Shown here piece by piece: positions 1-64,000 of a DNA stretch of 64,000 nt. The first letter of the stretch is position 1, and every line of letters begins with the position of its first letter. The notes beneath the pieces were generated by a model that saw only the letters and a list, made by a program, of their open reading frames with translations, was not told the DNA's origin and searched no databases. The stretch comes from Octopus vulgaris (Eukaryota). Location of the stretch: contig OX597814.1 of the NCBI GenBank assembly GCA_951406725.2, positions 37,014,001 through 37,078,000 on the forward strand, in the 5' to 3' direction. The position numbers and the translations under genes were made by a program.

Positions 1-279
1 AATTTAAAAATGTAACATATGCCTAAATGTGTAACACGAATAACATTAGGTTTGAGCTCAACAATTGTGGAAACTAAATGATTAATATCTCGCTGAACTC
101 AGAATTAAATGCTATAAGTTATATATACTAAATCTTAAACTTTCTTTCTAACCATTTTTGTCGTCACACCTGTATATTTTTCTCTTCGGTACCTCTGCAT
201 TACTACTTTCTGTTCTCTATTTTTATAGCAATAGCAGTGATTACACTGAATTGTTTCTGCGCCCGAAAAAATGATTTGA

Positions 280-420
280 CATAAATCTTCCGACTCGTTA
301 TGTCCGAAGTTCAAATCACGCCGCGGTCAACTTTGCATTTAATCATTCTGTGTTGATAAAATAATTTATTAGACTTGTACTAGACACGATAGTATTGATA
401 GTCGCTATATCAGCTTTGCG
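280..420 (+). mobile_element. Degenerate tRNA-derived SINE fragment
   Basis: gttcaaatc B-box-like motif followed by gtcaactttgcatttaatc...gttgataaa, a decayed version of the SINE body at 18429, 56912 and 63056. Confidence 0.5.
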
Positions 421-859
421 TTTCCCTTGGATAACATCGGAAGCTTGGAGAGGGGAGACTTGTATACGTGGACGCTTGCTGGTCTTCTACAAGCAACATT
501 GCCAAGGCTTGTGCTTTGGGGAAAAACTATCCAGGTGCAATCCCACGGTCATTCATGACCGAAGGGGGTCTTTACCTTTTATCCTACAATATCTGATATT
601 ATCCAAATATATATTACGATGTATAAATTGCAGTTATGTGCTCATAACTAATTTCATCCTGCAGATTTCGAATTTGTTCTCATCATAATATCCATTAACA
701 ATATAAATATTGCAACACGTTGCATTTCGGACTTTTCAGACTGCGGTGTTTACTGAAGACTTTTCTAACACTAAAACAGTTCAATTCTCATAATTTGGAA
801 GGTGAACACTAAAAATGCAAAACGTTTGTATCAACTATAATCTGAATGCCTTAAATATT

Positions 860-1545
860 CGTTAAGAATTTATAAATGGAAGAGACAATAATATCTGTTG
901 TTGCTATTGTTCTTGTTCCGCTTGTGCATGTTAATATAGTTAGGAATTTTATCTTGATGTTCGGTGACAAGACTCCTTTCAACAATCTTCCAAGGGATAG
1001 GATTCTTGCGGAATATAAGATGGTTCTTTCTTGCATGCCAACAATCTACTGTTTCTGTTTCAATCCTTTGCTGTCGTTTTGGTATCACTGCGGGCATTGT
1101 GCCTAGTGCACTAATTACTACAACTATAACCGTTGTCTTGGTCTTCCTGAGACTTTCCAGCTCTCAAGTCTTTCAATTCATTTAGTATTATTTCTTTTAT
1201 CATAGGAAATTGCAAAATCTATGACATTACACTGTTTGCTTGTTTTGTCTTCTACGATCATATCCGATCTTCTTGTTTCAATAGCAGGACCAGTCATTAT
1301 GGTGACATCCTACAAGATCTTGTGATTCTCATTTTCTATCGCATCCCCGGACTTATGTTTATACCACATTTTCTGTTGTTTTGAAGCCACGCACTCGGCT
1401 ATCATCCCAAATCACTAGTTTGCCTACACAGTTATGCCTGCGCTTATACAGCTTTTGTGGCAGTATACCGCACATACCCAAACTCTGTAATTTTGAATTA
1501 TACATAAACCCAGTAATGGAGCATCAGTATCTGAGTATCATTGTC
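860..1545 (-). pseudogene. Decayed R4/Dong-like (RLE-type) LINE, C-terminal fragment
   Basis: Minus strand resembles the WY.H.P..V.EN...KILWD...TD......PD region of RLE retrotransposons, with many stops; boundaries approximate. Confidence 0.5.
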
Positions 1546-3504
1546 TACCTGCCTTCTATTAGCGTGAATGTACGTACACTGGAGTGAAGCATTAATTGTA
1601 TATATACATATATATATATATATCGAATATTTATTAGAGAGTATTCATATAATAATGGAATTTCATTTCCAATAATGTAGTATATAATATGTAGTTGTCT
1701 CCTTACGTTTATATCAGTTAATCCGGACAAGATTCCCTTCCTACATTGGTCACTGTATATGGTTCTATTAACGTATACTTAGTATTTCCATCGCTTCATT
1801 TTAATTACATGAATAGTTCTTTTAGCGAACGCTGTGTAATTTGAAATAGCTGCTTTTGCTACATTGTAAAGTTTAGAAATATATAGACTAAGCGAAGTAG
1901 TAATCAACGTGACACACAACCTTCATCGGTTCTTCTATGACATAAAGTTTTATGGGTATCTGTATTCCACCAAAACAACTGAAGAATTTCATAAGAAAGT
2001 TTACAAATAATGTTGTTATTTTTATCTTTACGTTAACATAGATATACTTTTCACGCAATCGTTTATAACCTATTAAATGTACGATAAAACACCGAGAAAG
2101 AATAATAAGTATAAAAGTATAATTCATCTTAAAATTCTAAGTGGCTCTATTTCAGTTCAATATTGTAGCCAAAGTACAGCCTGCTTATTTTGCTGCAATG
2201 TCTAATGAAATATTGGTTTTCAGAAAATAAATCTTTGTTGCTTTGTTGTGCAGATGGCTTTAAACATTGTAATAACTCTAGGCTAGATTTGAACAAAATG
2301 TGATTTACATTAGATTTAGCTTCGTTGACATATTCTAAGTTTCAATTTTATTTTACTTTTTAAAATAAAAACAGTATCCATGGAGACGGTAGTTTATCTT
2401 ACAACACTATATATTTTAGATTGATATACCAAGATTTTAGTTAAGATGCAAAATTCACTTTACTCTGTTTGGATATTTTATACAACAACGCACTGAATTT
2501 AAATAATTTATTTCCAAACAAGTGGTTTCATTCATATTCATTTCTAGAGACACTTATTACCACCATTTGACATGCAGTGTACCAATTCTTTTTTATTTTA
2601 TTCATTGTGGTTGTCTTTAGTTAAAGCCGCACTAATATAGATATATTGCATACTTTTCTAAGCACTTATATATGTGTAATTTTGTGTGTTGTATATATAT
2701 ATATATATATATATATAACTTAGATAACTTAGATTGGTTTCGGCTATTATCGGCCTAGTCTATGACTAGCTTATTAGCAGCCCCTGGAAAATTATTTTAG
2801 TTAATTATTTCGGGACACCATAGACCACTCAAGCAGAGAACCTAGAATTTGTTCAGGTACCGTTTGAAAGTTGTGAAGTCTTTTTCTACTTTAATTTCTT
2901 TCGGGATAACAATAAAAAATGCAGGACAATTTGCAATGAAGAACTTGTGTCACAATATTCTTATGTGATGTGATCTCGACCTTTGTAGGAGACGCATTGC
3001 ACGGGGGCCTAGTCTTGGGTGAATTGTAAACATAATACCGATATCATTTGGATAATATTGGTGGAATTTTTTCCACATGGTGCAAATAATATGTAGCACA
3101 AGGCGGTGTTGCAGAGAACAGAGCTTCAGCTGTATAAAACGAGTCCAATAATCAAGCCCCATCGTGTCATTTTTAGTGATTGACTATTGTAGCGCTTAGA
3201 TCTTCATTACGTCTTGTTTATTTTAGGGGTCCACAATGGGCAGCAGTACTCGAGGTGGAGCCTAGCGAATGTGAAGAAAATGAAGATAGTTTCATGATCC
3301 CTGGATTAATAATCACATTCTACGAGCAACATCGACTTTTTTGTTGATGTGCACATGCTAGCGAAGGTTGGTGACTTCCGTTACACCTACGTCTCTAATA
3401 TTATAAGATGGTTAGAGTGGGTCTCTCGACGGTAGTGTATATGGTTGTTTGAGTGTGCCCTTTCTTCCAAAGTGGACGAGCTGAAATTCTTCTTCGTTCA
3501 ACTG

Positions 3505-3718
3505 TATATTTCAAAATGTGACCTCGTGTGTACCGTTGGCGATTTTTTTACTCTGTCTTCCCTCCTCTGGATCTTTCTTTCTCGTATGTTTCCGACGAAG
3601 AGCTCCACCCGAAACGTTAAACCCTCCTTCTATCCTTCTTTCCTGAGCGTCCAATAATACTATATTTGTTCCACGTCCTCGCGTTGTTGTGTTTTTTTGT
3701 GCTTTCTTGTTTGGATTA

Positions 3719-3722
<4 letters not shown>
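3505..3722 (+). mobile_element. Short non-autonomous module abutting (TA)n with a hammerhead-like motif (probable PLE pLTR derivative)
   Basis: Homologous to the reverse complement of 42275-42485; both copies abut (TA)n. Confidence 0.65.
3588..3622 (+). ncRNA. Minimal hammerhead ribozyme variant with decayed stem II
   Basis: gttt-CCGACGA-a-gagctccaccc-GAAAC-gtTA-aac; palindromic AACGTT at stem III. Confidence 0.5.
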
Positions 3723-3785
<63 letters not shown>

Positions 3786-3881
3786 AGGCTGAAAAAGTGG
3801 ATATTAAGTTGATTAACACCAATTTAAAACCAGTGGTCTAGCATATCCAAATCTGAAGGTTCAGTAAATTGAATTACATAC

Positions 3882-4045
3882 ATATGAGAGGGATGACCAC
3901 TATGTGGACAATCATTATGCTAGACGTTGATCCGCTATGATCTTACCACTAAGACATGTTCTCAAGACAATTTCTTAGTGAGAAGAACATAGCGGATCTA
4001 CTTCTAGCATAAGGGTTATCCACATAGTGGTCATCCCTCTCATAT
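3882..4045. repeat. ~164-bp imperfect fold-back (MITE-like hairpin)
   Basis: atatgagagggatgaccactatgtgga...tccacatagtggtcatccctctcatat, with further nested complementary blocks (tatgctaga/tctagcata, gatccgctatg/catagcggatc, cactaaga/tcttagtg). Confidence 0.85.
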
Positions 4046-4088
4046 ATTTATATATATACTGAGAGAAGGAGAGAGAGGAAGAGAGAGA

Positions 4089-4139
<51 letters not shown>

Positions 4140-4320
4140 GAGTGTTGTTTTCAATGTGTGTAAATGGTGCGTTTGGTGTTATAAATATTCATATGTTTAA
4201 GCATGCTGCTTACTTTTCAAAGAAGTCTTAATCATAGATTCATTCCAAATGCGATTTCAATTCTCATATGTAATGCGTCTCTGAATCTCTTTATAAATAA
4301 ACAATATGAAATTTGCAGGG

Positions 4321-4360
<40 letters not shown>

Positions 4361-4565
4361 ACGTAGGTTGGATATAGCGCGAAGAAACTAGCGTTCTATA
4401 TATACATGCATAACTACTGCCTCACTATTACCTGAAAGAAGGGTAGTGGATCACGTGTATGGGTTTAACGAGGAAGTTTTCTAAGCATTTTGCCAATTAA
4501 ATATCTTACTCAATCCTTAGAAATCTGTACTTTCAACACGCAGGCTATTTTTATCAATGATGTCT

Positions 4566-4625
<60 letters not shown>

Positions 4626-4677
4626 CCCCAGACACACACACATATATATATATATATGCCACCCCAGACACGCCAAG

Positions 4678-5505
4678 ATGAATATCCCCTTCAATGTAGC
4701 AAAAAGGATAGGCACTATAGTCTCTAACGCAAACACCAGAGACACACGACTACAAGAACTAAAAGATACCCTTATCACCAGGAACTATCCACCTTCACTT
4801 ATTGACAAGTGCATTCTACGTGCCCTTCAACTTAACATCAAGGAACTGAGACATCCCAAATCAAAGAAAAACTTACAACCAAAAGCCTTACCATACATCT
4901 CCACACACAACCCTCTCAATAACGAAGCCTTCGACACCATCCTCCACAACATACCCCTCCTAAAAAAAGACCACAGAATGAACACAATCCTCCAAATACA
5001 CACGATCATAAAAAGCAAAAGACAGCCTAGATCCATGAAAAGTCTCCTAACACAAGCCCGAATTCTCTCTTCAACACAGAAGCCGACAGTAAAAAAATGT
5101 GGAAGACCCAATTGCGGGATATGCGACTATCTAATTGAGGGATCAGAGTTCTCCTTCAAACAGGGACAACGGTTTACAGTGAAAAGCAACTTCACATGTA
5201 CTTCGGAGAACCTAATATACTCACTAACCTGCTCCGGGTGTCAAGAGCAGTACATAGGCCAAACAAAAAATGGTTTGCGTAAACGAATGGCCCTGCACAG
5301 ATCCCAGATAAAAATTCCCCAAAACAGAAAAATAGCTTTTAGCCAACACATAGATATTTGCGCCAACAAAAAAACACCAAACTTCAGGATTTTCCCCCTC
5401 TACCAATTTAGGGACGATACAACCTCGAGACAACGAATAAGTAAAGAAAATCTCTTTATTACAAAATACAAGCCACTTCTTAACGGGTCTACGACAAACA
5501 ATTAA
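4678..5505 (+). CDS. PLE protein C-terminal part: RT thumb, Cys linker, GIY-YIG endonuclease (truncated)
   Basis: CHPRHAK-MNIP, RNYP, CGRPNCGIC, NLIYSLTCSGCQEQYIGQT, R..LHR, H, E....KY.P.LN; collinear with the end of ORF 50495-52684. Confidence 0.9.
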   Translation: MNIPFNVAKRIGTIVSNANTRDTRLQELKDTLITRNYPPSLIDKCILRALQLNIKELRHPKSKKNLQPKALPYISTHNPLNNEAFDTILHNIPLLKKDHRMNTILQIHTIIKSKRQPRSMKSLLTQARILSSTQKPTVKKCGRPNCGICDYLIEGSEFSFKQGQRFTVKSNFTCTSENLIYSLTCSGCQEQYIGQTKNGLRKRMALHRSQIKIPQNRKIAFSQHIDICANKKTPNFRIFPLYQFRDDTTSRQRISKENLFITKYKPLLNGSTTNN

Positions 5506-6129
5506 TATACCTCAACTTTAGAATAAAAGAAATATATACACACACAAATATTACACTCCATAGAATCCATTACTAATCAGCCCCATCACAGCTATACTTT
5601 CACCCATTCATATTCTCCCTTCTCTGTTTTTTTCTTCTTCTTCTTCCTCTTCTTCTTCATCATCATCATTATCATCATCGTCGTCGTCATCATCATCACC
5701 ACCATCATCACCACCATCTTCTCCTTCTCCTTCTTCTTCTTCTTCTTCTTCATCATCATCAACATTGTCATCTTCTTCTTCTTCTACTTCTCCACCTTCC
5801 ACCCCTTAACCTTTTCACTAATGTATTTCAGTATAACGCCTACGCAAATTCCATAAACAATTCCTGAATTGAACTGCGACTACTGTCAGCCACTGACCAT
5901 TCAAAATACGACCATTAAGGCATTCCCAGATTTCCCCACCCCCTCTCCACATTAGCCTCCTTATTCTTCACCTATCCTACCGAGAACTCAAAACGACCTC
6001 GAACACACAAGTGCAAACAAGGGAGTCAGAGAAAGGCAGAATGCTACTTATATCTGAACACTACTACAGAAATATTCTTTTAAAAAAACTTTTCTTCTAA
6101 TTTTTCTAAATTTAATTATTTAATCGTTA

Positions 6130-6167
6130 CAGTTGAAAAGGTCTCAAAATGACCGAAACCGGTACTG
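6130..6167 (+). ncRNA. Minimal type I hammerhead ribozyme, U3-A8 core variant
   Basis: cag-TTGAAAA-ggtc(tcaaaat)gacc-GAAAC-cg-GTA-ctg; palindromic ACCGGT stem III typical of PLE minimal hammerheads. Confidence 0.75.
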
Positions 6168-6419
6168 AAAGATTCACTATAAAATTATCTTAGCATTTTC
6201 TATTTTTGACTTGTTTTTTCATATATATCAACTTCTGTGTTCCTTTCCACCCTTATACATATATATATATATATATATATATCTCTATATATATATATAT
6301 ATATATATACTAATGCATCTGCTATACTAATAAATCTGTTTGTTTTGTACACCACCTGTTTTTCGTAAACTCTCCCTATGTATGTATATATATATATATA
6401 TATAACCCTGACTCTCCTT

Positions 6420-7810
6420 ATAGCTATGTGTGCGTGTTCCGCTATACGATTCAGCCCTGAGGCTTCTGCTACACTGGAGCACCCTCTGTGTAATGACCTT
6501 TGCAATGGTCAATCTTATGTCATTGGCTTTTGGTGAAGTTGTGAGTTCGACACTGCTGCCCTCGTTTGATAGAGTTCTCTATTTAAGAGATGAGGAATTA
6601 TGTATATTATTAACATTATTTACATTTTACAGATATTTGGTCTCCAATAGCGCTTATGGCTTTCTGGAGTTTGGAATCATGTGCAATGTGGAATGTTTGA
6701 TGACGTTTGCTATGTCATTGATGTAGACAATGAAGAGGAGTGGGCCCAACACAGTACTCTGTAGGACAACATTACTGACTTTAGCTGAGCTGGATCGTAT
6801 TCCCTCAAGCGCAACATGTTGGGTTCTGATCATCAGGAAACACTATATCCACTGCAGCAGCTTTCTACGGACTCCAATATTGGACAGTTTCTTCACAAGT
6901 ATTTTGTAGTCTACTCTGTCAAATGCGTTGCTGAAATCAAGGTGTATGATATCAGTGATGGAGCTTTCTCCCAAAGCCTTTAAGATGTCATCAAAAGGGT
7001 GCAGAAGCTGTGACAGGCAGTACCTGCCATCACAGAAACCATGCTGGTTGGGGTTCAGCAGATTGTTGACTTCGAGGAAGTGAGTTATTCGCGATCTCAC
7101 CACCCTCTCAAATACTTTAATGATGTGAAAAGTGAGTAAAATCGGACGGTAGTTCACTGTAAGAGATCTGTTTCCCTTTTGAAGTTCCTCCAGAACTCAG
7201 CTAGAGTGGGTGCAATTTGATGTCTACACATCCTCAGGACAGTGGCCGGGAACTTATCGGAATCTACTGCCGAGATATACTTCATCTTATTTATTTCTGT
7301 TAGGATATAAGGAGCACAAAAAGTTATGTCAGTTATGCTTAGTTCAGGGTTTACATCACTGATACTAGCAAGATCAAATGCATTAGCGTAACTGTAAACA
7401 GAGCAGTATTGTCTTTGCAGTATCTCGCATAAGGATTTTGCATCATCATGTAGAGTGTTGTTCTCATGAACCAGAACCAGGGGACCAACAGTGGAAAGAG
7501 GGTCTTTATGTTGCTGTTGTTTTTTTTGAAAATGTAAAGAACACTTTGGGATTGAATTTTATTTCCTCAATGGCCCAGTTTTCCTCAGCTGCTCTTTGTT
7601 TGTTAACGATGGTCACCATGCTTTTGTGGAGGTTATATTTTTTCGATTTGTGTAATGCGATGGCAGTCGAATGGATGTGTGGCTGTTGGCAGTATTTAAG
7701 TTGGTTGATTTTCTTGCTAATTCTTTTTATTTTTCTGATAATTGCTCTTCTATTTCTAGGGATTCTGCACATAGTTTTGTATACTGATCTTAACCGAGTA
7801 TGTTTTGCGC
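6420..7810 (-). pseudogene. Decayed CR1/Jockey-group LINE RT fragment
   Basis: NYRPILLT..IIKVFER..LLNPNQHGF..LDFSNAFDRVD (6843-7157); IK.NPKVFF upstream; VL.S.VLGPLLFIVYINDI downstream. Confidence 0.8.
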
Positions 7811-8143
7811 ATATATTTGTTCTACCAAATTATATGCACATTTAGGCATATGTATATAATGTACAAAGAACTTACATGCATTTCTAAATGTTTTCAAGTG
7901 ACAACAGGCTTATTTTACACAAAATGTCAATGTTCTGCTCAAATATCAACAATGCCTACATCTTTTATTTTATTTCTCTTGTTCGCAGTCTTGTTTGTCA
8001 TCGGAGATCTGAAAGACAAAATCTTTTTATTCGATTTGAAGAGAGTTATACACCGATAATTAAATATGCTTAAATACCCTTGTGTATATCATAATCAATA
8101 CATCAATAAATTATATATATATATATATATGTGTGTGTATCCA

Positions 8144-8196
<53 letters not shown>

Positions 8197-8204
8197 CTAT
8201 CTAT
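8144..8204 (+). repeat. (TATC)n microsatellite
   Basis: Direct reading; left flank of the truncated Tx1 copy. Confidence 0.95.
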
Positions 8205-8941
8205 CTTCCGACCTGTGGGCTTATGTCGAACAACTGCTGTCACGTGTGGGACGAGTCGGTTTATCAGCTGAGTCTATCGTCAATATTGTCACGCCTCCTT
8301 CCTTCAAACGGGAAGGAAGAGCTATTTTCATCATCCTTGTGGCTATGGCGAAAGAATGTATCTGGTGGACGCGTCTGAAAGGATTGGAGACAAACACTTT
8401 CCTCTCTGGTCAATCTCTCATCAACTTCTTCAAGTACCACTTGAAAAGGAAAGTGAGAGTAGAGAGGCAAGTTTTGTCTAGCGAATGTTTTAAAAAAAGA
8501 TGGGTGAATGTAGCAAGAATGGCACGTATGAATGACGAAGCCACCTTGAGCATAGTCCTATGAACCCAGAAATCGAAAACAGAGAGTTGCTTATTTGCAA
8601 AAAAAAAAAAAAAAAAAAAAAAAATGTGACTTCATTGACCGAGGTTACCGTGGTCTTTTCCGTAGGCTTTTCTTTCCACGGGTAAACCTCACCTGTCCTC
8701 CCCTTTACACTTCATATTGACATTTCTGTGATAACGATCCCTATTGATCAATTTTTTTTTTCCTCTCCCCCTTTTTTTTTAACCCCCCTTTTTTTTGTCC
8801 TCTTTCTCTCCTTTTACGATCCCTTTTGATCGAAACTCCCCCTTCCTCCTTTTTTTTTTTTTTTTTAAACCTTCAAAAGAAAAGCTCTACCTTGTAATTT
8901 GTTCTATCTGTGTGCAGCCCTGTGTGGCTAATAAAGAAAAA
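8205..8941 (+). mobile_element. 5'-truncated Tx1-clade LINE copy (sister subfamily of 9022-14930)
   Basis: SDLWAYVEQLLSRVG...LSAESIVNIV.PPSFKREG...KYHLKR aligns with the C-terminus of ORF 11161-14610; ends agccctgtgtggctaataaagaaaa before (CTAT)n. Confidence 0.93.

Positions 8942-9021
<80 letters not shown>
8942..9021 (+). repeat. (TATC)n microsatellite between the two Tx1 copies
   Basis: Direct reading. Confidence 0.95.
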
Positions 9022-9225
9022 TTATTGACGGATGTGATGTAGCTTCAGCTCCGAAGGTAATCATTTATTTTGACTATTTATAGGCCAATTTTTGTGTAGA
9101 TTTTTGCAAATAAGGTGTGTAAGGCAACCAACTTTCATTTGAGTGCTTTTCCAAGGGAGGAATTCGCCCCTAGGGGCAGTTTCGACCCCATTTCATTTCT
9201 GTTATTTTCTTCTCGACATTAGAAA

Positions 9226-11103
9226 ATGTCTAGAAATTTTATTGTTGAACGCTGGTCGCGTTCTTTTTTGGAACATTTTCCTAGTCTGGAAACGACAGAG
9301 AAAAAAAAGAACGTTCGCACGGAAAATGCCAACGTGAAATTCGGTGAAAGGAACGCTGCAACCACGTGCGTTAACAGCCCTGTCACCACCGCCACCACCA
9401 CCACTAACAACAGCTACCACGAGACAACAACTGCTACCACCACCACCTCCACCACCACCACTACCACGACCAACATAAATGATAAAAATAAAACTGAAAC
9501 GAAAACTATTGACAAAAACAACAGCAACAACAAGAACAATAATAAAAATGAACTATCTAATAGTGAAGATGCCAATACAAAAAAGTCAACAACAGTAAAT
9601 TTCGCAGATATTCTTCGCCAGAAAAAGGAGATTGTTACATTCACAAATGAAGAGCTCATAGAAACAAGAGCTCTCTTTACAACCCGTGGACAAGATTTAG
9701 TCCTGCATACACCTCAACATATAAAACAAGAAATTGAAAATAAGACTATTGTATATAAAATTATTAGAAAAAACAAAAAAACAAATGAACAGATTACAAA
9801 AACTGATGTGGAGAAATGTTTAAAAAACATAATGAAAGAAAAAGAGTATATAAACTGGGGTCCCCAGTTTAACACAGTAGTGGTACGCTTCCCTAACCAG
9901 GAAGTGGCAAAAGCTCACTCTACTGAGTCTCTGGGAAATGATGAAATCATCATGGTCCCTTATTATAAAAACCAGAGGGTGAGTAGAATTACTATCAGAA
10001 ATGTACCCCCCGATATGCCGAACAAATGGATAACAGGGGCAATCTGTTACCACTTGAAAAAGATCAATATTCTAGAAACAGCCGTGTACCTAAACGACAA
10101 TTGGGGTGGAAAAACAGTAGTTGTGACCATCCAGATTGAGGGGGCCTCTATCGAGATCCTACCCGACAAGATATACTTGGAGAATGGGCAATGCCTATAT
10201 GTTATGGCAGAAGGCAAAAAGCCTAGATGCTACAAATGTGGCAGCCCCGAACATTTGATTGCCAAGTGCGATCTGGTACAGAAAAAACAAGAAAGAACAA
10301 TTCAGAAAACAAATAAAATCCCTTTGTTGCCAACACCAACACCAACACACTCAATTATGGAACAACGCCAAGAAAAACAACAAACCAGCAAACAAACCCC
10401 AACAACATCACCAAGAAAAACAGTACCAACACAATCACCGTTGACGTCACAACCAATTAAACTTGTTGAATCTTCAAAAAATCGACCCACACCCACACCC
10501 AGGACGACAATTAAAAAGACAGAAAACACTGACGAGAAGACAAATGCTACCCCTAACACCACAACAACACAAACACCGCACAAAACATCAACAATTTATA
10601 CAAGCATACATAGTGATCCTGTTCTTTTTCCTCTACCCCATACTGATACCTCGGACGACGAAAGTTCGACGGAATGGCAAATAGCCACAGGGGGTAAAAG
10701 AAAAAGATCCAAAAAATCCACCAAACAAGGAATTAAAGCAGGGAGATATCTCACTCAGGACAACATTCCCCTAGACAATCAAAAAAGTAATGAACCCGTA
10801 AAACCACACACACAACTAACTGCAATAGACACAGACAATAAAGAATTAATGGACTACATCAAATCTAACATGGTCGTCTGTGAAGATGATTTTAAGACAA
10901 ACAATCATCCGCACACCACACCACCGAAACACATCAGAATTTTACACATAACACAAGCACAACACCACATACTGAAAACATTATTTCCGAATGCGGTAGG
11001 CGGGTATCAACGATACCTGTCGAAAAAACTATACAAACACCTCATCAAAAACGATACAAAAGAAGAAGAAGAAAAAAATGAAACTTTTAAAATGAGTAAG
11101 TGA
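9226..11103 (+). CDS. Tx1-like ORF1 nucleic-acid-binding protein with CCHC zinc knuckle
   Basis: 625 aa uninterrupted; RITIRNVPP RRM-like segment, CYKCGSPEHLIAKC knuckle, T/N/P-rich disordered flanks, basic KRKRSKK motif. Confidence 0.88.
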   Translation: MSRNFIVERWSRSFLEHFPSLETTEKKKNVRTENANVKFGERNAATTCVNSPVTTATTTTNNSYHETTTATTTTSTTTTTTTNINDKNKTETKTIDKNNSNNKNNNKNELSNSEDANTKKSTTVNFADILRQKKEIVTFTNEELIETRALFTTRGQDLVLHTPQHIKQEIENKTIVYKIIRKNKKTNEQITKTDVEKCLKNIMKEKEYINWGPQFNTVVVRFPNQEVAKAHSTESLGNDEIIMVPYYKNQRVSRITIRNVPPDMPNKWITGAICYHLKKINILETAVYLNDNWGGKTVVVTIQIEGASIEILPDKIYLENGQCLYVMAEGKKPRCYKCGSPEHLIAKCDLVQKKQERTIQKTNKIPLLPTPTPTHSIMEQRQEKQQTSKQTPTTSPRKTVPTQSPLTSQPIKLVESSKNRPTPTPRTTIKKTENTDEKTNATPNTTTTQTPHKTSTIYTSIHSDPVLFPLPHTDTSDDESSTEWQIATGGKRKRSKKSTKQGIKAGRYLTQDNIPLDNQKSNEPVKPHTQLTAIDTDNKELMDYIKSNMVVCEDDFKTNNHPHTTPPKHIRILHITQAQHHILKTLFPNAVGGYQRYLSKKLYKHLIKNDTKEEEEKNETFKMSK

Positions 11104-11160
11104 CCTCACTTCTTGCCTCTTGTCTCTTCTAATATAGTGTGTAAAACACAATTTTCGTAA

Positions 11161-14100
11161 ATGTCAAGTATGCTTAAATTAGGTTGTGTGAATGCGCGTG
11201 GCTTGGCGTCGGCTTGGAAGCAAGGTTACCTTCTAAACGACATCAAGTCACTGGACGTGGATATAGTAGCTATCAGTGAAACCAGACTCAGTAAGCCGCG
11301 GGCCCTCGAGTCCATGTTTGGCAATCAATTTGACATTTATTTTTCTCCCTGTCTGCCGAACATGGGTGGTGGAGGTACTGCGGTGCTTTTTCGAAAGAGT
11401 CTAAAGGTAAAAGTAAGAGCAATATTCCTAGACCCGGAGGGTAGGCTGGTTGTCTTGGACGTGGATGGCAGAAATGGGTGTGCATTCCGTCTGATGGCAG
11501 TTTATGCACCGTCCTTAACGGGTCGGGCGGATTTCTTCAGACGTCTAGAGGTTTTCCTGGGTACGTCTAGACCTTTACTGTTAGTAGGGGATTGGAACGC
11601 TACCTTGGACACGCATCTAGATTATGTGGGAAGGGATAGGAATAGAAGGGGGTGTAAGAGCATCAAAGACCTGCTCAGACGTTTCCATTTGTCTGACAGG
11701 TTCCGACTCGACCATCCGAACGTGCCAACGTGGACTTGGACAAACCGCGTCGGATCGTCGAGATCTTATCTAGATAGAATTATATGCAGGACAGCGGATA
11801 GGGATAGTGTAGGATGTCCACAATTTAAAGTAGTCAGCTACACAGATCACAAATTTGTTACGTGTACGCTCGACTTAGATAAAACACATAGGCAGGGTCC
11901 CGGTTACTGGAAACTGAACACGTCGCTGTTAGCGCGACAGGTTTACAGGAACCGGATTAGCGAGTTAATTAAGAGGGCGCTGACGGGAGCGGTCGTTAAC
12001 AACAGCTGGTGGTACGCCCTGAAAATGGCAATAAAATCGGAATCAATTAGGTTTAGCAAGGAATTAGCGATAGAACGAAATAGAGTAGAGGGAGACTTAG
12101 TTAAGAAACTAGAAGAGGCACTTACCACTGGCAGCGCAACCAACGTGCTAGCTGCGAGGATGGCCCTCGACCAACACCTCAACGCCAAGCACGAAGGTTG
12201 CGTCGTCAGAGCTAAAATGCGTGCCTTAAGGAACGAAGGGATTGAAGCTGCGCGAGAGGCCCGGGTAGCGGAGGCGCAGCGTGGCAACAGATCAACCATT
12301 CGGTCTCTAATAGATCAACAGGGATGCAGTTTACTCGAACCCGAAAGGATGTGTGAGGCCTTTCAACAGCACTTTGCTCGACTGTTTGGTGCGAGTGGTG
12401 GGTCGGAACGAGGGATGGATTTCAGTGCCTACCTGACCGACCTGCCGCGGCTCTCGGCAAGAGAGGCGGAGTGTTGTGAAAGTCCCATCACAGCCGCTGA
12501 CGTGTGGGATGCGATGGCGGGCTGCGCGAGGGATAAGTCGCCTGGATTGGATGGTTTACCCTACGAGCTGTATTGTCTAATGCCAGACTTGTTTGGCGAC
12601 CTCTTGGCATCAGTCTACTGCAACTGGCAACAAAACGGGAGAATCCCCGGTTTCGTGAGCCGAGGTGCAGTGACGTTGCTGAAGAAAGACTCAAACAAGG
12701 GGAATTTTATAGATAATTTCAGGCCCATCACTCTGCTCAACGCAGATTTGAAAATTTTGGCCAAAGTAATAGCCGAGAGGTTGGCGCTTGTCATTGGTAA
12801 AATGGTCGACAGGGCGCAAACATGCGCCGTGCCGGGCAGAACCATACATGACAACCTCCATCTGATGCGCTACATTGTGGACAGGGTAGTTAAGGATCCT
12901 GGCATGGGTGGGGCGCTGATAAATTTGGATCAGTCTAAAGCCTTCGATAGGGTCGACCATCGGTACTTGGCGGCCGTCCTCAGGGCGGCTGGCTTCGGTC
13001 CCGTGTTCCGCGGTTGGATCGCTGCCTTGTATAGCGGCATCCGATCGGTGATTCGGGTGAACGGTCACCTGTCGAAACCGTTTGACATGACACGTTCGGT
13101 CCGTCAGGGGTGTCCCCTGTCGGCGCTTCTGTATGTATTGACTCTCGAGCCGCTACTGCGGAAGCTGGCGACACTGAGGGGCATCCCACGGGAACTAGGT
13201 TGCGGGACGAGCGTGTCGGCATATGCGGACGATGTCACCGTCATAGTGTCGAGCTACCAGCATATCGAGCTGGTCGGCGAGACACTAAGAAAATATGAAA
13301 CGGTGACGGGAGCAAAGATTAACCCGGAAAAGTCAGTGGGTTTGCTACTCGGCACCTGGAGAAGCAAGCCCATGCCGTCCGACTGCGGCTCAGTAGTGGG
13401 ACGCTGGACGGACGGACCGGTTAAATTGCTCGGGGTCTGGTTCAGTCCGGACCTCCAAATGGATAAGAACTGGGACGAGATCACGAGTAGAGTGGTCGCT
13501 CTCAGCCAAAAATGGGCCGAGAGAAAGCTGTCTCTAAAAGGCCGGGCGGAGGTGGCGAACGCGTACATCGCATCAGTCATCAATTACCGCCTGACCGTCG
13601 TACCTTGTCCCGACGCCACCATCACCAAACTGGAACGCATACTCTTCCGCTTCCTGTGGAAGGGTGGCGTTCCGATGGTGAGGAAGTCCATTTGCTGTCA
13701 ACATCCGTTGAATGGAGGACTGGGCATGCCGTGGTTGATGATGCGCAGGCATGCGCTGAGACTGCGACATCTCTGGAAATTCATCGACGACGGTGAACAG
13801 GTGTGGGCGCCGTTTGTGAGGCGCGACTTCCCGCAGCTCGTCTCACTGACCGAACTGCAAACGTGGATCAAAAAGAGACCGAAACTGGGCGATTGGCACC
13901 GAGAGTGTCGCCAAGCTCTACAGCAGCTCTGCCGACCGGGGTCAAACTTGTGCAACTTCCAAACGACTAAAGCGTTCTATAGAGGACTAGTGCAGGGGAG
14001 GTCCGACGACACACTCGGGGCAAACCTAGGCGTCGACGAGGAATTCCTAACCCGCCTGTTCAGGACGACGTTCGGGCCGGGGCCTATGGATAACTTCCAG

Positions 14101-14610
14101 AAATCCCTGGCTTGGCAGTGCTATCGAGACGCACTACCTGTTCGAGAGAAGAGCTACAGACACGGTTCGAAAACCATCACCGGACCGACCTGCCCGAGAT
14201 GCGGTCAGAGCGACGAAACCGTTCTGCACGCACTCGTGCAGTGTCCAGATATTTCAGAGCTGTGGTCCTTCGTCGAACAGCTGTTGTCACGTGTAGGTCA
14301 GGCTCGCCTATCGGCCGAGTCTATCGTGAATATTGTTCGACCACCTTCCTTTAAACGGGAAGGGAAAACGGTTTTCGTTACGCTGATGGCTATGGCGAAA
14401 GAATGTGTGTGGTGGACGCGTTTGAAAGGACTGCAAACAAACACCTTCCTCTCTGGTCAGTCTCTCGTCAACTTTTTCAAGTACCACTTGAAAAGGAGGA
14501 TGAGAATAGAGAGGAAGGCTTTGTCGAACGAATGTTTTAATAAAAAGTGGGTAAAAGTGGCAAAAATGGTCATTATGAAAGACGACACTATTTTAAGCAT
14601 AAATCTGTAA
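11161..14610 (+). CDS. Tx1-like ORF2: APE endonuclease + reverse transcriptase + C-terminal zinc finger
   Basis: 1149 aa; NARGL, ISET, VYAP, GDWN, SYLDRI, TDH (APE); KSPGLDG, FRPITLLNADLKILAK, LDQSKAFDRV, RQGCPLS, YADD (RT); CPRC...HALVQC. Confidence 0.97.
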   Translation: MSSMLKLGCVNARGLASAWKQGYLLNDIKSLDVDIVAISETRLSKPRALESMFGNQFDIYFSPCLPNMGGGGTAVLFRKSLKVKVRAIFLDPEGRLVVLDVDGRNGCAFRLMAVYAPSLTGRADFFRRLEVFLGTSRPLLLVGDWNATLDTHLDYVGRDRNRRGCKSIKDLLRRFHLSDRFRLDHPNVPTWTWTNRVGSSRSYLDRIICRTADRDSVGCPQFKVVSYTDHKFVTCTLDLDKTHRQGPGYWKLNTSLLARQVYRNRISELIKRALTGAVVNNSWWYALKMAIKSESIRFSKELAIERNRVEGDLVKKLEEALTTGSATNVLAARMALDQHLNAKHEGCVVRAKMRALRNEGIEAAREARVAEAQRGNRSTIRSLIDQQGCSLLEPERMCEAFQQHFARLFGASGGSERGMDFSAYLTDLPRLSAREAECCESPITAADVWDAMAGCARDKSPGLDGLPYELYCLMPDLFGDLLASVYCNWQQNGRIPGFVSRGAVTLLKKDSNKGNFIDNFRPITLLNADLKILAKVIAERLALVIGKMVDRAQTCAVPGRTIHDNLHLMRYIVDRVVKDPGMGGALINLDQSKAFDRVDHRYLAAVLRAAGFGPVFRGWIAALYSGIRSVIRVNGHLSKPFDMTRSVRQGCPLSALLYVLTLEPLLRKLATLRGIPRELGCGTSVSAYADDVTVIVSSYQHIELVGETLRKYETVTGAKINPEKSVGLLLGTWRSKPMPSDCGSVVGRWTDGPVKLLGVWFSPDLQMDKNWDEITSRVVALSQKWAERKLSLKGRAEVANAYIASVINYRLTVVPCPDATITKLERILFRFLWKGGVPMVRKSICCQHPLNGGLGMPWLMMRRHALRLRHLWKFIDDGEQVWAPFVRRDFPQLVSLTELQTWIKKRPKLGDWHRECRQALQQLCRPGSNLCNFQTTKAFYRGLVQGRSDDTLGANLGVDEEFLTRLFRTTFGPGPMDNFQKSLAWQCYRDALPVREKSYRHGSKTITGPTCPRCGQSDETVLHALVQCPDISELWSFVEQLLSRVGQARLSAESIVNIVRPPSFKREGKTVFVTLMAMAKECVWWTRLKGLQTNTFLSGQSLVNFFKYHLKRRMRIERKALSNECFNKKWVKVAKMVIMKDDTILSINL

Positions 14611-14928
14611 CCAAAAGAGACAACGAGAAGTAAGGCGACTTACTCATGTGTTCTTTTTCGAACTGTCTGAGGTGACCTTGGTCTTTTTTGTAGGTTTTTC
14701 TTTCCAAGGCTACACCTAAACTGTGAACCTTATATATATATATATAGTGCTTTTTTATACACCACACAACCCACAGATCTCTATTGATCAAACGGTTTTT
14801 TTTTTTTTTTTTATTTTTTATTAATTTTTTTTTTTGCCCCACCCATCCCACCTCGAAAAGAAAAAATTCTACATTGTATTTCGTCCATTTTTATTCTGTG
14901 TTTAGCCCTGTGTGGCTACAATAAAAAG

Positions 14929-14930
<2 letters not shown>

Positions 14931-15013
<83 letters not shown>

Positions 15014-15043
15014 ACACACACACATACACACACATACACACAC

Positions 15044-15088
<45 letters not shown>

Positions 15089-15097
15089 TACACACAC

Positions 15098-15182
<85 letters not shown>

Positions 15183-15321
15183 TATACATATACACACACA
15201 TATACATATACATAATCACACACATATACATATACATACACACACACACACATATACATACACACACACACACATATACATACACACACACATATACACA
15301 CACACACACACATATATACAT

Positions 15322-15354
<33 letters not shown>

Positions 15355-15387
15355 CATATATACACACACACACACACACATATACAT

Positions 15388-15456
<69 letters not shown>
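14931..15456 (+). repeat. Compound microsatellite (TATC)n-(CA)n-(CATACA)n-(TA)n
   Basis: Direct reading. Confidence 0.95.
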
Positions 15457-15460
<4 letters not shown>

Positions 15461-16000
15461 GAGTGGAAAGTAACAGTATATTTGAAATTCCCTATAAAAT
15501 GTTTAGTAACACGGAAGTCATGACGAAAATATTTTAGAAGAGACAGCATTAATGGGTATTTCTTATTCTCTAACTGTCTTATTTCTTATTTCTCATTTTA
15601 TACATTGCTGGTCGCTTGACTGTTCAGGTGCGAGCTAAGATAGCATTAGGCTATGAAGTGCGGACTTCCATTCTTTTAGCTCAGAGATTGCGTGCATGGA
15701 GAGGCAAGCATGCGACACTATGTTCGGCGACAATACAAAGTTGTCATGCAAAGCCGATGACCATGGGTTCAGTGAAATATGTAAGAAGCAGTGGCCATCC
15801 AACTTCATCCCGATTAGCGGAGAACGTGGCAAAGGTGCAAGAAATATTTAATAGCAGCCTCAAAATTCAGTACGTCAAGCAGCTCGTAAACGCGGACTAA
15901 CAAGACGTACAATACGTACAGTGTTGCATAAATAAATGAATTTTCGTCTCTGGAAACCCCATTAGGTGCAGGAGCTAAAATCTAAAGACTGTGACCGCAA
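15457..16000 (+). pseudogene. Decayed Tc1/mariner-superfamily transposase N-terminal (HTH) remnant
   Basis: Starts after TA; LTVQVRAKIA..YE..S....QR...GSV....RSSGHP.S...ENVAKVQE pattern with frameshifts. Confidence 0.5.
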
Positions 16001-16129
16001 CATAACCATGCATATCCTTTTTGTTTGTATGCTGAGTGATTTCCGGCTAAGTTTCCTCTAAGGTAAGAGAGCCCAATGTTTTGGGGCTGTAATGGAGATC
16101 ATCAGGAAGAGAGTGCTTCTTGAGGAGTT

Positions 16130-16440
16130 TACTGCCAACTTGTAAAAAGGTGCTCACTTCTTTTTTCAGCTCTGCATTTATATATTTAATTTTGCTGTCT
16201 GGGTGATACCATACGGAATTTTAAGGCTGTCTGCTTTGATATCAGGCCTCTACCATCTTCATTTCTTCTTAGGTACAGCTTGTCAACACCTCTGCTTCTA
16301 TGGAAGTTTCTAGTGGTCAGAATTTTGCAAGTTTTCATACCTATAGAGTGGATTTTCTCTACAGACCAATCAAGTATGCTAAATGTTGGGATCAGCACTA
16401 GTACTGCAAATGCATTGTGGGATATTGTTTTGTTGTAAGC
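16130..16440 (-). pseudogene. R4/Dong-like LINE RT-thumb fragment
   Basis: KTCKILT..RNFH..RGVDKLYLRRNEDGRGL motif. Confidence 0.7.
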
Positions 16441-17150
16441 GAGGTATGTCCGTATGAACGAAGTGTGATCAATAAGTATGTGGACTGTTGCCATATCAAC
16501 GAAACTATAGCACGCAGTGTAAACCGGCTGGCATAGGTTGACCTTGAAATCTGCTGTGTATACGCACTAAGTTTTAACGTTCTAGCTCACTTCTGCTGTT
16601 TACAGCAGAGCTTGGAAGTCGTATAGCGTGTTATCGTGGAATTGACCATAAAAGAGAAAGTCGTCAAGGTGATACCTGCTCAGAACAAGCAGAACTGAGA
16701 AAAGTGTCGCAGATTTGAGTGCAGCTCTGAGGGGATATCATCGAATCCCCATCCGTGGGGTATCAGAGGATGTGCAGATTAGTTACAGTTCGGTTCAGTC
16801 CATTATAATGTGTGTTATAATACTTGTCCTGTAGAATTACGCTCATTGCAAACACGAAAGTTTGTTAGAGAAAAAAAGCGCCCAAAATTTACTTCTCAGC
16901 TTTATACGCTGCTTTATACGCTGCTTTATTTTCAGAAAACATAAGCGTGTCTTGGAAAGTTATGATGGTTTTGATGCAGAATGGATTTGAAAGAAAATAC
17001 AGAAAGCATATTGGCAACGAGTGCTTAATTTGAATAATAAAACATTTACCTTCTCTGTGTAAGAATAATCACTAGATTTTTGTAAAGTGAGTATTAATGC
17101 CTAGTCAGGATATTTACTGGTCTCTGAAAATACCTTTTAGATATGTAAGA

Positions 17151-18454
17151 ATGCGTATGCCAATAGCATAGCGCATGACGTAACCGGATTTGTTTGAGAA
17201 CTTTTATATCTCGTAATAATAAATTAGTGACAGAACAGTAAACATCTTACATGAAACGGAACCCATATCAAAGACAGACTTGTTTTTGAGAAATGCATGC
17301 TCTATTCTGTCCGTTAATCATTGGCAAAATGAAAGTGATTGCAGAATACGCTTCAAGCACATGAGCGAAACAGTTTGATAGTATTACGACTAATTACTTT
17401 CGACTAAATATTTGAATACATTACGAGCTCTTATCTTCTCACCTAACTACAGGCTACATTTATATCATTGACAATTTGCATTACAATACTTAAGTACACA
17501 TTACTACGATGTGTTGTTTAAAAGGTGCTTGCTGAAATTTAACCAGATTTATGAAGATAAGCTATGATGAAGTCTTCGCTCTTATTTTTTCATTACTAAA
17601 AATCAGACACACCCGCATATATATAACAGATATATCACACGCGCCTATACAGCAATGCATGCGTATGCCAATAGCATAGCGCATGACGTAACCGGATTTG
17701 TTTGAGAACTTTTATATCTCGTAATAATAAATTAGTGACAGAACAGTAAACATCTTACATGAAACGGAACCCATATCAAAGACAGACTTGTTTTTGAGAA
17801 ATGCATGCAGGGAAACAAACGTTACAAATATGTACAGTACATTCTAGGAGTTTTACCGCCAAAATAAATTGAATTTATTTTTCTATCTATCCCCCGTGAT
17901 AAATACAAACAGAGAGCTGCATCCTATTTTAACGGTGCCCCGGCAGAAACGTTAGCACGCCGGGTGTATTTACAGTGTGTGTGTGTGTGTTACTTTGTGT
18001 GTCTGTGTGTGTGTTTTGTGTATGTCGGATACAACAATCACTATGGACGCACTTCTTTCAAATTTTACATGCCCGTCATCAATATAGATATAGACAGCTT
18101 ACCGACTGAGTACAACGTGACATATCGCGACATGAACAGATTCAAGTGCGATTTCGAAATATTCAAGAATTTTTTTAATTTGATTTAAAGACAATCATTA
18201 ACGCTAATATAAAACATAATCAACTTTTAGGCAGAATATTCTAGTTAAGTATGAACAAACACTAGCATTACAAAAAGTTAAATGGGGAAAGTATATAGGG
18301 AAACAAACGTTACAAATATGTACAGTACATTCTAGGAGTTTTACCGCCAAAATAAATTGAATTTATTTTTCTATCTATCCCCCGTGATAAATACAAACAG
18401 AGAGCTGCATCCTATTTTAACGGTGCCCCGGCAGAAACGTTAGCACGCCGGGTG
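17151..18454 (+). repeat. Two local exact duplications: A (17151-17300 = 17659-17808) and B (17809-17966 = 18297-18454)
   Basis: Direct sequence comparison. Confidence 0.9.
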
Positions 18455-18651
18455 AAATGCGTAGCCGTATTTCGTCTGCCGTTACGTTCTGAGTTCAAAT
18501 TCCGCCGAAGTCGACTTTGCATTTCATCCTTTCGAGGTCGATAAATTAAGTACCAGTTACGCACTGGGGTCGATGTAATCGACTTAATCCCTTTGTCTGT
18601 CCTTGTTTGACCCCTCTGTGTTTAGCCCCTTGTGGGTAGTAAAGAAATAGG
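18429..18651 (+). mobile_element. tRNA-derived SINE with Tx1-like 3' tail
   Basis: ggcagaaacgttagc A-box-like motif, gagttcaaattcc B-box, central gtcgactttgc.tttcatcctttcg.ggtcgataaa..agtacc, tail tctgtgtttagccccttgtgggtagtaaagaaata. Confidence 0.85.
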
Positions 18652-19157
18652 TACCCTAGAAAGAAATGAGGTAGTGTACGAGAAATACCGTAAGAATGAC
18701 AAGATGTTATGAAGTTGATTTAATCAATTTCTCCAAAATGAATGTATCCACAGTTTGTATCAATAGTTAAACATCTCCCACCTACATATATACAAATAAT
18801 GTTTTAAATATCAATGAAATTTAAAAATTTTATTTCATCTGGATTTTCTAGATTCTTAGACCACATATTTTGTCAACTAACGTTCTTTAGGAGAAGTGAT
18901 ATATTTCAGCAAAGTGCAGGCTTGACTCATTTTGATAGAAAAAGGAGGCTCATGCTGTTTAATATGTATTTGAGCAGGTGTATTCAGGGTTCAATTGGAC
19001 AATCGAATGCATCAGTTTGACTTAGGTTATAAGCAACCGAAAAACTCTTTGTTGATATAAATTATGTATTGCTCCATATTTTATCTCTATATTAAGTAAC
19101 ATTTAATCAATGTCTTAGTGTCTCACATAGCTTTGTGCTCTGTGCACCACACCTATG

Positions 19158-19209
<52 letters not shown>

Positions 19210-20964
19210 CATATACACACTCACACAACCGGCGTGCGCGCACTCACACACACACACACAAATGTGTACATGTACGTGTGTGTTTTTAAGTAGACATAGT
19301 TTGCCGCAGCCAAATCTAAAAAAATGTGATCTGAACTATCTATTGCTTCATATATCAAATTTGCAGAAAAATTTTGACTATGAACATTCTCTTCGGCACT
19401 TACCTGTCCAATAAGTTTAGAGGCAAATCTGTTCCACTGGGATATGTAGCATATAGCTCCGACATGGCCAGAGTCTAATGACTGAAACAAGAGAAAGACG
19501 AAAAATAAAGAATAATATAATCATACTCGTTTAGTATTTCTCCTATAAACCTGCAGCGCATGATATTTGATTTAATCAAGTGAAATATTTCAATCATAAA
19601 CATCAACGTGGTATCATAGAAGCAATTTTAAGGCTACTACATATGTGTACTTAACTTCGGAAATGTCGAACAGCTGTCTCCTTGCTATTGATGGCAAAAA
19701 TATCAGCAACTCCCTAGGTAACCAATTATTTTATAAAGAAAAAATAAGTTATCTCTACAAAAGGCAGAAGTGATAGCCACTAAATGTTTCATTACATATT
19801 CAAAGTTTCCGGTACTATAACACCGAGGAACCATGCTGTCTTCGAGACACTTCGTTTTATATTCGCAAACCATTTACTATTCCCAATTAAAATATAATAA
19901 CATTTGAAGATATTTCGTTCGTAGACTTAGTGACCAGTGCCAAACGCATATTGTTAGTTCCTCTACAAATAATGCAAGATATAACCAACCACAGGTATTA
20001 TTGGTGAAGTGATCTCTTATCTTGATATGAAATTGATTTTCAGCCAAAGATCTTAGAGAGAAGTTTGGTAATTGTCCATTAGAAATACTCCCAAGCGTAT
20101 TTGGGAGATAAATCAGCAGACATAATGTGAGATAAGGAAACAATTAGTTTCCAGGGAATATTTCTTATAGGATGTATCAGTTGCGACATATTTGGCAAGC
20201 GAAGCATTCTGTTGTACGGGCTTATAGATCAATTTTTGAAATATGTATGCACGTACATACTTGTGTGCTTGCTCGTGCATAAATAAATACATAAATAAGT
20301 AAATAGATTTGTGTGCATATATGTGCACGTGTGGCAGTATATATATACATATATTTTGCATACAGAGTTACAAACACATACATTTTGATAAACATATATT
20401 TACACATTACACAGCCATGAACAATATATATATATATAGATATAGATATCACAGTATGTATGAGAGGTATGAGATCATGTACTTATAAATATTCATACAT
20501 ATTTCCTGTGTTAAATCAGTTCTTTGATAAAAGAATAATTTAGTGTGAAATTAAGGATATGCGGAAATATACCCAAAGGAAATTTTATTTGGGTTGATAT
20601 TTTAATGTTCTTCAAGATGTTCAATTAAAATCAAAATGGTAGTGTTCTTCATTTTAAATGCGCATACATTCGAATCTCAAATCAGCGGACATTTTACAAA
20701 TAATTAGTATCCGTAACCCCACTTTCAGAGTGCTTAATACTTAAGAATAAAATCTAAGGGACGTAACTTCATATATACACAATATAGATTCGATTCGAGT
20801 GTTCCGTCTCTTTAAAGCCAGTTACAAAATTCAATTGACATGTTTCTGACTTACGACACTTTGTCACCGAAAGAGATTATACTTTTGTGGTGACGTTACG
20901 AGTGATCAATATGTGCAAAGAAGTGGAGGATTGTAAGAAAGTAGTTAGATTATATCGAGAAAGG

Positions 20965-21280
20965 CCTGGCTTTCCGCTCGTTACGACGATTGGTGTTCCA
21001 ATTGATTCCGTCAACGTAACAGCCTGCTCTCGAAATTAACGTGTAAGGGGCTCAGTACTCCACAGACACCAATACCCTTAACGCAGTTCTCAGAGAGATT
21101 CAGCGTGTGGCAAGGTTGGTTCTTTCAATTAGAGGTACAGTTCATTTTTGGTAACTACGTGAACTGGAGCAACGGGAATTAAAGTGTTTTTTCTCAAGGG
21201 CACAACGTACCGCCGGGATCCAACTCAATGCCTTACGATCGTGAGCCAAAGGCTCTAACCCCTAAGCCACGTGCCTTCCC
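20965..21280 (-). mobile_element. Degenerate tRNA/CORE-like SINE
   Basis: Minus strand reads ggcacgtggcttagggg...cccttgagaaaaaacactttaa.tcc.gttgctccagttcac. Confidence 0.55.
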
Positions 21281-21765
21281 AGAAACATGCCTGGAAAAAT
21301 CTACCTGAAATTAATATTCTACATATTAACTGCAAAATCGGAAGTGAATCGCATTTTCAAGATATTGAATCGAAGCACGTTGATTTGATCAATTGAGATT
21401 ATTGAAGCAATTAGTTGGCACACGCACACAAAATGATCAATAGATGGAATTCGTTAGACTCCTTGGTGATGTCGTAGATGAGTGGATTTTGTTGGCAACA
21501 TCTTTGGTAAATTGTCAAAACAGCCGACTTTAAGTTTTGCTTCTTATCACTAGTTTCTACACACTTTGGCTCAACGTCCGTACTGCCTTGTCTGGGTCTC
21601 TTACTTTCGTTTTCGGCATTCAAATAAATTTGGAGGTGAGAGCAATCGCAAGCAGTGCCAATGCTGTTTGAATATGTATTGGTGTTGGTTTAGTCGACTA
21701 TGTAAGTATTGGGAATTGATTGACACGTCTTGTGCTAAGGTAATGTAATGCAATGTTTTACTATA

Positions 21766-21957
21766 CGAGGGATGCTGCAAAGTTCTTGGCTTTGGGTACA
21801 AGAAAATTGTGATATTATTCTAAATAGTTCTCTCTCATATTCCCCCACTTATTGCAGCAGTCCTTGAGATTTTCTAAGCCCTGTAAAAAACTCGAAAGAT
21901 CGTGCTTCCAGCCAAGCATTTCACAATACCCTTAAACCCAGGAAAGTTTTAGCCTCG
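21766..21957. mobile_element. Mariner-type MITE
   Basis: TA|cgagggatgctgcaaagttcttggcttt...aaacccaggaaagttttagcctcg imperfect terminal inverted repeats. Confidence 0.55.
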
Positions 21958-24149
21958 TCTCATTCAGTGTCGTTTCCGTAAATGTATCTACCTCTGCTGG
22001 TAGTAGCCGTACCGATTCTACTTTTGTTGCTGTCGTTTCTGTCATTACTATATTTGTGTTAAAGGAGATCTCCGAAGAGCAAGGTCAGGCATTCGTCTTT
22101 TCCGCCACAGGAGTAGTAAAACACTACTCAAATTTCAGCAAACATAGTTTTGATTTAAGTTGCCTGCATAAAGCGAATTTTTTCCCATATTGAAAACAAA
22201 TGGTGCGAAGGTTCTTTGTCAAATCTCTAGGTAACGACTACGGCAAGCAGTTTTGATCTCTTCTCCATAAAAGCTGATTTGCCGCAGCTCCCTTCACTAT
22301 GTCCTTATAACTATGTTACAATATTAAATGTGATAAGGAGTCTTTGGTCAGACAAAGCATTACCCAAAAGAATTTTATCAAAAAACTACTTAGCGTCAAC
22401 TCTAAATCACTGCCGCACGAATAGGGGAAGTAGCAGGAGCATACTGAAAAGACAGTATTGAGAAGGCGATAATACGGGAAGAATATTCTTGAGTCAGAAA
22501 GCACAACTTTACAATCGTATAAAGCCATAAGAAAAGAAAAGGGTTGTCAAGATGCTGCAAAAGACAAAATAAAGACTGGAATGCAACAATTCCTAATACG
22601 ATCCCGAAATATAACAGGGACACAAACCTCCCAGCGGATATGTTTAATAACTTAGTGATTGATTAGAAGGACAAACAAGGGAAATTCTCTCAACTCACAA
22701 GGTACAAGAATAAATCTAATGATTAAAATCCCGTAGTCACGCTTCTTAAAGCCTACAAGTATTGTTACCTTAATATACTTACTGAAGTTACAAATTGGTT
22801 CCATATTCAATAGTTTTATTCAGCACCCCCTAAAATAAAACAAACAAAAAAAGCAAAAAAAGGGCTTGCACCATCTTTAAATAGCCCTCCACAGATGCTG
22901 CTTTGACTAGAGTATCTTTTATAATATACCGTATAATATACCGGCTATTAGCAGTGGAAGATCCACTGATACCCATGAAAGCACGCATGGCACATCGGAA
23001 AGAAGGCACGTAATTGGGCAATGGCTAGTAAGACGAAGCTCTACATTAGCCAGCTACAAGTAGGTGAGTACTCAAAGAGCTTCGAGCAGTAATCACCGCT
23101 GAAGTTTACACTTGTTGCAGACTGCAGGTGGGCTCATTTGTATGAGGAGGAGAACATCATACTGGAAACCATTCTAAAAGAATATAGTACCATGAAAATA
23201 AGAATCCTGGTGGAAATTTTGTACTAAATATTTCAAATTGCGTTTCGCACAGAAGAAGGGAAAAACTGGTTATCTACATGTTCCCAGCTGAAGACTGTGC
23301 CAGATCGCACATATAAGAAAAGAGCTTAAAAGGCTGCGCTCCATAAAAGGCAGAACGATGCACGTGACAAAGGAAAAACAGTCTCGAGCTATCTCAGCTC
23401 CAAATGATAAAACATATCTATTAGACAGAATCATACAGAATCCATACTGTAAGGCTAATTCAGCCGTCGGTACCCCATTCAGGCAAAGCGGCCAAGCGAA
23501 AAGAAGTCCTAGGACCCGGAATACCTGCTGAAGATTCAAAGAGAATCGAAATGATGAGCTTGCAAAATCAGAAGAATTTTCAACGTCTTTAAGTTACCTC
23601 TGAAGTATAAGAGACAAAATATCTCTGATATTTATTTCACCAGACCCATTAATATCCCAATGAATAAAGAAAATATGAACATATGACCTCATTTCATAAG
23701 AAAAATAAAGGGGATGATACTATAATTAACATGCCTATAAATATCAGTCATTTCCTGCAGATTATAAAGGAAACGTGAATAACAAAACGTGGCATAAACT
23801 ACATATAATAAAATAATATCACGCCCTAATCGACGACATGATTTTACACCTGTCTTTATGGGGTCACTCAATGCAAATTCTTGTATTTTGAATCTACATA
23901 CGCAATAGTTTGTCCTATGAGGCTTAGTCGTTTTTGTGGCGCTGTTGCAAAGCCTTTCCATTATTTCGCGCAGTCAGTAGATAAAATTCAAATGATATAT
24001 CGTAATATTTGTTGCTACTATAACATGGCTGTTTTATACAGAAATATGTTACTACATTTTAACCCCAGTAAATCATTTTTTCAGCTGGTTAACGAAACAA
24101 TTACTATTACGTTTCTTCCTGAGCCATATAGACGCTGGAATGAACTTCA

Positions 24150-24312
24150 CATATATACATACTTACATACATACATACATATACACATACATACATATAT
24201 ACATACATACATACCTACCTACATACATACCTACATACCTACATACATACATACATACATACATACATACATACATACATACATACATACATACACACAC
24301 ACATACATACAT
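24150..24312 (+). repeat. (TACA)n microsatellite
   Basis: Direct reading. Confidence 0.9.
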
Positions 24313-26559
24313 TTTCACCAGTCTGAATATATAGTGCGTATGCGTAATGGGCACATTGTTAATGCAAATACCGGTTCTAGGTACACATAGATGCTTTATC
24401 ATGTAGTGGAAGTACTCGAATCAGCTACTTTTCCTCTCATATGTATATAATGTCTTACTTTACTTATTAAGCAAATTCTTTTCTTTTTTTTTATCTGAAA
24501 GAAGAATATGAAATTATTTCAGATGTAATCTGTTGACACACCAGATATTGGACAATTCTGTTTACATAAACCTGTCATATACAGAGAAAGCAATTTCTGC
24601 GTATCGAGGATGCACAAATTAAAGATGGTTGTTTTAGTTGCCCTAAGTGTTGATATATTTGAAGTAGACTGGATGGAATAGCACTAAACCGTGTGACATA
24701 CATTTAACAGTGTCGTGATGTTTTTTGTGGAGGTGAGAAGAATCGCAAACGTGCAAACTAGACCGAAATACTAGAACTTCGTAAGACTTACCAAGCAAGT
24801 AAAAATGCATCATGCGATCTTATATCTTGGCCTCTCCTTTCCCCTCCTTTCATGACAAATTTTAATTCGGTCACCGACGAACTCAAAACAAGTGATTCCT
24901 TAAACATATTCATTTCACGAAAGAGCGTCAAAAAGGTAAATATTGCTTTGTAGAGTGGCAGACTACTGCAGGATATTAACGAGAGAGATATATAAGTATC
25001 TCAGATAATCAATCGAGGTTTCTTTCCGTATCACAGGATATGTTTTGAATTACTTTTAATAAATATCTAACTATATGCGTTTTTAATGATAGTATTGACT
25101 ACCGATACACAATTATTTACCTTTAGCACAAAAAAGAAAAGAACTGATTATTTTCAACGTTAAGCGCGAAAGAAAATAATTTGTTTCTCTATTGTGAGAA
25201 CATTTTTAAAGTTATGGTGTTTCTCGCTCATAAGTCCAAAAAATATTTGGCATATATAAAGTGGCAGAAATTTGAATATACTAAACTGATTCATGCAAAT
25301 AAAGCTGGAAACTGTTTTCGATTTTCATCATGAAATTACATTGCATAGCTAACGAGAGGCAGATGATGACATGGACGTTAAGCACATCTACAGATATCAT
25401 GTGCCGAAATACAACTAGGGGTAACTTCGAAGTGTTTGCCTTGAACGCCGCTAATTTAATCGAATCTTGTGGTTCTATATCAGCTATCAATGTTCTATAT
25501 CTTCGACCAACACCTCCCAAATCATAAATTTAAACAATTCCCTCCCCGTATATGTTCGAATAAGCATTAGTTCATTTAATAACCATGCTTTGTGAGGATA
25601 CTCTTCGTCTACTTTTAGGTGTGACAAAGAAACTATAATCAGTGTGAGCTGCAGTCTTCTTTTTAAAGGTAAAAATCAAAACTTGTGCTAACGTATGATC
25701 TTTAAAATGCACTAGTATATGAGTTTTCTGTTATCTTGTTCCACGCAAAAGATCTTACATCCGGACCCACAGCATGAAACCAATCGGGGTTAGATTTCTT
25801 TCAGCATACTTTCCAGAATTGATTTTGGAATATACGATTCTTTTACTGGGTGAATAATTTGTAGTTATTTGCGTTATTGTATTGTGGGCTGTGATAATAT
25901 TTGCGGTTAAGCGGTAGCATTATTAATGTTATGGTTAATGATGTTGATGCTGTTGTGGCCATTAGCACAGCTTCTTGCTTTGATGGCGCTACTACTGGTG
26001 TTTGTGATTACAATGGCAGTAATTCTGTTGTCTAAGATGCCATGTGTTTAAGACATCAAGCCTTTGTACTAAAATTTCATGCAATTAACGCCAGCACCAC
26101 CTTTAATATCACTGGCGTTCGATGTGAAAGTGGTGATGGTAGCGATGATGATTGTGCCGCTGGGGATCTAGTGGGTGCAGCTGTGCAAATGATTTTGAGG
26201 AAAATCGCATTTTTCCTACTCCATTGTTTTACAGAAAGAGAGTACACTTTACAACTCCAATTTCCTATTTAATTTTCTCTTCCTCTCGGTCGCTTTCCTA
26301 TAAACAAGTAAAGCTACATTAAATTAAATTTCTTTGTCTTTTTAATTAGAATTGACGAAGATTAAAAAAGGAAAACCTGCTCCCAATGGAGGCCGAAACA
26401 ATTATGCGATCCGTGCACCATGACAATGATCAGTTCCGCAACATGATACTATTCTTTCTTTTTAAAAAAATGTTTAAATAAGCAGTCGCAAATAAATACC
26501 ACATGCCTCAACGTAATAACATGTCACAGACTAACGTAAATGAACAGCTACTGCTAATA

Positions 26560-26594
26560 TTACTACTACTACAACAACAACAACAACAACAACA

Positions 26595-26663
<69 letters not shown>

Positions 26664-26820
26664 CATAACCCTGTCATCTAAAAGCACAAGGCCTAAAATC
26701 CGGGGAAAGGAGAATAGTCGATTACAACGACCCCAGTGTTTCAACGGTACTTAATATATCAACCCTGAAAGGATGAAAGCCAAAGTCGACTTCAGTGGAA
26801 TTTGAACTCAGAAATTAAAG
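26560..26820 (-). mobile_element. SINE copy with the alternative tail ending in (ATT)n/(TAG)n/(TTG)n
   Basis: Reverse complement of gagttcaaattcc...gtcgactttggctttcatcctttc...aggccttgtgc followed by trinucleotide repeats. Confidence 0.7.
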
Positions 26821-26939
26821 TCCCAAAGAATCGTTACATTTTCTCCCCCAGTTACAGCATGATTGTGGTGTTTGTACCATTTTTCAGCAGTTTTGATTTT
26901 ATAATGCTGACATATTATCCAGTGTAGATATTGGCCAAC

Positions 26940-29870
26940 TCTGGTAAGTCTTGTTATTGATTTTGTATGGTGCTAAAACGTTACATCTAGAGATTAGATT
27001 TTCTATTGTTTAAATCGCATCGTTGCAGTATCGGCACTATGAGTCTACTCACTTTTCATCACATTGGGTTGGTAGTTCCGGGTCAATAAGCTCTGATCTT
27101 AAGCAGCTAAGATAAAGCATTCGTTCTCTGTCTCCATCCGTGAATTCTTTAGCTACTGATGGGTGTGCTCCTGGTATACATCAGCTTGTTGCTACGAGCC
27201 ACATATTTGCCATTCAGAGACTTTTGTTCCGACATGTCAGTCGATTTTTCAAATGCTTGTTCCTTTGCCATTCATTTCATCATCTTTGCAACAACTGCTG
27301 ACGCACCGCCATCATGCAACCTGAGTATTATACATGTTCTCACTAGCAAATATTTTGGTCTCCTTCAAGCCAGAATGAAGCTTCTCACATCTTTCATGAT
27401 TTTCAACGACTTTTAGCATCTAGTCGTTAGGTGTTTCAAGGCATTTAGTCAGACCAGTTCTGGTGGTTTTGTAAGACATTTCAAATTGGATCAAGCCTCA
27501 ACTTCCTTAGGCTCTGGGAAGGTAAAGACGATCTGCGTCTGCCTTTGGGTTGTGCATCTTATTGCAGGTCAGCAGCTTACGGATTTTCCTATTAACCTTC
27601 CTTATTTCACTGATATTCCAATTCAACACATTGAAGCTATAAATAACCTCAACAACTAAGGAATTTATGGCTAACACCTATTTTCATGCATCTAACTCAG
27701 AATTATGATCTGCTCGTACTCTCCTGTAACATTCCATCCTGATCCTATCTTTCATGCTTACATGCTGAACGCTAAAGCCCTTATTTATTCTGAAGTATTT
27801 GTGTGTGCTTCCTCAAGTTGTTTTATGATTGTGTCAACATCTAACACCACTGAACGAGAGGTGTTCCATTTCTCTTTCTGGAAAGTTGCCTTGGCACATT
27901 TATCATGAAAAAATTCCATCCAGATGTCGTCACTGCAAGCTTTTACAATACATTGTATATATTTAAGCCCATTATCATTTTTGCCCTAGCATTCATAGTC
28001 ATTCATGTCGTTAATTTTATACCAATATTCTGTACTGTTAAGTTCACTTGTAAGGGGTATTAGGGCTATGTAAAAATAGTGGTAAAAGTGAGTCACCTTA
28101 GAAATAGCCACAGTTGATATAAATATTATTTGTAATCAGCACTCCATTAGAATGGCATAACTGGATAAAAGTATTCCACAATGACACGTTGTACTTCAGG
28201 AAATTTGAAATTACAGGAGAAATTTTGAAGAAACAGCGATTTAAAGAGCCATGAATGCCGTTTTCTGTCAAAGTCCTTTTTTATAATCAACCCACGAGGA
28301 ACTGAGATTTCTGCATTTGTTATGACAGTGCTCAAGGATCATAAGATTGGTTAGATGTTAATCTTTGCCCGTCGGTAAACTTTTTGTTCAGTGGGGAAAA
28401 TATCATTCTGTTCCATAAAGGCATATGCTTTCTCCAGAGGAGAAATGTTATACGTGGTAGATAGACAGGTAACAGGCCGATAATTATGGGGAAATTTGGT
28501 TTTCTTATTCTTTGGCAGTAGTTAAGGAATACCACTTGCTAACCAATCATGCGTTTGCTTACGATATCTCATAATCTCATTGAATTGTTCAACTAAATTT
28601 TTGTGTGCACACGGGTGCGATGCGAGCCAGAAATTGGGCACCCTATCTTCACCAGAAGATTTCCGCATATGTGCTTTCGTGGGTGTCATTCTTAGATCTG
28701 CTGTGATGATGTCTTCCCACAATTATTCCGCTAAAATTTGGTAGGATCTTCTGTGATTCTAATCCTGTCTGCATTATCATTGTATGTTTTTTCCTCAATC
28801 CAGATATTTTCCCAAAAGTTTCCAACTTTTCTCATTGGAGAGGGGTCAGCAACTATTATTTTCTCCTTTGCTGTTTTTCAATAGAATATTTTCACATTGG
28901 ATGTGAACAGCTTATTTTGCTTGTAAAACTTGTTTCTCCACTCGAATCTTCATATTCTTTGAGATTTTGCTTGGACTTTTACTTGCAGTGATTCTTTTGT
29001 TCAAAACAGTTCTTCTCTTGATGAGAAGCTATATATTTTCTTCGCGTTTCTCTTTTGGTTTTTCCACAAATTAGTTAATGTAATAATGATATTTCACCTC
29101 TCAATATTTCAGTCGCTTTTTCAAATTTTACTTCTCAGGTTTGGAATTCTTCCTAGGTCTGTAATTCTTTGTTTCTTTCGGAGGCATATAACTGGTTTCA
29201 ATTATCTTAGCAGAAGCGTAAATAATTTCATTTAACTCAGTGAGATTAGGATTTCGTTCTTGTATGTTTTCTTTTGTTACATAGTTGGCAATTTCAATTT
29301 CTATTTTGTTTATTATTATTATTTTGGATTGTATTTGAGAGTTTATGTTGTGGTTTTCTATCATGCATATTGGCATGTCTTAAAACTGAAATCTTATTCA
29401 GGGATTTTATCCTTCACTTTTATCATAGACTATGTATTCTCCAGTAAATATTTGATCTTCAAATACTGTTTCTTTATCACTTTCCTTACTATCTTTATCA
29501 GGTTCATTACAATCTATTTCTCCAGACATTTCCATGTCAGATGGCAGTCTTTTACATGAGATTCTTGGAGGGTTGCTTTCTTCATCTGATTCTTCAGTTC
29601 ATTTCTCTCTTACGTTTAGGTAATTTTCCGTTGCGTGCATGATCACGGTTATTTCACTGCCTGTGAGTCTATTCTTTCTAAAGATATCTCTTCCAACATT
29701 AGTTAACTTGTTTTCGTCCAAATAAGGCTTGCCGTCTTGACTTCGTGTTCTTCATAATTGATAAGAGTGTGCGGTGTGTTTCTCTGCTGACGGCCTACCT
29801 AACAGATAGAAACATACGTATATAACTTCTGTATAAACTTCTTTGGTCCGTTTGATCTGTTTACATTTTT
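26940..29870 (-). pseudogene. Large decayed R4/Dong-like LINE
   Basis: NLTELNEIIYASA, KSSGED.VPNFW, WLASGIP, DFD...HSWL, GYF.GDSLLPLF and RGLIQ-like motifs in order on the minus strand, with many stops. Confidence 0.75.
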
Positions 29871-31559
29871 CTTTCTGTGGTAGCTGTGGTGGTGAACTTG
29901 CAGTGACCATCAAGATTCGCATTCAGAGAAGTGTTTTTGCCAGTGGATTACTTTTGACCCTAGACTACTTCTCTCCTGAACATGCGCTTTCAGATAAGCT
30001 ATGTGCTGTAATTTTACAGCATTTTTGTTACGCAAGAGATTCTTGTGCTACATTCTTGTGTGGCAGATGCAGAGACGATTATTATTTCAGCCACTGTTGT
30101 CAACTCTGCCGTCATTACTGTTACAATTAATTCAAACTTACAATTACAACAGCTGTGTCCATCGTAAGTAAGCACCAATACCACGGTGCCCTGTATCATT
30201 TTAGACAGCCTTGTAGCCATAGCAACAATGTAACCGTTATCATCGTTGTTATGAGCTCCTAGAGCATTTAGTTAAGTCTGTCAGCTTTACTCATAATACA
30301 TTGTTTAGTTTCGACCTTTCCCTTTTACTTGAGATAATCATAAATACGTGAGGGCTGGAGGGATAGCAAGGGAAAAGAAGCACTTTGGTGAACACAGTCA
30401 AATACCACCAGGGGATCAACAATGTAGCTTTACATTTCTGTGTGATCAAAAAACATTTTAAAAAACAGCAGCGGGCACTTCCCGCAGCAGAAGTGAAATG
30501 TGTATTTACTACCACAGTGATAAATGGATGCAGTGAGCTTGGAAAGAACGAATACCACTTCTGCTTTAATTACTGGTAGAACACACACACACGCACACAC
30601 ACACACACACACACACTTACATTTAAACTTGAATTTCTCTTTTTTTTACTAGTTTTGCTGTAATCTACAGTTTTTGTAATTGTGCAGTTTGTAAATATTG
30701 TCAGTTGTTTATCTCCTGCATTTTTATCAGTTATGGCAAGTGTTTGGAGAATCAACAAATTTTCCTGGATAAGCAAGAGGGATGTTTGTGTGTTCGAGAC
30801 GCTACGATAATTTAAAGGATTATATAGGTATTCAGACGCTACGATAATTTAAAGGATTATATACTCACAGAGTGTCACTTATTTTGAAATAGCTAAAGTT
30901 AAATAGCAGGAGGCGTTTAATAGGAATCTTACAATACAAAAGGTATTCAGATATTCAGATAGTCAGAGAGAAAAAGCTAAATATTCAAATAAAATCGTAG
31001 ATATTAAAGATTCTGAAGTGTCTATTCGTGGTCGTTTGTGAGTCCGTCCAGAGGAAACTGTAATGTCCTTGCAATAAAAGGGATGATCGCATATTCGGAT
31101 AGCTAGGGAGAAACGAAATATTAATTATTCAAAGACAGTTGTAAATATTAAAGATATTAGAAATTTTAAAGGTGATCGCTTGTGTGTCTGCCAGAGAAAC
31201 TGCAGCGTCCTTGCAATAAAAGAGATGTTTACATATTCAAACAGTGGGGGAGACAGGAAGGTTAAACATTCACAGGAAAGTTTAGATATCAACGATTTTA
31301 AAGGTTTTGAAAATGATATTTGTGTGTCCAGCCAGAAAGAAAACTGTAGATTGATGAGTTTTCAACCTTATTTTGAATGGAATTTTAAATACTCACAGGG
31401 AATTGTAGATATTCCAGTTTTTAAAAGTTACTTTCCAGTTGTTCTGCTGGGTTGTGCTTTTATTTCTGTGTTTTCGGCTGCTGACTTGTCAGAGCAGCGA
31501 AGATCACGTCTATCGGCTCTCAAGGCTAGTGCCCGCTGCATCATCATCATCATTAATAT

Positions 31560-32550
31560 TTCCATATACACTCAACAGATTACACCGCTGGAAGAGAAAA
31601 AAAAACCTAACATCTGGTTACAAGTAACCTCAAATGCCAAGAACCCGCCCAAGTATCTTACATGTCCCTAATAACACTGTTATCTGGAGTTGTACTTAGC
31701 TGCGTTTTATACCTTTTTCCCTCTATCCATCTGTTCAGATATTTAGGGATAGTTTCTAATGCAACTATAACTACTGGGATACATTTTATCCGTACTTTCC
31801 ATAGTCTTTGTAATTCAATAGCTAGGTTCTGGTACTTTGGTATTTTCTCTATACTTCTCATATTTATGTCTTCATCATTTGCGACTGTAAAGTCAATTGT
31901 CTGGCACTTTCTATTTCCTTTATCTACTACAATTAAGTAAAGCCTTCTAGCTTCTATTACTTTGTCAGTCAGACTCTTAAAGTCCCACAACATCGTATAT
32001 TTCTTACTTTCTAGTACTTTACTAGGTTCATGTTCATACCATTTATCAGTATGTTCAAATCCTAGCTTACTACATAGCTCCCAGTGGGTTACTCTCCCTA
32101 GATTGTCATGTCTTTTCTAGTATTCTTTCTGTGCCAGAATGCTACATTCACTTCCCATATCAGTAAAGATTTCCGCTTTTGCTTTGCTTAATCCACATTC
32201 GGAAGTTACCTGGGTTTTGTCTATCTTGGCTTTTATCCATTTCGTCTTAATGCTTGATCTTGCGCAGCTACTAACAAACCTTCTGTCGCCTTCTGCAAGC
32301 ATAACCATGTCGCACTAAAACTATTTTCTGCATATATCTTTCAGAATTTACCATGCAAAGCCTTCTCCTACCAGTCATATCATTCTTGTTATTTTTCTGA
32401 TTGTAAAGTTCCATTGGTGATATGGTTTCCCTATTTCTTGCTGTGATTGCAGCAGCTTTTAATAAACAATCTTCACTATTACCAACATAGGAATATATAT
32501 CTAATCTAGCTAGTTACGCACAGTCTTCTACTGATATTAATCTTTTCAAC
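31560..32550 (-). pseudogene. R4/Dong-like LINE 3' part with restriction-like endonuclease
   Basis: KAKIDKTQ..SEC.L......CSILAQKEY, then LWDF..TDKVIEARR..IVVDK..C..ID....D......EK..KYQNLAIELQRLW....IPVVI.AL. Confidence 0.85.
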
Positions 32551-33119
32551 CTTCGTTACCAGGTAGATATAATCTTGCTACTCCTGCCTATAATATTTGA
32601 ATTATTATAGAGTGAAAGAGCAGCACATACCATCAAAGTGACACTGGGGTGCAAATATACGAAGCCCAACATGTCCATCATGACTACCCGGCTGGAAAGG
32701 GTACAACAGGCACATATATCATAAACATATGTGCGCGACATGGTGACCTCATATCAAGATTAACAGCACATAACCTTGCAATGGGACCTGGTTAGAATTT
32801 TCTTCAGGTCGAGTAGCTAATCCCTCTCAAAAGGTCCTTCAATGAGGGTCGTTTAAGGATGTTGAACAAAATACACATGTCTCCAAACCCCAAACATACC
32901 CTCTCAACACATGGCTATCATGCTCCCCACTACTTCTGCTCGTAATCAAATATGCACATATAGTTAGCCACTAAAAGATATGCTCAACAGCTTATGGAGC
33001 AGAATATTTACTGTAACCCATCTTTTATACAAAGACAAAACAATGTACATGATAACGCTTCCAATCAGTTTAAAATCAAAGTCCAGGACAGCCACAGCCA
33101 GTTGCTCCATCAGGGCATT

Positions 33120-33450
33120 TATTATTATTATTTATTGTCTTTGCACAACTTCAAACGCTGGAGATGTACTACGGTGCCAGCTGTTCACTACCAGTGAACT
33201 AAGGTAACACTCCTTATTTTTCGTGCACTATCTGGAATATTCGAACGGTTCCAAGCAACGCTGTTTTCTGCAAGTGCAACACCCTTAGTGCAGCCCCTAT
33301 TTGTTCCATGTATCTCTTAAGATTTTTACTCACTGTCCCCAGATCTCCAACAATTATTGGTACTACTACCACATTTTCCCTCGACCACTACTGCTTAACC
33401 TCCCAAGTTAAACTGCCATATATATCAACTTTGCTTTATGATTTTCGATG
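33120..33450 (-). pseudogene. R4/Dong-like LINE 3' end with (TAA)n tail
   Basis: VVPIIVGDLGTV...HLQKTALLGTVRI C-terminal motif, 3'UTR, then (AAT)n. Confidence 0.75.
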
Positions 33451-33611
33451 ATGCGTCGGGTTTATATGTTCCTACCACTTTTTTGCACTGTCAAGTCCAT
33501 ATTTATTGCAAAGTGTCCAATGAACAAAGTAAAAAAATGTACATGATAACACTTCCAATCCGTTAAGATCAAAATCCATGACAGCCACTACCGATTACTG
33601 CATCAGGGCAT

Positions 33612-33995
<384 letters not shown>

Positions 33996-34199
33996 ACAGT
34001 GTGCGTGTTGTATTACTGGATAATTTATACTTTTATTTGTGTTTTCCTAATGTGCTTCATTTCTAAAATTTTTGTTTTGAAACGCTTGTTGAAACCATCA
34101 GCTTTGCATAGGTTTGCTCGTTTTGTTTGCTTGTGCCCCATTGGGAGGCTGAAAATTGAAACGAAAATTTTTAATATGTTTTCAAAAAATAATTTTAAA

Positions 34200-36345
34200 A
34201 AGCAGCATGTTGATGTCCGCTCTGATCAGGAACATGGAGGAGGAAGTGAGAGGTAACTCTCATAATGAGTTGCAATAAATATCAACGTCCTCTGCTTTCA
34301 GCCCTCAGTTTGAGGGGAGGTGAACTTTTACCAGATTCAAAGCACAGTGAACTGCACTACCATCAACACAACAGAGGAATTTAATTCCAACAATAAATTT
34401 GACATACCATAATAAAAGTGACAAGTTCGACCACCATTAACACTTTCACCATCACTACCTCTACAAGAGGAAAAATCCTTATGGAAGGAAAAACAAAAAA
34501 AAAATGTTGCCCTGAAAGTCGGTGGGTGCCTATGTCAGACCGAAACATTTCAAACTTGACCAATTTTGCCGCTTGGACCAGACATAATACTTTGTGCGGG
34601 ATTTCCATCCTATAATGTTCCGTGGCTTTAGCATTTAATGTTGATATTGTTGTTGATGTTGTTATTATATAGGTCGGAAAGATCGTAATATACAAAAGCT
34701 GTTTCCTTAAGGAAAAAAACATCCGGCGACGGCTAGCCAAATAGACATGGAAGGAGTGCTCAAACCAATAATTCAGAATATGTGAAGAGCCTAGATATTT
34801 AAGGGCATTTCAGTGTTCTTTAAGAATGAAGCAATCTCTAGCCAACAAACACTTTGTGGTTCCATGCCAGATCAGAGGGAAAACCGCTTTCCCTCCATCA
34901 TATTCAGAAAGGAGGACGGTGAGATTGAAGATCTCTGGTATTCAACCCGAGGTTAATGTATGGTGCGTTTTAGCGTGCTTGGTATTGGAATTAAAGAACA
35001 GCTTCTTGGATATGAAGGGAACATATAGTAAAAACTTATCTTGGATAAACGTGAAGGTGTTACTCTACATAAAATCAGACGTGATACACAAGATCGTAGA
35101 TCTCATTTTGTTTTCAGGAGGGAAACAGCTGCATACTAAAGTTGAGAGTAGATGGTCTTGCTGCCACCCGAGTGACAAGTTCGGTCAATTGAGAGCTTTC
35201 TACCCTCAACAGAAGATAGGGACCATAGGAATGTCTTATTGCGATCAGCAATTCTCCAAAAGCCACAACTAAATAGCATCGAGCAACAACAAAAGCAGCA
35301 TCAGCCTAGCAGCAACAGCAAAATCAAGAACAGCAAGAGCAAAGCCAGTAACTGCTACAAGAACGTCAACACCAGGAACAACTGGAAAACAAGCAACACT
35401 AACAACACAAGCAGCAAGTGGACCACCACCACTGCCTTCAACAAGAGAAAGAATTATAATGGACATGCACAAGATACAGGTGCTCTTCCAACGAAACCCC
35501 CTACTCCCCCCTCTCTCTCTCTCTCTCTCTCTTTCAATTTCTCTCTGCCTTACCACATATTCTAAACATACTGTTAGTCCTGCATCACGAATTTAGAATC
35601 CCCAAACCAAAAGAAAAGACAAAAGTAAAACATGATAAATCATTATACCTCATACGAACAAACACAAACAAAAGCATAGGAATCATATTCGCAACGATCA
35701 CATGTCCGCAGCAATCACAGAAGCACCTAATGCAAAAACAAACTCTGCAGCATTTCAAATCTCGACACAGCCACGACCGTCACAACCGGCTCCACCGGTA
35801 TTATCACAACCGCGGAAACCCACTAAAATGAAACACTCACAACAGCAATACCCAACCAGGCAAACAAAAGTTTCTACGAGGGCTAACAAAGAACTGATGA
35901 CTCTCGTAACAAGAAGGTAGGACGTCGATTGAGAATAGTAAGGTCTACGCACCGTTCAAGTGCCAAAAACATTGACGAAGGTCCGTATGCCGCTGGAAAC
36001 AGAAATATTAGCGAGAACTTCCCTCACAGCGTGAACATCTTTAGAGCTTCCCTCACAATGTAGAAAGACCTGGTGTAAAAGTCAGGAACAGAATTTTAAG
36101 GGAGTTCCAAACGAAGACCCAACCAGTATATAGGTTGAACCACCTGACCTCCAGCAGCACCTGGTGGGTGAGTAGTCCCACATTTTACCTCCTTCTCTGA
36201 ACTCTTTCCGACCACCATGGCGAGTTTAATCGTAGGCTATATAAATAATCGTGGCCTGGAGTCGCCCTGGAAGCAATGTCGTTCACTCAAAGCACTCAGC
36301 TCACTCACTAGGATTGTGGCGGTTATCAGCGAGACCAAGATTTCC
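34200..36345 (+). pseudogene. Old Tx1-like LINE: decayed ORF1 and start of ORF2
   Basis: RRTVRLKISGIQPE...KVESRWSCCH resembles ORF1 RVSRITIRNVPP...AEGKKPRCYKC; MASLIVGYINNRGLESPWKQ...VISETK at ~36218 matches the ORF2 start; left boundary approximate. Confidence 0.7.
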
Positions 36346-38600
36346 TCTGTACATTCTTCTTTTTATTTCTTTGTAGAATAGTTTCTGATCTTCTCTGAAT
36401 AACTTATTCTACTGGTATTCCTCCATTCTTTGTTCGTATCTTACGAACTTTGCTTTCTTTACAACGAGACGCTGTTTCAGTTCCCCCATTACCGTTTTCA
36501 GGCCCTTTCTTTCAATATCATACTTCCTGCTTAGTTCCCTGTATTTTCGTTGGCTTTTAAGCTCCTCCTATTTTTCTAATGTCTTTCGAGAGCGCATCTA
36601 ATCCCGCCTGTATTCTTCATTTCAACTATGGATATTTTCTTTGGACACTCCTACTATTTTTATGTTTATTGACATCAACACCCACATTTTCTGCTACAAC
36701 AATACTTGCTGACTTAATCAAAGTGTTTGTTTCTGTGATGCTTTTTTTTTGGGGGGGAGGGGGTCTGATGTATTTCAGAATTTCATTCACATCTTTCGTT
36801 TCTTGGTTAAATTTCCACCGACCAACTGTTTTAAGATTGATGATTAGATTGCTATCACTCTCTTGTAGCCTTGCCTTTATTCTGTCGTAGATTGCCTTTT
36901 GCCCATCTGTCATGCCACCATTAATTTTATTGTCTTCTTCCAGACCATCTATATGTCTCACATCGAGCAAGATATAACTGTTCCTTTCTGCTATGAGATT
37001 ACTTTTATCAGTAGGAACCGTATTTTCATCATTTCCTCTGCTGGTGTTTTCCTATACTCTTCTTTTGACAGCTTCGACCTGTACTTCCGTAAACCAACGA
37101 TTTGTTTCTTATCGCTCTAGCCTGATCACATAATCTCTGTCCTGTGAATTGAAACAATCCTCTTTGGTCATACATACGATGTCGGTGTCCCCTACGTTGA
37201 ACACTATTTTCGTCTACGGAGTCGCTGGGGTAGTTACACTCCATGAGCAGAGTATTGACTTATTTGTTCCATCTATACCGTGTGTACAGTTCCCTTGCTG
37301 GATAACGAGAAGCTTGATTTGTACCAGTATATCTAGCCTGCTTGGTGCAAAACTATCACCATCAATGGCTTCAGTTTCTTTACAACCGTTATTAACCATA
37401 GTATTTCAAATTCCTCTGCTAATGTGTTTCTATCAGTAGTCACTGTCATATCAATTAAAAGGCATGTTTTCATGTCTTAGGTCTTTGATGATGAAGTTTG
37501 ATCTGTTAGCATTTTATTTGCCACCCATGACATCGCCAAATTTGTGTGTCTCTTCTTGCAGTCAGCTAAGATAGTCTTATCGGTTTGTAATTAATCCTTC
37601 GTTTCTCTGCTTTTACGTCTACATCCTATTTGTTATTCTTGTAGTAGGTCGTTCTCATCTAACTACTTATAGATGCTATTTGATATGATGCCTATAATCA
37701 CATCAGTGGCAAACAAGATATTGGGTGGAAATTTCCAACCACATTCCCTTTACGTGGGTCCTTCCGGAATAGTGCCGTTTTTCCTTTTGTCATCCAGGCT
37801 GGTACTTGAATATCACTACTCAGTATTTCGTCCATCTCTTTAGTTTATGTGCTTTAGTTTTCAACCCCTGTTTTAATTCCGCAATCAAAACACCGATTTC
37901 CTTTCTCTCGCTGACTTCATTTCTTTTTTTTCCATTTCTGAATATTAATATGTTTTCCTGGTCTCGTTAATAGACTGCGCTATTTATATTGACATTTACC
38001 TTTCACTTTTACACCTAACTTCAGGGCTATAAAGATCGAAATTACGTTTATCATATTGCTGGTGTCTGTGATGTTGTCAGTCCTGATATCACCAGTGATA
38101 TCATTTATCTTCCTGACCGATTCATTGAGTTTCTTTCTGTCTACTTCCTCATACCCGTTATGAAAACGCTGTTCACCAGAGGTCCAAATATCAATGATTT
38201 CATTTAAAATAGATATCTATTCTTCGGTTCTCTCATCGCTTTCCTTTAATTATACAGCCATAATCTCACTATCTCGATTTTCCTCCTCCCCCTTCCGTTC
38301 ACCGCTAGTCCGTAGGCACCAGTCTCTTAATGCTTTCTAGTTTAACTGGAACAACTATTCATTCCTTCTGATGGCTCTAGCTTTGTCACACAAATCTTGT
38401 TCACTTAATACAAATAGGCCTCTGTAGATCCATGTTCTGTGCATTCGTTTCCTGTATCCCCTAGCGGGCACTTAATTATCATTTCTTGGATTACCCAGAG
38501 AGTAGCACTCCATTACAACCACATTCATTTCTTTCGTCCACCTTCAGTTAGCAGTTACTTGATGACGACTAGGCCCACGCTGCTCACCCGTAGGACACTA
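36346..38600 (-). pseudogene. Two decayed R4/Dong-like remnants inserted into the old Tx1
   Basis: QRLCDQARAI, ITETNTLIKSASIVVAE (N-terminal region); WMTKGKTALFRKDP...NFHPISCLP (RT) in the distal part. Confidence 0.7.
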
Positions 38601-38613
38601 ACCACACCTGAGG

Positions 38614-39270
38614 GTGGGTAATGAAGCTGGTATGGGTGGGGCTCGGATCAATTTAGATCATCAATATTTGGCAACTGTACTCAAAGCAGCCGGCTTCAGT
38701 CCAGTTTTCCGCGGTTGGATCGTTGCTTTGTACAGCGGAATCCGCTCGGTTGTTCGGGTTAATGGTTATCTTTTCAAACCATTCAGCATTTTGCGTTCGG
38801 TCCGTCAAAGGCGCTGTCTCTTCTCCCTTCAGTATGCACTGAGTCTTCAGCCATTGTTACGTAAGTTAGGGGTTTTGAGGGGTGTCCCGCGTGATCTAGT
38901 ATGTGGGAGAAGTATGTCTACTTACGCTTACGATGGCACCGTCATAGTGTCAAGTTATAGGGATGTAGACCCGATTGGCCACACACTACAAGAATATGAA
39001 GCGGTGACCGGAGCAAAAATTAACGCAGTAAAGTCAGTGGGCTTGCAACTCCGCACTTGGAGAGGCAAGTTCATGCAGTCCAACAGTGGTGTCGGGCACT
39101 GGAAAGGCAGTCCGGTTAAATTGCTCGGAATCTGGTTTGTTTCAGACCTACAAAGTAATGTGGCCAATCTCACCTACAGATGGTCCGAGACGAAGCTGTC
39201 CCTGAAAGGGTCAGCGTAGGTGCCGAATGCATACATCGCATACGGAATCTATTACCACTTTACCATCCCC
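38614..39270 (+). pseudogene. Old Tx1-like RT fragment (continuation of 34200-36345)
   Basis: GMGGARINLD..YLATVLKAAGF.PVFRGWI..LYSGIRSVVRVNG...YEAVTGAKIN..KSVGL...KLSLKG, highly similar to ORF 11161-14610 but with degenerate YAYD. Confidence 0.9.
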
Positions 39271-39277
39271 CTTCCCC

Positions 39278-39367
<90 letters not shown>

Positions 39368-40060
39368 CATTATTATTATTATTACATTTGTGCATGCTAA
39401 TGTAGTTAGCAGGTATTCTATCTTGATATTTATCAAGATTATGTTTTAGGATTTTTGCAGAATATAGGATGGTAAGTTTGTGCAAGTCGAACATGCAAGT
39501 TTCAATTCCATACACCTATCCTGTAGGCAGCATTTTGTGCATAAATTACTACAGAAATAATTGTTGTCTTGGTCTTCCACAGTCTCCTTAGCTCTCTGAG
39601 TGTCAGATATAACGTAGCATATGTAGTTCATAATCTAATTCTTCAGTATAAGAAATTTAAGGATCCTTGAATGATCGAAGTGTCTCGGTAGGAAACTTGA
39701 ATCTAATAAAAAGCCACCAAAAGCCGACTTGATTGCTGTAGTGCTCCTTATATCGTTTGCAGAAGTCTCAAATGGGGCATATTTACACAGTAAAGGCAAT
39801 GGTGGTTGTTGATTTAACGAAAGATCTCCGAGAAGACTAAACTGCCTGTGTGTGACGAGTTTCATCTTTAAAATGACAGAAATAAGTAAATAAACATTAA
39901 CTTCAATCAATATCAAGTTGCACAAATTGGTACAGTAGAAACATCCGCAATACAAACTGTGCTCCTTATTTACATAGTAACTATTCGAAATAGTATCATA
40001 ATAGGGATTTGCGCATGGATATCTAGAAAACATTTTCCGTTAACTCGCGTTTATGATATA

Positions 40061-40442
40061 CTAGCAGTATCGCCCGGCGTTGCTCGGGTTTGTAAGGGAA
40101 ATAACTATAAAGCATTTTTAGAGAGTTATAGCCAAAGAATAGCAAAAAAATGGAAAAAAAATTATGGTAAATTTTTTTGGAGAGTTAAAATGGTCAAGTT
40201 GCGTCCCCTAGACAGTCTGTGGTTTGTATTTCTGATTCTCGACCCCATGTCGAATTTATCGATTTTTTTCAGAACTGGGGGAACTTTTCAAAATTTTCGC
40301 TGCGTTAGTTTTGAATTACGACATTGGGCTATGTGTTTGTCAAGTTTCATCAGAATCGGTTGAAAGCCGTGGTCAGGGTGAGGGTACAACCTAACAGACA
40401 CACAAATACGCAGACAGGCAAACTGCCGTTTATATATAGAGA
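40061..40442 (-). mobile_element. Non-autonomous Helitron-type element
   Basis: Minus strand A|TC...hairpin cccgagcaacgccggg (40073-40088)...CTAG|T: canonical Helitron ends and AT insertion site. Confidence 0.75.
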
Positions 40443-41649
40443 TATATATTTAAAAAAGAAACAGTTGTGGAACTAGGAACAGCGACAAAGCATGAGTTCG
40501 ATGGACAAGGTATTAAATATTATGGGGAAAACATCTAGAAAATAAACTTTATTCGACAAAATATATATTAAGGTCTATAGATTAACTTACTGTTTTAGGT
40601 GCAGATTCGTATTTTTATGTTTAATGATCTGGACGTGTAATTTAGCAGCCAAATCATATGATAGTAACTTATTAGAGAAAGCATGAACATTTAGTTTCAG
40701 AAATTATAGCTGCGCACATTAAAATCTGCTTAGTGTTATCATTCTTGTTTTTGTTAATTCATCTCATTAATGCTGACAAATGTTATTAATTCATCACAGG
40801 CGGAACGAACTTGTGATTATAAGATACAGAACCCGAGCTTTGTAGTAGTTTTATCAGTGTCTTTTACGTTCGGTTACTCCTATGGTTTATATTTTATCGT
40901 TAACATTTCATTGTGGAAAAATATGTATAAAATCCTAAATTGAATTCTGGAAACGTGAAACATATGTTAATATTGAAGAAGATCAATGGCAACATATCTC
41001 TAAAGGAAAGATTGAGGAAATATGGCAAATTGTAGAACAATAACCAGACTAGGAATTTGATATGTTTAGGGAAAATGTAATAACTACTTGTATGTTATTG
41101 GTTTCTAGTGATCTTCATGTGATATACGAATTAAATTCTGGTATATCGAAAATTCGTTTCTGAAAATTGGATTCATATTCAAATAACATTTTCCCCGTCA
41201 ATTATCTCAGAACTGTGAAATATGATATAATTCTGAAAAGCTGAAAGGCTAAGTTACCTTTCGATAATGCGATATTACACTCGAGTATTAAAACAAATGT
41301 TATTCTACAAATCAGAGGCCATTTTCTATATGCAGATTCCATGCATATCATATTCGCATATAGCGCTAACACACACAAACAGGAACTCACACATGTGTTG
41401 AGAAACTTACATTCATATACAAGCATAAATGTTAGAACAGATACGTGTGTGGTCCAATGGAAAATTGTGGGTAGGTTTATTTGTTTATTTTTTTATATTC
41501 TTTCTATATGCTGAAAATTACTAAGGGATACAAGCAGAACGATAATTCAAGGGTAAAATATAGTGGCTGGTAGGAACATTACTGTGCCACTTATTCACAT
41601 TATCAGTGAGATATCAACATAAGAGGCTAATATATATATATATATATAT

Positions 41650-42020
41650 ACCTTCCTGTGTCTTAGAAATATTGTATCCCTGCCGTAACGCTTTACTTAC
41701 ACAGAAGCTAGCTTAATTTAGTTCGTCCTTAGTGGAGAGAGACCTGTTGTTATGTCCTCTTATTTGTATTTGTGTAACATTCTCCGTTCTTTTTCCGTCC
41801 TTGTTTTCGTATACATTGGCCGCTTTTTTCCAAGGAATCTAATGTTTCTTAGGTTAGTTTTTCCTTGGAGCTGGCCAGATTGGAGCAATCCCGAGTATAA
41901 CCAGCCGAAATTGCAAAGATAATCTGGACCTGACTGAGGAAAGAAAACTCCGATGGACCCGTCCTTGTTTTCTTTATATCGTCTATCTGGATGTTTTGCG
42001 TTCTTGTCCCATTTAGTATT
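41650..42020 (+). mobile_element. (TA)n-flanked non-autonomous repeat, homologous to 62165-62590 (-)
   Basis: Shared blocks cctgttgttat...atttgtatt...ttctcc...aatctaatg...ccag...ctgga...gacccgtc. Confidence 0.65.
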
Positions 42021-42237
42021 TATATATATATATATTTATTTAGTTATATATACATACATATGTATATATATATATGTGTATGTATGTATGTTTGTATGTA
42101 TATATATATATATATATATATATTTGATCACGTGACCGACCAGTCCATAAGATGTAGCTACACATCGCTGGTCACAATGCGTTCGCATTGTTTTAGCCTT
42201 CGAATGACGCCACCTCGCTGGCTAAGCGAGAAGGCCA

Positions 42238-42274
<37 letters not shown>

Positions 42275-42278
<4 letters not shown>

Positions 42279-42484
42279 ATCCAAACAAGAAAGCACAAAA
42301 AAACACAACAACGTGAGGACGTGGAACAAATATAGTATTATTGGAAGCTCAGAAAAGAAGGAAAGAAGGAGGTTTTAACGTTTCGAGCGGAGCTCTTCGT
42401 CGGAAACATAGGAGAAGGAAAGATCCGGAGAAGGGAAGACAGAGGAAAAAAATTGCAACGGTACACACGCGGTCTCATTTTGAA

Positions 42485-42485
<1 letters not shown>
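42275..42485 (-). mobile_element. Second copy of the hammerhead-bearing module
   Basis: Reverse-complement homolog of 3505-3722. Confidence 0.7.
42372..42407 (-). ncRNA. Minimal hammerhead ribozyme variant (CCGACGA core)
   Basis: gttt-CCGACGA-a-gagc(tcc)gctc-GAAAC-gt-TA-aaac; stems I and II intact, AACGTT palindrome. Confidence 0.65.
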
Positions 42486-42541
<56 letters not shown>

Positions 42542-45386
42542 AGAGAGTGAGAGAGAGAGAGATACAGACAGACAGACAGAGATTCATCATAAATATTCAC
42601 GTATTAACAACTGTTGTCAAACTTTTCTACTTTTGTATCAAAAGTGTCAATGGGATATTAACTGTATCATTATTACATTTCGAATAATATTCACATGTGG
42701 CGTTCATGGTTTATTTACCATCATTAATTATATAAAATTTAGAAGATTTACAACTTAATTGAATACTCTCCTGGGTGTTTGACTTGTTAACGTCAGGCCT
42801 TCGCTCCAATAGCAATTATTTTTACAGTCTTCAGAAATTTGGTAGCATTATATGCTATTTTTAGAAACCCAACATATATGTTAATGATACTTTAAAAGGC
42901 AGACACTGAGAAAGCAATTAGGGATCTGAGTATGCAAAAGCTCATAATTGCGAATAAATCCACATGCCATCAGTGGAATAGGATGTTGACGTTTGATGAC
43001 TAATATATCGTTTGAGAGAACAAAGTTTTCATATGTTGATAAATCTATTGATTTAGACGAAACGCCGGTCTTGAACCGTATTCTTCTCCTTTCCAAAACC
43101 TTGAGCGTATTAGAGCTCATGAAATTTACTTTCTATGTTGTAACCACAGTGAAATTAATAATACTAAAACCGTGCCGTATTCTCACCTGACACTATCCTC
43201 CAGTTTATGTGATTCTCCAAAATTAAATGCTAAAAGTTTTTTCTCCAATAAAATTATTTGCAATAAATAGCAAAACATTGTTCTTATAATCACGAAAAAA
43301 TTTTGAATAACTACTCTCTTGTGTCTGTTGGGGTAGTAACACTGTAGAAGCAGGACTAGAGTAACTAAAATTTGTAATCTACTTTGCCGAAAATGCTGGC
43401 TCAAAATTCTGTCAAAAAATGAATACAGACATGAAGAAGGAGGATTAGGGAAAGTAACTAAAATTTGAAATCTTTGCTGTTTGCAGTAATCGGTTCCGAA
43501 AATACTGCCGCGAAACTCAGCGACAAAATGAATTCAGACCTGAAATCGAAATCGTGTCTTTGTAAAGTAGTATGATGGTGATAATTTCAAGTAATCGCTA
43601 ATTTTCAATCATTTTCTCCGGACCATTCTGCCACACACGTCGGATAGCAATGTGTCTAGCCGTTTTATTATCATAAGTGCACTGTACCCTGGTGATAATC
43701 AGAAGTTTAAATTAAGAATTTCTTACAATGAGTAATATGTAGCTTGATTAAATTTTGGATACCGACAATTGTGGATATGTCAGTGTTTTAACCTTCAAAT
43801 GAACCTATTCTTTGGATTTCAGTTTCCGTGTAAGTTCTAGGGTTGAGATGATAGTGTTAATAGTAGCATGCAATAAGAAATCAGCATTTCTTAACCATTG
43901 AAATGTCTGGGAATGAATAAGGAACATAAGAAATATATTCTTGATTTATAAATTTGGTTCAGAGTGATGGACAATTGTGGAAACTTTATGCATGTGTTCC
44001 AGGCTGATGATTCCTCAAAACCGGGAGGAATATGTCTGTGACTATCGCAATTTATCAGATATAAGACGGATCTTAAAACTATCAACTTGCCTTTACTATT
44101 CCAAATCTTTTCTGAAATCGCTTGCAGAATTTAGCAATAATTGAGAATAGCAAATACCGGAATTATCTGTAAAATATATACGAAAGCAAAGAAAAAGAAA
44201 CGAAATAAAGAAATAATCATTAACAAAACATCTCTATCACTATTTCCCCCCTTTTCTATTGATTTAGTTCCGCGTTCGGTATAAACTATATGATTCAAGT
44301 CTGAGAATTTAACATCATTTTCTGACAGAGAATTTAATTATAAGTTACGGTCACAATATCAAAAACTTGCTACTGACATCTCTCGACTTTGGTTCAGTTA
44401 AGTGTTTTATTCTCTAAATTGCCAAATTTAGAGTAAAGACTGCCAAATGTTTTAATGCAAGTACTAAAATAGAAGTCCAACTTCATTATCATTTACTGAT
44501 TTATTTTTTATCTTATACATCACTTATTTTATATCATTTCTATTTTTATGTGTTTTTTAAACATTTCCATGATCTTTCTCTCTGCCCCTTCTTTTACTGT
44601 TTTGTCTTCTTCTTTCCCGATACTAAAATACAAACGTGCGCGCACACGTACACAGAAATGTGTGCGTATGTGTCTTATGTAAGTGTGTGAGGATTTGTAT
44701 TGCAAGCGCATATGTATAGTATTGACTATTGTTGACAGATAAGGAAAATGTACTTAGCAACCAATCAAATTCCATTGTTTTGGATATAAATGCCATTACA
44801 AAGGAGGAGAATCAGAGGAAGCTGTCTCCTAATTAGAATCTTAATGCGGATTCAGAGTGTTAATTTTGAGACCCAGGGTTAAAACAATCTAATTCAAAAA
44901 AAGCCAAAAACAGAATTTGAAATGGTTCGGTTCTAATGTTATCGACCTTAACGTGATATGAATTATGTCGTCTACCATCTAAATCACAATTAAGAAAACC
45001 AATAAAATTCCACCAATCACTTCCTACCTTCGGGCTCATCAATGCTATAATCAAATAATCAAATCCAACGCATTATAACACACGCACACACAGGATATTA
45101 TTACACACACACGCGTAAATATACATACACACACACACACATATATATATATCTATATATACACAGGGAGAAAGAGAGAGAAATACATAGATAAAGACAT
45201 ATATATATATATATATGTGTGTGTGTGCATTATATATGTACATATATATCTCTACACATACATATACATATATATTTTACATACATATACGCGCACACGC
45301 ACACACAAACACACAAACACAAACGCAAGCACACCCTCTATAGAGAAATTTTAGAGCTTATATGTACATATGTATGTATGTATATA

Positions 45387-45778
45387 GGGACCTAGTATAT
45401 ACATGCGAGGTAAGATCAGGCCCTGACGATAAAAGAAAATCCTACATGGGAATGACGTCAAACAGCTTTAAGACCCGTTGGTACGCACACACACACTCGT
45501 TCCGGCGACAGGATAAATCCAACCAAACTACCCTCGCCGCCCACATCTGGTACCTTAAAAGGAACTCCATCCCCTTCAAGACCAAGTGGAAACTACTACA
45601 GAAGGCGCGCTCGTACACAGGAGGCCATACCTGCTGTGACCTCTGCATATCGGAGAGCCTAGAGATCTTGTTCGCCAAAGGCCCTCTCCTTAACAAGATC
45701 TCAGAACACTCCCCAAATTGTATGCATAAGAAGTATGCGAACTACAAGAACTATAGACCTACCCGGCAACCAGATTGA
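45387..45778 (+). pseudogene. 5'-truncated PLE GIY-YIG endonuclease of a different (possibly Nematis-like) lineage
   Basis: LVYTCEV...SYMGMT..FKTRWYAH..SF...TTLAAHIWYLK...KWK.L......Y.....CDLC..E...I....LLNK..E....CMH; begins within (TA/TG)n. Confidence 0.8.
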
Positions 45779-45859
45779 TGACACCCCACCCACAAAACCC
45801 CCCCAATCCCACCGTTCCCCTAGCACCCCCGATTACCTTTTCTCCTAAGACCTTTCACA

Positions 45860-46023
45860 TATTGTATGTGCACGCTTGTATATGTGTATTGTATATATGT
45901 ATAGAAATGTATGGGTATAGTAGGATTATACGCATGTATTATGTGTGTGTGTGTGTGTATGTATGTAAAAAAATATATATATGTGTATGTATATGTATGT
46001 ATGTATATATATGTATATATATG

Positions 46024-46068
<45 letters not shown>

Positions 46069-46104
46069 ATATGTGTATATATGTATATATATATATGTAT
46101 GTGC

Positions 46105-46137
<33 letters not shown>

Positions 46138-46512
46138 TAGATGTATGTATATATGTATATATGTGTGTATGCATATGTATGTGTATATGTATGTGTGTAT
46201 GTATGTGTATGTATGTATAAAATATTATATAATTAGGGCTTAGTAAAATAAATTACTTTGCCACATACTGAACTTTCTAGAAATAGCAGCTAATAAAGTT
46301 TTTTAGCCTCTTCCACTACTTAGAGAATATTTTCCCTCAGACATTGTTTACTCATAAAAATAATGGTCCTTTTACAACTGAATACTTGGTGAAATTGATT
46401 AATAACTAATTAACTTTACCCTCAATTGTTGATATATGTATGTGTGTGTATATATATATGTGTGTGTATGTGTATATGTACATGTATGTATATGTGTATG
46501 TATGTATGTATG

Positions 46513-46601
<89 letters not shown>

Positions 46602-47006
46602 ATATATATATATATACATATATGTATGTGTGTGTATATGTGTATTATGTGTGTATATGTTTATATATATATGTATGTGTATATGTATATGTATGTTTGT
46701 GTGTATATGTATATATGTGTATATATATGAGTGTACGCGAGTATGTCGATGTATATGTAGGTATGTAGAGTTATGTGTATGTGCAGGTATGTGAGTGTAG
46801 ATACAAATTGTAGATGTGTATATATATGTATGTGTATGTATGCATGTGTGTAGGTATATGTATGTATGTGCGTGTATATGTATATATATATATGCATATA
46901 TGTATATATATATATATGTATATGCGAGTATGTAGAGATATAAGTATGTGCATGTGTATATATATGTGTGTATATATATGTATGGGTATGTGTTTGTGTA
47001 TGTATG

Positions 47007-47047
<41 letters not shown>

Positions 47048-47220
47048 ATGTATGCATATACGTATGTATGTATGTATGTACATGTGTATATATATGTGTG
47101 TAAGTGTGTGTATATATGTAAATGTAAGTGTGTGTGCCTGTATGAGAATGTATGTATGTTTGCACACATGTATATATGTGTGTGTATGTGTATGTGTATG
47201 TATATATATGTATATGTATA

Positions 47221-47264
<44 letters not shown>
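45860..47264. repeat. Cryptic (TA/TG/TATG)n simple-repeat domain with a unique island at 46230-46430
   Basis: Direct reading. Confidence 0.9.
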
Positions 47265-47269
<5 letters not shown>

Positions 47270-47512
47270 GAAGGTTTGGAGATGATGTACAGGTATTATA
47301 TATTAGAAAAATTGAGGTAATCAGATCAGATGGTTCATATTTGTAGATATTTATTTATATATTACATTTTTTACATATATATCATATCATTCGGATTAGC
47401 GCTTGCTCCCATTCTAGTGGGTTTTCAAATCAAATCAGTTGTGGGTAGTTTGAACCTTTTTATAGTTTCGTAGTAGTGGGTGAGGAGGAAGTGAGACAGA
47501 GAGAAAATATGT

Positions 47513-47578
<66 letters not shown>

Positions 47579-47785
47579 ATTTATATCTGAGAGTGAAGAA
47601 GTGTTATTTCCGTTGGTCTGCTGGACCCCCTGTGGTTTTATAAGAACTTTGGCTGTCCATTTCAATGTCACTGAGTGTGTGTTGTGCATAGGTTGGCCTG
47701 GCAAATGTCATTTGGGGTCACACTTTCTATGATCATTCTGTGGAGGTGTGTGTGTGTGTGTGTCTGTGTGTGTGTCTGTGTGTGT
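47265..47785 (-). repeat. Inverted partial pseudo-LTR
   Basis: Near-perfect reverse complement of ~48290-48811. Confidence 0.93.
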
Positions 47786-48235
47786 ATTGCCTGTTATATA
47801 CATCATATTATATTATTATCTTTATAATTCACTTCCATCTTTACCCTTTAATTGTCACTTTAATTTTAACTTTCCTATGACATACAACTTTCAAGATGGT
47901 ATAATTTGGTTGTTCATTTTGAACCGATAAAAAGGTTTTTTCAAATATTTTATGTATAAGTCTGTGTGTGTGTATATATATGTGTTGGTATAAATATCAA
48001 CACACAAAAATATTTTTTCTTCTCCACTTCCTCCCTTATTTTTATTTTTTTTTTTTATTTTTATTTTTTTATTTTTTATTCTTTATATTTTTATTTATTC
48101 TTTATATTTTTTTATTTTATTTTTTATTTTTTGTTTTTATTTTATTTTTTTAATTTTTTAATTTTTTATTTTTATTATTATTATTTTTATTTTCCCTTTT
48201 CTCTTTTTGTCTCTCTCCCCTTCTCCAAACACACA

Positions 48236-48283
<48 letters not shown>

Positions 48284-48491
48284 AAAACACACACAGACAC
48301 ACAGAGACACACACACACACACACCTCCACAGAATGATCATAGAAAGTGTGACCCCAAATGACATTTGCCAGGCCAACCTATGCACAACACACACTCAGT
48401 GACATTGAAATGGACAGCCAAAGTTCTTATAAAACCACAGGGGGTCCAGCAGACCAACGGAAATAACACTTCTTCACTCTCAGATATAAAT

Positions 48492-48563
<72 letters not shown>

Positions 48564-48779
48564 ACATATTTTCTCTCTGTCTCACTTCCTCCTCACCCAC
48601 TACTACGAAACTATAAAAAGGTTCAAACTACCCACAACTGATTTGATTTGAAAACCCACTAGAATGGGAGCAAGCGCTAATCCGAATGATATGATATATA
48701 TGTAAAAAATGTAATATATAAATAAATATCTACAAATATGAACCATCTGATCTGATTACCTCAATTTTTCTAATATATA
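47779..48779 (+). repeat. 5' pseudo-LTR (direct repeat)
   Basis: Nearly identical to 52731-53736 apart from microsatellite lengths. Confidence 0.95.
48645..48682 (+). ncRNA. Atypical hammerhead-like motif in the pLTR (copies at 53602-53639 + and 47394-47431 -)
   Basis: gat-TTGAAAA-ccca(ctagaa)tggg-aGCAA-gcgc-TA-atc; palindromic AGCGCT stem III, but GAAA is replaced by aGCAA. Confidence 0.45.
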
Positions 48780-48839
48780 ATACCTGTACATCATCTCCAA
48801 ACCTTCCGATACATATATTTGGATGTACATGACATCAGA

Positions 48840-50447
48840 ATGGATGGACTAATATCAGATCCACAAACAGAAGATACCAAAAATACAGAAAATATTGAAA
48901 GGAATGGAACAGAACCAGACCCCAAACAGGCTTATACCAAACACGCAGAAGACCTAACACAAATCTGCAAAATATGCAATGCTGAAATAAACAAGACAGA
49001 AGCACATCTTCAACAGGGAAATACCAGAAGCATGGAAGATCTACTCACAGAAACCTGTAGTAAGTTAAATTCACTTCTCTCAAAAATTGATACGCTCTTT
49101 GCAAACATTGCTTTAACAATAAATACAATCCAAACACAAAATATTCTCTGTAAAAATAATCAAACAAACACAACTGATAACACAAACCTTCTGGCGGGAC
49201 TACCCCAATCACAAAGGACAACAAATGACGAAGAAACAAAAACTGACACAAACCAAGAAAAACCTTCAAAACCCCAAGACTGGAACAAACTTCTAAACCA
49301 ACGCAAATATGCTTATTGGAAAAACATACGCTGTAAGAACATAGCCAACATATATCAAAACTGGCGGGACTTGAAGAACCCAATACTCCCTAGAAAATTT
49401 CTTATCAAAGAAATAAGGGGTGAAACACTAGAAGAAACAACAATACGTGCAAACCTAGCCCTCTGCCGACTAGAAACGGAAATTTCCCTTCTACAAACAC
49501 GAAGCACACACCAGGAAGATAAGATTAAAACAATCGATACCGTCATAATGGCCGAGATAACAGAAAGGAACAATAACCAAAACAAAGAAAAACTACAACA
49601 ATTATGGAAAGAGGATACCGAACGAGAGGAGGAAAGATCCAGATTTATGTGGACCAAACAACATGAGTGGTTTTTAAACTATGAAAAGAACTATGGTGAA
49701 GAATCAATTATGAAGACAAAAAAACTACCAAAACAAATGAATAGATACAACAAACTAACACCACAAACATACTGGACTCCCAGACATCAAAATAAGCCCT
49801 ACCAAACACAAACCAAAATCCCGCTCCTTACACTGCCGAACCCCCCAATTAACAGATACACAAAATATGAAAGACAACCATCAACCCAAAACCCCACAAA
49901 AACAAACACACCAACAGCAAGACGAGCACAATACATACAACCAACAACCTATAACACTTGGAGAGAACAAATAGAATATGAACAACCACCAACACATAAC
50001 ACTGGACACCCTAAAGGGACACACACATGGAACAATATACAAATGGATAGAAACCAACACATAACCCACAACAAACATCAAGGAAATCGAAACCACACAA
50101 ACACCAACCCCATGCAACCCCACAAATTTCCAAGATGGATAAAAAACAACTCCCACTATCAATACAATACAAACACAATACATGAACCATCCACCTACCC
50201 ACAAAGAAACCTGAACCCCAGTAATAAATATTGGCTCAACCAACACAGAAGATGGGAAGAAAACAACTACCAAAGACAAAACAACACATACAGACCACAC
50301 AGACCACCCCAACTACAAGAAAACCTAAGAACTGAAAATGGAATTTGGAGACGTAACAACACAACCCATTTTTTAGGGAGAGGATACTTCAACCATACTC
50401 CAGACCCAATACACCAAAAATTCCGGATGAACTCCCAAAACACATAG
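48840..50447 (+). CDS. PLE ORF1, 535 aa from the first ATG: coiled-coil N-half and Q/N/H/P/T-rich C-half
   Basis: Uninterrupted ORF inside the pLTR-bounded unit; heptad-like helices, WNKLLNQRKYAYW...YQNW...PRKF domain; overlaps the RT frame. Confidence 0.85.
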   Translation: MDGLISDPQTEDTKNTENIERNGTEPDPKQAYTKHAEDLTQICKICNAEINKTEAHLQQGNTRSMEDLLTETCSKLNSLLSKIDTLFANIALTINTIQTQNILCKNNQTNTTDNTNLLAGLPQSQRTTNDEETKTDTNQEKPSKPQDWNKLLNQRKYAYWKNIRCKNIANIYQNWRDLKNPILPRKFLIKEIRGETLEETTIRANLALCRLETEISLLQTRSTHQEDKIKTIDTVIMAEITERNNNQNKEKLQQLWKEDTEREEERSRFMWTKQHEWFLNYEKNYGEESIMKTKKLPKQMNRYNKLTPQTYWTPRHQNKPYQTQTKIPLLTLPNPPINRYTKYERQPSTQNPTKTNTPTARRAQYIQPTTYNTWREQIEYEQPPTHNTGHPKGTHTWNNIQMDRNQHITHNKHQGNRNHTNTNPMQPHKFPRWIKNNSHYQYNTNTIHEPSTYPQRNLNPSNKYWLNQHRRWEENNYQRQNNTYRPHRPPQLQENLRTENGIWRRNNTTHFLGRGYFNHTPDPIHQKFRMNSQNT

Positions 50448-52684
50448 ACCCCAAAATAATAAACTTATCTAAAAGAGAACTTGACGAATATGAAATGAAC
50501 CTACTACTAAAAGGCCTCAAATTTACACCTACACCCACTCCAAACCTCATAGAACTAAAAACTGACATAGATAACTTCAGCCGCTACCTCCGCCTTATGG
50601 AATTCTTTGAAAATAAAGAAACAGAAGATAACTCAATCATAAGAAAAAAATCCCACTTCACCCCTTACAAGGGAAGTGACAAACACCTTGACACGTACAT
50701 AGAAACAATATCCAAATTCCCTCTTCACACACACAAATGCAAACAGAATCTCCGCAGAGAAGAAAAGCAAGCCCTACAAAAACTGAAAAATGACAAATCA
50801 ATCGTTATAAAAGAAGCTGACAAAGGTGGAGCAATAGTAATTATGGACACAGATTACTACAAAGAAAAGATACTAGAGTTACTGAACAACCAGACATATT
50901 ACAAAGAGGAACCAACACCACCGGAGAAAACAACAATAAGAAAAATTAGAACTTTAGTCAATGAATATCAGGACTCCTTTACAGATAAGGAGGAAGATTA
51001 TCTATGCAACTCACAAACCAAAGAAAGCAACTTTTATGGATTACCTAAAATTCATAAAAGCTCGGAAATACAGAGAGCCATAAAGGAACAGAGGAACCAC
51101 TACATAAGAGTACAAAGACCTGCAGACCTCACGATGAGACCAATAGTGGCAGGACCCCAGGCACCAACACAACAACTAAGCCACTTCATAGATATACTCC
51201 TCAAACCTCTATGCCCACAGATTCCAAGCTACATAAGGGATGACATAGACTTCCTCACACACATTCCAAATACAGTCCCGAAAAACACCATACTTGCAAG
51301 CTTTGATGTCACAAATCTATACACAAACATACCACACACCCTAGGTCTAGAAGCTATAAAACAATCAATAGAAAAATACAGAGAACTTATAGATGAACGC
51401 TTCAAGACAAACTTTATCACCCAAGCCACCCAACTAATACTAGAAGAAAACACATTCTCATTCAACAACAAGACATACCGACAGATAAAAGGCACGGCTA
51501 TGGGTACAAAATTCGCACCTTCATATGCCAACCTAGTGATGGGCTTCCTGGAGAAAAAACTATATGACGAAATAGGGAAAGTCTTCGAACACGACTTCAG
51601 AGAAGACATCAAGAAAAAGTGGAAACGCTACCTCGATGACTGTTTCATCTTTTGGAACAGATCAGAAGAGGACCTACAAACATTCCACAACATCCTCAAT
51701 ACGCTGCACCCATCTATCAATTTCACAATAGATACCAGCCACAACGAACTTCCCTTCCTAGACATCAACATCAAAATACACAACTCCATCGTCACAACAG
51801 ACATCCACTACAAAAAAACTGACACACATCAATACTTAAATTTCCACTCCTGCCACCCATCCCACACAAAAAGAAACATCCCATATAGTATGGCACGACG
51901 AATATGTAGCATAGTAACTGATTCACAAATACGATTAATAAGACTAGATGAACTCAAAAGCTTCCTCCTAGAGCAAAAATACCCCCTTAAACTAATAGAA
52001 AATGGAATCACAAGAGCATTAAAACTAGACATCACACAACTCAGGACACCCAAAACAAAAAACAAAGAAAACACTATCCCTTTTATAAACACACACAACC
52101 CTGGAGTTACCAACATCTTCCAAACCATACATTCAAACCTACCAATAGCCTTACAGAGCCCCAAAATGAAAAACATATTAAACAAATATAGCATAAAAAA
52201 CAGTAGACGACAGGACAAAAACCTAAAAAAACACCTAACAAGAGCGAAATTCTCTTCAGAAACTAAAACGGAATTCTTTGCAAAAGAGTGCGGAGATGGT
52301 AGATGTGGGACCTGCAGCAACCCCACCTACAAATACATAGAGAGCAACAGAGAGATAAGATTTAAAAATGGTGTCATATTCAAAGTAAATGCAGATATGA
52401 ACTGCAAGACGCAGAACGTCATATACTGCATAACCTGCCCCACATGCAAGGAGAATTACGTAGGAGAAACTGGTAATTCTTTGTGCCAGCGAGCCAGGAT
52501 CCACCGACAACATATTCGGCAGGAAGAACTACGCAAAATACCACTAAGCACACACCTAGCTACATGTGGAGAAGGAAAATTTAAGATATTTCCCTTCTAC
52601 AAGTGTCCGAAGAATGACACCCCCTTCAGGAGGAATATGGAAAAACATTTCATAGCTAAGTTCTCCCCCAAATTAAATGGCTGA
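50357..52684 (+). CDS. PLE reverse transcriptase + GIY-YIG endonuclease (first ATG at 50495, frame open from 50357)
   Basis: IINLSKREL..EMNLLLKGLKFTPTP, ADKGG, FYGLPKIHK, MRPIV, SFDVTNLYTNIP, QIKGTAMG, RYLDD, LPFLD, HP.HTK.NIP, CGDGRCGTC, VIYCITCPTCKENYVGET. Confidence 0.96.
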   Translation, partial: QHNPFFRERILQPYSRPNTPKIPDELPKHIDPKIINLSKRELDEYEMNLLLKGLKFTPTPTPNLIELKTDIDNFSRYLRLMEFFENKETEDNSIIRKKSHFTPYKGSDKHLDTYIETISKFPLHTHKCKQNLRREEKQALQKLKNDKSIVIKEADKGGAIVIMDTDYYKEKILELLNNQTYYKEEPTPPEKTTIRKIRTLVNEYQDSFTDKEEDYLCNSQTKESNFYGLPKIHKSSEIQRAIKEQRNHYIRVQRPADLTMRPIVAGPQAPTQQLSHFIDILLKPLCPQIPSYIRDDIDFLTHIPNTVPKNTILASFDVTNLYTNIPHTLGLEAIKQSIEKYRELIDERFKTNFITQATQLILEENTFSFNNKTYRQIKGTAMGTKFAPSYANLVMGFLEKKLYDEIGKVFEHDFREDIKKKWKRYLDDCFIFWNRSEEDLQTFHNILNTLHPSINFTIDTSHNELPFLDINIKIHNSIVTTDIHYKKTDTHQYLNFHSCHPSHTKRNIPYSMARRICSIVTDSQIRLIRLDELKSFLLEQKYPLKLIENGITRALKLDITQLRTPKTKNKENTIPFINTHNPGVTNIFQTIHSNLPIALQSPKMKNILNKYSIKNSRRQDKNLKKHLTRAKFSSETKTEFFAKECGDGRCGTCSNPTYKYIESNREIRFKNGVIFKVNADMNCKTQNVIYCITCPTCKENYVGETGNSLCQRARIHRQHIRQEELRKIPLSTHLATCGEGKFKIFPFYKCPKNDTPFRRNMEKHFIAKFSPKLNG
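50369..50378 (+). promoter_or_regulatory. Putative -1 ribosomal frameshift slippery site T TTT TTA GGG
   Basis: X XXY YYZ heptamer in the ORF1 register; the -1 frame is the RT frame, open from 50357 (TAA at 50354). Confidence 0.7.
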
Positions 52685-52730
52685 AACTTTACTCAACATA
52701 CATTGAAGGAAAAATCTGTGTGTGTGTAGA

Positions 52731-53200
52731 TGTGTGTATTGCCTGTTATATACATCATATTATATTATTATCTTTATAATTCACTTCCATCTTTACCCTT
52801 TAATTGTCACTTTAATTTTAACTTTCCTATGACATACAACTTTCAAGATGGTATAATTTGGTTGTTCATTTTGAACCGATAAAAAGGTTTTTTCAAATAT
52901 TTTATGTATAAGTCTGTGTGTGTGTATATATATGTGTTGGTATAAATATCAACACACAAAAATATTTTTTCTTCTCCACTTCCTCCCTTATTTTTATTTT
53001 TATTTTTATTTTTTTATTTTTTTATTTTTTATTCTTTATATTTTTATTTATTCTTTATATTTTTTTATTTTATTTTTTATTTTTTGTTTTTATTTTATTT
53101 TTTTTAATTTTTTAATTTTTTATTTTTATTATTATTATTTTTATTTTCCCTTTTCTCTTTTTTGTCTCTCTCCCCTTCTCCAAACACACAGACACACACA

Positions 53201-53238
<38 letters not shown>

Positions 53239-53446
53239 AAAACACACACAGACACACAGAGACACACACACACACACACCTCCACAGAATGATCATAGAA
53301 AGTGTGACCCCAAATGACATTTGCCAGGCCAACCTATGCACAACACACACTCAGTGACATTGAAATGGACAGCCAAAGTTCTTATAAAACCACAGGGGGT
53401 CCAGCAGACCAACGGAAATAACACTTCTTCACTCTCAGATATAAAT

Positions 53447-53520
<74 letters not shown>

Positions 53521-53736
53521 ACATATTTTCTCTCTGTCTCACTTCCTCCTCACCCACTACTACGAAACTATAAAAAGGTTCAAACTACCCACAACTGATT
53601 TGATTTGAAAACCCACTAGAATGGGAGCAAGCGCTAATCCGAATGATATGATATATATGTAAAAAATGTAATATATAAATAAATATCTACAAATATGAAC
53701 CATCTGATCTGATTACCTCAATTTTTCTAATATATA
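52731..53736 (+). repeat. 3' pseudo-LTR
   Basis: Direct repeat of 47779-48779, ending in (TA)n. Confidence 0.95.
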
Positions 53737-53954
53737 TATATATATATATATGTATATGTATATATATGTGTATGTATATATATGTGTATGTGTGTGTGTG
53801 TGTATACACATGTGTGTATGTGTATGTATGTATGTATATATATGCGTGTGTATGTGTATGTGTATGTGTACATATACGCGTACGCTCGTGTGTTTATGTA
53901 TATGTAGGTACGTAGAGTTATCTATGTGTGTATTTATATGTACATGTGTGTAAG

Positions 53955-53997
<43 letters not shown>

Positions 53998-53998
53998 A

Positions 53999-54029
<31 letters not shown>

Positions 54030-54068
54030 GTATGTATGTGTGTGTGTGTATATATATGTGTATATATG

Positions 54069-54145
<77 letters not shown>

Positions 54146-54800
54146 CTATGTGTGTAAGTTTATATGTATGTATCCGTCTATATAATAGGTAACTGCACGT
54201 ACATATACTTAATATTTATTATTTATTTATTTTTTGTGTATGCATGTATGAATAACTGCGCGTATATATATTTTACAATTTACTTATTTTTTGAGTATGC
54301 ATGTAAGTATGAATATAAGGAGGCGCGCGTGTGTGTGTGTATGTGTAAGCATAGATATATGTATACTTTTACGCATGGGTGTACTTATGTGTATATATGG
54401 ATGCGCGCGTGTGTGTGTGTGTGTATGGGTACGCATGTACATGTGTATGTGCGTGTATGAGTATATGAGTATGTATGTATGTGTGTGCTTATATTTGTAT
54501 ATGTATGTATGTATATGTATGTGTGTGTATGAATATATATGTATATATGTATATGTGTATATGTATATATATATATATATATATAGATATATATATGCGC
54601 GTGTATATATATGTATGTATGTGGGTGTGTGTATGTGTATAAATGTATGTATGTATGGATGTATGTATGTATGTATACGTATGTATGTGTATGTGTGTAT
54701 ATGTATGTATGTGTATGTGTGTATATATGTGTATATGTGTGTATATGTGTATATATGTGTATGTATGTGTGTGTATGTATATATGTGTATATATATGTGA

Positions 54801-54854
<54 letters not shown>

Positions 54855-55268
54855 ATTTGTATGTAGGTGTACGTGTATGTGTGTGTATTTATATTTATTG
54901 GTGTATATGTATAGACTAGCCTTCTAAGAGTGTAGACATGAATCTGTAGGTACGCGTACGCATGTGTATATACGTGAATGTATGTAGCTGTATGTATGTA
55001 TGAATATAACGCGTGCGTGCGTGTATGTGTATGAGTGTACGAATGAGTGAGTGTACGTGCTAAAGAGTGTGCGTGAGTGAATGAGTGCTTGTTTTCCAGT
55101 AGACAGATAAATGGACTGGCTGTCGTAGCCAAGATGTTTGTGACCAAGCGGCCAAAGATAACAAAAGTAATAAACGAAGATAATAAAATTAAAATTAGGG
55201 AATGGGTCTGTATTTGTATGTATATATATATATGTGTGTATGTGTAGGTATGCATAGGTACACATATG

Positions 55269-55299
<31 letters not shown>

Positions 55300-55670
55300 A
55301 TGTATGTGTGTGTATATATGTGTGTATGTGTATATATGTGTATATAGGGACTAGTGTGCTGTGTGTGCATGTGTGTGTGTGGATTTGTGTGTGTATGCGT
55401 GTATGTGAGTATATATGTGTGTGTATGTGTATATATATTTTTCTGTGTGTATATGTATGTGTGGTCGTGTGTGTATATATACATGTGTGTATACGTGTAT
55501 GCATGTGAGTGTGTGTATGTATACATATATGTGTATGTGTAGATATGTATATGTATGTGTAAGTGTATATATATGTATATATGTGTGTGTGTGTATGTAT
55601 GTGTGTATGTATATGTATATATGTTTGTATGCGTGTGTATATATGTATACATATGTGCATAGGTATAAGT
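53737..55670. repeat. Cryptic (TA/TG/TATG)n simple-repeat domain
   Basis: Direct reading. Confidence 0.9.
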
Positions 55671-55906
55671 GAGAATCTCCTTATTTACCTAAAACTCTAT
55701 CCCCCTTTTTTTATATATATATATTTTTTTATTTTTTTATTTTTTTATTTTTATTTTTATTTATTCTTCTATCTAATTTAACACTGACTCCTTGACCACT
55801 CCCCCAAGTATGATATTTTGCGCTATGCCTACCCCCAAAAAGTCCCCCACCAACACCCCTTTAAACCTGCCTAAATGTATAAATGCCAATACAATTCTTG
55901 TTAACT

Positions 55907-55957
55907 AGCTTCCTGAAGATTTCTCTTGAATGAAACAGTTCTAGTCCTGTAGAAGCT
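55907..55957 (+). ncRNA. Type I hammerhead ribozyme with canonical core
   Basis: agcttc-CTGAAGA-t-ttc(tctt)gaa-t-GAA-acag(ttctagtc)ctgt-A-gaagct; 6-bp stem I, predicted cleavage after GUA at 55951. Confidence 0.8.
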
Positions 55958-56040
55958 CCTTCTATATAATAAATTAATTTTACTCTGCTATGTATTGAGT
56001 ACCTTATTTACTGTGGTTAACCCCGAATCAACCCGGGACC

Positions 56041-56113
<73 letters not shown>

Positions 56114-56189
56114 GTATATCTACATATACATATGTACATATATATATATATATACATGTATTCTTTTAGTATTTTTATTCTATTATGTG

Positions 56190-56562
56190 CGTTAGGCATT
56201 TGACTGTGGCCATGCTGGAGCACCACGTTTAGTTGAACAAATCGACCCCAGGATTTATTCTTTGTAAGCCTAGTACTTATTCTATCGGTCTCTTTTGCTG
56301 AGCGGTTAGTTAACGGTGACGTAAGCACACCAACATTGATTGTCATGCGATGGTGGTGTGAACAAACACACGCACACAAACACATACACGACGGGCTTCT
56401 TTCAGTTTCCGTCTACCAAATCTACTCACAAAACTTCTGTCGGCCCGACGCTATAGTAGAAGCCACTTCCCCAAAGTGCCACTTCCCCAAAGTGCCACTT
56501 AGTAGGAGTGAACCTGGAACAATGTGGTTGAGATGCAAGCTTCTTACCATACAGCCACGCCT
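56190..56562 (-). mobile_element. tRNA-derived SINE (second family)
   Basis: Reverse-complement homolog of 58321-58735. Confidence 0.8.
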
Positions 56563-56911
56563 GACACATTCAAAGCTGGTACAAGGGCCGAGAATTTCGT
56601 TTGTGACATTTATGGAAATTAATGCACAGCCAGACACTAAGTTTTAAGATCTTCAGCTAAAGATGAACAAATTTTATAGGTGCTTTGCTCGCAAAATTCG
56701 ACAACGGTGTCACTTTTAGGATGTAGGACTGGAGAATGATGGAAAGAACTGACGCTTGCATAATCCGTTAGATGTGCAATGTGCACATGAATAATGAAGT
56801 ATAGAAGCTTTCAGACCAAAACGGCTAAATAATTCTCAGGTGTTAGTATAAGAATGAATACTGTGCTGGTACGAACATGTAATGCATATGGATGATGATA
56901 GCTATATAAAC

Positions 56912-57157
56912 AAGGCGGCGAGCTGGCAGAAACGTTAGCGCCCCGGGCGAAATGCTTTGCGGTATTTCGACTGACGTTACGTTCTGGGTTCAAATTCCGC
57001 CGAGGTAGACTTTGCCTTTCATCCTTTCGGGGTCGTTAAATAAAGTACCAGTTTCGCACTGGGGTCGATGTAATCGACTTAATCCATTTGTCTGTCCTTG
57101 TTTGTCCCCTCTATGTGGGTAGTAAAGAAATAGCCCCTTGTGGGTAGTAAAGAAATA
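56912..57157 (+). mobile_element. tRNA-derived SINE with duplicated Tx1-like tail
   Basis: aggcggcgagctggcagaaacgttag...ggttcaaattcc...tgtgggtagtaaagaaata twice. Confidence 0.85.
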
Positions 57158-58320
57158 TATATAAACAAGTGCTGACCACTGAATTTGGATGGGATCTGCG
57201 GGTGTAGGAGATTCACACAGACAAGGCGAAGTAGTGAAAGCTAATCTGCGGAACTTGGACTTCGCGGAGGAGATATTTAAAGACCGGATTGACTTGCGGT
57301 CCATTTTATCTCTTCTTTTCATCACAAATATGACCGAAACAACCTAATGTATTGATATATTATAGATAACCAGCTTGGCATCTGAGGTTGAATTAATATA
57401 TCACTTACTGTCAAAGCAGCCTGGAGGTATTGTATCCAAATTAAAACAATTAATTTAGTACTTCCCGGAAAACTTAATCTGCTGTTGCGAACATGCAAGG
57501 CATATAATCACATATACTGATCAACTACATTATATAAACTTAATCGACAAAATGTCTGATGCACAATGTCAAAAATACTGCAGTACGTGTTAGAATTAAA
57601 GTGTAATGTAAGAGTTATCTCGACTGAAATACCCAGGAACATTTTGTCGAATTTCTCAACATTCTAGGAAATAATCCAAAATACAAACTAGTAACATGGT
57701 CACAGGTTATATATCATTGAATGCGTGAATATATCAAGAAACTCAGTGTACCCATATGGGATACATTTTCACATTTAAGAATGTTACTTAGTAACAACTT
57801 GGAGACTGGTTCTATTTATCTCCGAGATGTTTTAGGTGCGTGTCTTCTACATTAGCCCGGGTTGACCGATACCTTGTGAGTAGATTCGGTAGAAGAAAAT
57901 ATGCAGAAACCCATATATATGTGCGTGTTTGTTTGATTGTGAGCGTGTCTGTGTGTGTTTGTGTGTGTATGTGTGTGTGTATGTGCATGTGTGTTTACGT
58001 GCGCCTATAACTGTACGTATGTGAATGCATGCGTGCGTCTTTGCGTTTGTGTTTGTCTCCTACTACTTACTAACCGTTCTCGTAAACTGTAAATTAACAG
58101 TTCGGCAAATGAAACACTAAGATAAAATTGATTGACGGAACACTTCAAAAGGCACCATAGAATGGTCGTGGTCCAATGGCTGAAACATAATAAAGGGATA
58201 AAATAATATCCTAGCAACAATTTTGCAACTACAACGCTCCTACACATATATGACTTTGAGCCATTGTAAGAAATCAATGGTATGATGCATAACAAAATTT
58301 TTAATTTATGTATTTAATAA

Positions 58321-58486
58321 GCGCAGGAGTGGCTGTGTGGTAAGAAGCTTGCTTACCAGTCACAGTTCCGGGTTCAGTCCCACTGCGTGGCACCTTGGGC
58401 GTGTGTCTTCTACTATAGCCTCGGGCCGATCAAAGCCTTGTAAGTAGATTTGGTAGACGGAAACTGAAAGAATCCCGTCGAATATT

Positions 58487-58528
<42 letters not shown>

Positions 58529-58735
58529 CGTGTGTAAATGCTTGTGTGTCCGTGTTTGTCCCTCCAACATCGCTTGACAACAGATGGTAGTGTGTTTGCG
58601 TCCCCGTAACTTATCGGTTCGCCAAAAGTGACCGATAGAATAAGTACTAGTCTTACAAGGAATAAGTCCTGGGGTCGATTTGCTCGACTACAGGCGGTGC
58701 TAACGCATGGCAGCAGACAAATGACTGAAACAAGT
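58321..58735 (+). mobile_element. tRNA-derived SINE (second family, internal (TA)n)
   Basis: gtggctgtgtggtaag A-box, ggttcagtccc B-box, caccttgggc CORE-like block, tail gactgaaacaag. Confidence 0.8.
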
Positions 58736-58873
58736 ATATGAGTAATATATACTACTGTGTGTGTAGGTGTGTGCATCTATATATAGATATACAAAGTGTG
58801 TATGATTGTACACACACACACTTACACAAACGTATATATACATATATATATATATATACATACGTACCTACAT

Positions 58874-58935
<62 letters not shown>

Positions 58936-59659
58936 TAACACACTGTTAATATTCACGAGAGAAATTGTTGGCCAAACATTCGGTATTATTTCAGAAACGT
59001 ATAAATTCAACACAAAGATATATTTCTTCTTCAAAGGACTCAAACAAATTGCAACAAAATAACGGAAATTGAAAATAAGTAAACTGAATTATAATCCAAC
59101 ATTATAAATTACAGCTAAATACAATGCAAATAAGAGTAACTTGCTCAAACACAAACAGAAAGTAAACGTTTCTGAAAAATATATTCTCCAATATTTTTTT
59201 CCATTATAATATCGACAAGTATATATTTAATCATTTGCAAATAAACGGCTGCATACTGTAGCACTTTACCGCCATCTTCTAAGCTGACTGTCGATATTGA
59301 ATCACTAACTGTACAAGAATAGTGCACAGAATAACAAAAGAAAAAACAAGATTGTAAGTAGTCATGAGATATTCCAGGAATAACTGCTAAGTATCCTTCT
59401 CCTCAAAGTCTATTTTGTAAATAATCATGCTAGATATTGTCATAAGTATGCAACGTCTGAGAATAAAAGAGAAAGCCATTCAGGAACGCATTGACTGTTA
59501 CCTGTTTGCCAGGGTGGGTTGCCTATGAAAGAATGATGATAGAGGTGTGAAATATTGCATGCATTGTTTTCAGATCCGTTTAATGATATCCGTAGGTAAT
59601 GTGACAACTGACTGTTCAAAAATGACTTGAAAAGTATCTGGTAGTGAATTCTCATGAAA

Positions 59660-60767
59660 ATAGACAATATTTAGTATCGGGATGTTAGCAAGTAGCTGCA
59701 GAAAAAAAAAAACGGTTAATCCGGGAAGACGTTCATACTGATGTGGTTGCAACATTAGGGGATAGCGCTCTAGCTTTATCAACAGTGAAAATGTGGGCAA
59801 CTGAATTTTGGAGGGGAAGGGAGAGTTCTGAAGATGACTCAGTATCTTGAAGTCCTATAACTACCACCTCCGAGGAAAACATTGATCGTGTTCACCACAT
59901 GGTGATGGATGTCAATCGATTGATTATAAAACATTTAGCCAATGTTATTCATATATCCCATGCGAGATTTGAGAACTTGGCATGACGAAGATTTCTGCTC
60001 AGTGGATTCAGTGTCTCCTGACATATGATCAAATGCGCACCAGACTGATAAATCCACGAGGGAAATCTAACGTTGTTTCAGCCAGATCTAGCTTAGTTTC
60101 CTTGAACGTTTCCTAAATCTGGATGAGTATTGTGTTAAACATTTTGCACCAGAGACGATGAGACAATTAATGTCGTGGAAACACCCGCTCTTCGCCTGCT
60201 TCAAAGAAGGCCAAGGTCGTTTCATCTTCAGGAAAGGGGACGGCCTCAGTTTGGGGGAGGGACACAAAAGGCACTGTGCTTATTTACTATCTCCAAAAGC
60301 ACCATACTATCAATGAAGAGTACTGTGCCAACTTGCTGATGCAATTACGAAAGGCTATCAAAACCAAATGCCCAGAAAAACTGGCAAAAGGGGTCTAGTT
60401 TCACGAGGAAAATTTCCAGCATACAATTCCTTCGTTTCAATGACTGCTATGTGTTACTGTGGTTTGAACTTGGTGATCACCGTCCCTATTCTCCCGATTT
60501 GGACCCATCTGGCTATCATCTGTTCCCCAACATGAAAAATCACATGGCTGCGATCCAGCGTCGCAGTGATGATGGCATCATAACTTCTGTTGATGACTTT
60601 TTGTATAGCAAGATGAAAGCTTCTTCACCAATGTGATCCAAGCATTGCAACAGTGATTGAAAAAGTACATGGACAGCATAGAGGAATATGTTGAAATGTA
60701 AACTCCATTTGGTTACATTATATGGGAGTGTTTTAATCAGCCTATGAACTTTTTAGCCGACACTCGT
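59660..60767 (+). pseudogene. Decayed mariner transposase
   Basis: EENIDRVHHMV, W...LLT, SKKAKV..S.GK, HRPYSPDLDPSGYHLFPNMK; TIR-like end gaacttttagccgacactcg. Confidence 0.8.
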
Positions 60768-60889
60768 GCACATATTTAATCATGAGTGATCAAGGCCTAA
60801 TCAACACCAGAATTCATTGACCCTGGCTCATCAACACCAAAGCAGCGGGGGGGGGGGGGCAGAGAGAGAGAGAGAGAGAAGAGAGAAAG

Positions 60890-62095
60890 ATGAACAACCT
60901 AACCCTGATATCTTATCTGAAAAATAAAATAGGTCAAGAATAAATAATTTAAGGATATCTGTCTTTTGTTCTAATTATATTTCTAACGAAACATCCAAAT
61001 TTCTTCGAATCATTGGAGGTACTTCTTTGCGATTCTGCTGTATAAAATGGATGGAACATATACTGAAGTTTGTTATTTAACCTCTGCTGGTGCGGGAAAT
61101 GAGCACTGACTCGGAAAATGTAGTAATCCGATCGTCCAAGTTCTGGAGAGTAGGTAGAGTGAGGTAGCACTTCCAGCCCCTCAAGTTTCACAAATTTTCG
61201 CTTAGTCACTTTGGTAGTTTGTGCCGGTGAAATGTTATGTTGTAGGACTGTGCGTCTTCGATTCACCAGTGCCGGATATCACGATTTCAAAGCATCATAT
61301 ACTCGCTCGATTTGTTGAGAAGAAAGGCTAGCGTTCACAGCAAGGCCATCTAGGAGACGTTCAAATTCCGCCAGATACGTAACACGACCCCCTATTCAAA
61401 TCGCCCTTGTTTGACAAAAGGTTCTGAACCCTCGTTGGAAAGAAATCTTGTTGAAACGAAGAGAAGACTTCTCTTATTAGGATTTTGAAAATTAGATCAA
61501 TTATCCATCCCCAGTTACATTTTGGCACCAAAATGCGGGCTTATATAGATTTGGCAGCAATTGTTGGCAAAAGCTCACACTTCTTTGAGCCTGGAATTCT
61601 TTCAGTTTATGAGAAGCGTCTCGGTATCGTCTATTCACAAGGCCGAGATAACGGGCTTGTTGATTGGTGTTTTTTTTTTGTGTGTTTAAGACCAAGTTCT
61701 TACCACAAGCTATGAGTGCCTATGCTTGGCTGTTGCTCACTCATTTCAAGTAAGAATTCATCTTCCACAATAGAAAGTATCGCTGATCTCGGTTTATTTT
61801 CGAAGCTGGTGTCACCTTCATTGCAAGTTTTGTTCCACACATTCGTTGACAATTCCTGGGGCTTCCAAACCATTAAGTCCTTTTGCCGCTACCCTTCCAC
61901 TCAATACTTTTTTCGATAGGCATCCAAAATGGCTCTAATTGCAATTTTTTCACCACTCATTATCAAACATGCAAAGTAAAGAGTGAAACATTTAGATGCG
62001 ATTGGACAAGATATATCAAATTAATGATATAAAATCCGATACAAATTACCAAATATCATTAGTTAAAATCCGAAAAGATCTTTTGACTCAATCTG

Positions 62096-62097
<2 letters not shown>
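60890..62097 (-). pseudogene. Second decayed mariner transposase, convergent orientation
   Basis: LQHNISPAQT....LEVLPHSTYSPELGRSDYYIF (60949-61266). Confidence 0.75.
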
Positions 62098-62138
<41 letters not shown>

Positions 62139-62164
62139 TATGTATGTATATTTAAATATTAAAA

Positions 62165-62590
62165 AACTGGAACAAAAGATACAATAGAAGACAATAAAAC
62201 ATTCGGACAGATACACGATACAAAGGAGAACAGGGGAAACAACAATTAGGACAGACAAAAAAGACGGGTCATTCGTGGCCTTTTTTCCTCTCTCAAGTTC
62301 CAGAAGTCATAACCGTTTTGGGCAGTTACACTTGAGACAGTTCGAGCTGGTTGCCCTGAAAAACGTCTAAGCTTAGAGCATTAGATTTTTTGTATGAAAG
62401 CTAGCGAATGCATACGGCAGCAAAGGCAAAAAATGGAGAACATGGTACACAATTACGAATACAAATAACAAGAAAATAACAACAGGTGTCTTTCGACTGA
62501 AAAGGAATCAAATTGAGCTGGCGTGTATGAAGTGAAAGACTAAAGGCAGGAACATAGGAGATGGACATAAGAGGTATGGGCTGTCAGTAG
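62165..62590 (-). mobile_element. (TA)n-flanked repeat homologous to 41650-42020
   Basis: Collinear shared blocks in reverse complement. Confidence 0.6.
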
Positions 62591-62644
<54 letters not shown>

Positions 62645-63055
62645 TTAATACATACATATTTATATATACATGTGTGAGTCTATTCAAATAATAAGTTTCA
62701 GTCCGTACATTAAGGTTTCACTTAAATGCTTATTAATCTTGTGGTAAGAAGTTCTCTTTACAAAGACAGAAAATATGAGGCTTCATCTTTCAAAATGGAT
62801 ATTCAGCTATTATATCATAATTGTCGCGTTGATTTTATAAATAAAATAATTTAGGTTTTCAGTGTCAAATGTTAAGATAAGTGACCTGAGGTAAAGAAAG
62901 GAATAAAATGAAGTAAAATTTAGCGGAATACCAATGGAGGATTAAAGTAAAGGGATATTACGAATAGCTGCGTAGAAAATATTTATACCTTTCTTTTGTT
63001 TATTTTAATTACACTGTAGCTATATGTTTGTGAACAATATTATTTTTAAGACTGG

Positions 63056-63678
63056 AAGAAGGTGAGCTGGCAGAATCGTTTGCACGCTGGGCAAAATGCT
63101 TAGCGGTATTTCGTCTGCCGCTACGTTCTGAGTTCAAATTCAGCCGAGGTCGACTTTGCTTTTCGTCCTTTCGGGGTCGATTAAATAAGTACCAGTTACG
63201 TACTGGGGTAGGTATAATCGACTAATTCCGTTTGTCTGTCCTTGGTTGTCCTCTCTGTGTATAGCCCCTTGTGACTAGTAAAGAAATAGGTATTTCGTCT
63301 GCCGCTACATTCTGAGTTCAAATTCCGCCGATTCGACTTTGCCTTTCATCCTTTCGGGGTCCATTAATTAAGTACCAGTTAGGCACTGGGGTAAATATAA
63401 TCAACTTAATCCGTTTGTCTGTCCTTGTTGGTCCCCGCTGTGTGTATCCCCTTGTGGGCAGTAAATAAATAAGAATCGTTAGCACGCCGGGCGAAATAGC
63501 TTGCGTATTTTGTCTGTCTTTTCGTTCTGAGTTCAAATTCCGCCGAGGATGACTTTGCTTTTCATCCTTTAGGGGTCGATAAATTAAGTACCTGTTGCGT
63601 ACTGGGGTAGATGTAATCGACTTACCACTCCACCAAAATTTCAGGCCTTGTGCTTATAGTAGAAAAGAATATTATTTT
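63056..63678 (+). mobile_element. Head-to-tail trimer of the tRNA-derived SINE
   Basis: Three successive gagttcaaatt...gactttgc.tt.c.tccttt.gggt...aagtacc units; the first two have the Tx1-like tail, the third has the aggccttgtgc tail. Confidence 0.85.
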
Positions 63679-64000
63679 GAAGACTGTGTGAATTAATATA
63701 TTTCAATGGTATTACTAGCAAATTTAGGAAATATTAATATGCTAAATTGAAACCATAATCGTATATATATATAAAGCTTCCATTTAGATATCTTGGCAAA
63801 ATGTGTTACGAAAAATATATATTGTAGATACTTTATTTTTTATATTTGTGCTGCTCCAGTATATTTCTGTTATAAATTTATTTGAGGAGCGTAATACTTG
63901 CACACTTCGTTCCGTATCTGTCAGAATCTCGGTGTTTGCGATGGGCATCAGTATATTTTACTATCTATGCAATAAAGTAATTCTTTACGTAGGTATATTT

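Follow-up and report, generated by a model that had tools for sequence, protein, structure and literature searches.

Octopus LINE families of the L1/Tx1 type that target (TATC)n microsatellites, and a sister family on (ATT)n

The stacked locus and its element families

Two LINE copies lie one behind the other in octopus DNA, each bounded by (TATC)n. Is this microsatellite the target that the elements seek, or is it a tail that they leave behind? A sequence-only reading of the 64-kb window (the whole stretch of DNA that was analyzed) had described the order as (TATC)n, truncated copy, (TATC)n, full-length copy, (TATC)n, and we find exactly this layout, all on the + strand. The stack begins with a (TATC)16 array (16.2 units; positions 8144-8206) that has no element 3' end before it and thus represents a free target. 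A 5'-truncated copy of a family that we call B follows (8207-8941, 735 bp, corresponding to 5327-6084 of the B reference). It retains the last 118 codons of ORF2 and the 3'UTR, with AATAAA at 8930-8935 and without poly(A). The interval 8942-9023, consisting of (CTAT)20 (8942-9021) and then TT, separates it from a full-length copy of family A (9024-14930) in which both ORFs are intact. The A copy contains a 5'UTR (9024-9225), ORF1 (9226-11103, 625 aa), ORF2 (11161-14610, 1149 aa) and a 3'UTR (14611-14930) with a T tract, a conserved GCCCTGTGTGGC motif and AATAAA at 14920-14925, again without poly(A). A (TATC)7.5 array (14931-14960) ends the stack, followed by an AC/AT compound microsatellite up to 15456. 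These three are the only TATC arrays in the TRF listing of the 64 kb window.

The B copy likely entered the 5' array of the A copy. Repeat is left on both sides of each insertion, so that new copies can stack, as they do here. As a hint of age, the B copy shows 0/354 differences from the majority sequence and the A copy 2/357 and 3/720, a weak comparison because the loci were not deduplicated and the B copies were chosen for identity. Dense same-strand stacks of A, B and a further family, D, extend over tens of kb elsewhere in the genome (C1:60.40-60.44 Mb, C2:59.68-59.73 Mb and C1:71.61-71.63 Mb).

The window also holds other elements. A decayed Tx1-like element at 34200-39300 has ORF1-like and APE-like remnants, interrupted by other sequence, and a reverse transcriptase (RT) fragment at 38602-39219 with about 70% amino acid identity to families C and D; it ends at (TTA)35, and a compound trinucleotide array lies before it (33614-33994). 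A Penelope-like element at 47846-53523 has an open RT and GIY-YIG frame (50357-52684, 775 aa), an upstream frame of 557 aa and similar blocks of ~700 bp on both sides. A GIY-YIG-bearing 3' fragment of another Penelope-like element (4561-5505) is flanked by TA microsatellites.

The stacked copies have the layout of the L1/Tx1 group, with ORF1 followed by an ORF2 that encodes an N-terminal APE endonuclease, a reverse transcriptase (YADD) and a C-terminal CCHC zinc finger (domain matches Exo_endo_phos, RVT_1 and zf-RVT). The best relative of ORF2 among solved proteins is L1 ORF2p (199 bits), and R2 scores only 76 bits. A CCHC zinc knuckle in ORF1 is typical of the Tx1 clade; family A ORF1 has a zf-CCHC match at aa 334-349 (E 0.002) that lies just under the Pfam cut-off. 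Two of three named homologues are annotated as 'Transposon TX1 149 kDa protein' (P0012: 33% identity, 325 bits; human L1 gave 199 bits in a separate search). In a quick tree built without reference Tx1 or L1 sequences, families A-D group with the unnamed proteins P0001-P0007 and P0052, apart from P0012. The probable Tx1 assignment thus follows from domain layout and homologue names rather than from a phylogeny that includes reference Tx1 families. The elements also carry the marks of TPRT, namely 5' truncation (84 B copies), a conserved 3' end and target-site duplications (TSDs). At four loci we noted rearrangements: 5' inversions of the kind left by twin priming and, at a B junction, what looks like a single inversion or duplication of the flanking DNA. 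A search of the ESM Atlas returned only unnamed RT-endonuclease clusters, and 70 metagenome loci of distant relatives, on contigs that mostly extend barely past the element end, contained no TATC or ATT run of at least 5 units.

The sequence-only reading had assigned the two copies to different subfamilies. They are indeed distinct and independent insertions, but the separation is deeper than that of subfamilies. Over ORF2, the identity between A and a full-length B copy (L149) is 82%; their 5'UTRs differ and most of ORF1 cannot be aligned, and we regard A and B as separate young families. For family A, the genome contains at least 150 matches to the APE at 93% identity or more, of which 48, counted by eye, lie in an open frame of 1149 aa. 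The 118 amino acids of the truncated B copy recur with 100% identity at no fewer than 150 places on three contigs alone (protein search), and the 23-nt 3' end of B occurs exactly 6,251 times genome-wide. A query with the decayed element at 38.6 kb of the window led to two further young families, D (ORF2 frame of 1159 aa) and C (1145 aa). In the quick tree, A, B and D form one clade; C and P0001 lie beside it in a branching order that is not settled.

The four families have a GACG...GCTCC motif in common in the 5' region, which is likely to be an internal promoter. The first ~55 nt of A and D are common to both, the window copy included, and the two diverge beyond this point (loci L442-L476, L266 and L270), so a 5' promoter exchange between A and D is possible. 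The start of D heads is a variable run of (CT)n; that of B heads, CTCTCTCAC, is rich in pyrimidines. The 3'UTRs of A, B and D (about 8760 and 14775 in the window) are predicted to form a small GATC...GATC hairpin, and that of C is not. Further 3'-end variants, on TATC (…CAATAAAGAAACTT) and, at one locus, on TTA, indicate that there are more families.

Repeats at the element ends

The location of TATC repeats relative to complete element heads is consistent across the genome. A 16-nt head common to A and D has 104 exact matches, and in 60 of these, 13 nt of repeat in phase immediately precede the head; (GATA)4 is upstream of 0/104. Among the other heads, 43 of 44 were inspected, and 40 of them have at least three units within 60 nt (30 within 25 nt). 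The three misses are one chance match outside the family and two heads with degenerate or very short runs. Overall, 100 of the 103 A/D heads examined have TATC repeats no more than 60 nt upstream. D heads often begin with the (CT)n run, and some A heads have a common TTT variant, so part of the head could be element-borne. The real test therefore comes from truncated copies.

For that test we used 110 B copies on contigs C1-C3, chosen by protein identity and not by flank, a choice that favors young copies. The 5' junction was in view for 94 of them, and dropping three internal breaks left 91. A junction was scored as positive when the last 25 nt before it contained at least three TATC units, which holds for 0.44% of positions in a background of twenty 10-kb regions (200 kb) taken at round-number positions, and for none of the 112,904 positions elsewhere in the window. 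TATC was present at 82 of the 91 junctions, including those of 76 of the 84 truncated copies, which are cut at positions 313 to 5327. No junction had the repeat in antisense (0/91). The smaller sample of truncated A copies gave 7/9, one miss being an internal deletion, and a separate look at truncated A copies gave 3/4; in the fourth, a run of TA separates the element from the array. Thus, the earlier claims that most copies have (TATC)n at the 5' junction, that the repeat is more than a tail, and that its orientation is constant all hold genome-wide, the frequency being ~90% or more. The idea that the 5' repeat is merely an element-borne head is ruled out by the truncated copies.

The upstream arrays do not simply reflect neighboring elements. 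The tail of another copy accounts for 18 of the 82, and the remaining 64 have no element end before them. Microsatellite-specific families have been defined as those in which more than 20% of flanks consist of one sequence type (PMC4494074). The corresponding values here are 90% for B, 97% for the A/D heads and 61% for truncated copies of family C, the last under a relaxed rule described below. Because the repeat lies upstream of truncated copies and is never antisense, it is a target and not only a tail, and we conclude with near certainty that A, B and D target TATC repeats.

The 3' junctions are equally regular. For B, ATCT starts within a few nucleotides of the element end at 105 of 105 junctions, and none has poly(A); for A, 42 of 43 ends are followed by three or more TATC units. 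In all four families, 5-9 nt separate AATAAA from the repeat that follows. In 18 of 83 copies the perfect repeat downstream is no longer than 8 nt, and the median run is 52 nt upstream versus 36 nt downstream, which indicates that no long tail is added. Upstream runs of 8 nt or less are rarer (7/83 versus 18/83 downstream). This weakly suggests that insertion requires repeat sequence on the upstream side of the nick, a requirement that pairing of the RNA could not provide for.

The 5' junctions are also biased in phase. The 28 blunt junctions of truncated copies end in ATCT (17), CTAT (9), TATC (1) and TCTA (1), a distribution that departs from a near-uniform null (p = 6e-6). Either of two events would fit this T-ending phase: cleavage of the second strand after T, or addition of an untemplated A by RT. 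Microhomology at truncated junctions (0 nt, 28; 1 nt, 17; 2 nt, 6; 3 nt, 5; nine junctions without an anchor left out) is not clearly above the null. TSDs were found as four informative matches in 86, of 14-24 nt including microhomology, where shuffling gave a mean of 0.14 and a maximum of 1 in 200 shuffles. The expected TSD is present in only 3 of 20 testable junctions, so TSDs must often be shorter or lost. Contigs from four other runs gave no joint across the insertion at the window locus; the flank contigs end at the repeats.

Choice of the insertion site

Family C bears directly on how the site is chosen, since its repeat is a different one. (ATT)n follows 56 of 57 C 3' ends and precedes 11 of 12 full-length heads, six of them in head-to-tail arrays. 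Truncated C copies gave 26 raw breakpoints (seven of which passed the strict rule); eight were removed by eye (three spurious repeat matches, one internal deletion and four inversions or rearranged pieces), leaving 18. Of these, seven have ATT under the strict rule (background 0.25%) and 11 under the relaxed rule (background 0.28%). TATC was present at 0/39 C breakpoints, and ATT at no B junction. C is a looser targeter than A, B and D.

Other features of the C copies concern the arrays in which they lie. Head-to-tail arrays of full-length copies have a period of ~5,870 bp with joints of only 3-11 ATT units (C4:93.80-93.84 Mb, C1:202.33-202.35 Mb, and contigs C47 and C50, both seemingly filled; loci L242-L250, L258 and L259). 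Such arrays could arise either from repeated insertion of C into its own tail or from unequal exchange. The ATT run around a C copy is also often the tail of some other repeated sequence, with the same upstream motifs recurring (six loci), and those ATT arrays were likely made by other elements.

The sequence-only reading had proposed an endonuclease specific for (TATC/GATA)n in an element with both ORFs intact. The ORFs are intact, but the endonuclease as sole determinant was not borne out. C and A are 68% identical over the aligned APE region, and the beta-hairpin loop WTW[TS]NR[IV]GSSRSYLD, which aligns with the L1 loop at 192-202, is identical in A, B, D and C, although C uses (ATT)n. In addition, if a match of 7-8 nt on the downstream side of the nick were the only requirement, 83-88% of sites would be expected in arrays, where 90% are seen. 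Together, these two observations make pairing between the RNA and the primer an equally live determinant. The identity of the hairpin itself says little, since a hairpin graft did not transfer the specificity of Tx1L to L1-EN (PMC1950540).

We postulate, with only slightly better than even confidence, that two keys select the array in A, B and D: a nick by APE and pairing by the 3' end of the RNA. The endonuclease would nick the GATA strand at T^A (AT^A). A T^A nick like that of L1 would fit the 3' junctions, although the terminal T of A, B and D, just before ATC, leaves its exact position ambiguous. Cleavage of RNA occurs 10-30 nt after AAUAAA. With AATAAA 5-9 nt before the repeat, the RNA 3' cleavage would fall within the downstream array of the donor and leave a short repeat end on the RNA. 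A few UAUC units at this end would pair with the freed DNA end and prime reverse transcription, and the second strand would likely be cut a few to ~20 nt away, mostly after T. Pairing of repeat units on the RNA with the nicked strand would explain both the missing poly(A) and the fixed 3' phase. In L1, priming relies on pairing of the last 4-10 nt (PMC3649969).

The main alternative, which we consider possible but not probable, is that the endonuclease alone decides: the APE of A and B would read (GATA)n, that of C would read (AAT)n, and the RNA end would play no part. The phase bias at the 5' junctions, which are beyond the reach of an RNA tail, and the rarity of short runs upstream speak for this alternative. 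So do the ~40 other APE positions, plus a three-residue insertion, at which C differs from A, B and D. Some of the C-specific positions fall in loops that correspond to DNA-contacting parts of L1, namely 117-120 and the R155 region (PMC8565326), and the specificity of the C enzyme could therefore differ. At one nearly repeat-free target with a clear TSD (L154), four of five bases upstream of the inferred nick match the repeat, and target choice has been described as mainly set by the endonuclease (PMC4494074). However, an endonuclease acting alone leaves two features of the 3' junctions unexplained, the lack of poly(A) and the constant phase at 105/105; families on the two kinds of target have one and the same hairpin loop, and L1-EN makes few base contacts (PMC8565326).

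Less probable still, and in our opinion improbable, is homing by the RNA to a nick that is itself unselective, made in slipped or nicked microsatellite DNA or by a promiscuous endonuclease, with priming dependent on at least 7 nt of tail pairing. The close agreement between predicted and observed array residence, and the fact that every B 3' junction starts with at least ATCT, would follow from such a mechanism. It does not account for the strong phase bias at blunt 5' junctions, the intact catalytic motifs of APE or the short TSDs, and several copies have a downstream match of only 4-6 nt, for which it predicts array residence of 16-62%. Finally, the view that there is no targeting, with the repeat an element-made tail and the 5' arrays neighbors' tails, later expansions or survivors of selection, has in its favor the 18 upstream arrays that are tails of other copies and the fact that no empty allele was obtained, but it is very unlikely and largely refuted by the 64 arrays without an element end before them, the longer upstream runs, the 18 nearly tail-less copies, the TATC arrays in random regions, most of which adjoin no element, and an absolute orientation among copies nearly identical in sequence.

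Under the two-key model, one endonuclease preference could serve both groups of families, since AT^A occurs in both bottom strands, (GATA)n and (AAT)n; the choice between TATC and ATT targets would fall to the RNA end. We speculate, more tentatively than for the model itself, that the RNA 3' end programs the target throughout the lineage, a single AT^A endonuclease serving the TATC and ATT families and the guide being inherited from the donor site. If this is true, a LINE could switch from one microsatellite to another without a change of enzyme and could be retargeted by tail editing.

Comparison with known microsatellite LINEs

How APE-type LINEs find microsatellites is poorly understood (PMC3812793), and the sister pair on TATC and ATT offers a test of how they choose. 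The families are young and intact, ~68% alike in the APE region and located in two different repeats, which permits a clean comparison of an endonuclease swap with a tail swap. With 6,251 exact B 3' ends, these elements shape GATA-repeat loci and build LINE stacks, and they may disrupt microsatellite markers based on GATA.

The microsatellite targets of LINEs listed in the available text of PMC3812793 are ACAY (Waldo), AC (Mino), TC, TTC and TAA (Dong), and TATC is not among them. Our literature search, in which coverage of subscription papers was thin, found no report of a TATC-targeting LINE. An account of octopus repeats gives a total of 80 L1-Tx1 families, 13 of them recently active, with no target analysis in the text available (PMC13282606); the term Tx1 does not occur in the accessible part of PMC9115989. 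Based on our results, A, B and D are microsatellite-targeting Tx1-type LINEs with a new target, new as measured against the targets given in the available text of PMC4494074 and PMC3812793.

The closest parallels are Kibi on (TC)n and Koshi on (TTC)n, Tx1-clade LINEs of teleosts (PMC4494074, PMC3812793). Like A, B and D, they are APE-type elements with two ORFs that insert specifically in a microsatellite. They differ in target and host, (TC)n and (TTC)n in teleosts as opposed to (TATC)n and (ATT)n in octopus, and it is the target and not a tree that sets them apart from the elements described here. D heads often have a short (CT)n run, which looks element-borne. Tx1 families of crocodilians reside in (TTCC)n or (TTTC)n (PMC4494074) and thus have a preference for tetranucleotide microsatellites in common with the octopus families. 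However, their targets are pure pyrimidine on one strand, which TATC and ATT are not, and the octopus genome, unlike the crocodilian case as far as the available account describes it, contains a young sister family on a different repeat.

Waldo, Mino and Dong are likewise microsatellite-targeting LINEs, and the (TAA)n of Dong is the same repeat as that of family C. Dong belongs to the R4 clade and has a restriction-like endonuclease; the use of (TAA)n by the Tx1-type family C would be a case of convergence. Waldo and Mino, in contrast to the octopus families, belong to the R1 clade according to a title cited in PMC3812793.

The comparison with human L1 concerns mechanism. L1 nicks at TTTT/A and primes by 'snap-velcro' pairing along a poly(A)-T tract (PMC3649969, PMC8565326). 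The octopus elements are similar to L1 in their APE-RT-CCHC ORF2, and a T^A nick combined with primer pairing, as known for L1, is what we propose for them. They differ from L1 in that A, B and D insert without poly(A), the pairing unit would be UAUC or AUU, and ~90% of the sites lie in a single repeat.

Follow-up and report, generated by a model that had tools for sequence, protein, structure and literature searches.

How an endonuclease-bearing (EN+) Penelope-like element might express its reverse transcriptase (RT) from a second, overlapping reading frame is the question raised by this locus of Octopus vulgaris, which lies in a window of 64,000 nucleotides (the whole stretch of DNA analysed; coordinates refer to it and to the forward strand unless stated). 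EN+ Penelope-like elements are described as single-ORF in the available parts of three papers (PMC8557442, PMC4209133, and PMC6515669), whereas here two overlapping ORFs are present in all intact copies of two families. The favoured reading, held at a probability of roughly 85%, is that the RT-endonuclease would be made by programmed −1 ribosomal frameshifting. A preliminary description of the locus had proposed as much, and layout, fixation, and conservation now support it, the slip itself being deduced from the sequence.

The element, a Neptune-like Penelope retrotransposon, is intact, very young, and recently active. Its second frame encodes both an RT (Pfam RVT_1, E 4e-10), with YLDD at 51629-51640, and a GIY-YIG endonuclease (PF01541, E 9e-6; region 52415–52678), both above the Pfam cut-off, as expected of an EN+ element. 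The 5′ pseudo-LTR (47763–48782) directly repeats the 3′ end of the element and is 98.8% identical to the 3′ pseudo-LTR (52715–53740), which has a (TA)n microsatellite at its end. On the reverse strand, a truncated pseudo-LTR copy (47258–47788) is the inverse of 48284–48818 (98% identity by self-BLAST) and is joined to a (TA)n tract. Direct or inverted pseudo-LTRs and copies truncated at the 5′ end, both observed here, are typical of EN+ elements, and (TA)n at both element ends and at the truncation points of other copies agrees with the microsatellite target preference of Neptune.

A C-x4-C-x2-C linker motif of the Neptune/Nematis type (52289–52315) was recognised by eye against Fig. S2 of PMC8557442; both this CX2-5CxxC linker before the C-terminal endonuclease and the full-length linker-to-GIY spacer lie, in the same comparison by eye, nearer the Neptune rows than the shorter Nematis rows. 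In a quick RT tree (50 rows cut to 500 aa, with no named Neptune references and omitting seven candidate rows with an RT below 330 aa, among them L085, L093, and L153), the octopus RT belongs to a distinct clade of eight rows (96) that sits among elements with the linker. Athena and the Terminons have no endonuclease in the RT ORF and are telomeric; here GIY-YIG is present and copies lie inside many contigs. No hammerhead ribozyme core was matched in the pseudo-LTR by a simple core pattern, which minimal variants may escape, or by Rfam, which returned microsatellite look-alikes only.

Recomputing the frames reproduced the architecture first described. ORF1 (48840–50447) runs for 535 aa from its ATG to a TAG, and the RT-endonuclease frame (50357–52684; 775 codons) is −1 relative to it, with an overlap of 91 nt (50357–50447). 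Within the overlap, the slippery heptamer T TTT TTA (50369–50375), followed by GGG, is placed so that an ORF1 codon begins at its second base, which puts it in the X XXY YYZ register for a −1 slip. The computed product of such a slip is 512 + 769 = 1281 aa, the fusion size estimated earlier. ORF1 holds five in-register slippery heptamers, of which only this one falls in the overlap, and its T run is the only one of at least six within the surrounding 3.5 kb (T = 18%). The RT frame has its first in-frame ATG at 50495, behind the IINLS motif (50456-50470) at the conserved N terminus of Penelope-like elements, as had been claimed.

The split layout is fixed in two independently active families. 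In the family of this element (family A), the same two frames are found in 30 genomic loci, and the heptamer is kept in 35 of 45 genomic pattern matches, none of which has an added base at the slip site. Contigs from four independent sequencing runs (four studies), presumed to be RNA and examined as contigs, in which rare forms drop out, cross the site with no gap or joint. The concern that the run might really be T7 was thus dispelled in the 45 copies and in these contigs alike. The young copies are almost identical in sequence and have a star-like relationship, which implies that their source copy already had the split layout. The second active family, B, shares 55% RT identity and carries T TTT TTT in the same place and register, with the frames split canonically in 96 of the first 100 copies listed from 187 matches. 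The distance from slip site to IINLS is 87 nt in families A, B, and C alike.

Beyond octopus, the slip site is conserved across a large clade, and more strictly than its amino acids would demand. Five public contigs with T6A (L081, L082, L085, L087, and L093) and one with T6G (L157) carry the heptamer in register with a −1 open frame of 144–434 codons, and the first ATG of the RT frame lies inside or behind IINLS in all eight intact cases. Among 90 of 149 ORF1 homologues (at least 330 aa, P0164 omitted), 78 have Phe-Leu within their last 35 residues, compared with 4–10 in four windows further upstream and 8.9 after shuffling. The residue preceding Phe-Leu is never Q, K, E, M, or W in 81 of 81 homologues (background 0.198, p 1.7e-8), which fits a pyrimidine before TTT in every one. 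Together, these constraints suggest that ORF1 is kept open as far as the slip site, while the tail around it is not conserved. Purifying selection also acts on ORF1 (dN 0.31, dS 3.36 for L082/L093). In a separate clade the site is a different classic heptamer, G GGT TTY, and a covarying hairpin lies 9 nt downstream of it. The expectation of conservation in relatives was hence borne out far beyond the octopus family, in family B, public contigs, and ORF1 homologues. Against the frameshift reading stand the 12 of 90 homologues without a terminal Phe-Leu and L088, a member of the same clade without T6. Searches for related loci found none in viral contigs and, with a single-protein query, none in genome contigs; none of 2748 candidates scored was a long fused ORF1 form, which is weak evidence.

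Under the proposed mechanism, ribosomes would start at the ORF1 ATG and mostly end at the stop 24 codons past the slip site, giving the 535-aa ORF1 protein, while a minority would shift back by one base at U UUU UUA and read on into the 1281-aa ORF1-RT-EN fusion. The excess ORF1 protein may serve a structural, RNA-packaging role. The element group thus probably makes much of the first protein and little of the copying enzyme. Only weak pairing had been noted downstream, and the 70 nt behind the site in family A indeed fold no better than that (MFE −9.0 kcal/mol, z −0.67). In a simple pseudoknot scan of family A, 19 of 40 shuffles scored at least as high as the real sequence, and no stimulatory hairpin or pseudoknot rose above shuffles in families A, B, and C (z −0.67, −0.61, and +1.4); of the six non-octopus T6 cases, only L081 and L087 fold better than shuffles. 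These tests for a 3′ stimulator 5–9 nt downstream covered local folds; a long-range or protein-assisted stimulator may still act. Because no 3′ structure was found, a slip efficiency of a few percent would be attributed mostly to the intrinsic slipperiness of U6A, which by itself gives 4–6% −1 product in reticulocyte lysate in the accessible part of PMC3458567.

The same U run, followed by AG, could instead be a 3′ splice acceptor, in which case splicing would join a donor further upstream to the RT frame, and RNA left unspliced would encode ORF1. The acceptor consensus is matched by TTTTTTAG with a G behind it, a same-phase YAG follows the U run in seven of eight intact T6 cases (family B included), the codon after Phe-Leu starts with G in 54 of 81 homologues, and spliceosomal introns are known in Penelope-like elements (PMC4209133, as far as its available text goes). 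No matching-phase donor scoring four of six exists, however, in ORF1 of families A and B, L081, L082, L085, L087, or L157, and L093 has one weak phase-matched donor only; a donor in the 5′ UTR would leave no ATG before IINLS. No joint occurs in the ungapped contigs of the four runs, and no intronless genomic copy was found among the six further sequences that match the downstream pattern, so the bridging intron that the preliminary description had named as an objection receives neither a phase-matched donor nor an intronless copy. Three older copies read T6-A-A-GG, 27 of 81 homologues have no G after TTA, and splicing needs neither an ORF1 open up to the site nor a fixed −1 offset. Splicing is accordingly judged quite unlikely.

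Separate translation of the RT frame, by reinitiation or a non-AUG start after the ORF1 stop and with the U run incidental or a pause, has a proposed precedent in LINE-1 ORF2. The ORF1 stop (50445-50447) lies only 9 nt before IINLS, a possible start precedes IINLS in 56 of 120 predicted RT relatives, so that part of the clade may use a separate start, an ATG overlaps the ORF1 stop in other Penelope-like contigs (L096, L098, and L107), and the lack of a detected stimulator in families A, B, and C would suit it. Yet the predicted RT starts are scattered from −61 to +20 without a conserved position, no ATG precedes IINLS in any of the eight DNA cases, and the ORF1 stop varies from 3 to 25 codons past the slip site while heptamer and register are kept; this explanation is very unlikely.

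Still less credible is a joining of the frames by polymerase slippage (an extra U), or a supply of RT in trans from rare in-frame genomic copies. Family B does include in-frame fused copies—three with A8 and one with T8 among the 100 listed, as well as a few fused through other homopolymer indels—but these share no common private substitution, as would be expected of independent homopolymer errors. No in-frame fused copy of family A occurs among 45, no base is inserted in the contigs of the four runs, and a slipping polymerase would have no need of a heptamer in codon register. Finally, although the break does lie in a homopolymer, a sequencing error or private mutation of a single-ORF element is refuted by the recurrence of the layout in 30 loci, 45 pattern matches, four studies' runs, family B, and dozens of ORF1 homologues.

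The protein that frameshifting would produce in excess consists of a short heptad-like segment near the N terminus, a conserved helical core, and a long low-complexity tail, and belongs to a family of 1074 representatives (E<=0.001) that has no Pfam entry. The core (49281–49688), with three long predicted helices and a P-R-K-F loop, was modelled by AlphaFold2 at a pLDDT of 91.5 (helices 13-42, 62-108, and 111-148 of 49245-49766), and its columns are nearly invariant across 113 sequences. The N/Q/H/T/P-rich, net basic tail (49710–50368 by composition; K+R 15% and D+E 4% in aa 291-535) is putatively RNA-binding. No CCHC knuckle or Pfam family was found in ORF1, a fold search of PDB and BFVD with the core, the only part folded separately, found nothing at E<=0.001, and an ESM Atlas search gave no usable match; the best fold match of the core (VIA Z 8.7) is within the range of common helical bundles. 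The label "gag-pol-like" given to the locus therefore holds as an analogy of layout, without detectable kinship of ORF1 to retroviral Gag.

For a large clade, the standard single-gene picture of EN+ Penelope-like elements changes. The elements, which are the sister group of telomerase, would, like retroviruses, set how much structural protein is made relative to RT, and a handle is gained on the role of their N-terminal domain. A U6A site conserved without 3′ structure would represent natural stimulator-free −1 frameshifting. Annotations in which RT begins at its first ATG cut these proteins short. Because the family is intact and was active recently, both the efficiency of the slip and the need for it in retrotransposition are directly testable.

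More tentatively, and with the odds somewhat against it, the three-helix front domain of Penelope-like elements may be their ancestral structural protein (in an ORF1p/Gag role), fused in frame to the RT in single-ORF elements. Several EN+ lineages would then have uncoupled it independently so as to make it in excess. A large clade of marine invertebrates would do so through frameshifting on U6A, which in octopus would need no RNA structure beyond the heptamer and the G that follows; another clade would use GGGUUUY with a hairpin, and a third an overlap of stop and start. This reading is suggested by the tree, by matching predicted helix layouts, and by a weak match between profiles that exceeds the controls (E 9e-4; score 25 versus at most 16) in a trimmed, widened comparison; when the two ORF1 groups were compared as whole profiles, the match was not significant (E 0.42).

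Among known systems, Athena and the Terminons share with the octopus element a helical or coiled-coil ORF1 upstream of the RT and a frameshift between the two, but are described as endonuclease-less and telomeric, whereas the octopus element bears GIY-YIG, is dispersed over chromosomes, and has no pseudoknot that could be found. The Terminon paper of Arkhipova et al. 2017 reportedly names T6A, G3T4, and T7 as slip sites, which match the heptamers of the octopus families and their relatives. The Fig. 1 legend on Penelope-like elements of Craig et al. (2021, PMC8557442) mentions an ORF1 set apart by a frameshift that has a pseudoknot; this apparently refers to endonuclease-less Athena, but the figure may mark Neptune too. 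The novelty suggested earlier thus stands in part, as frameshift-separated ORF1s are already published for Penelope-like elements and the EN+ ones are called single-ORF. Neptune, as far as the available text of PMC8557442 describes it, has a single ORF, whereas the octopus element has a 535-aa ORF1 in the +1 frame relative to the RT, plus the slip site. A sponge Penelope-like element has an ORF1p with an SGNH esterase (Schneider et al. 2013, PMC3905857, in part), which the octopus ORF1 lacks; the accessible text of that paper does not mention a frameshift. HIV-1 gag-pol uses the same U UUU UUA GGG, with a structural-type ORF first and enzymes in the −1 frame (PMC4373837 and PMC3458567, in the parts available), but the octopus element is non-viral, no stem-loop was found behind its site, and its ORF1 lacks a CCHC knuckle, belongs to no Pfam family, and matched neither viral nor solved folds. 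The likeness of the two slip sites is probably convergence, not kinship.

The Penelope element in the window has the usual anatomy of its kind: a 1 kb direct repeat (47763–48782 and 52715–53740), an inverted partial repeat copy in front of the element (47258–47788), and (TA)n at both ends. As the preliminary description stated, ORF1 runs for 535 aa from the ATG at 48840 to the TAG at 50447 and contains the heptamer T TTT TTA (T6A; 50369–50375) in register. The −1 frame (50357–52684), which overlaps ORF1 by 91 nt, encodes reverse transcriptase (RT) and a GIY-YIG endonuclease (EN); its first conserved motif, IINLS, starts at 50456, and its first ATG, at 50495, comes behind that motif. The predicted product of a −1 slip is 1281 aa. 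The closest named protein to ORF1 is an Octopus sinensis model (93% identity over half of ORF1).

A sequencing error, such as T6 read for T7, is not the source of the split frames. In the 2.8-Gb octopus genome, six T are present in 29 of the 30 loci fetched from a DNA search (40 scored matches). Among 45 gapped-pattern matches to this family (family A), none has a frame-fusing extra base: 32 are identical to the window at the site, three are without one G after it, two are point variants, and eight, from one tandem array, have the first T of the heptamer changed. This array (L250, contig C18 of G000, approximately 3686600–3687750) comprises eight units of about 158 nt across the slip site, in which G replaces the T that opens the heptamer. 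Contigs from four runs in four studies (presumed RNA) contain no gap, inserted base, or joint at the site. Mutual differences between the youngest copies amount to few private changes; such near-identity indicates that the source element was already split, yet still producing RT. Three of 22 young copies (L016, L017, and L041) have one G missing at window positions 50376–50378, directly behind the heptamer, and otherwise have no change in common; this may be a spot where reverse transcription or sequencing is prone to slip.

Two further families in the same genome bear on conservation, and a slippery heptamer at this place is kept in family B and in part of family C. Family B (e.g., L224, 1526–2890) is a second young and larger family, with at least 187 junction-bearing copies about 99.8% alike and an ORF1 of about 430 aa. 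Its RT is 55% identical to that of family A and its ORF1 core 40%; its heptamer, T TTT TTT, lies 87 nt before IINLS, a spacing equal to that of family A. Among the first 100 of 187 matches, 96 junctions are canonical, three have one extra A, and one has one extra T; in-frame copies thus do exist, and no private substitution is common to them among 32 copies compared. In family C, whose copies are older and decayed, T TTT TTA occurs at equal distance in three of five visible sites and five T in the other two.

Beyond octopus, the 132 public loci were examined where they held the RT start plus sufficient upstream DNA. All six of the closest—five with T6A (L081, L082, L085, L087, and L093) and one, L157, with T TTT TTG (T6G)—have an open −1 frame followed by an in-register heptamer, and each matches the ORF1 profile. 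A quick tree places the window, family B, L081, L082, L087, L157, L137, and L088 in a single clade (support 96), in which the ORF1 of L137 is cut and its heptamer is T6G, and L088 lacks a T6. Mussels and oysters are the sources of the named RT relatives. Built from six ORF1s, the profile has 1074 matching representatives; none of the 150 best exceeds 706 aa. Phe-Leu occurs within the last 35 residues in 78 of 90 homologs of at least 330 aa (upstream windows, 4–10; shuffles, 8.9). In none of 81 does the residue before it lack a pyrimidine-ending codon (background 0.198, control 0.316, p = 1.7e-8), and a G-starting codon follows in 54. Seen at the protein level, this pattern is the footprint of N-N-T TTT TTA (G), ending an otherwise unconserved tail. 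Two homologs of the P0124-like group (P0130 and P0132) end in A-D-Y-F-R instead of the x-F-L of their close relatives; these ends are presumably a variant site. Purifying selection acts on ORF1, with dN/dS of about 0.09 in one of two compared pairs and 0.21 in the other. The slip site is real, conserved, and very probably functional.

Programmed −1 frameshifting at the heptamer would join ORF1 and the RT frame, and we put its probability at roughly 85%. It is the economical reading because translation of ORF1 has to extend as far as the site, the frame offset is −1 without exception, and there is no early ATG: none precedes the first conserved RT motif in eight of eight intact DNA cases. Splicing, with the site acting as a 3′ acceptor, is a serious rival, since TTTTTTAG with a cut before the following G also reads as an acceptor and a YAG is kept in the same phase behind the site in seven of eight cases; however, no matching donor or intronless copy was found, the four runs' contigs show no junction there, the AG is missing in three older copies, and G is absent after Phe-Leu in 27 of 81 homologs. 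Separate initiation of the RT frame is weakened by the scatter of start positions, although 56 of 120 predicted RT relatives start ahead of IINLS. As regards a frameshift stimulator, only weak downstream pairing had been noted; indeed, in families A, B, and C none shows up in the 70 nt behind the site, whose predicted folding is matched by that of shuffled sequences. U6A alone gave 4%–6% in lysate (PMC3458567), and intrinsic slippage could be enough without a stimulator.

ORF1 has no Pfam family and no knuckle. Its core is predicted to form three long helices (pLDDT 91.5), a model with no significant fold match. A separate clade (L130, L133, L138, L139, L142, L146, L148, and L150) has G GGT TTY with a hairpin 9 nt downstream; in this structure, drawn from these same sequences, 84% of cells are paired, three pairs have two-sided changes, and 0 of 500 shuffles pair as highly. 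Single-ORF elements (L097, L119, L168, L171, and L173) have in-frame N-termini that align with the ORF1 of that clade, the model of this group has helix boundaries nearly equal to those of the octopus core, and the profile match between the two is weak, albeit above controls (E = 9e-4). Together, these are suggestive of ORF1 being the N-terminal domain that Penelope-like elements (PLEs) ordinarily carry, freed from RT. By analogy, and from its basic tail, its protein is a putative RNA-binding structural partner. In L119 (671–1765), a single-ORF PLE, D-V-E-L-N-P-G-P, which we take to be 2A-like, stands directly before the helical N-terminal domain. Linker-bearing PLEs (L096, 1833–1857; L098, 3566–3602; L107, 506–518; also L109 and L114), with ORF1s of 461–715 codons where uncut, have an ORF1 stop that overlaps or abuts an RT-frame ATG, an apparent stop-start coupling in place of a slip site. 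Many animal PLE sequences (L156–L212; P0003, P0008, P0060, and P0091) sit in bacterial genome bins or under symbiont names, most likely as host DNA carried along.

Slip sites of this type were reportedly described in Athena by Arkhipova in 2017. The suggested novelty for a GIY-YIG-bearing PLE holds in part: the literature searched yielded no EN-bearing PLE described with a frameshifted ORF1, and the first 300,000 of 449,034 characters of a frameshifting review do not name Penelope, but frameshift-separated ORF1 in PLEs is already in print. The Fig. 1 legend of Craig et al. 2021 (PMC8557442) has a frameshift with pseudoknot that can separate ORF1, and the preprint legend ties this layout to Athena and Coprina with no stated restriction to them; that it is already marked for Neptune in the literature, including that figure, is conceivable, though the odds are against it. 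An esterase ORF1p is listed in a PLE in Schneider 2013 (PMC3905857). Canonical EN-bearing PLEs are termed single-ORF in Craig et al. 2021, whereas the window element has two ORFs. By anatomy it is a Neptune-like Penelope element and not an Athena element; its ORF1 has no apparent kinship to Gag, and its slip site in all likelihood works in the manner of a gag-pol frameshift.
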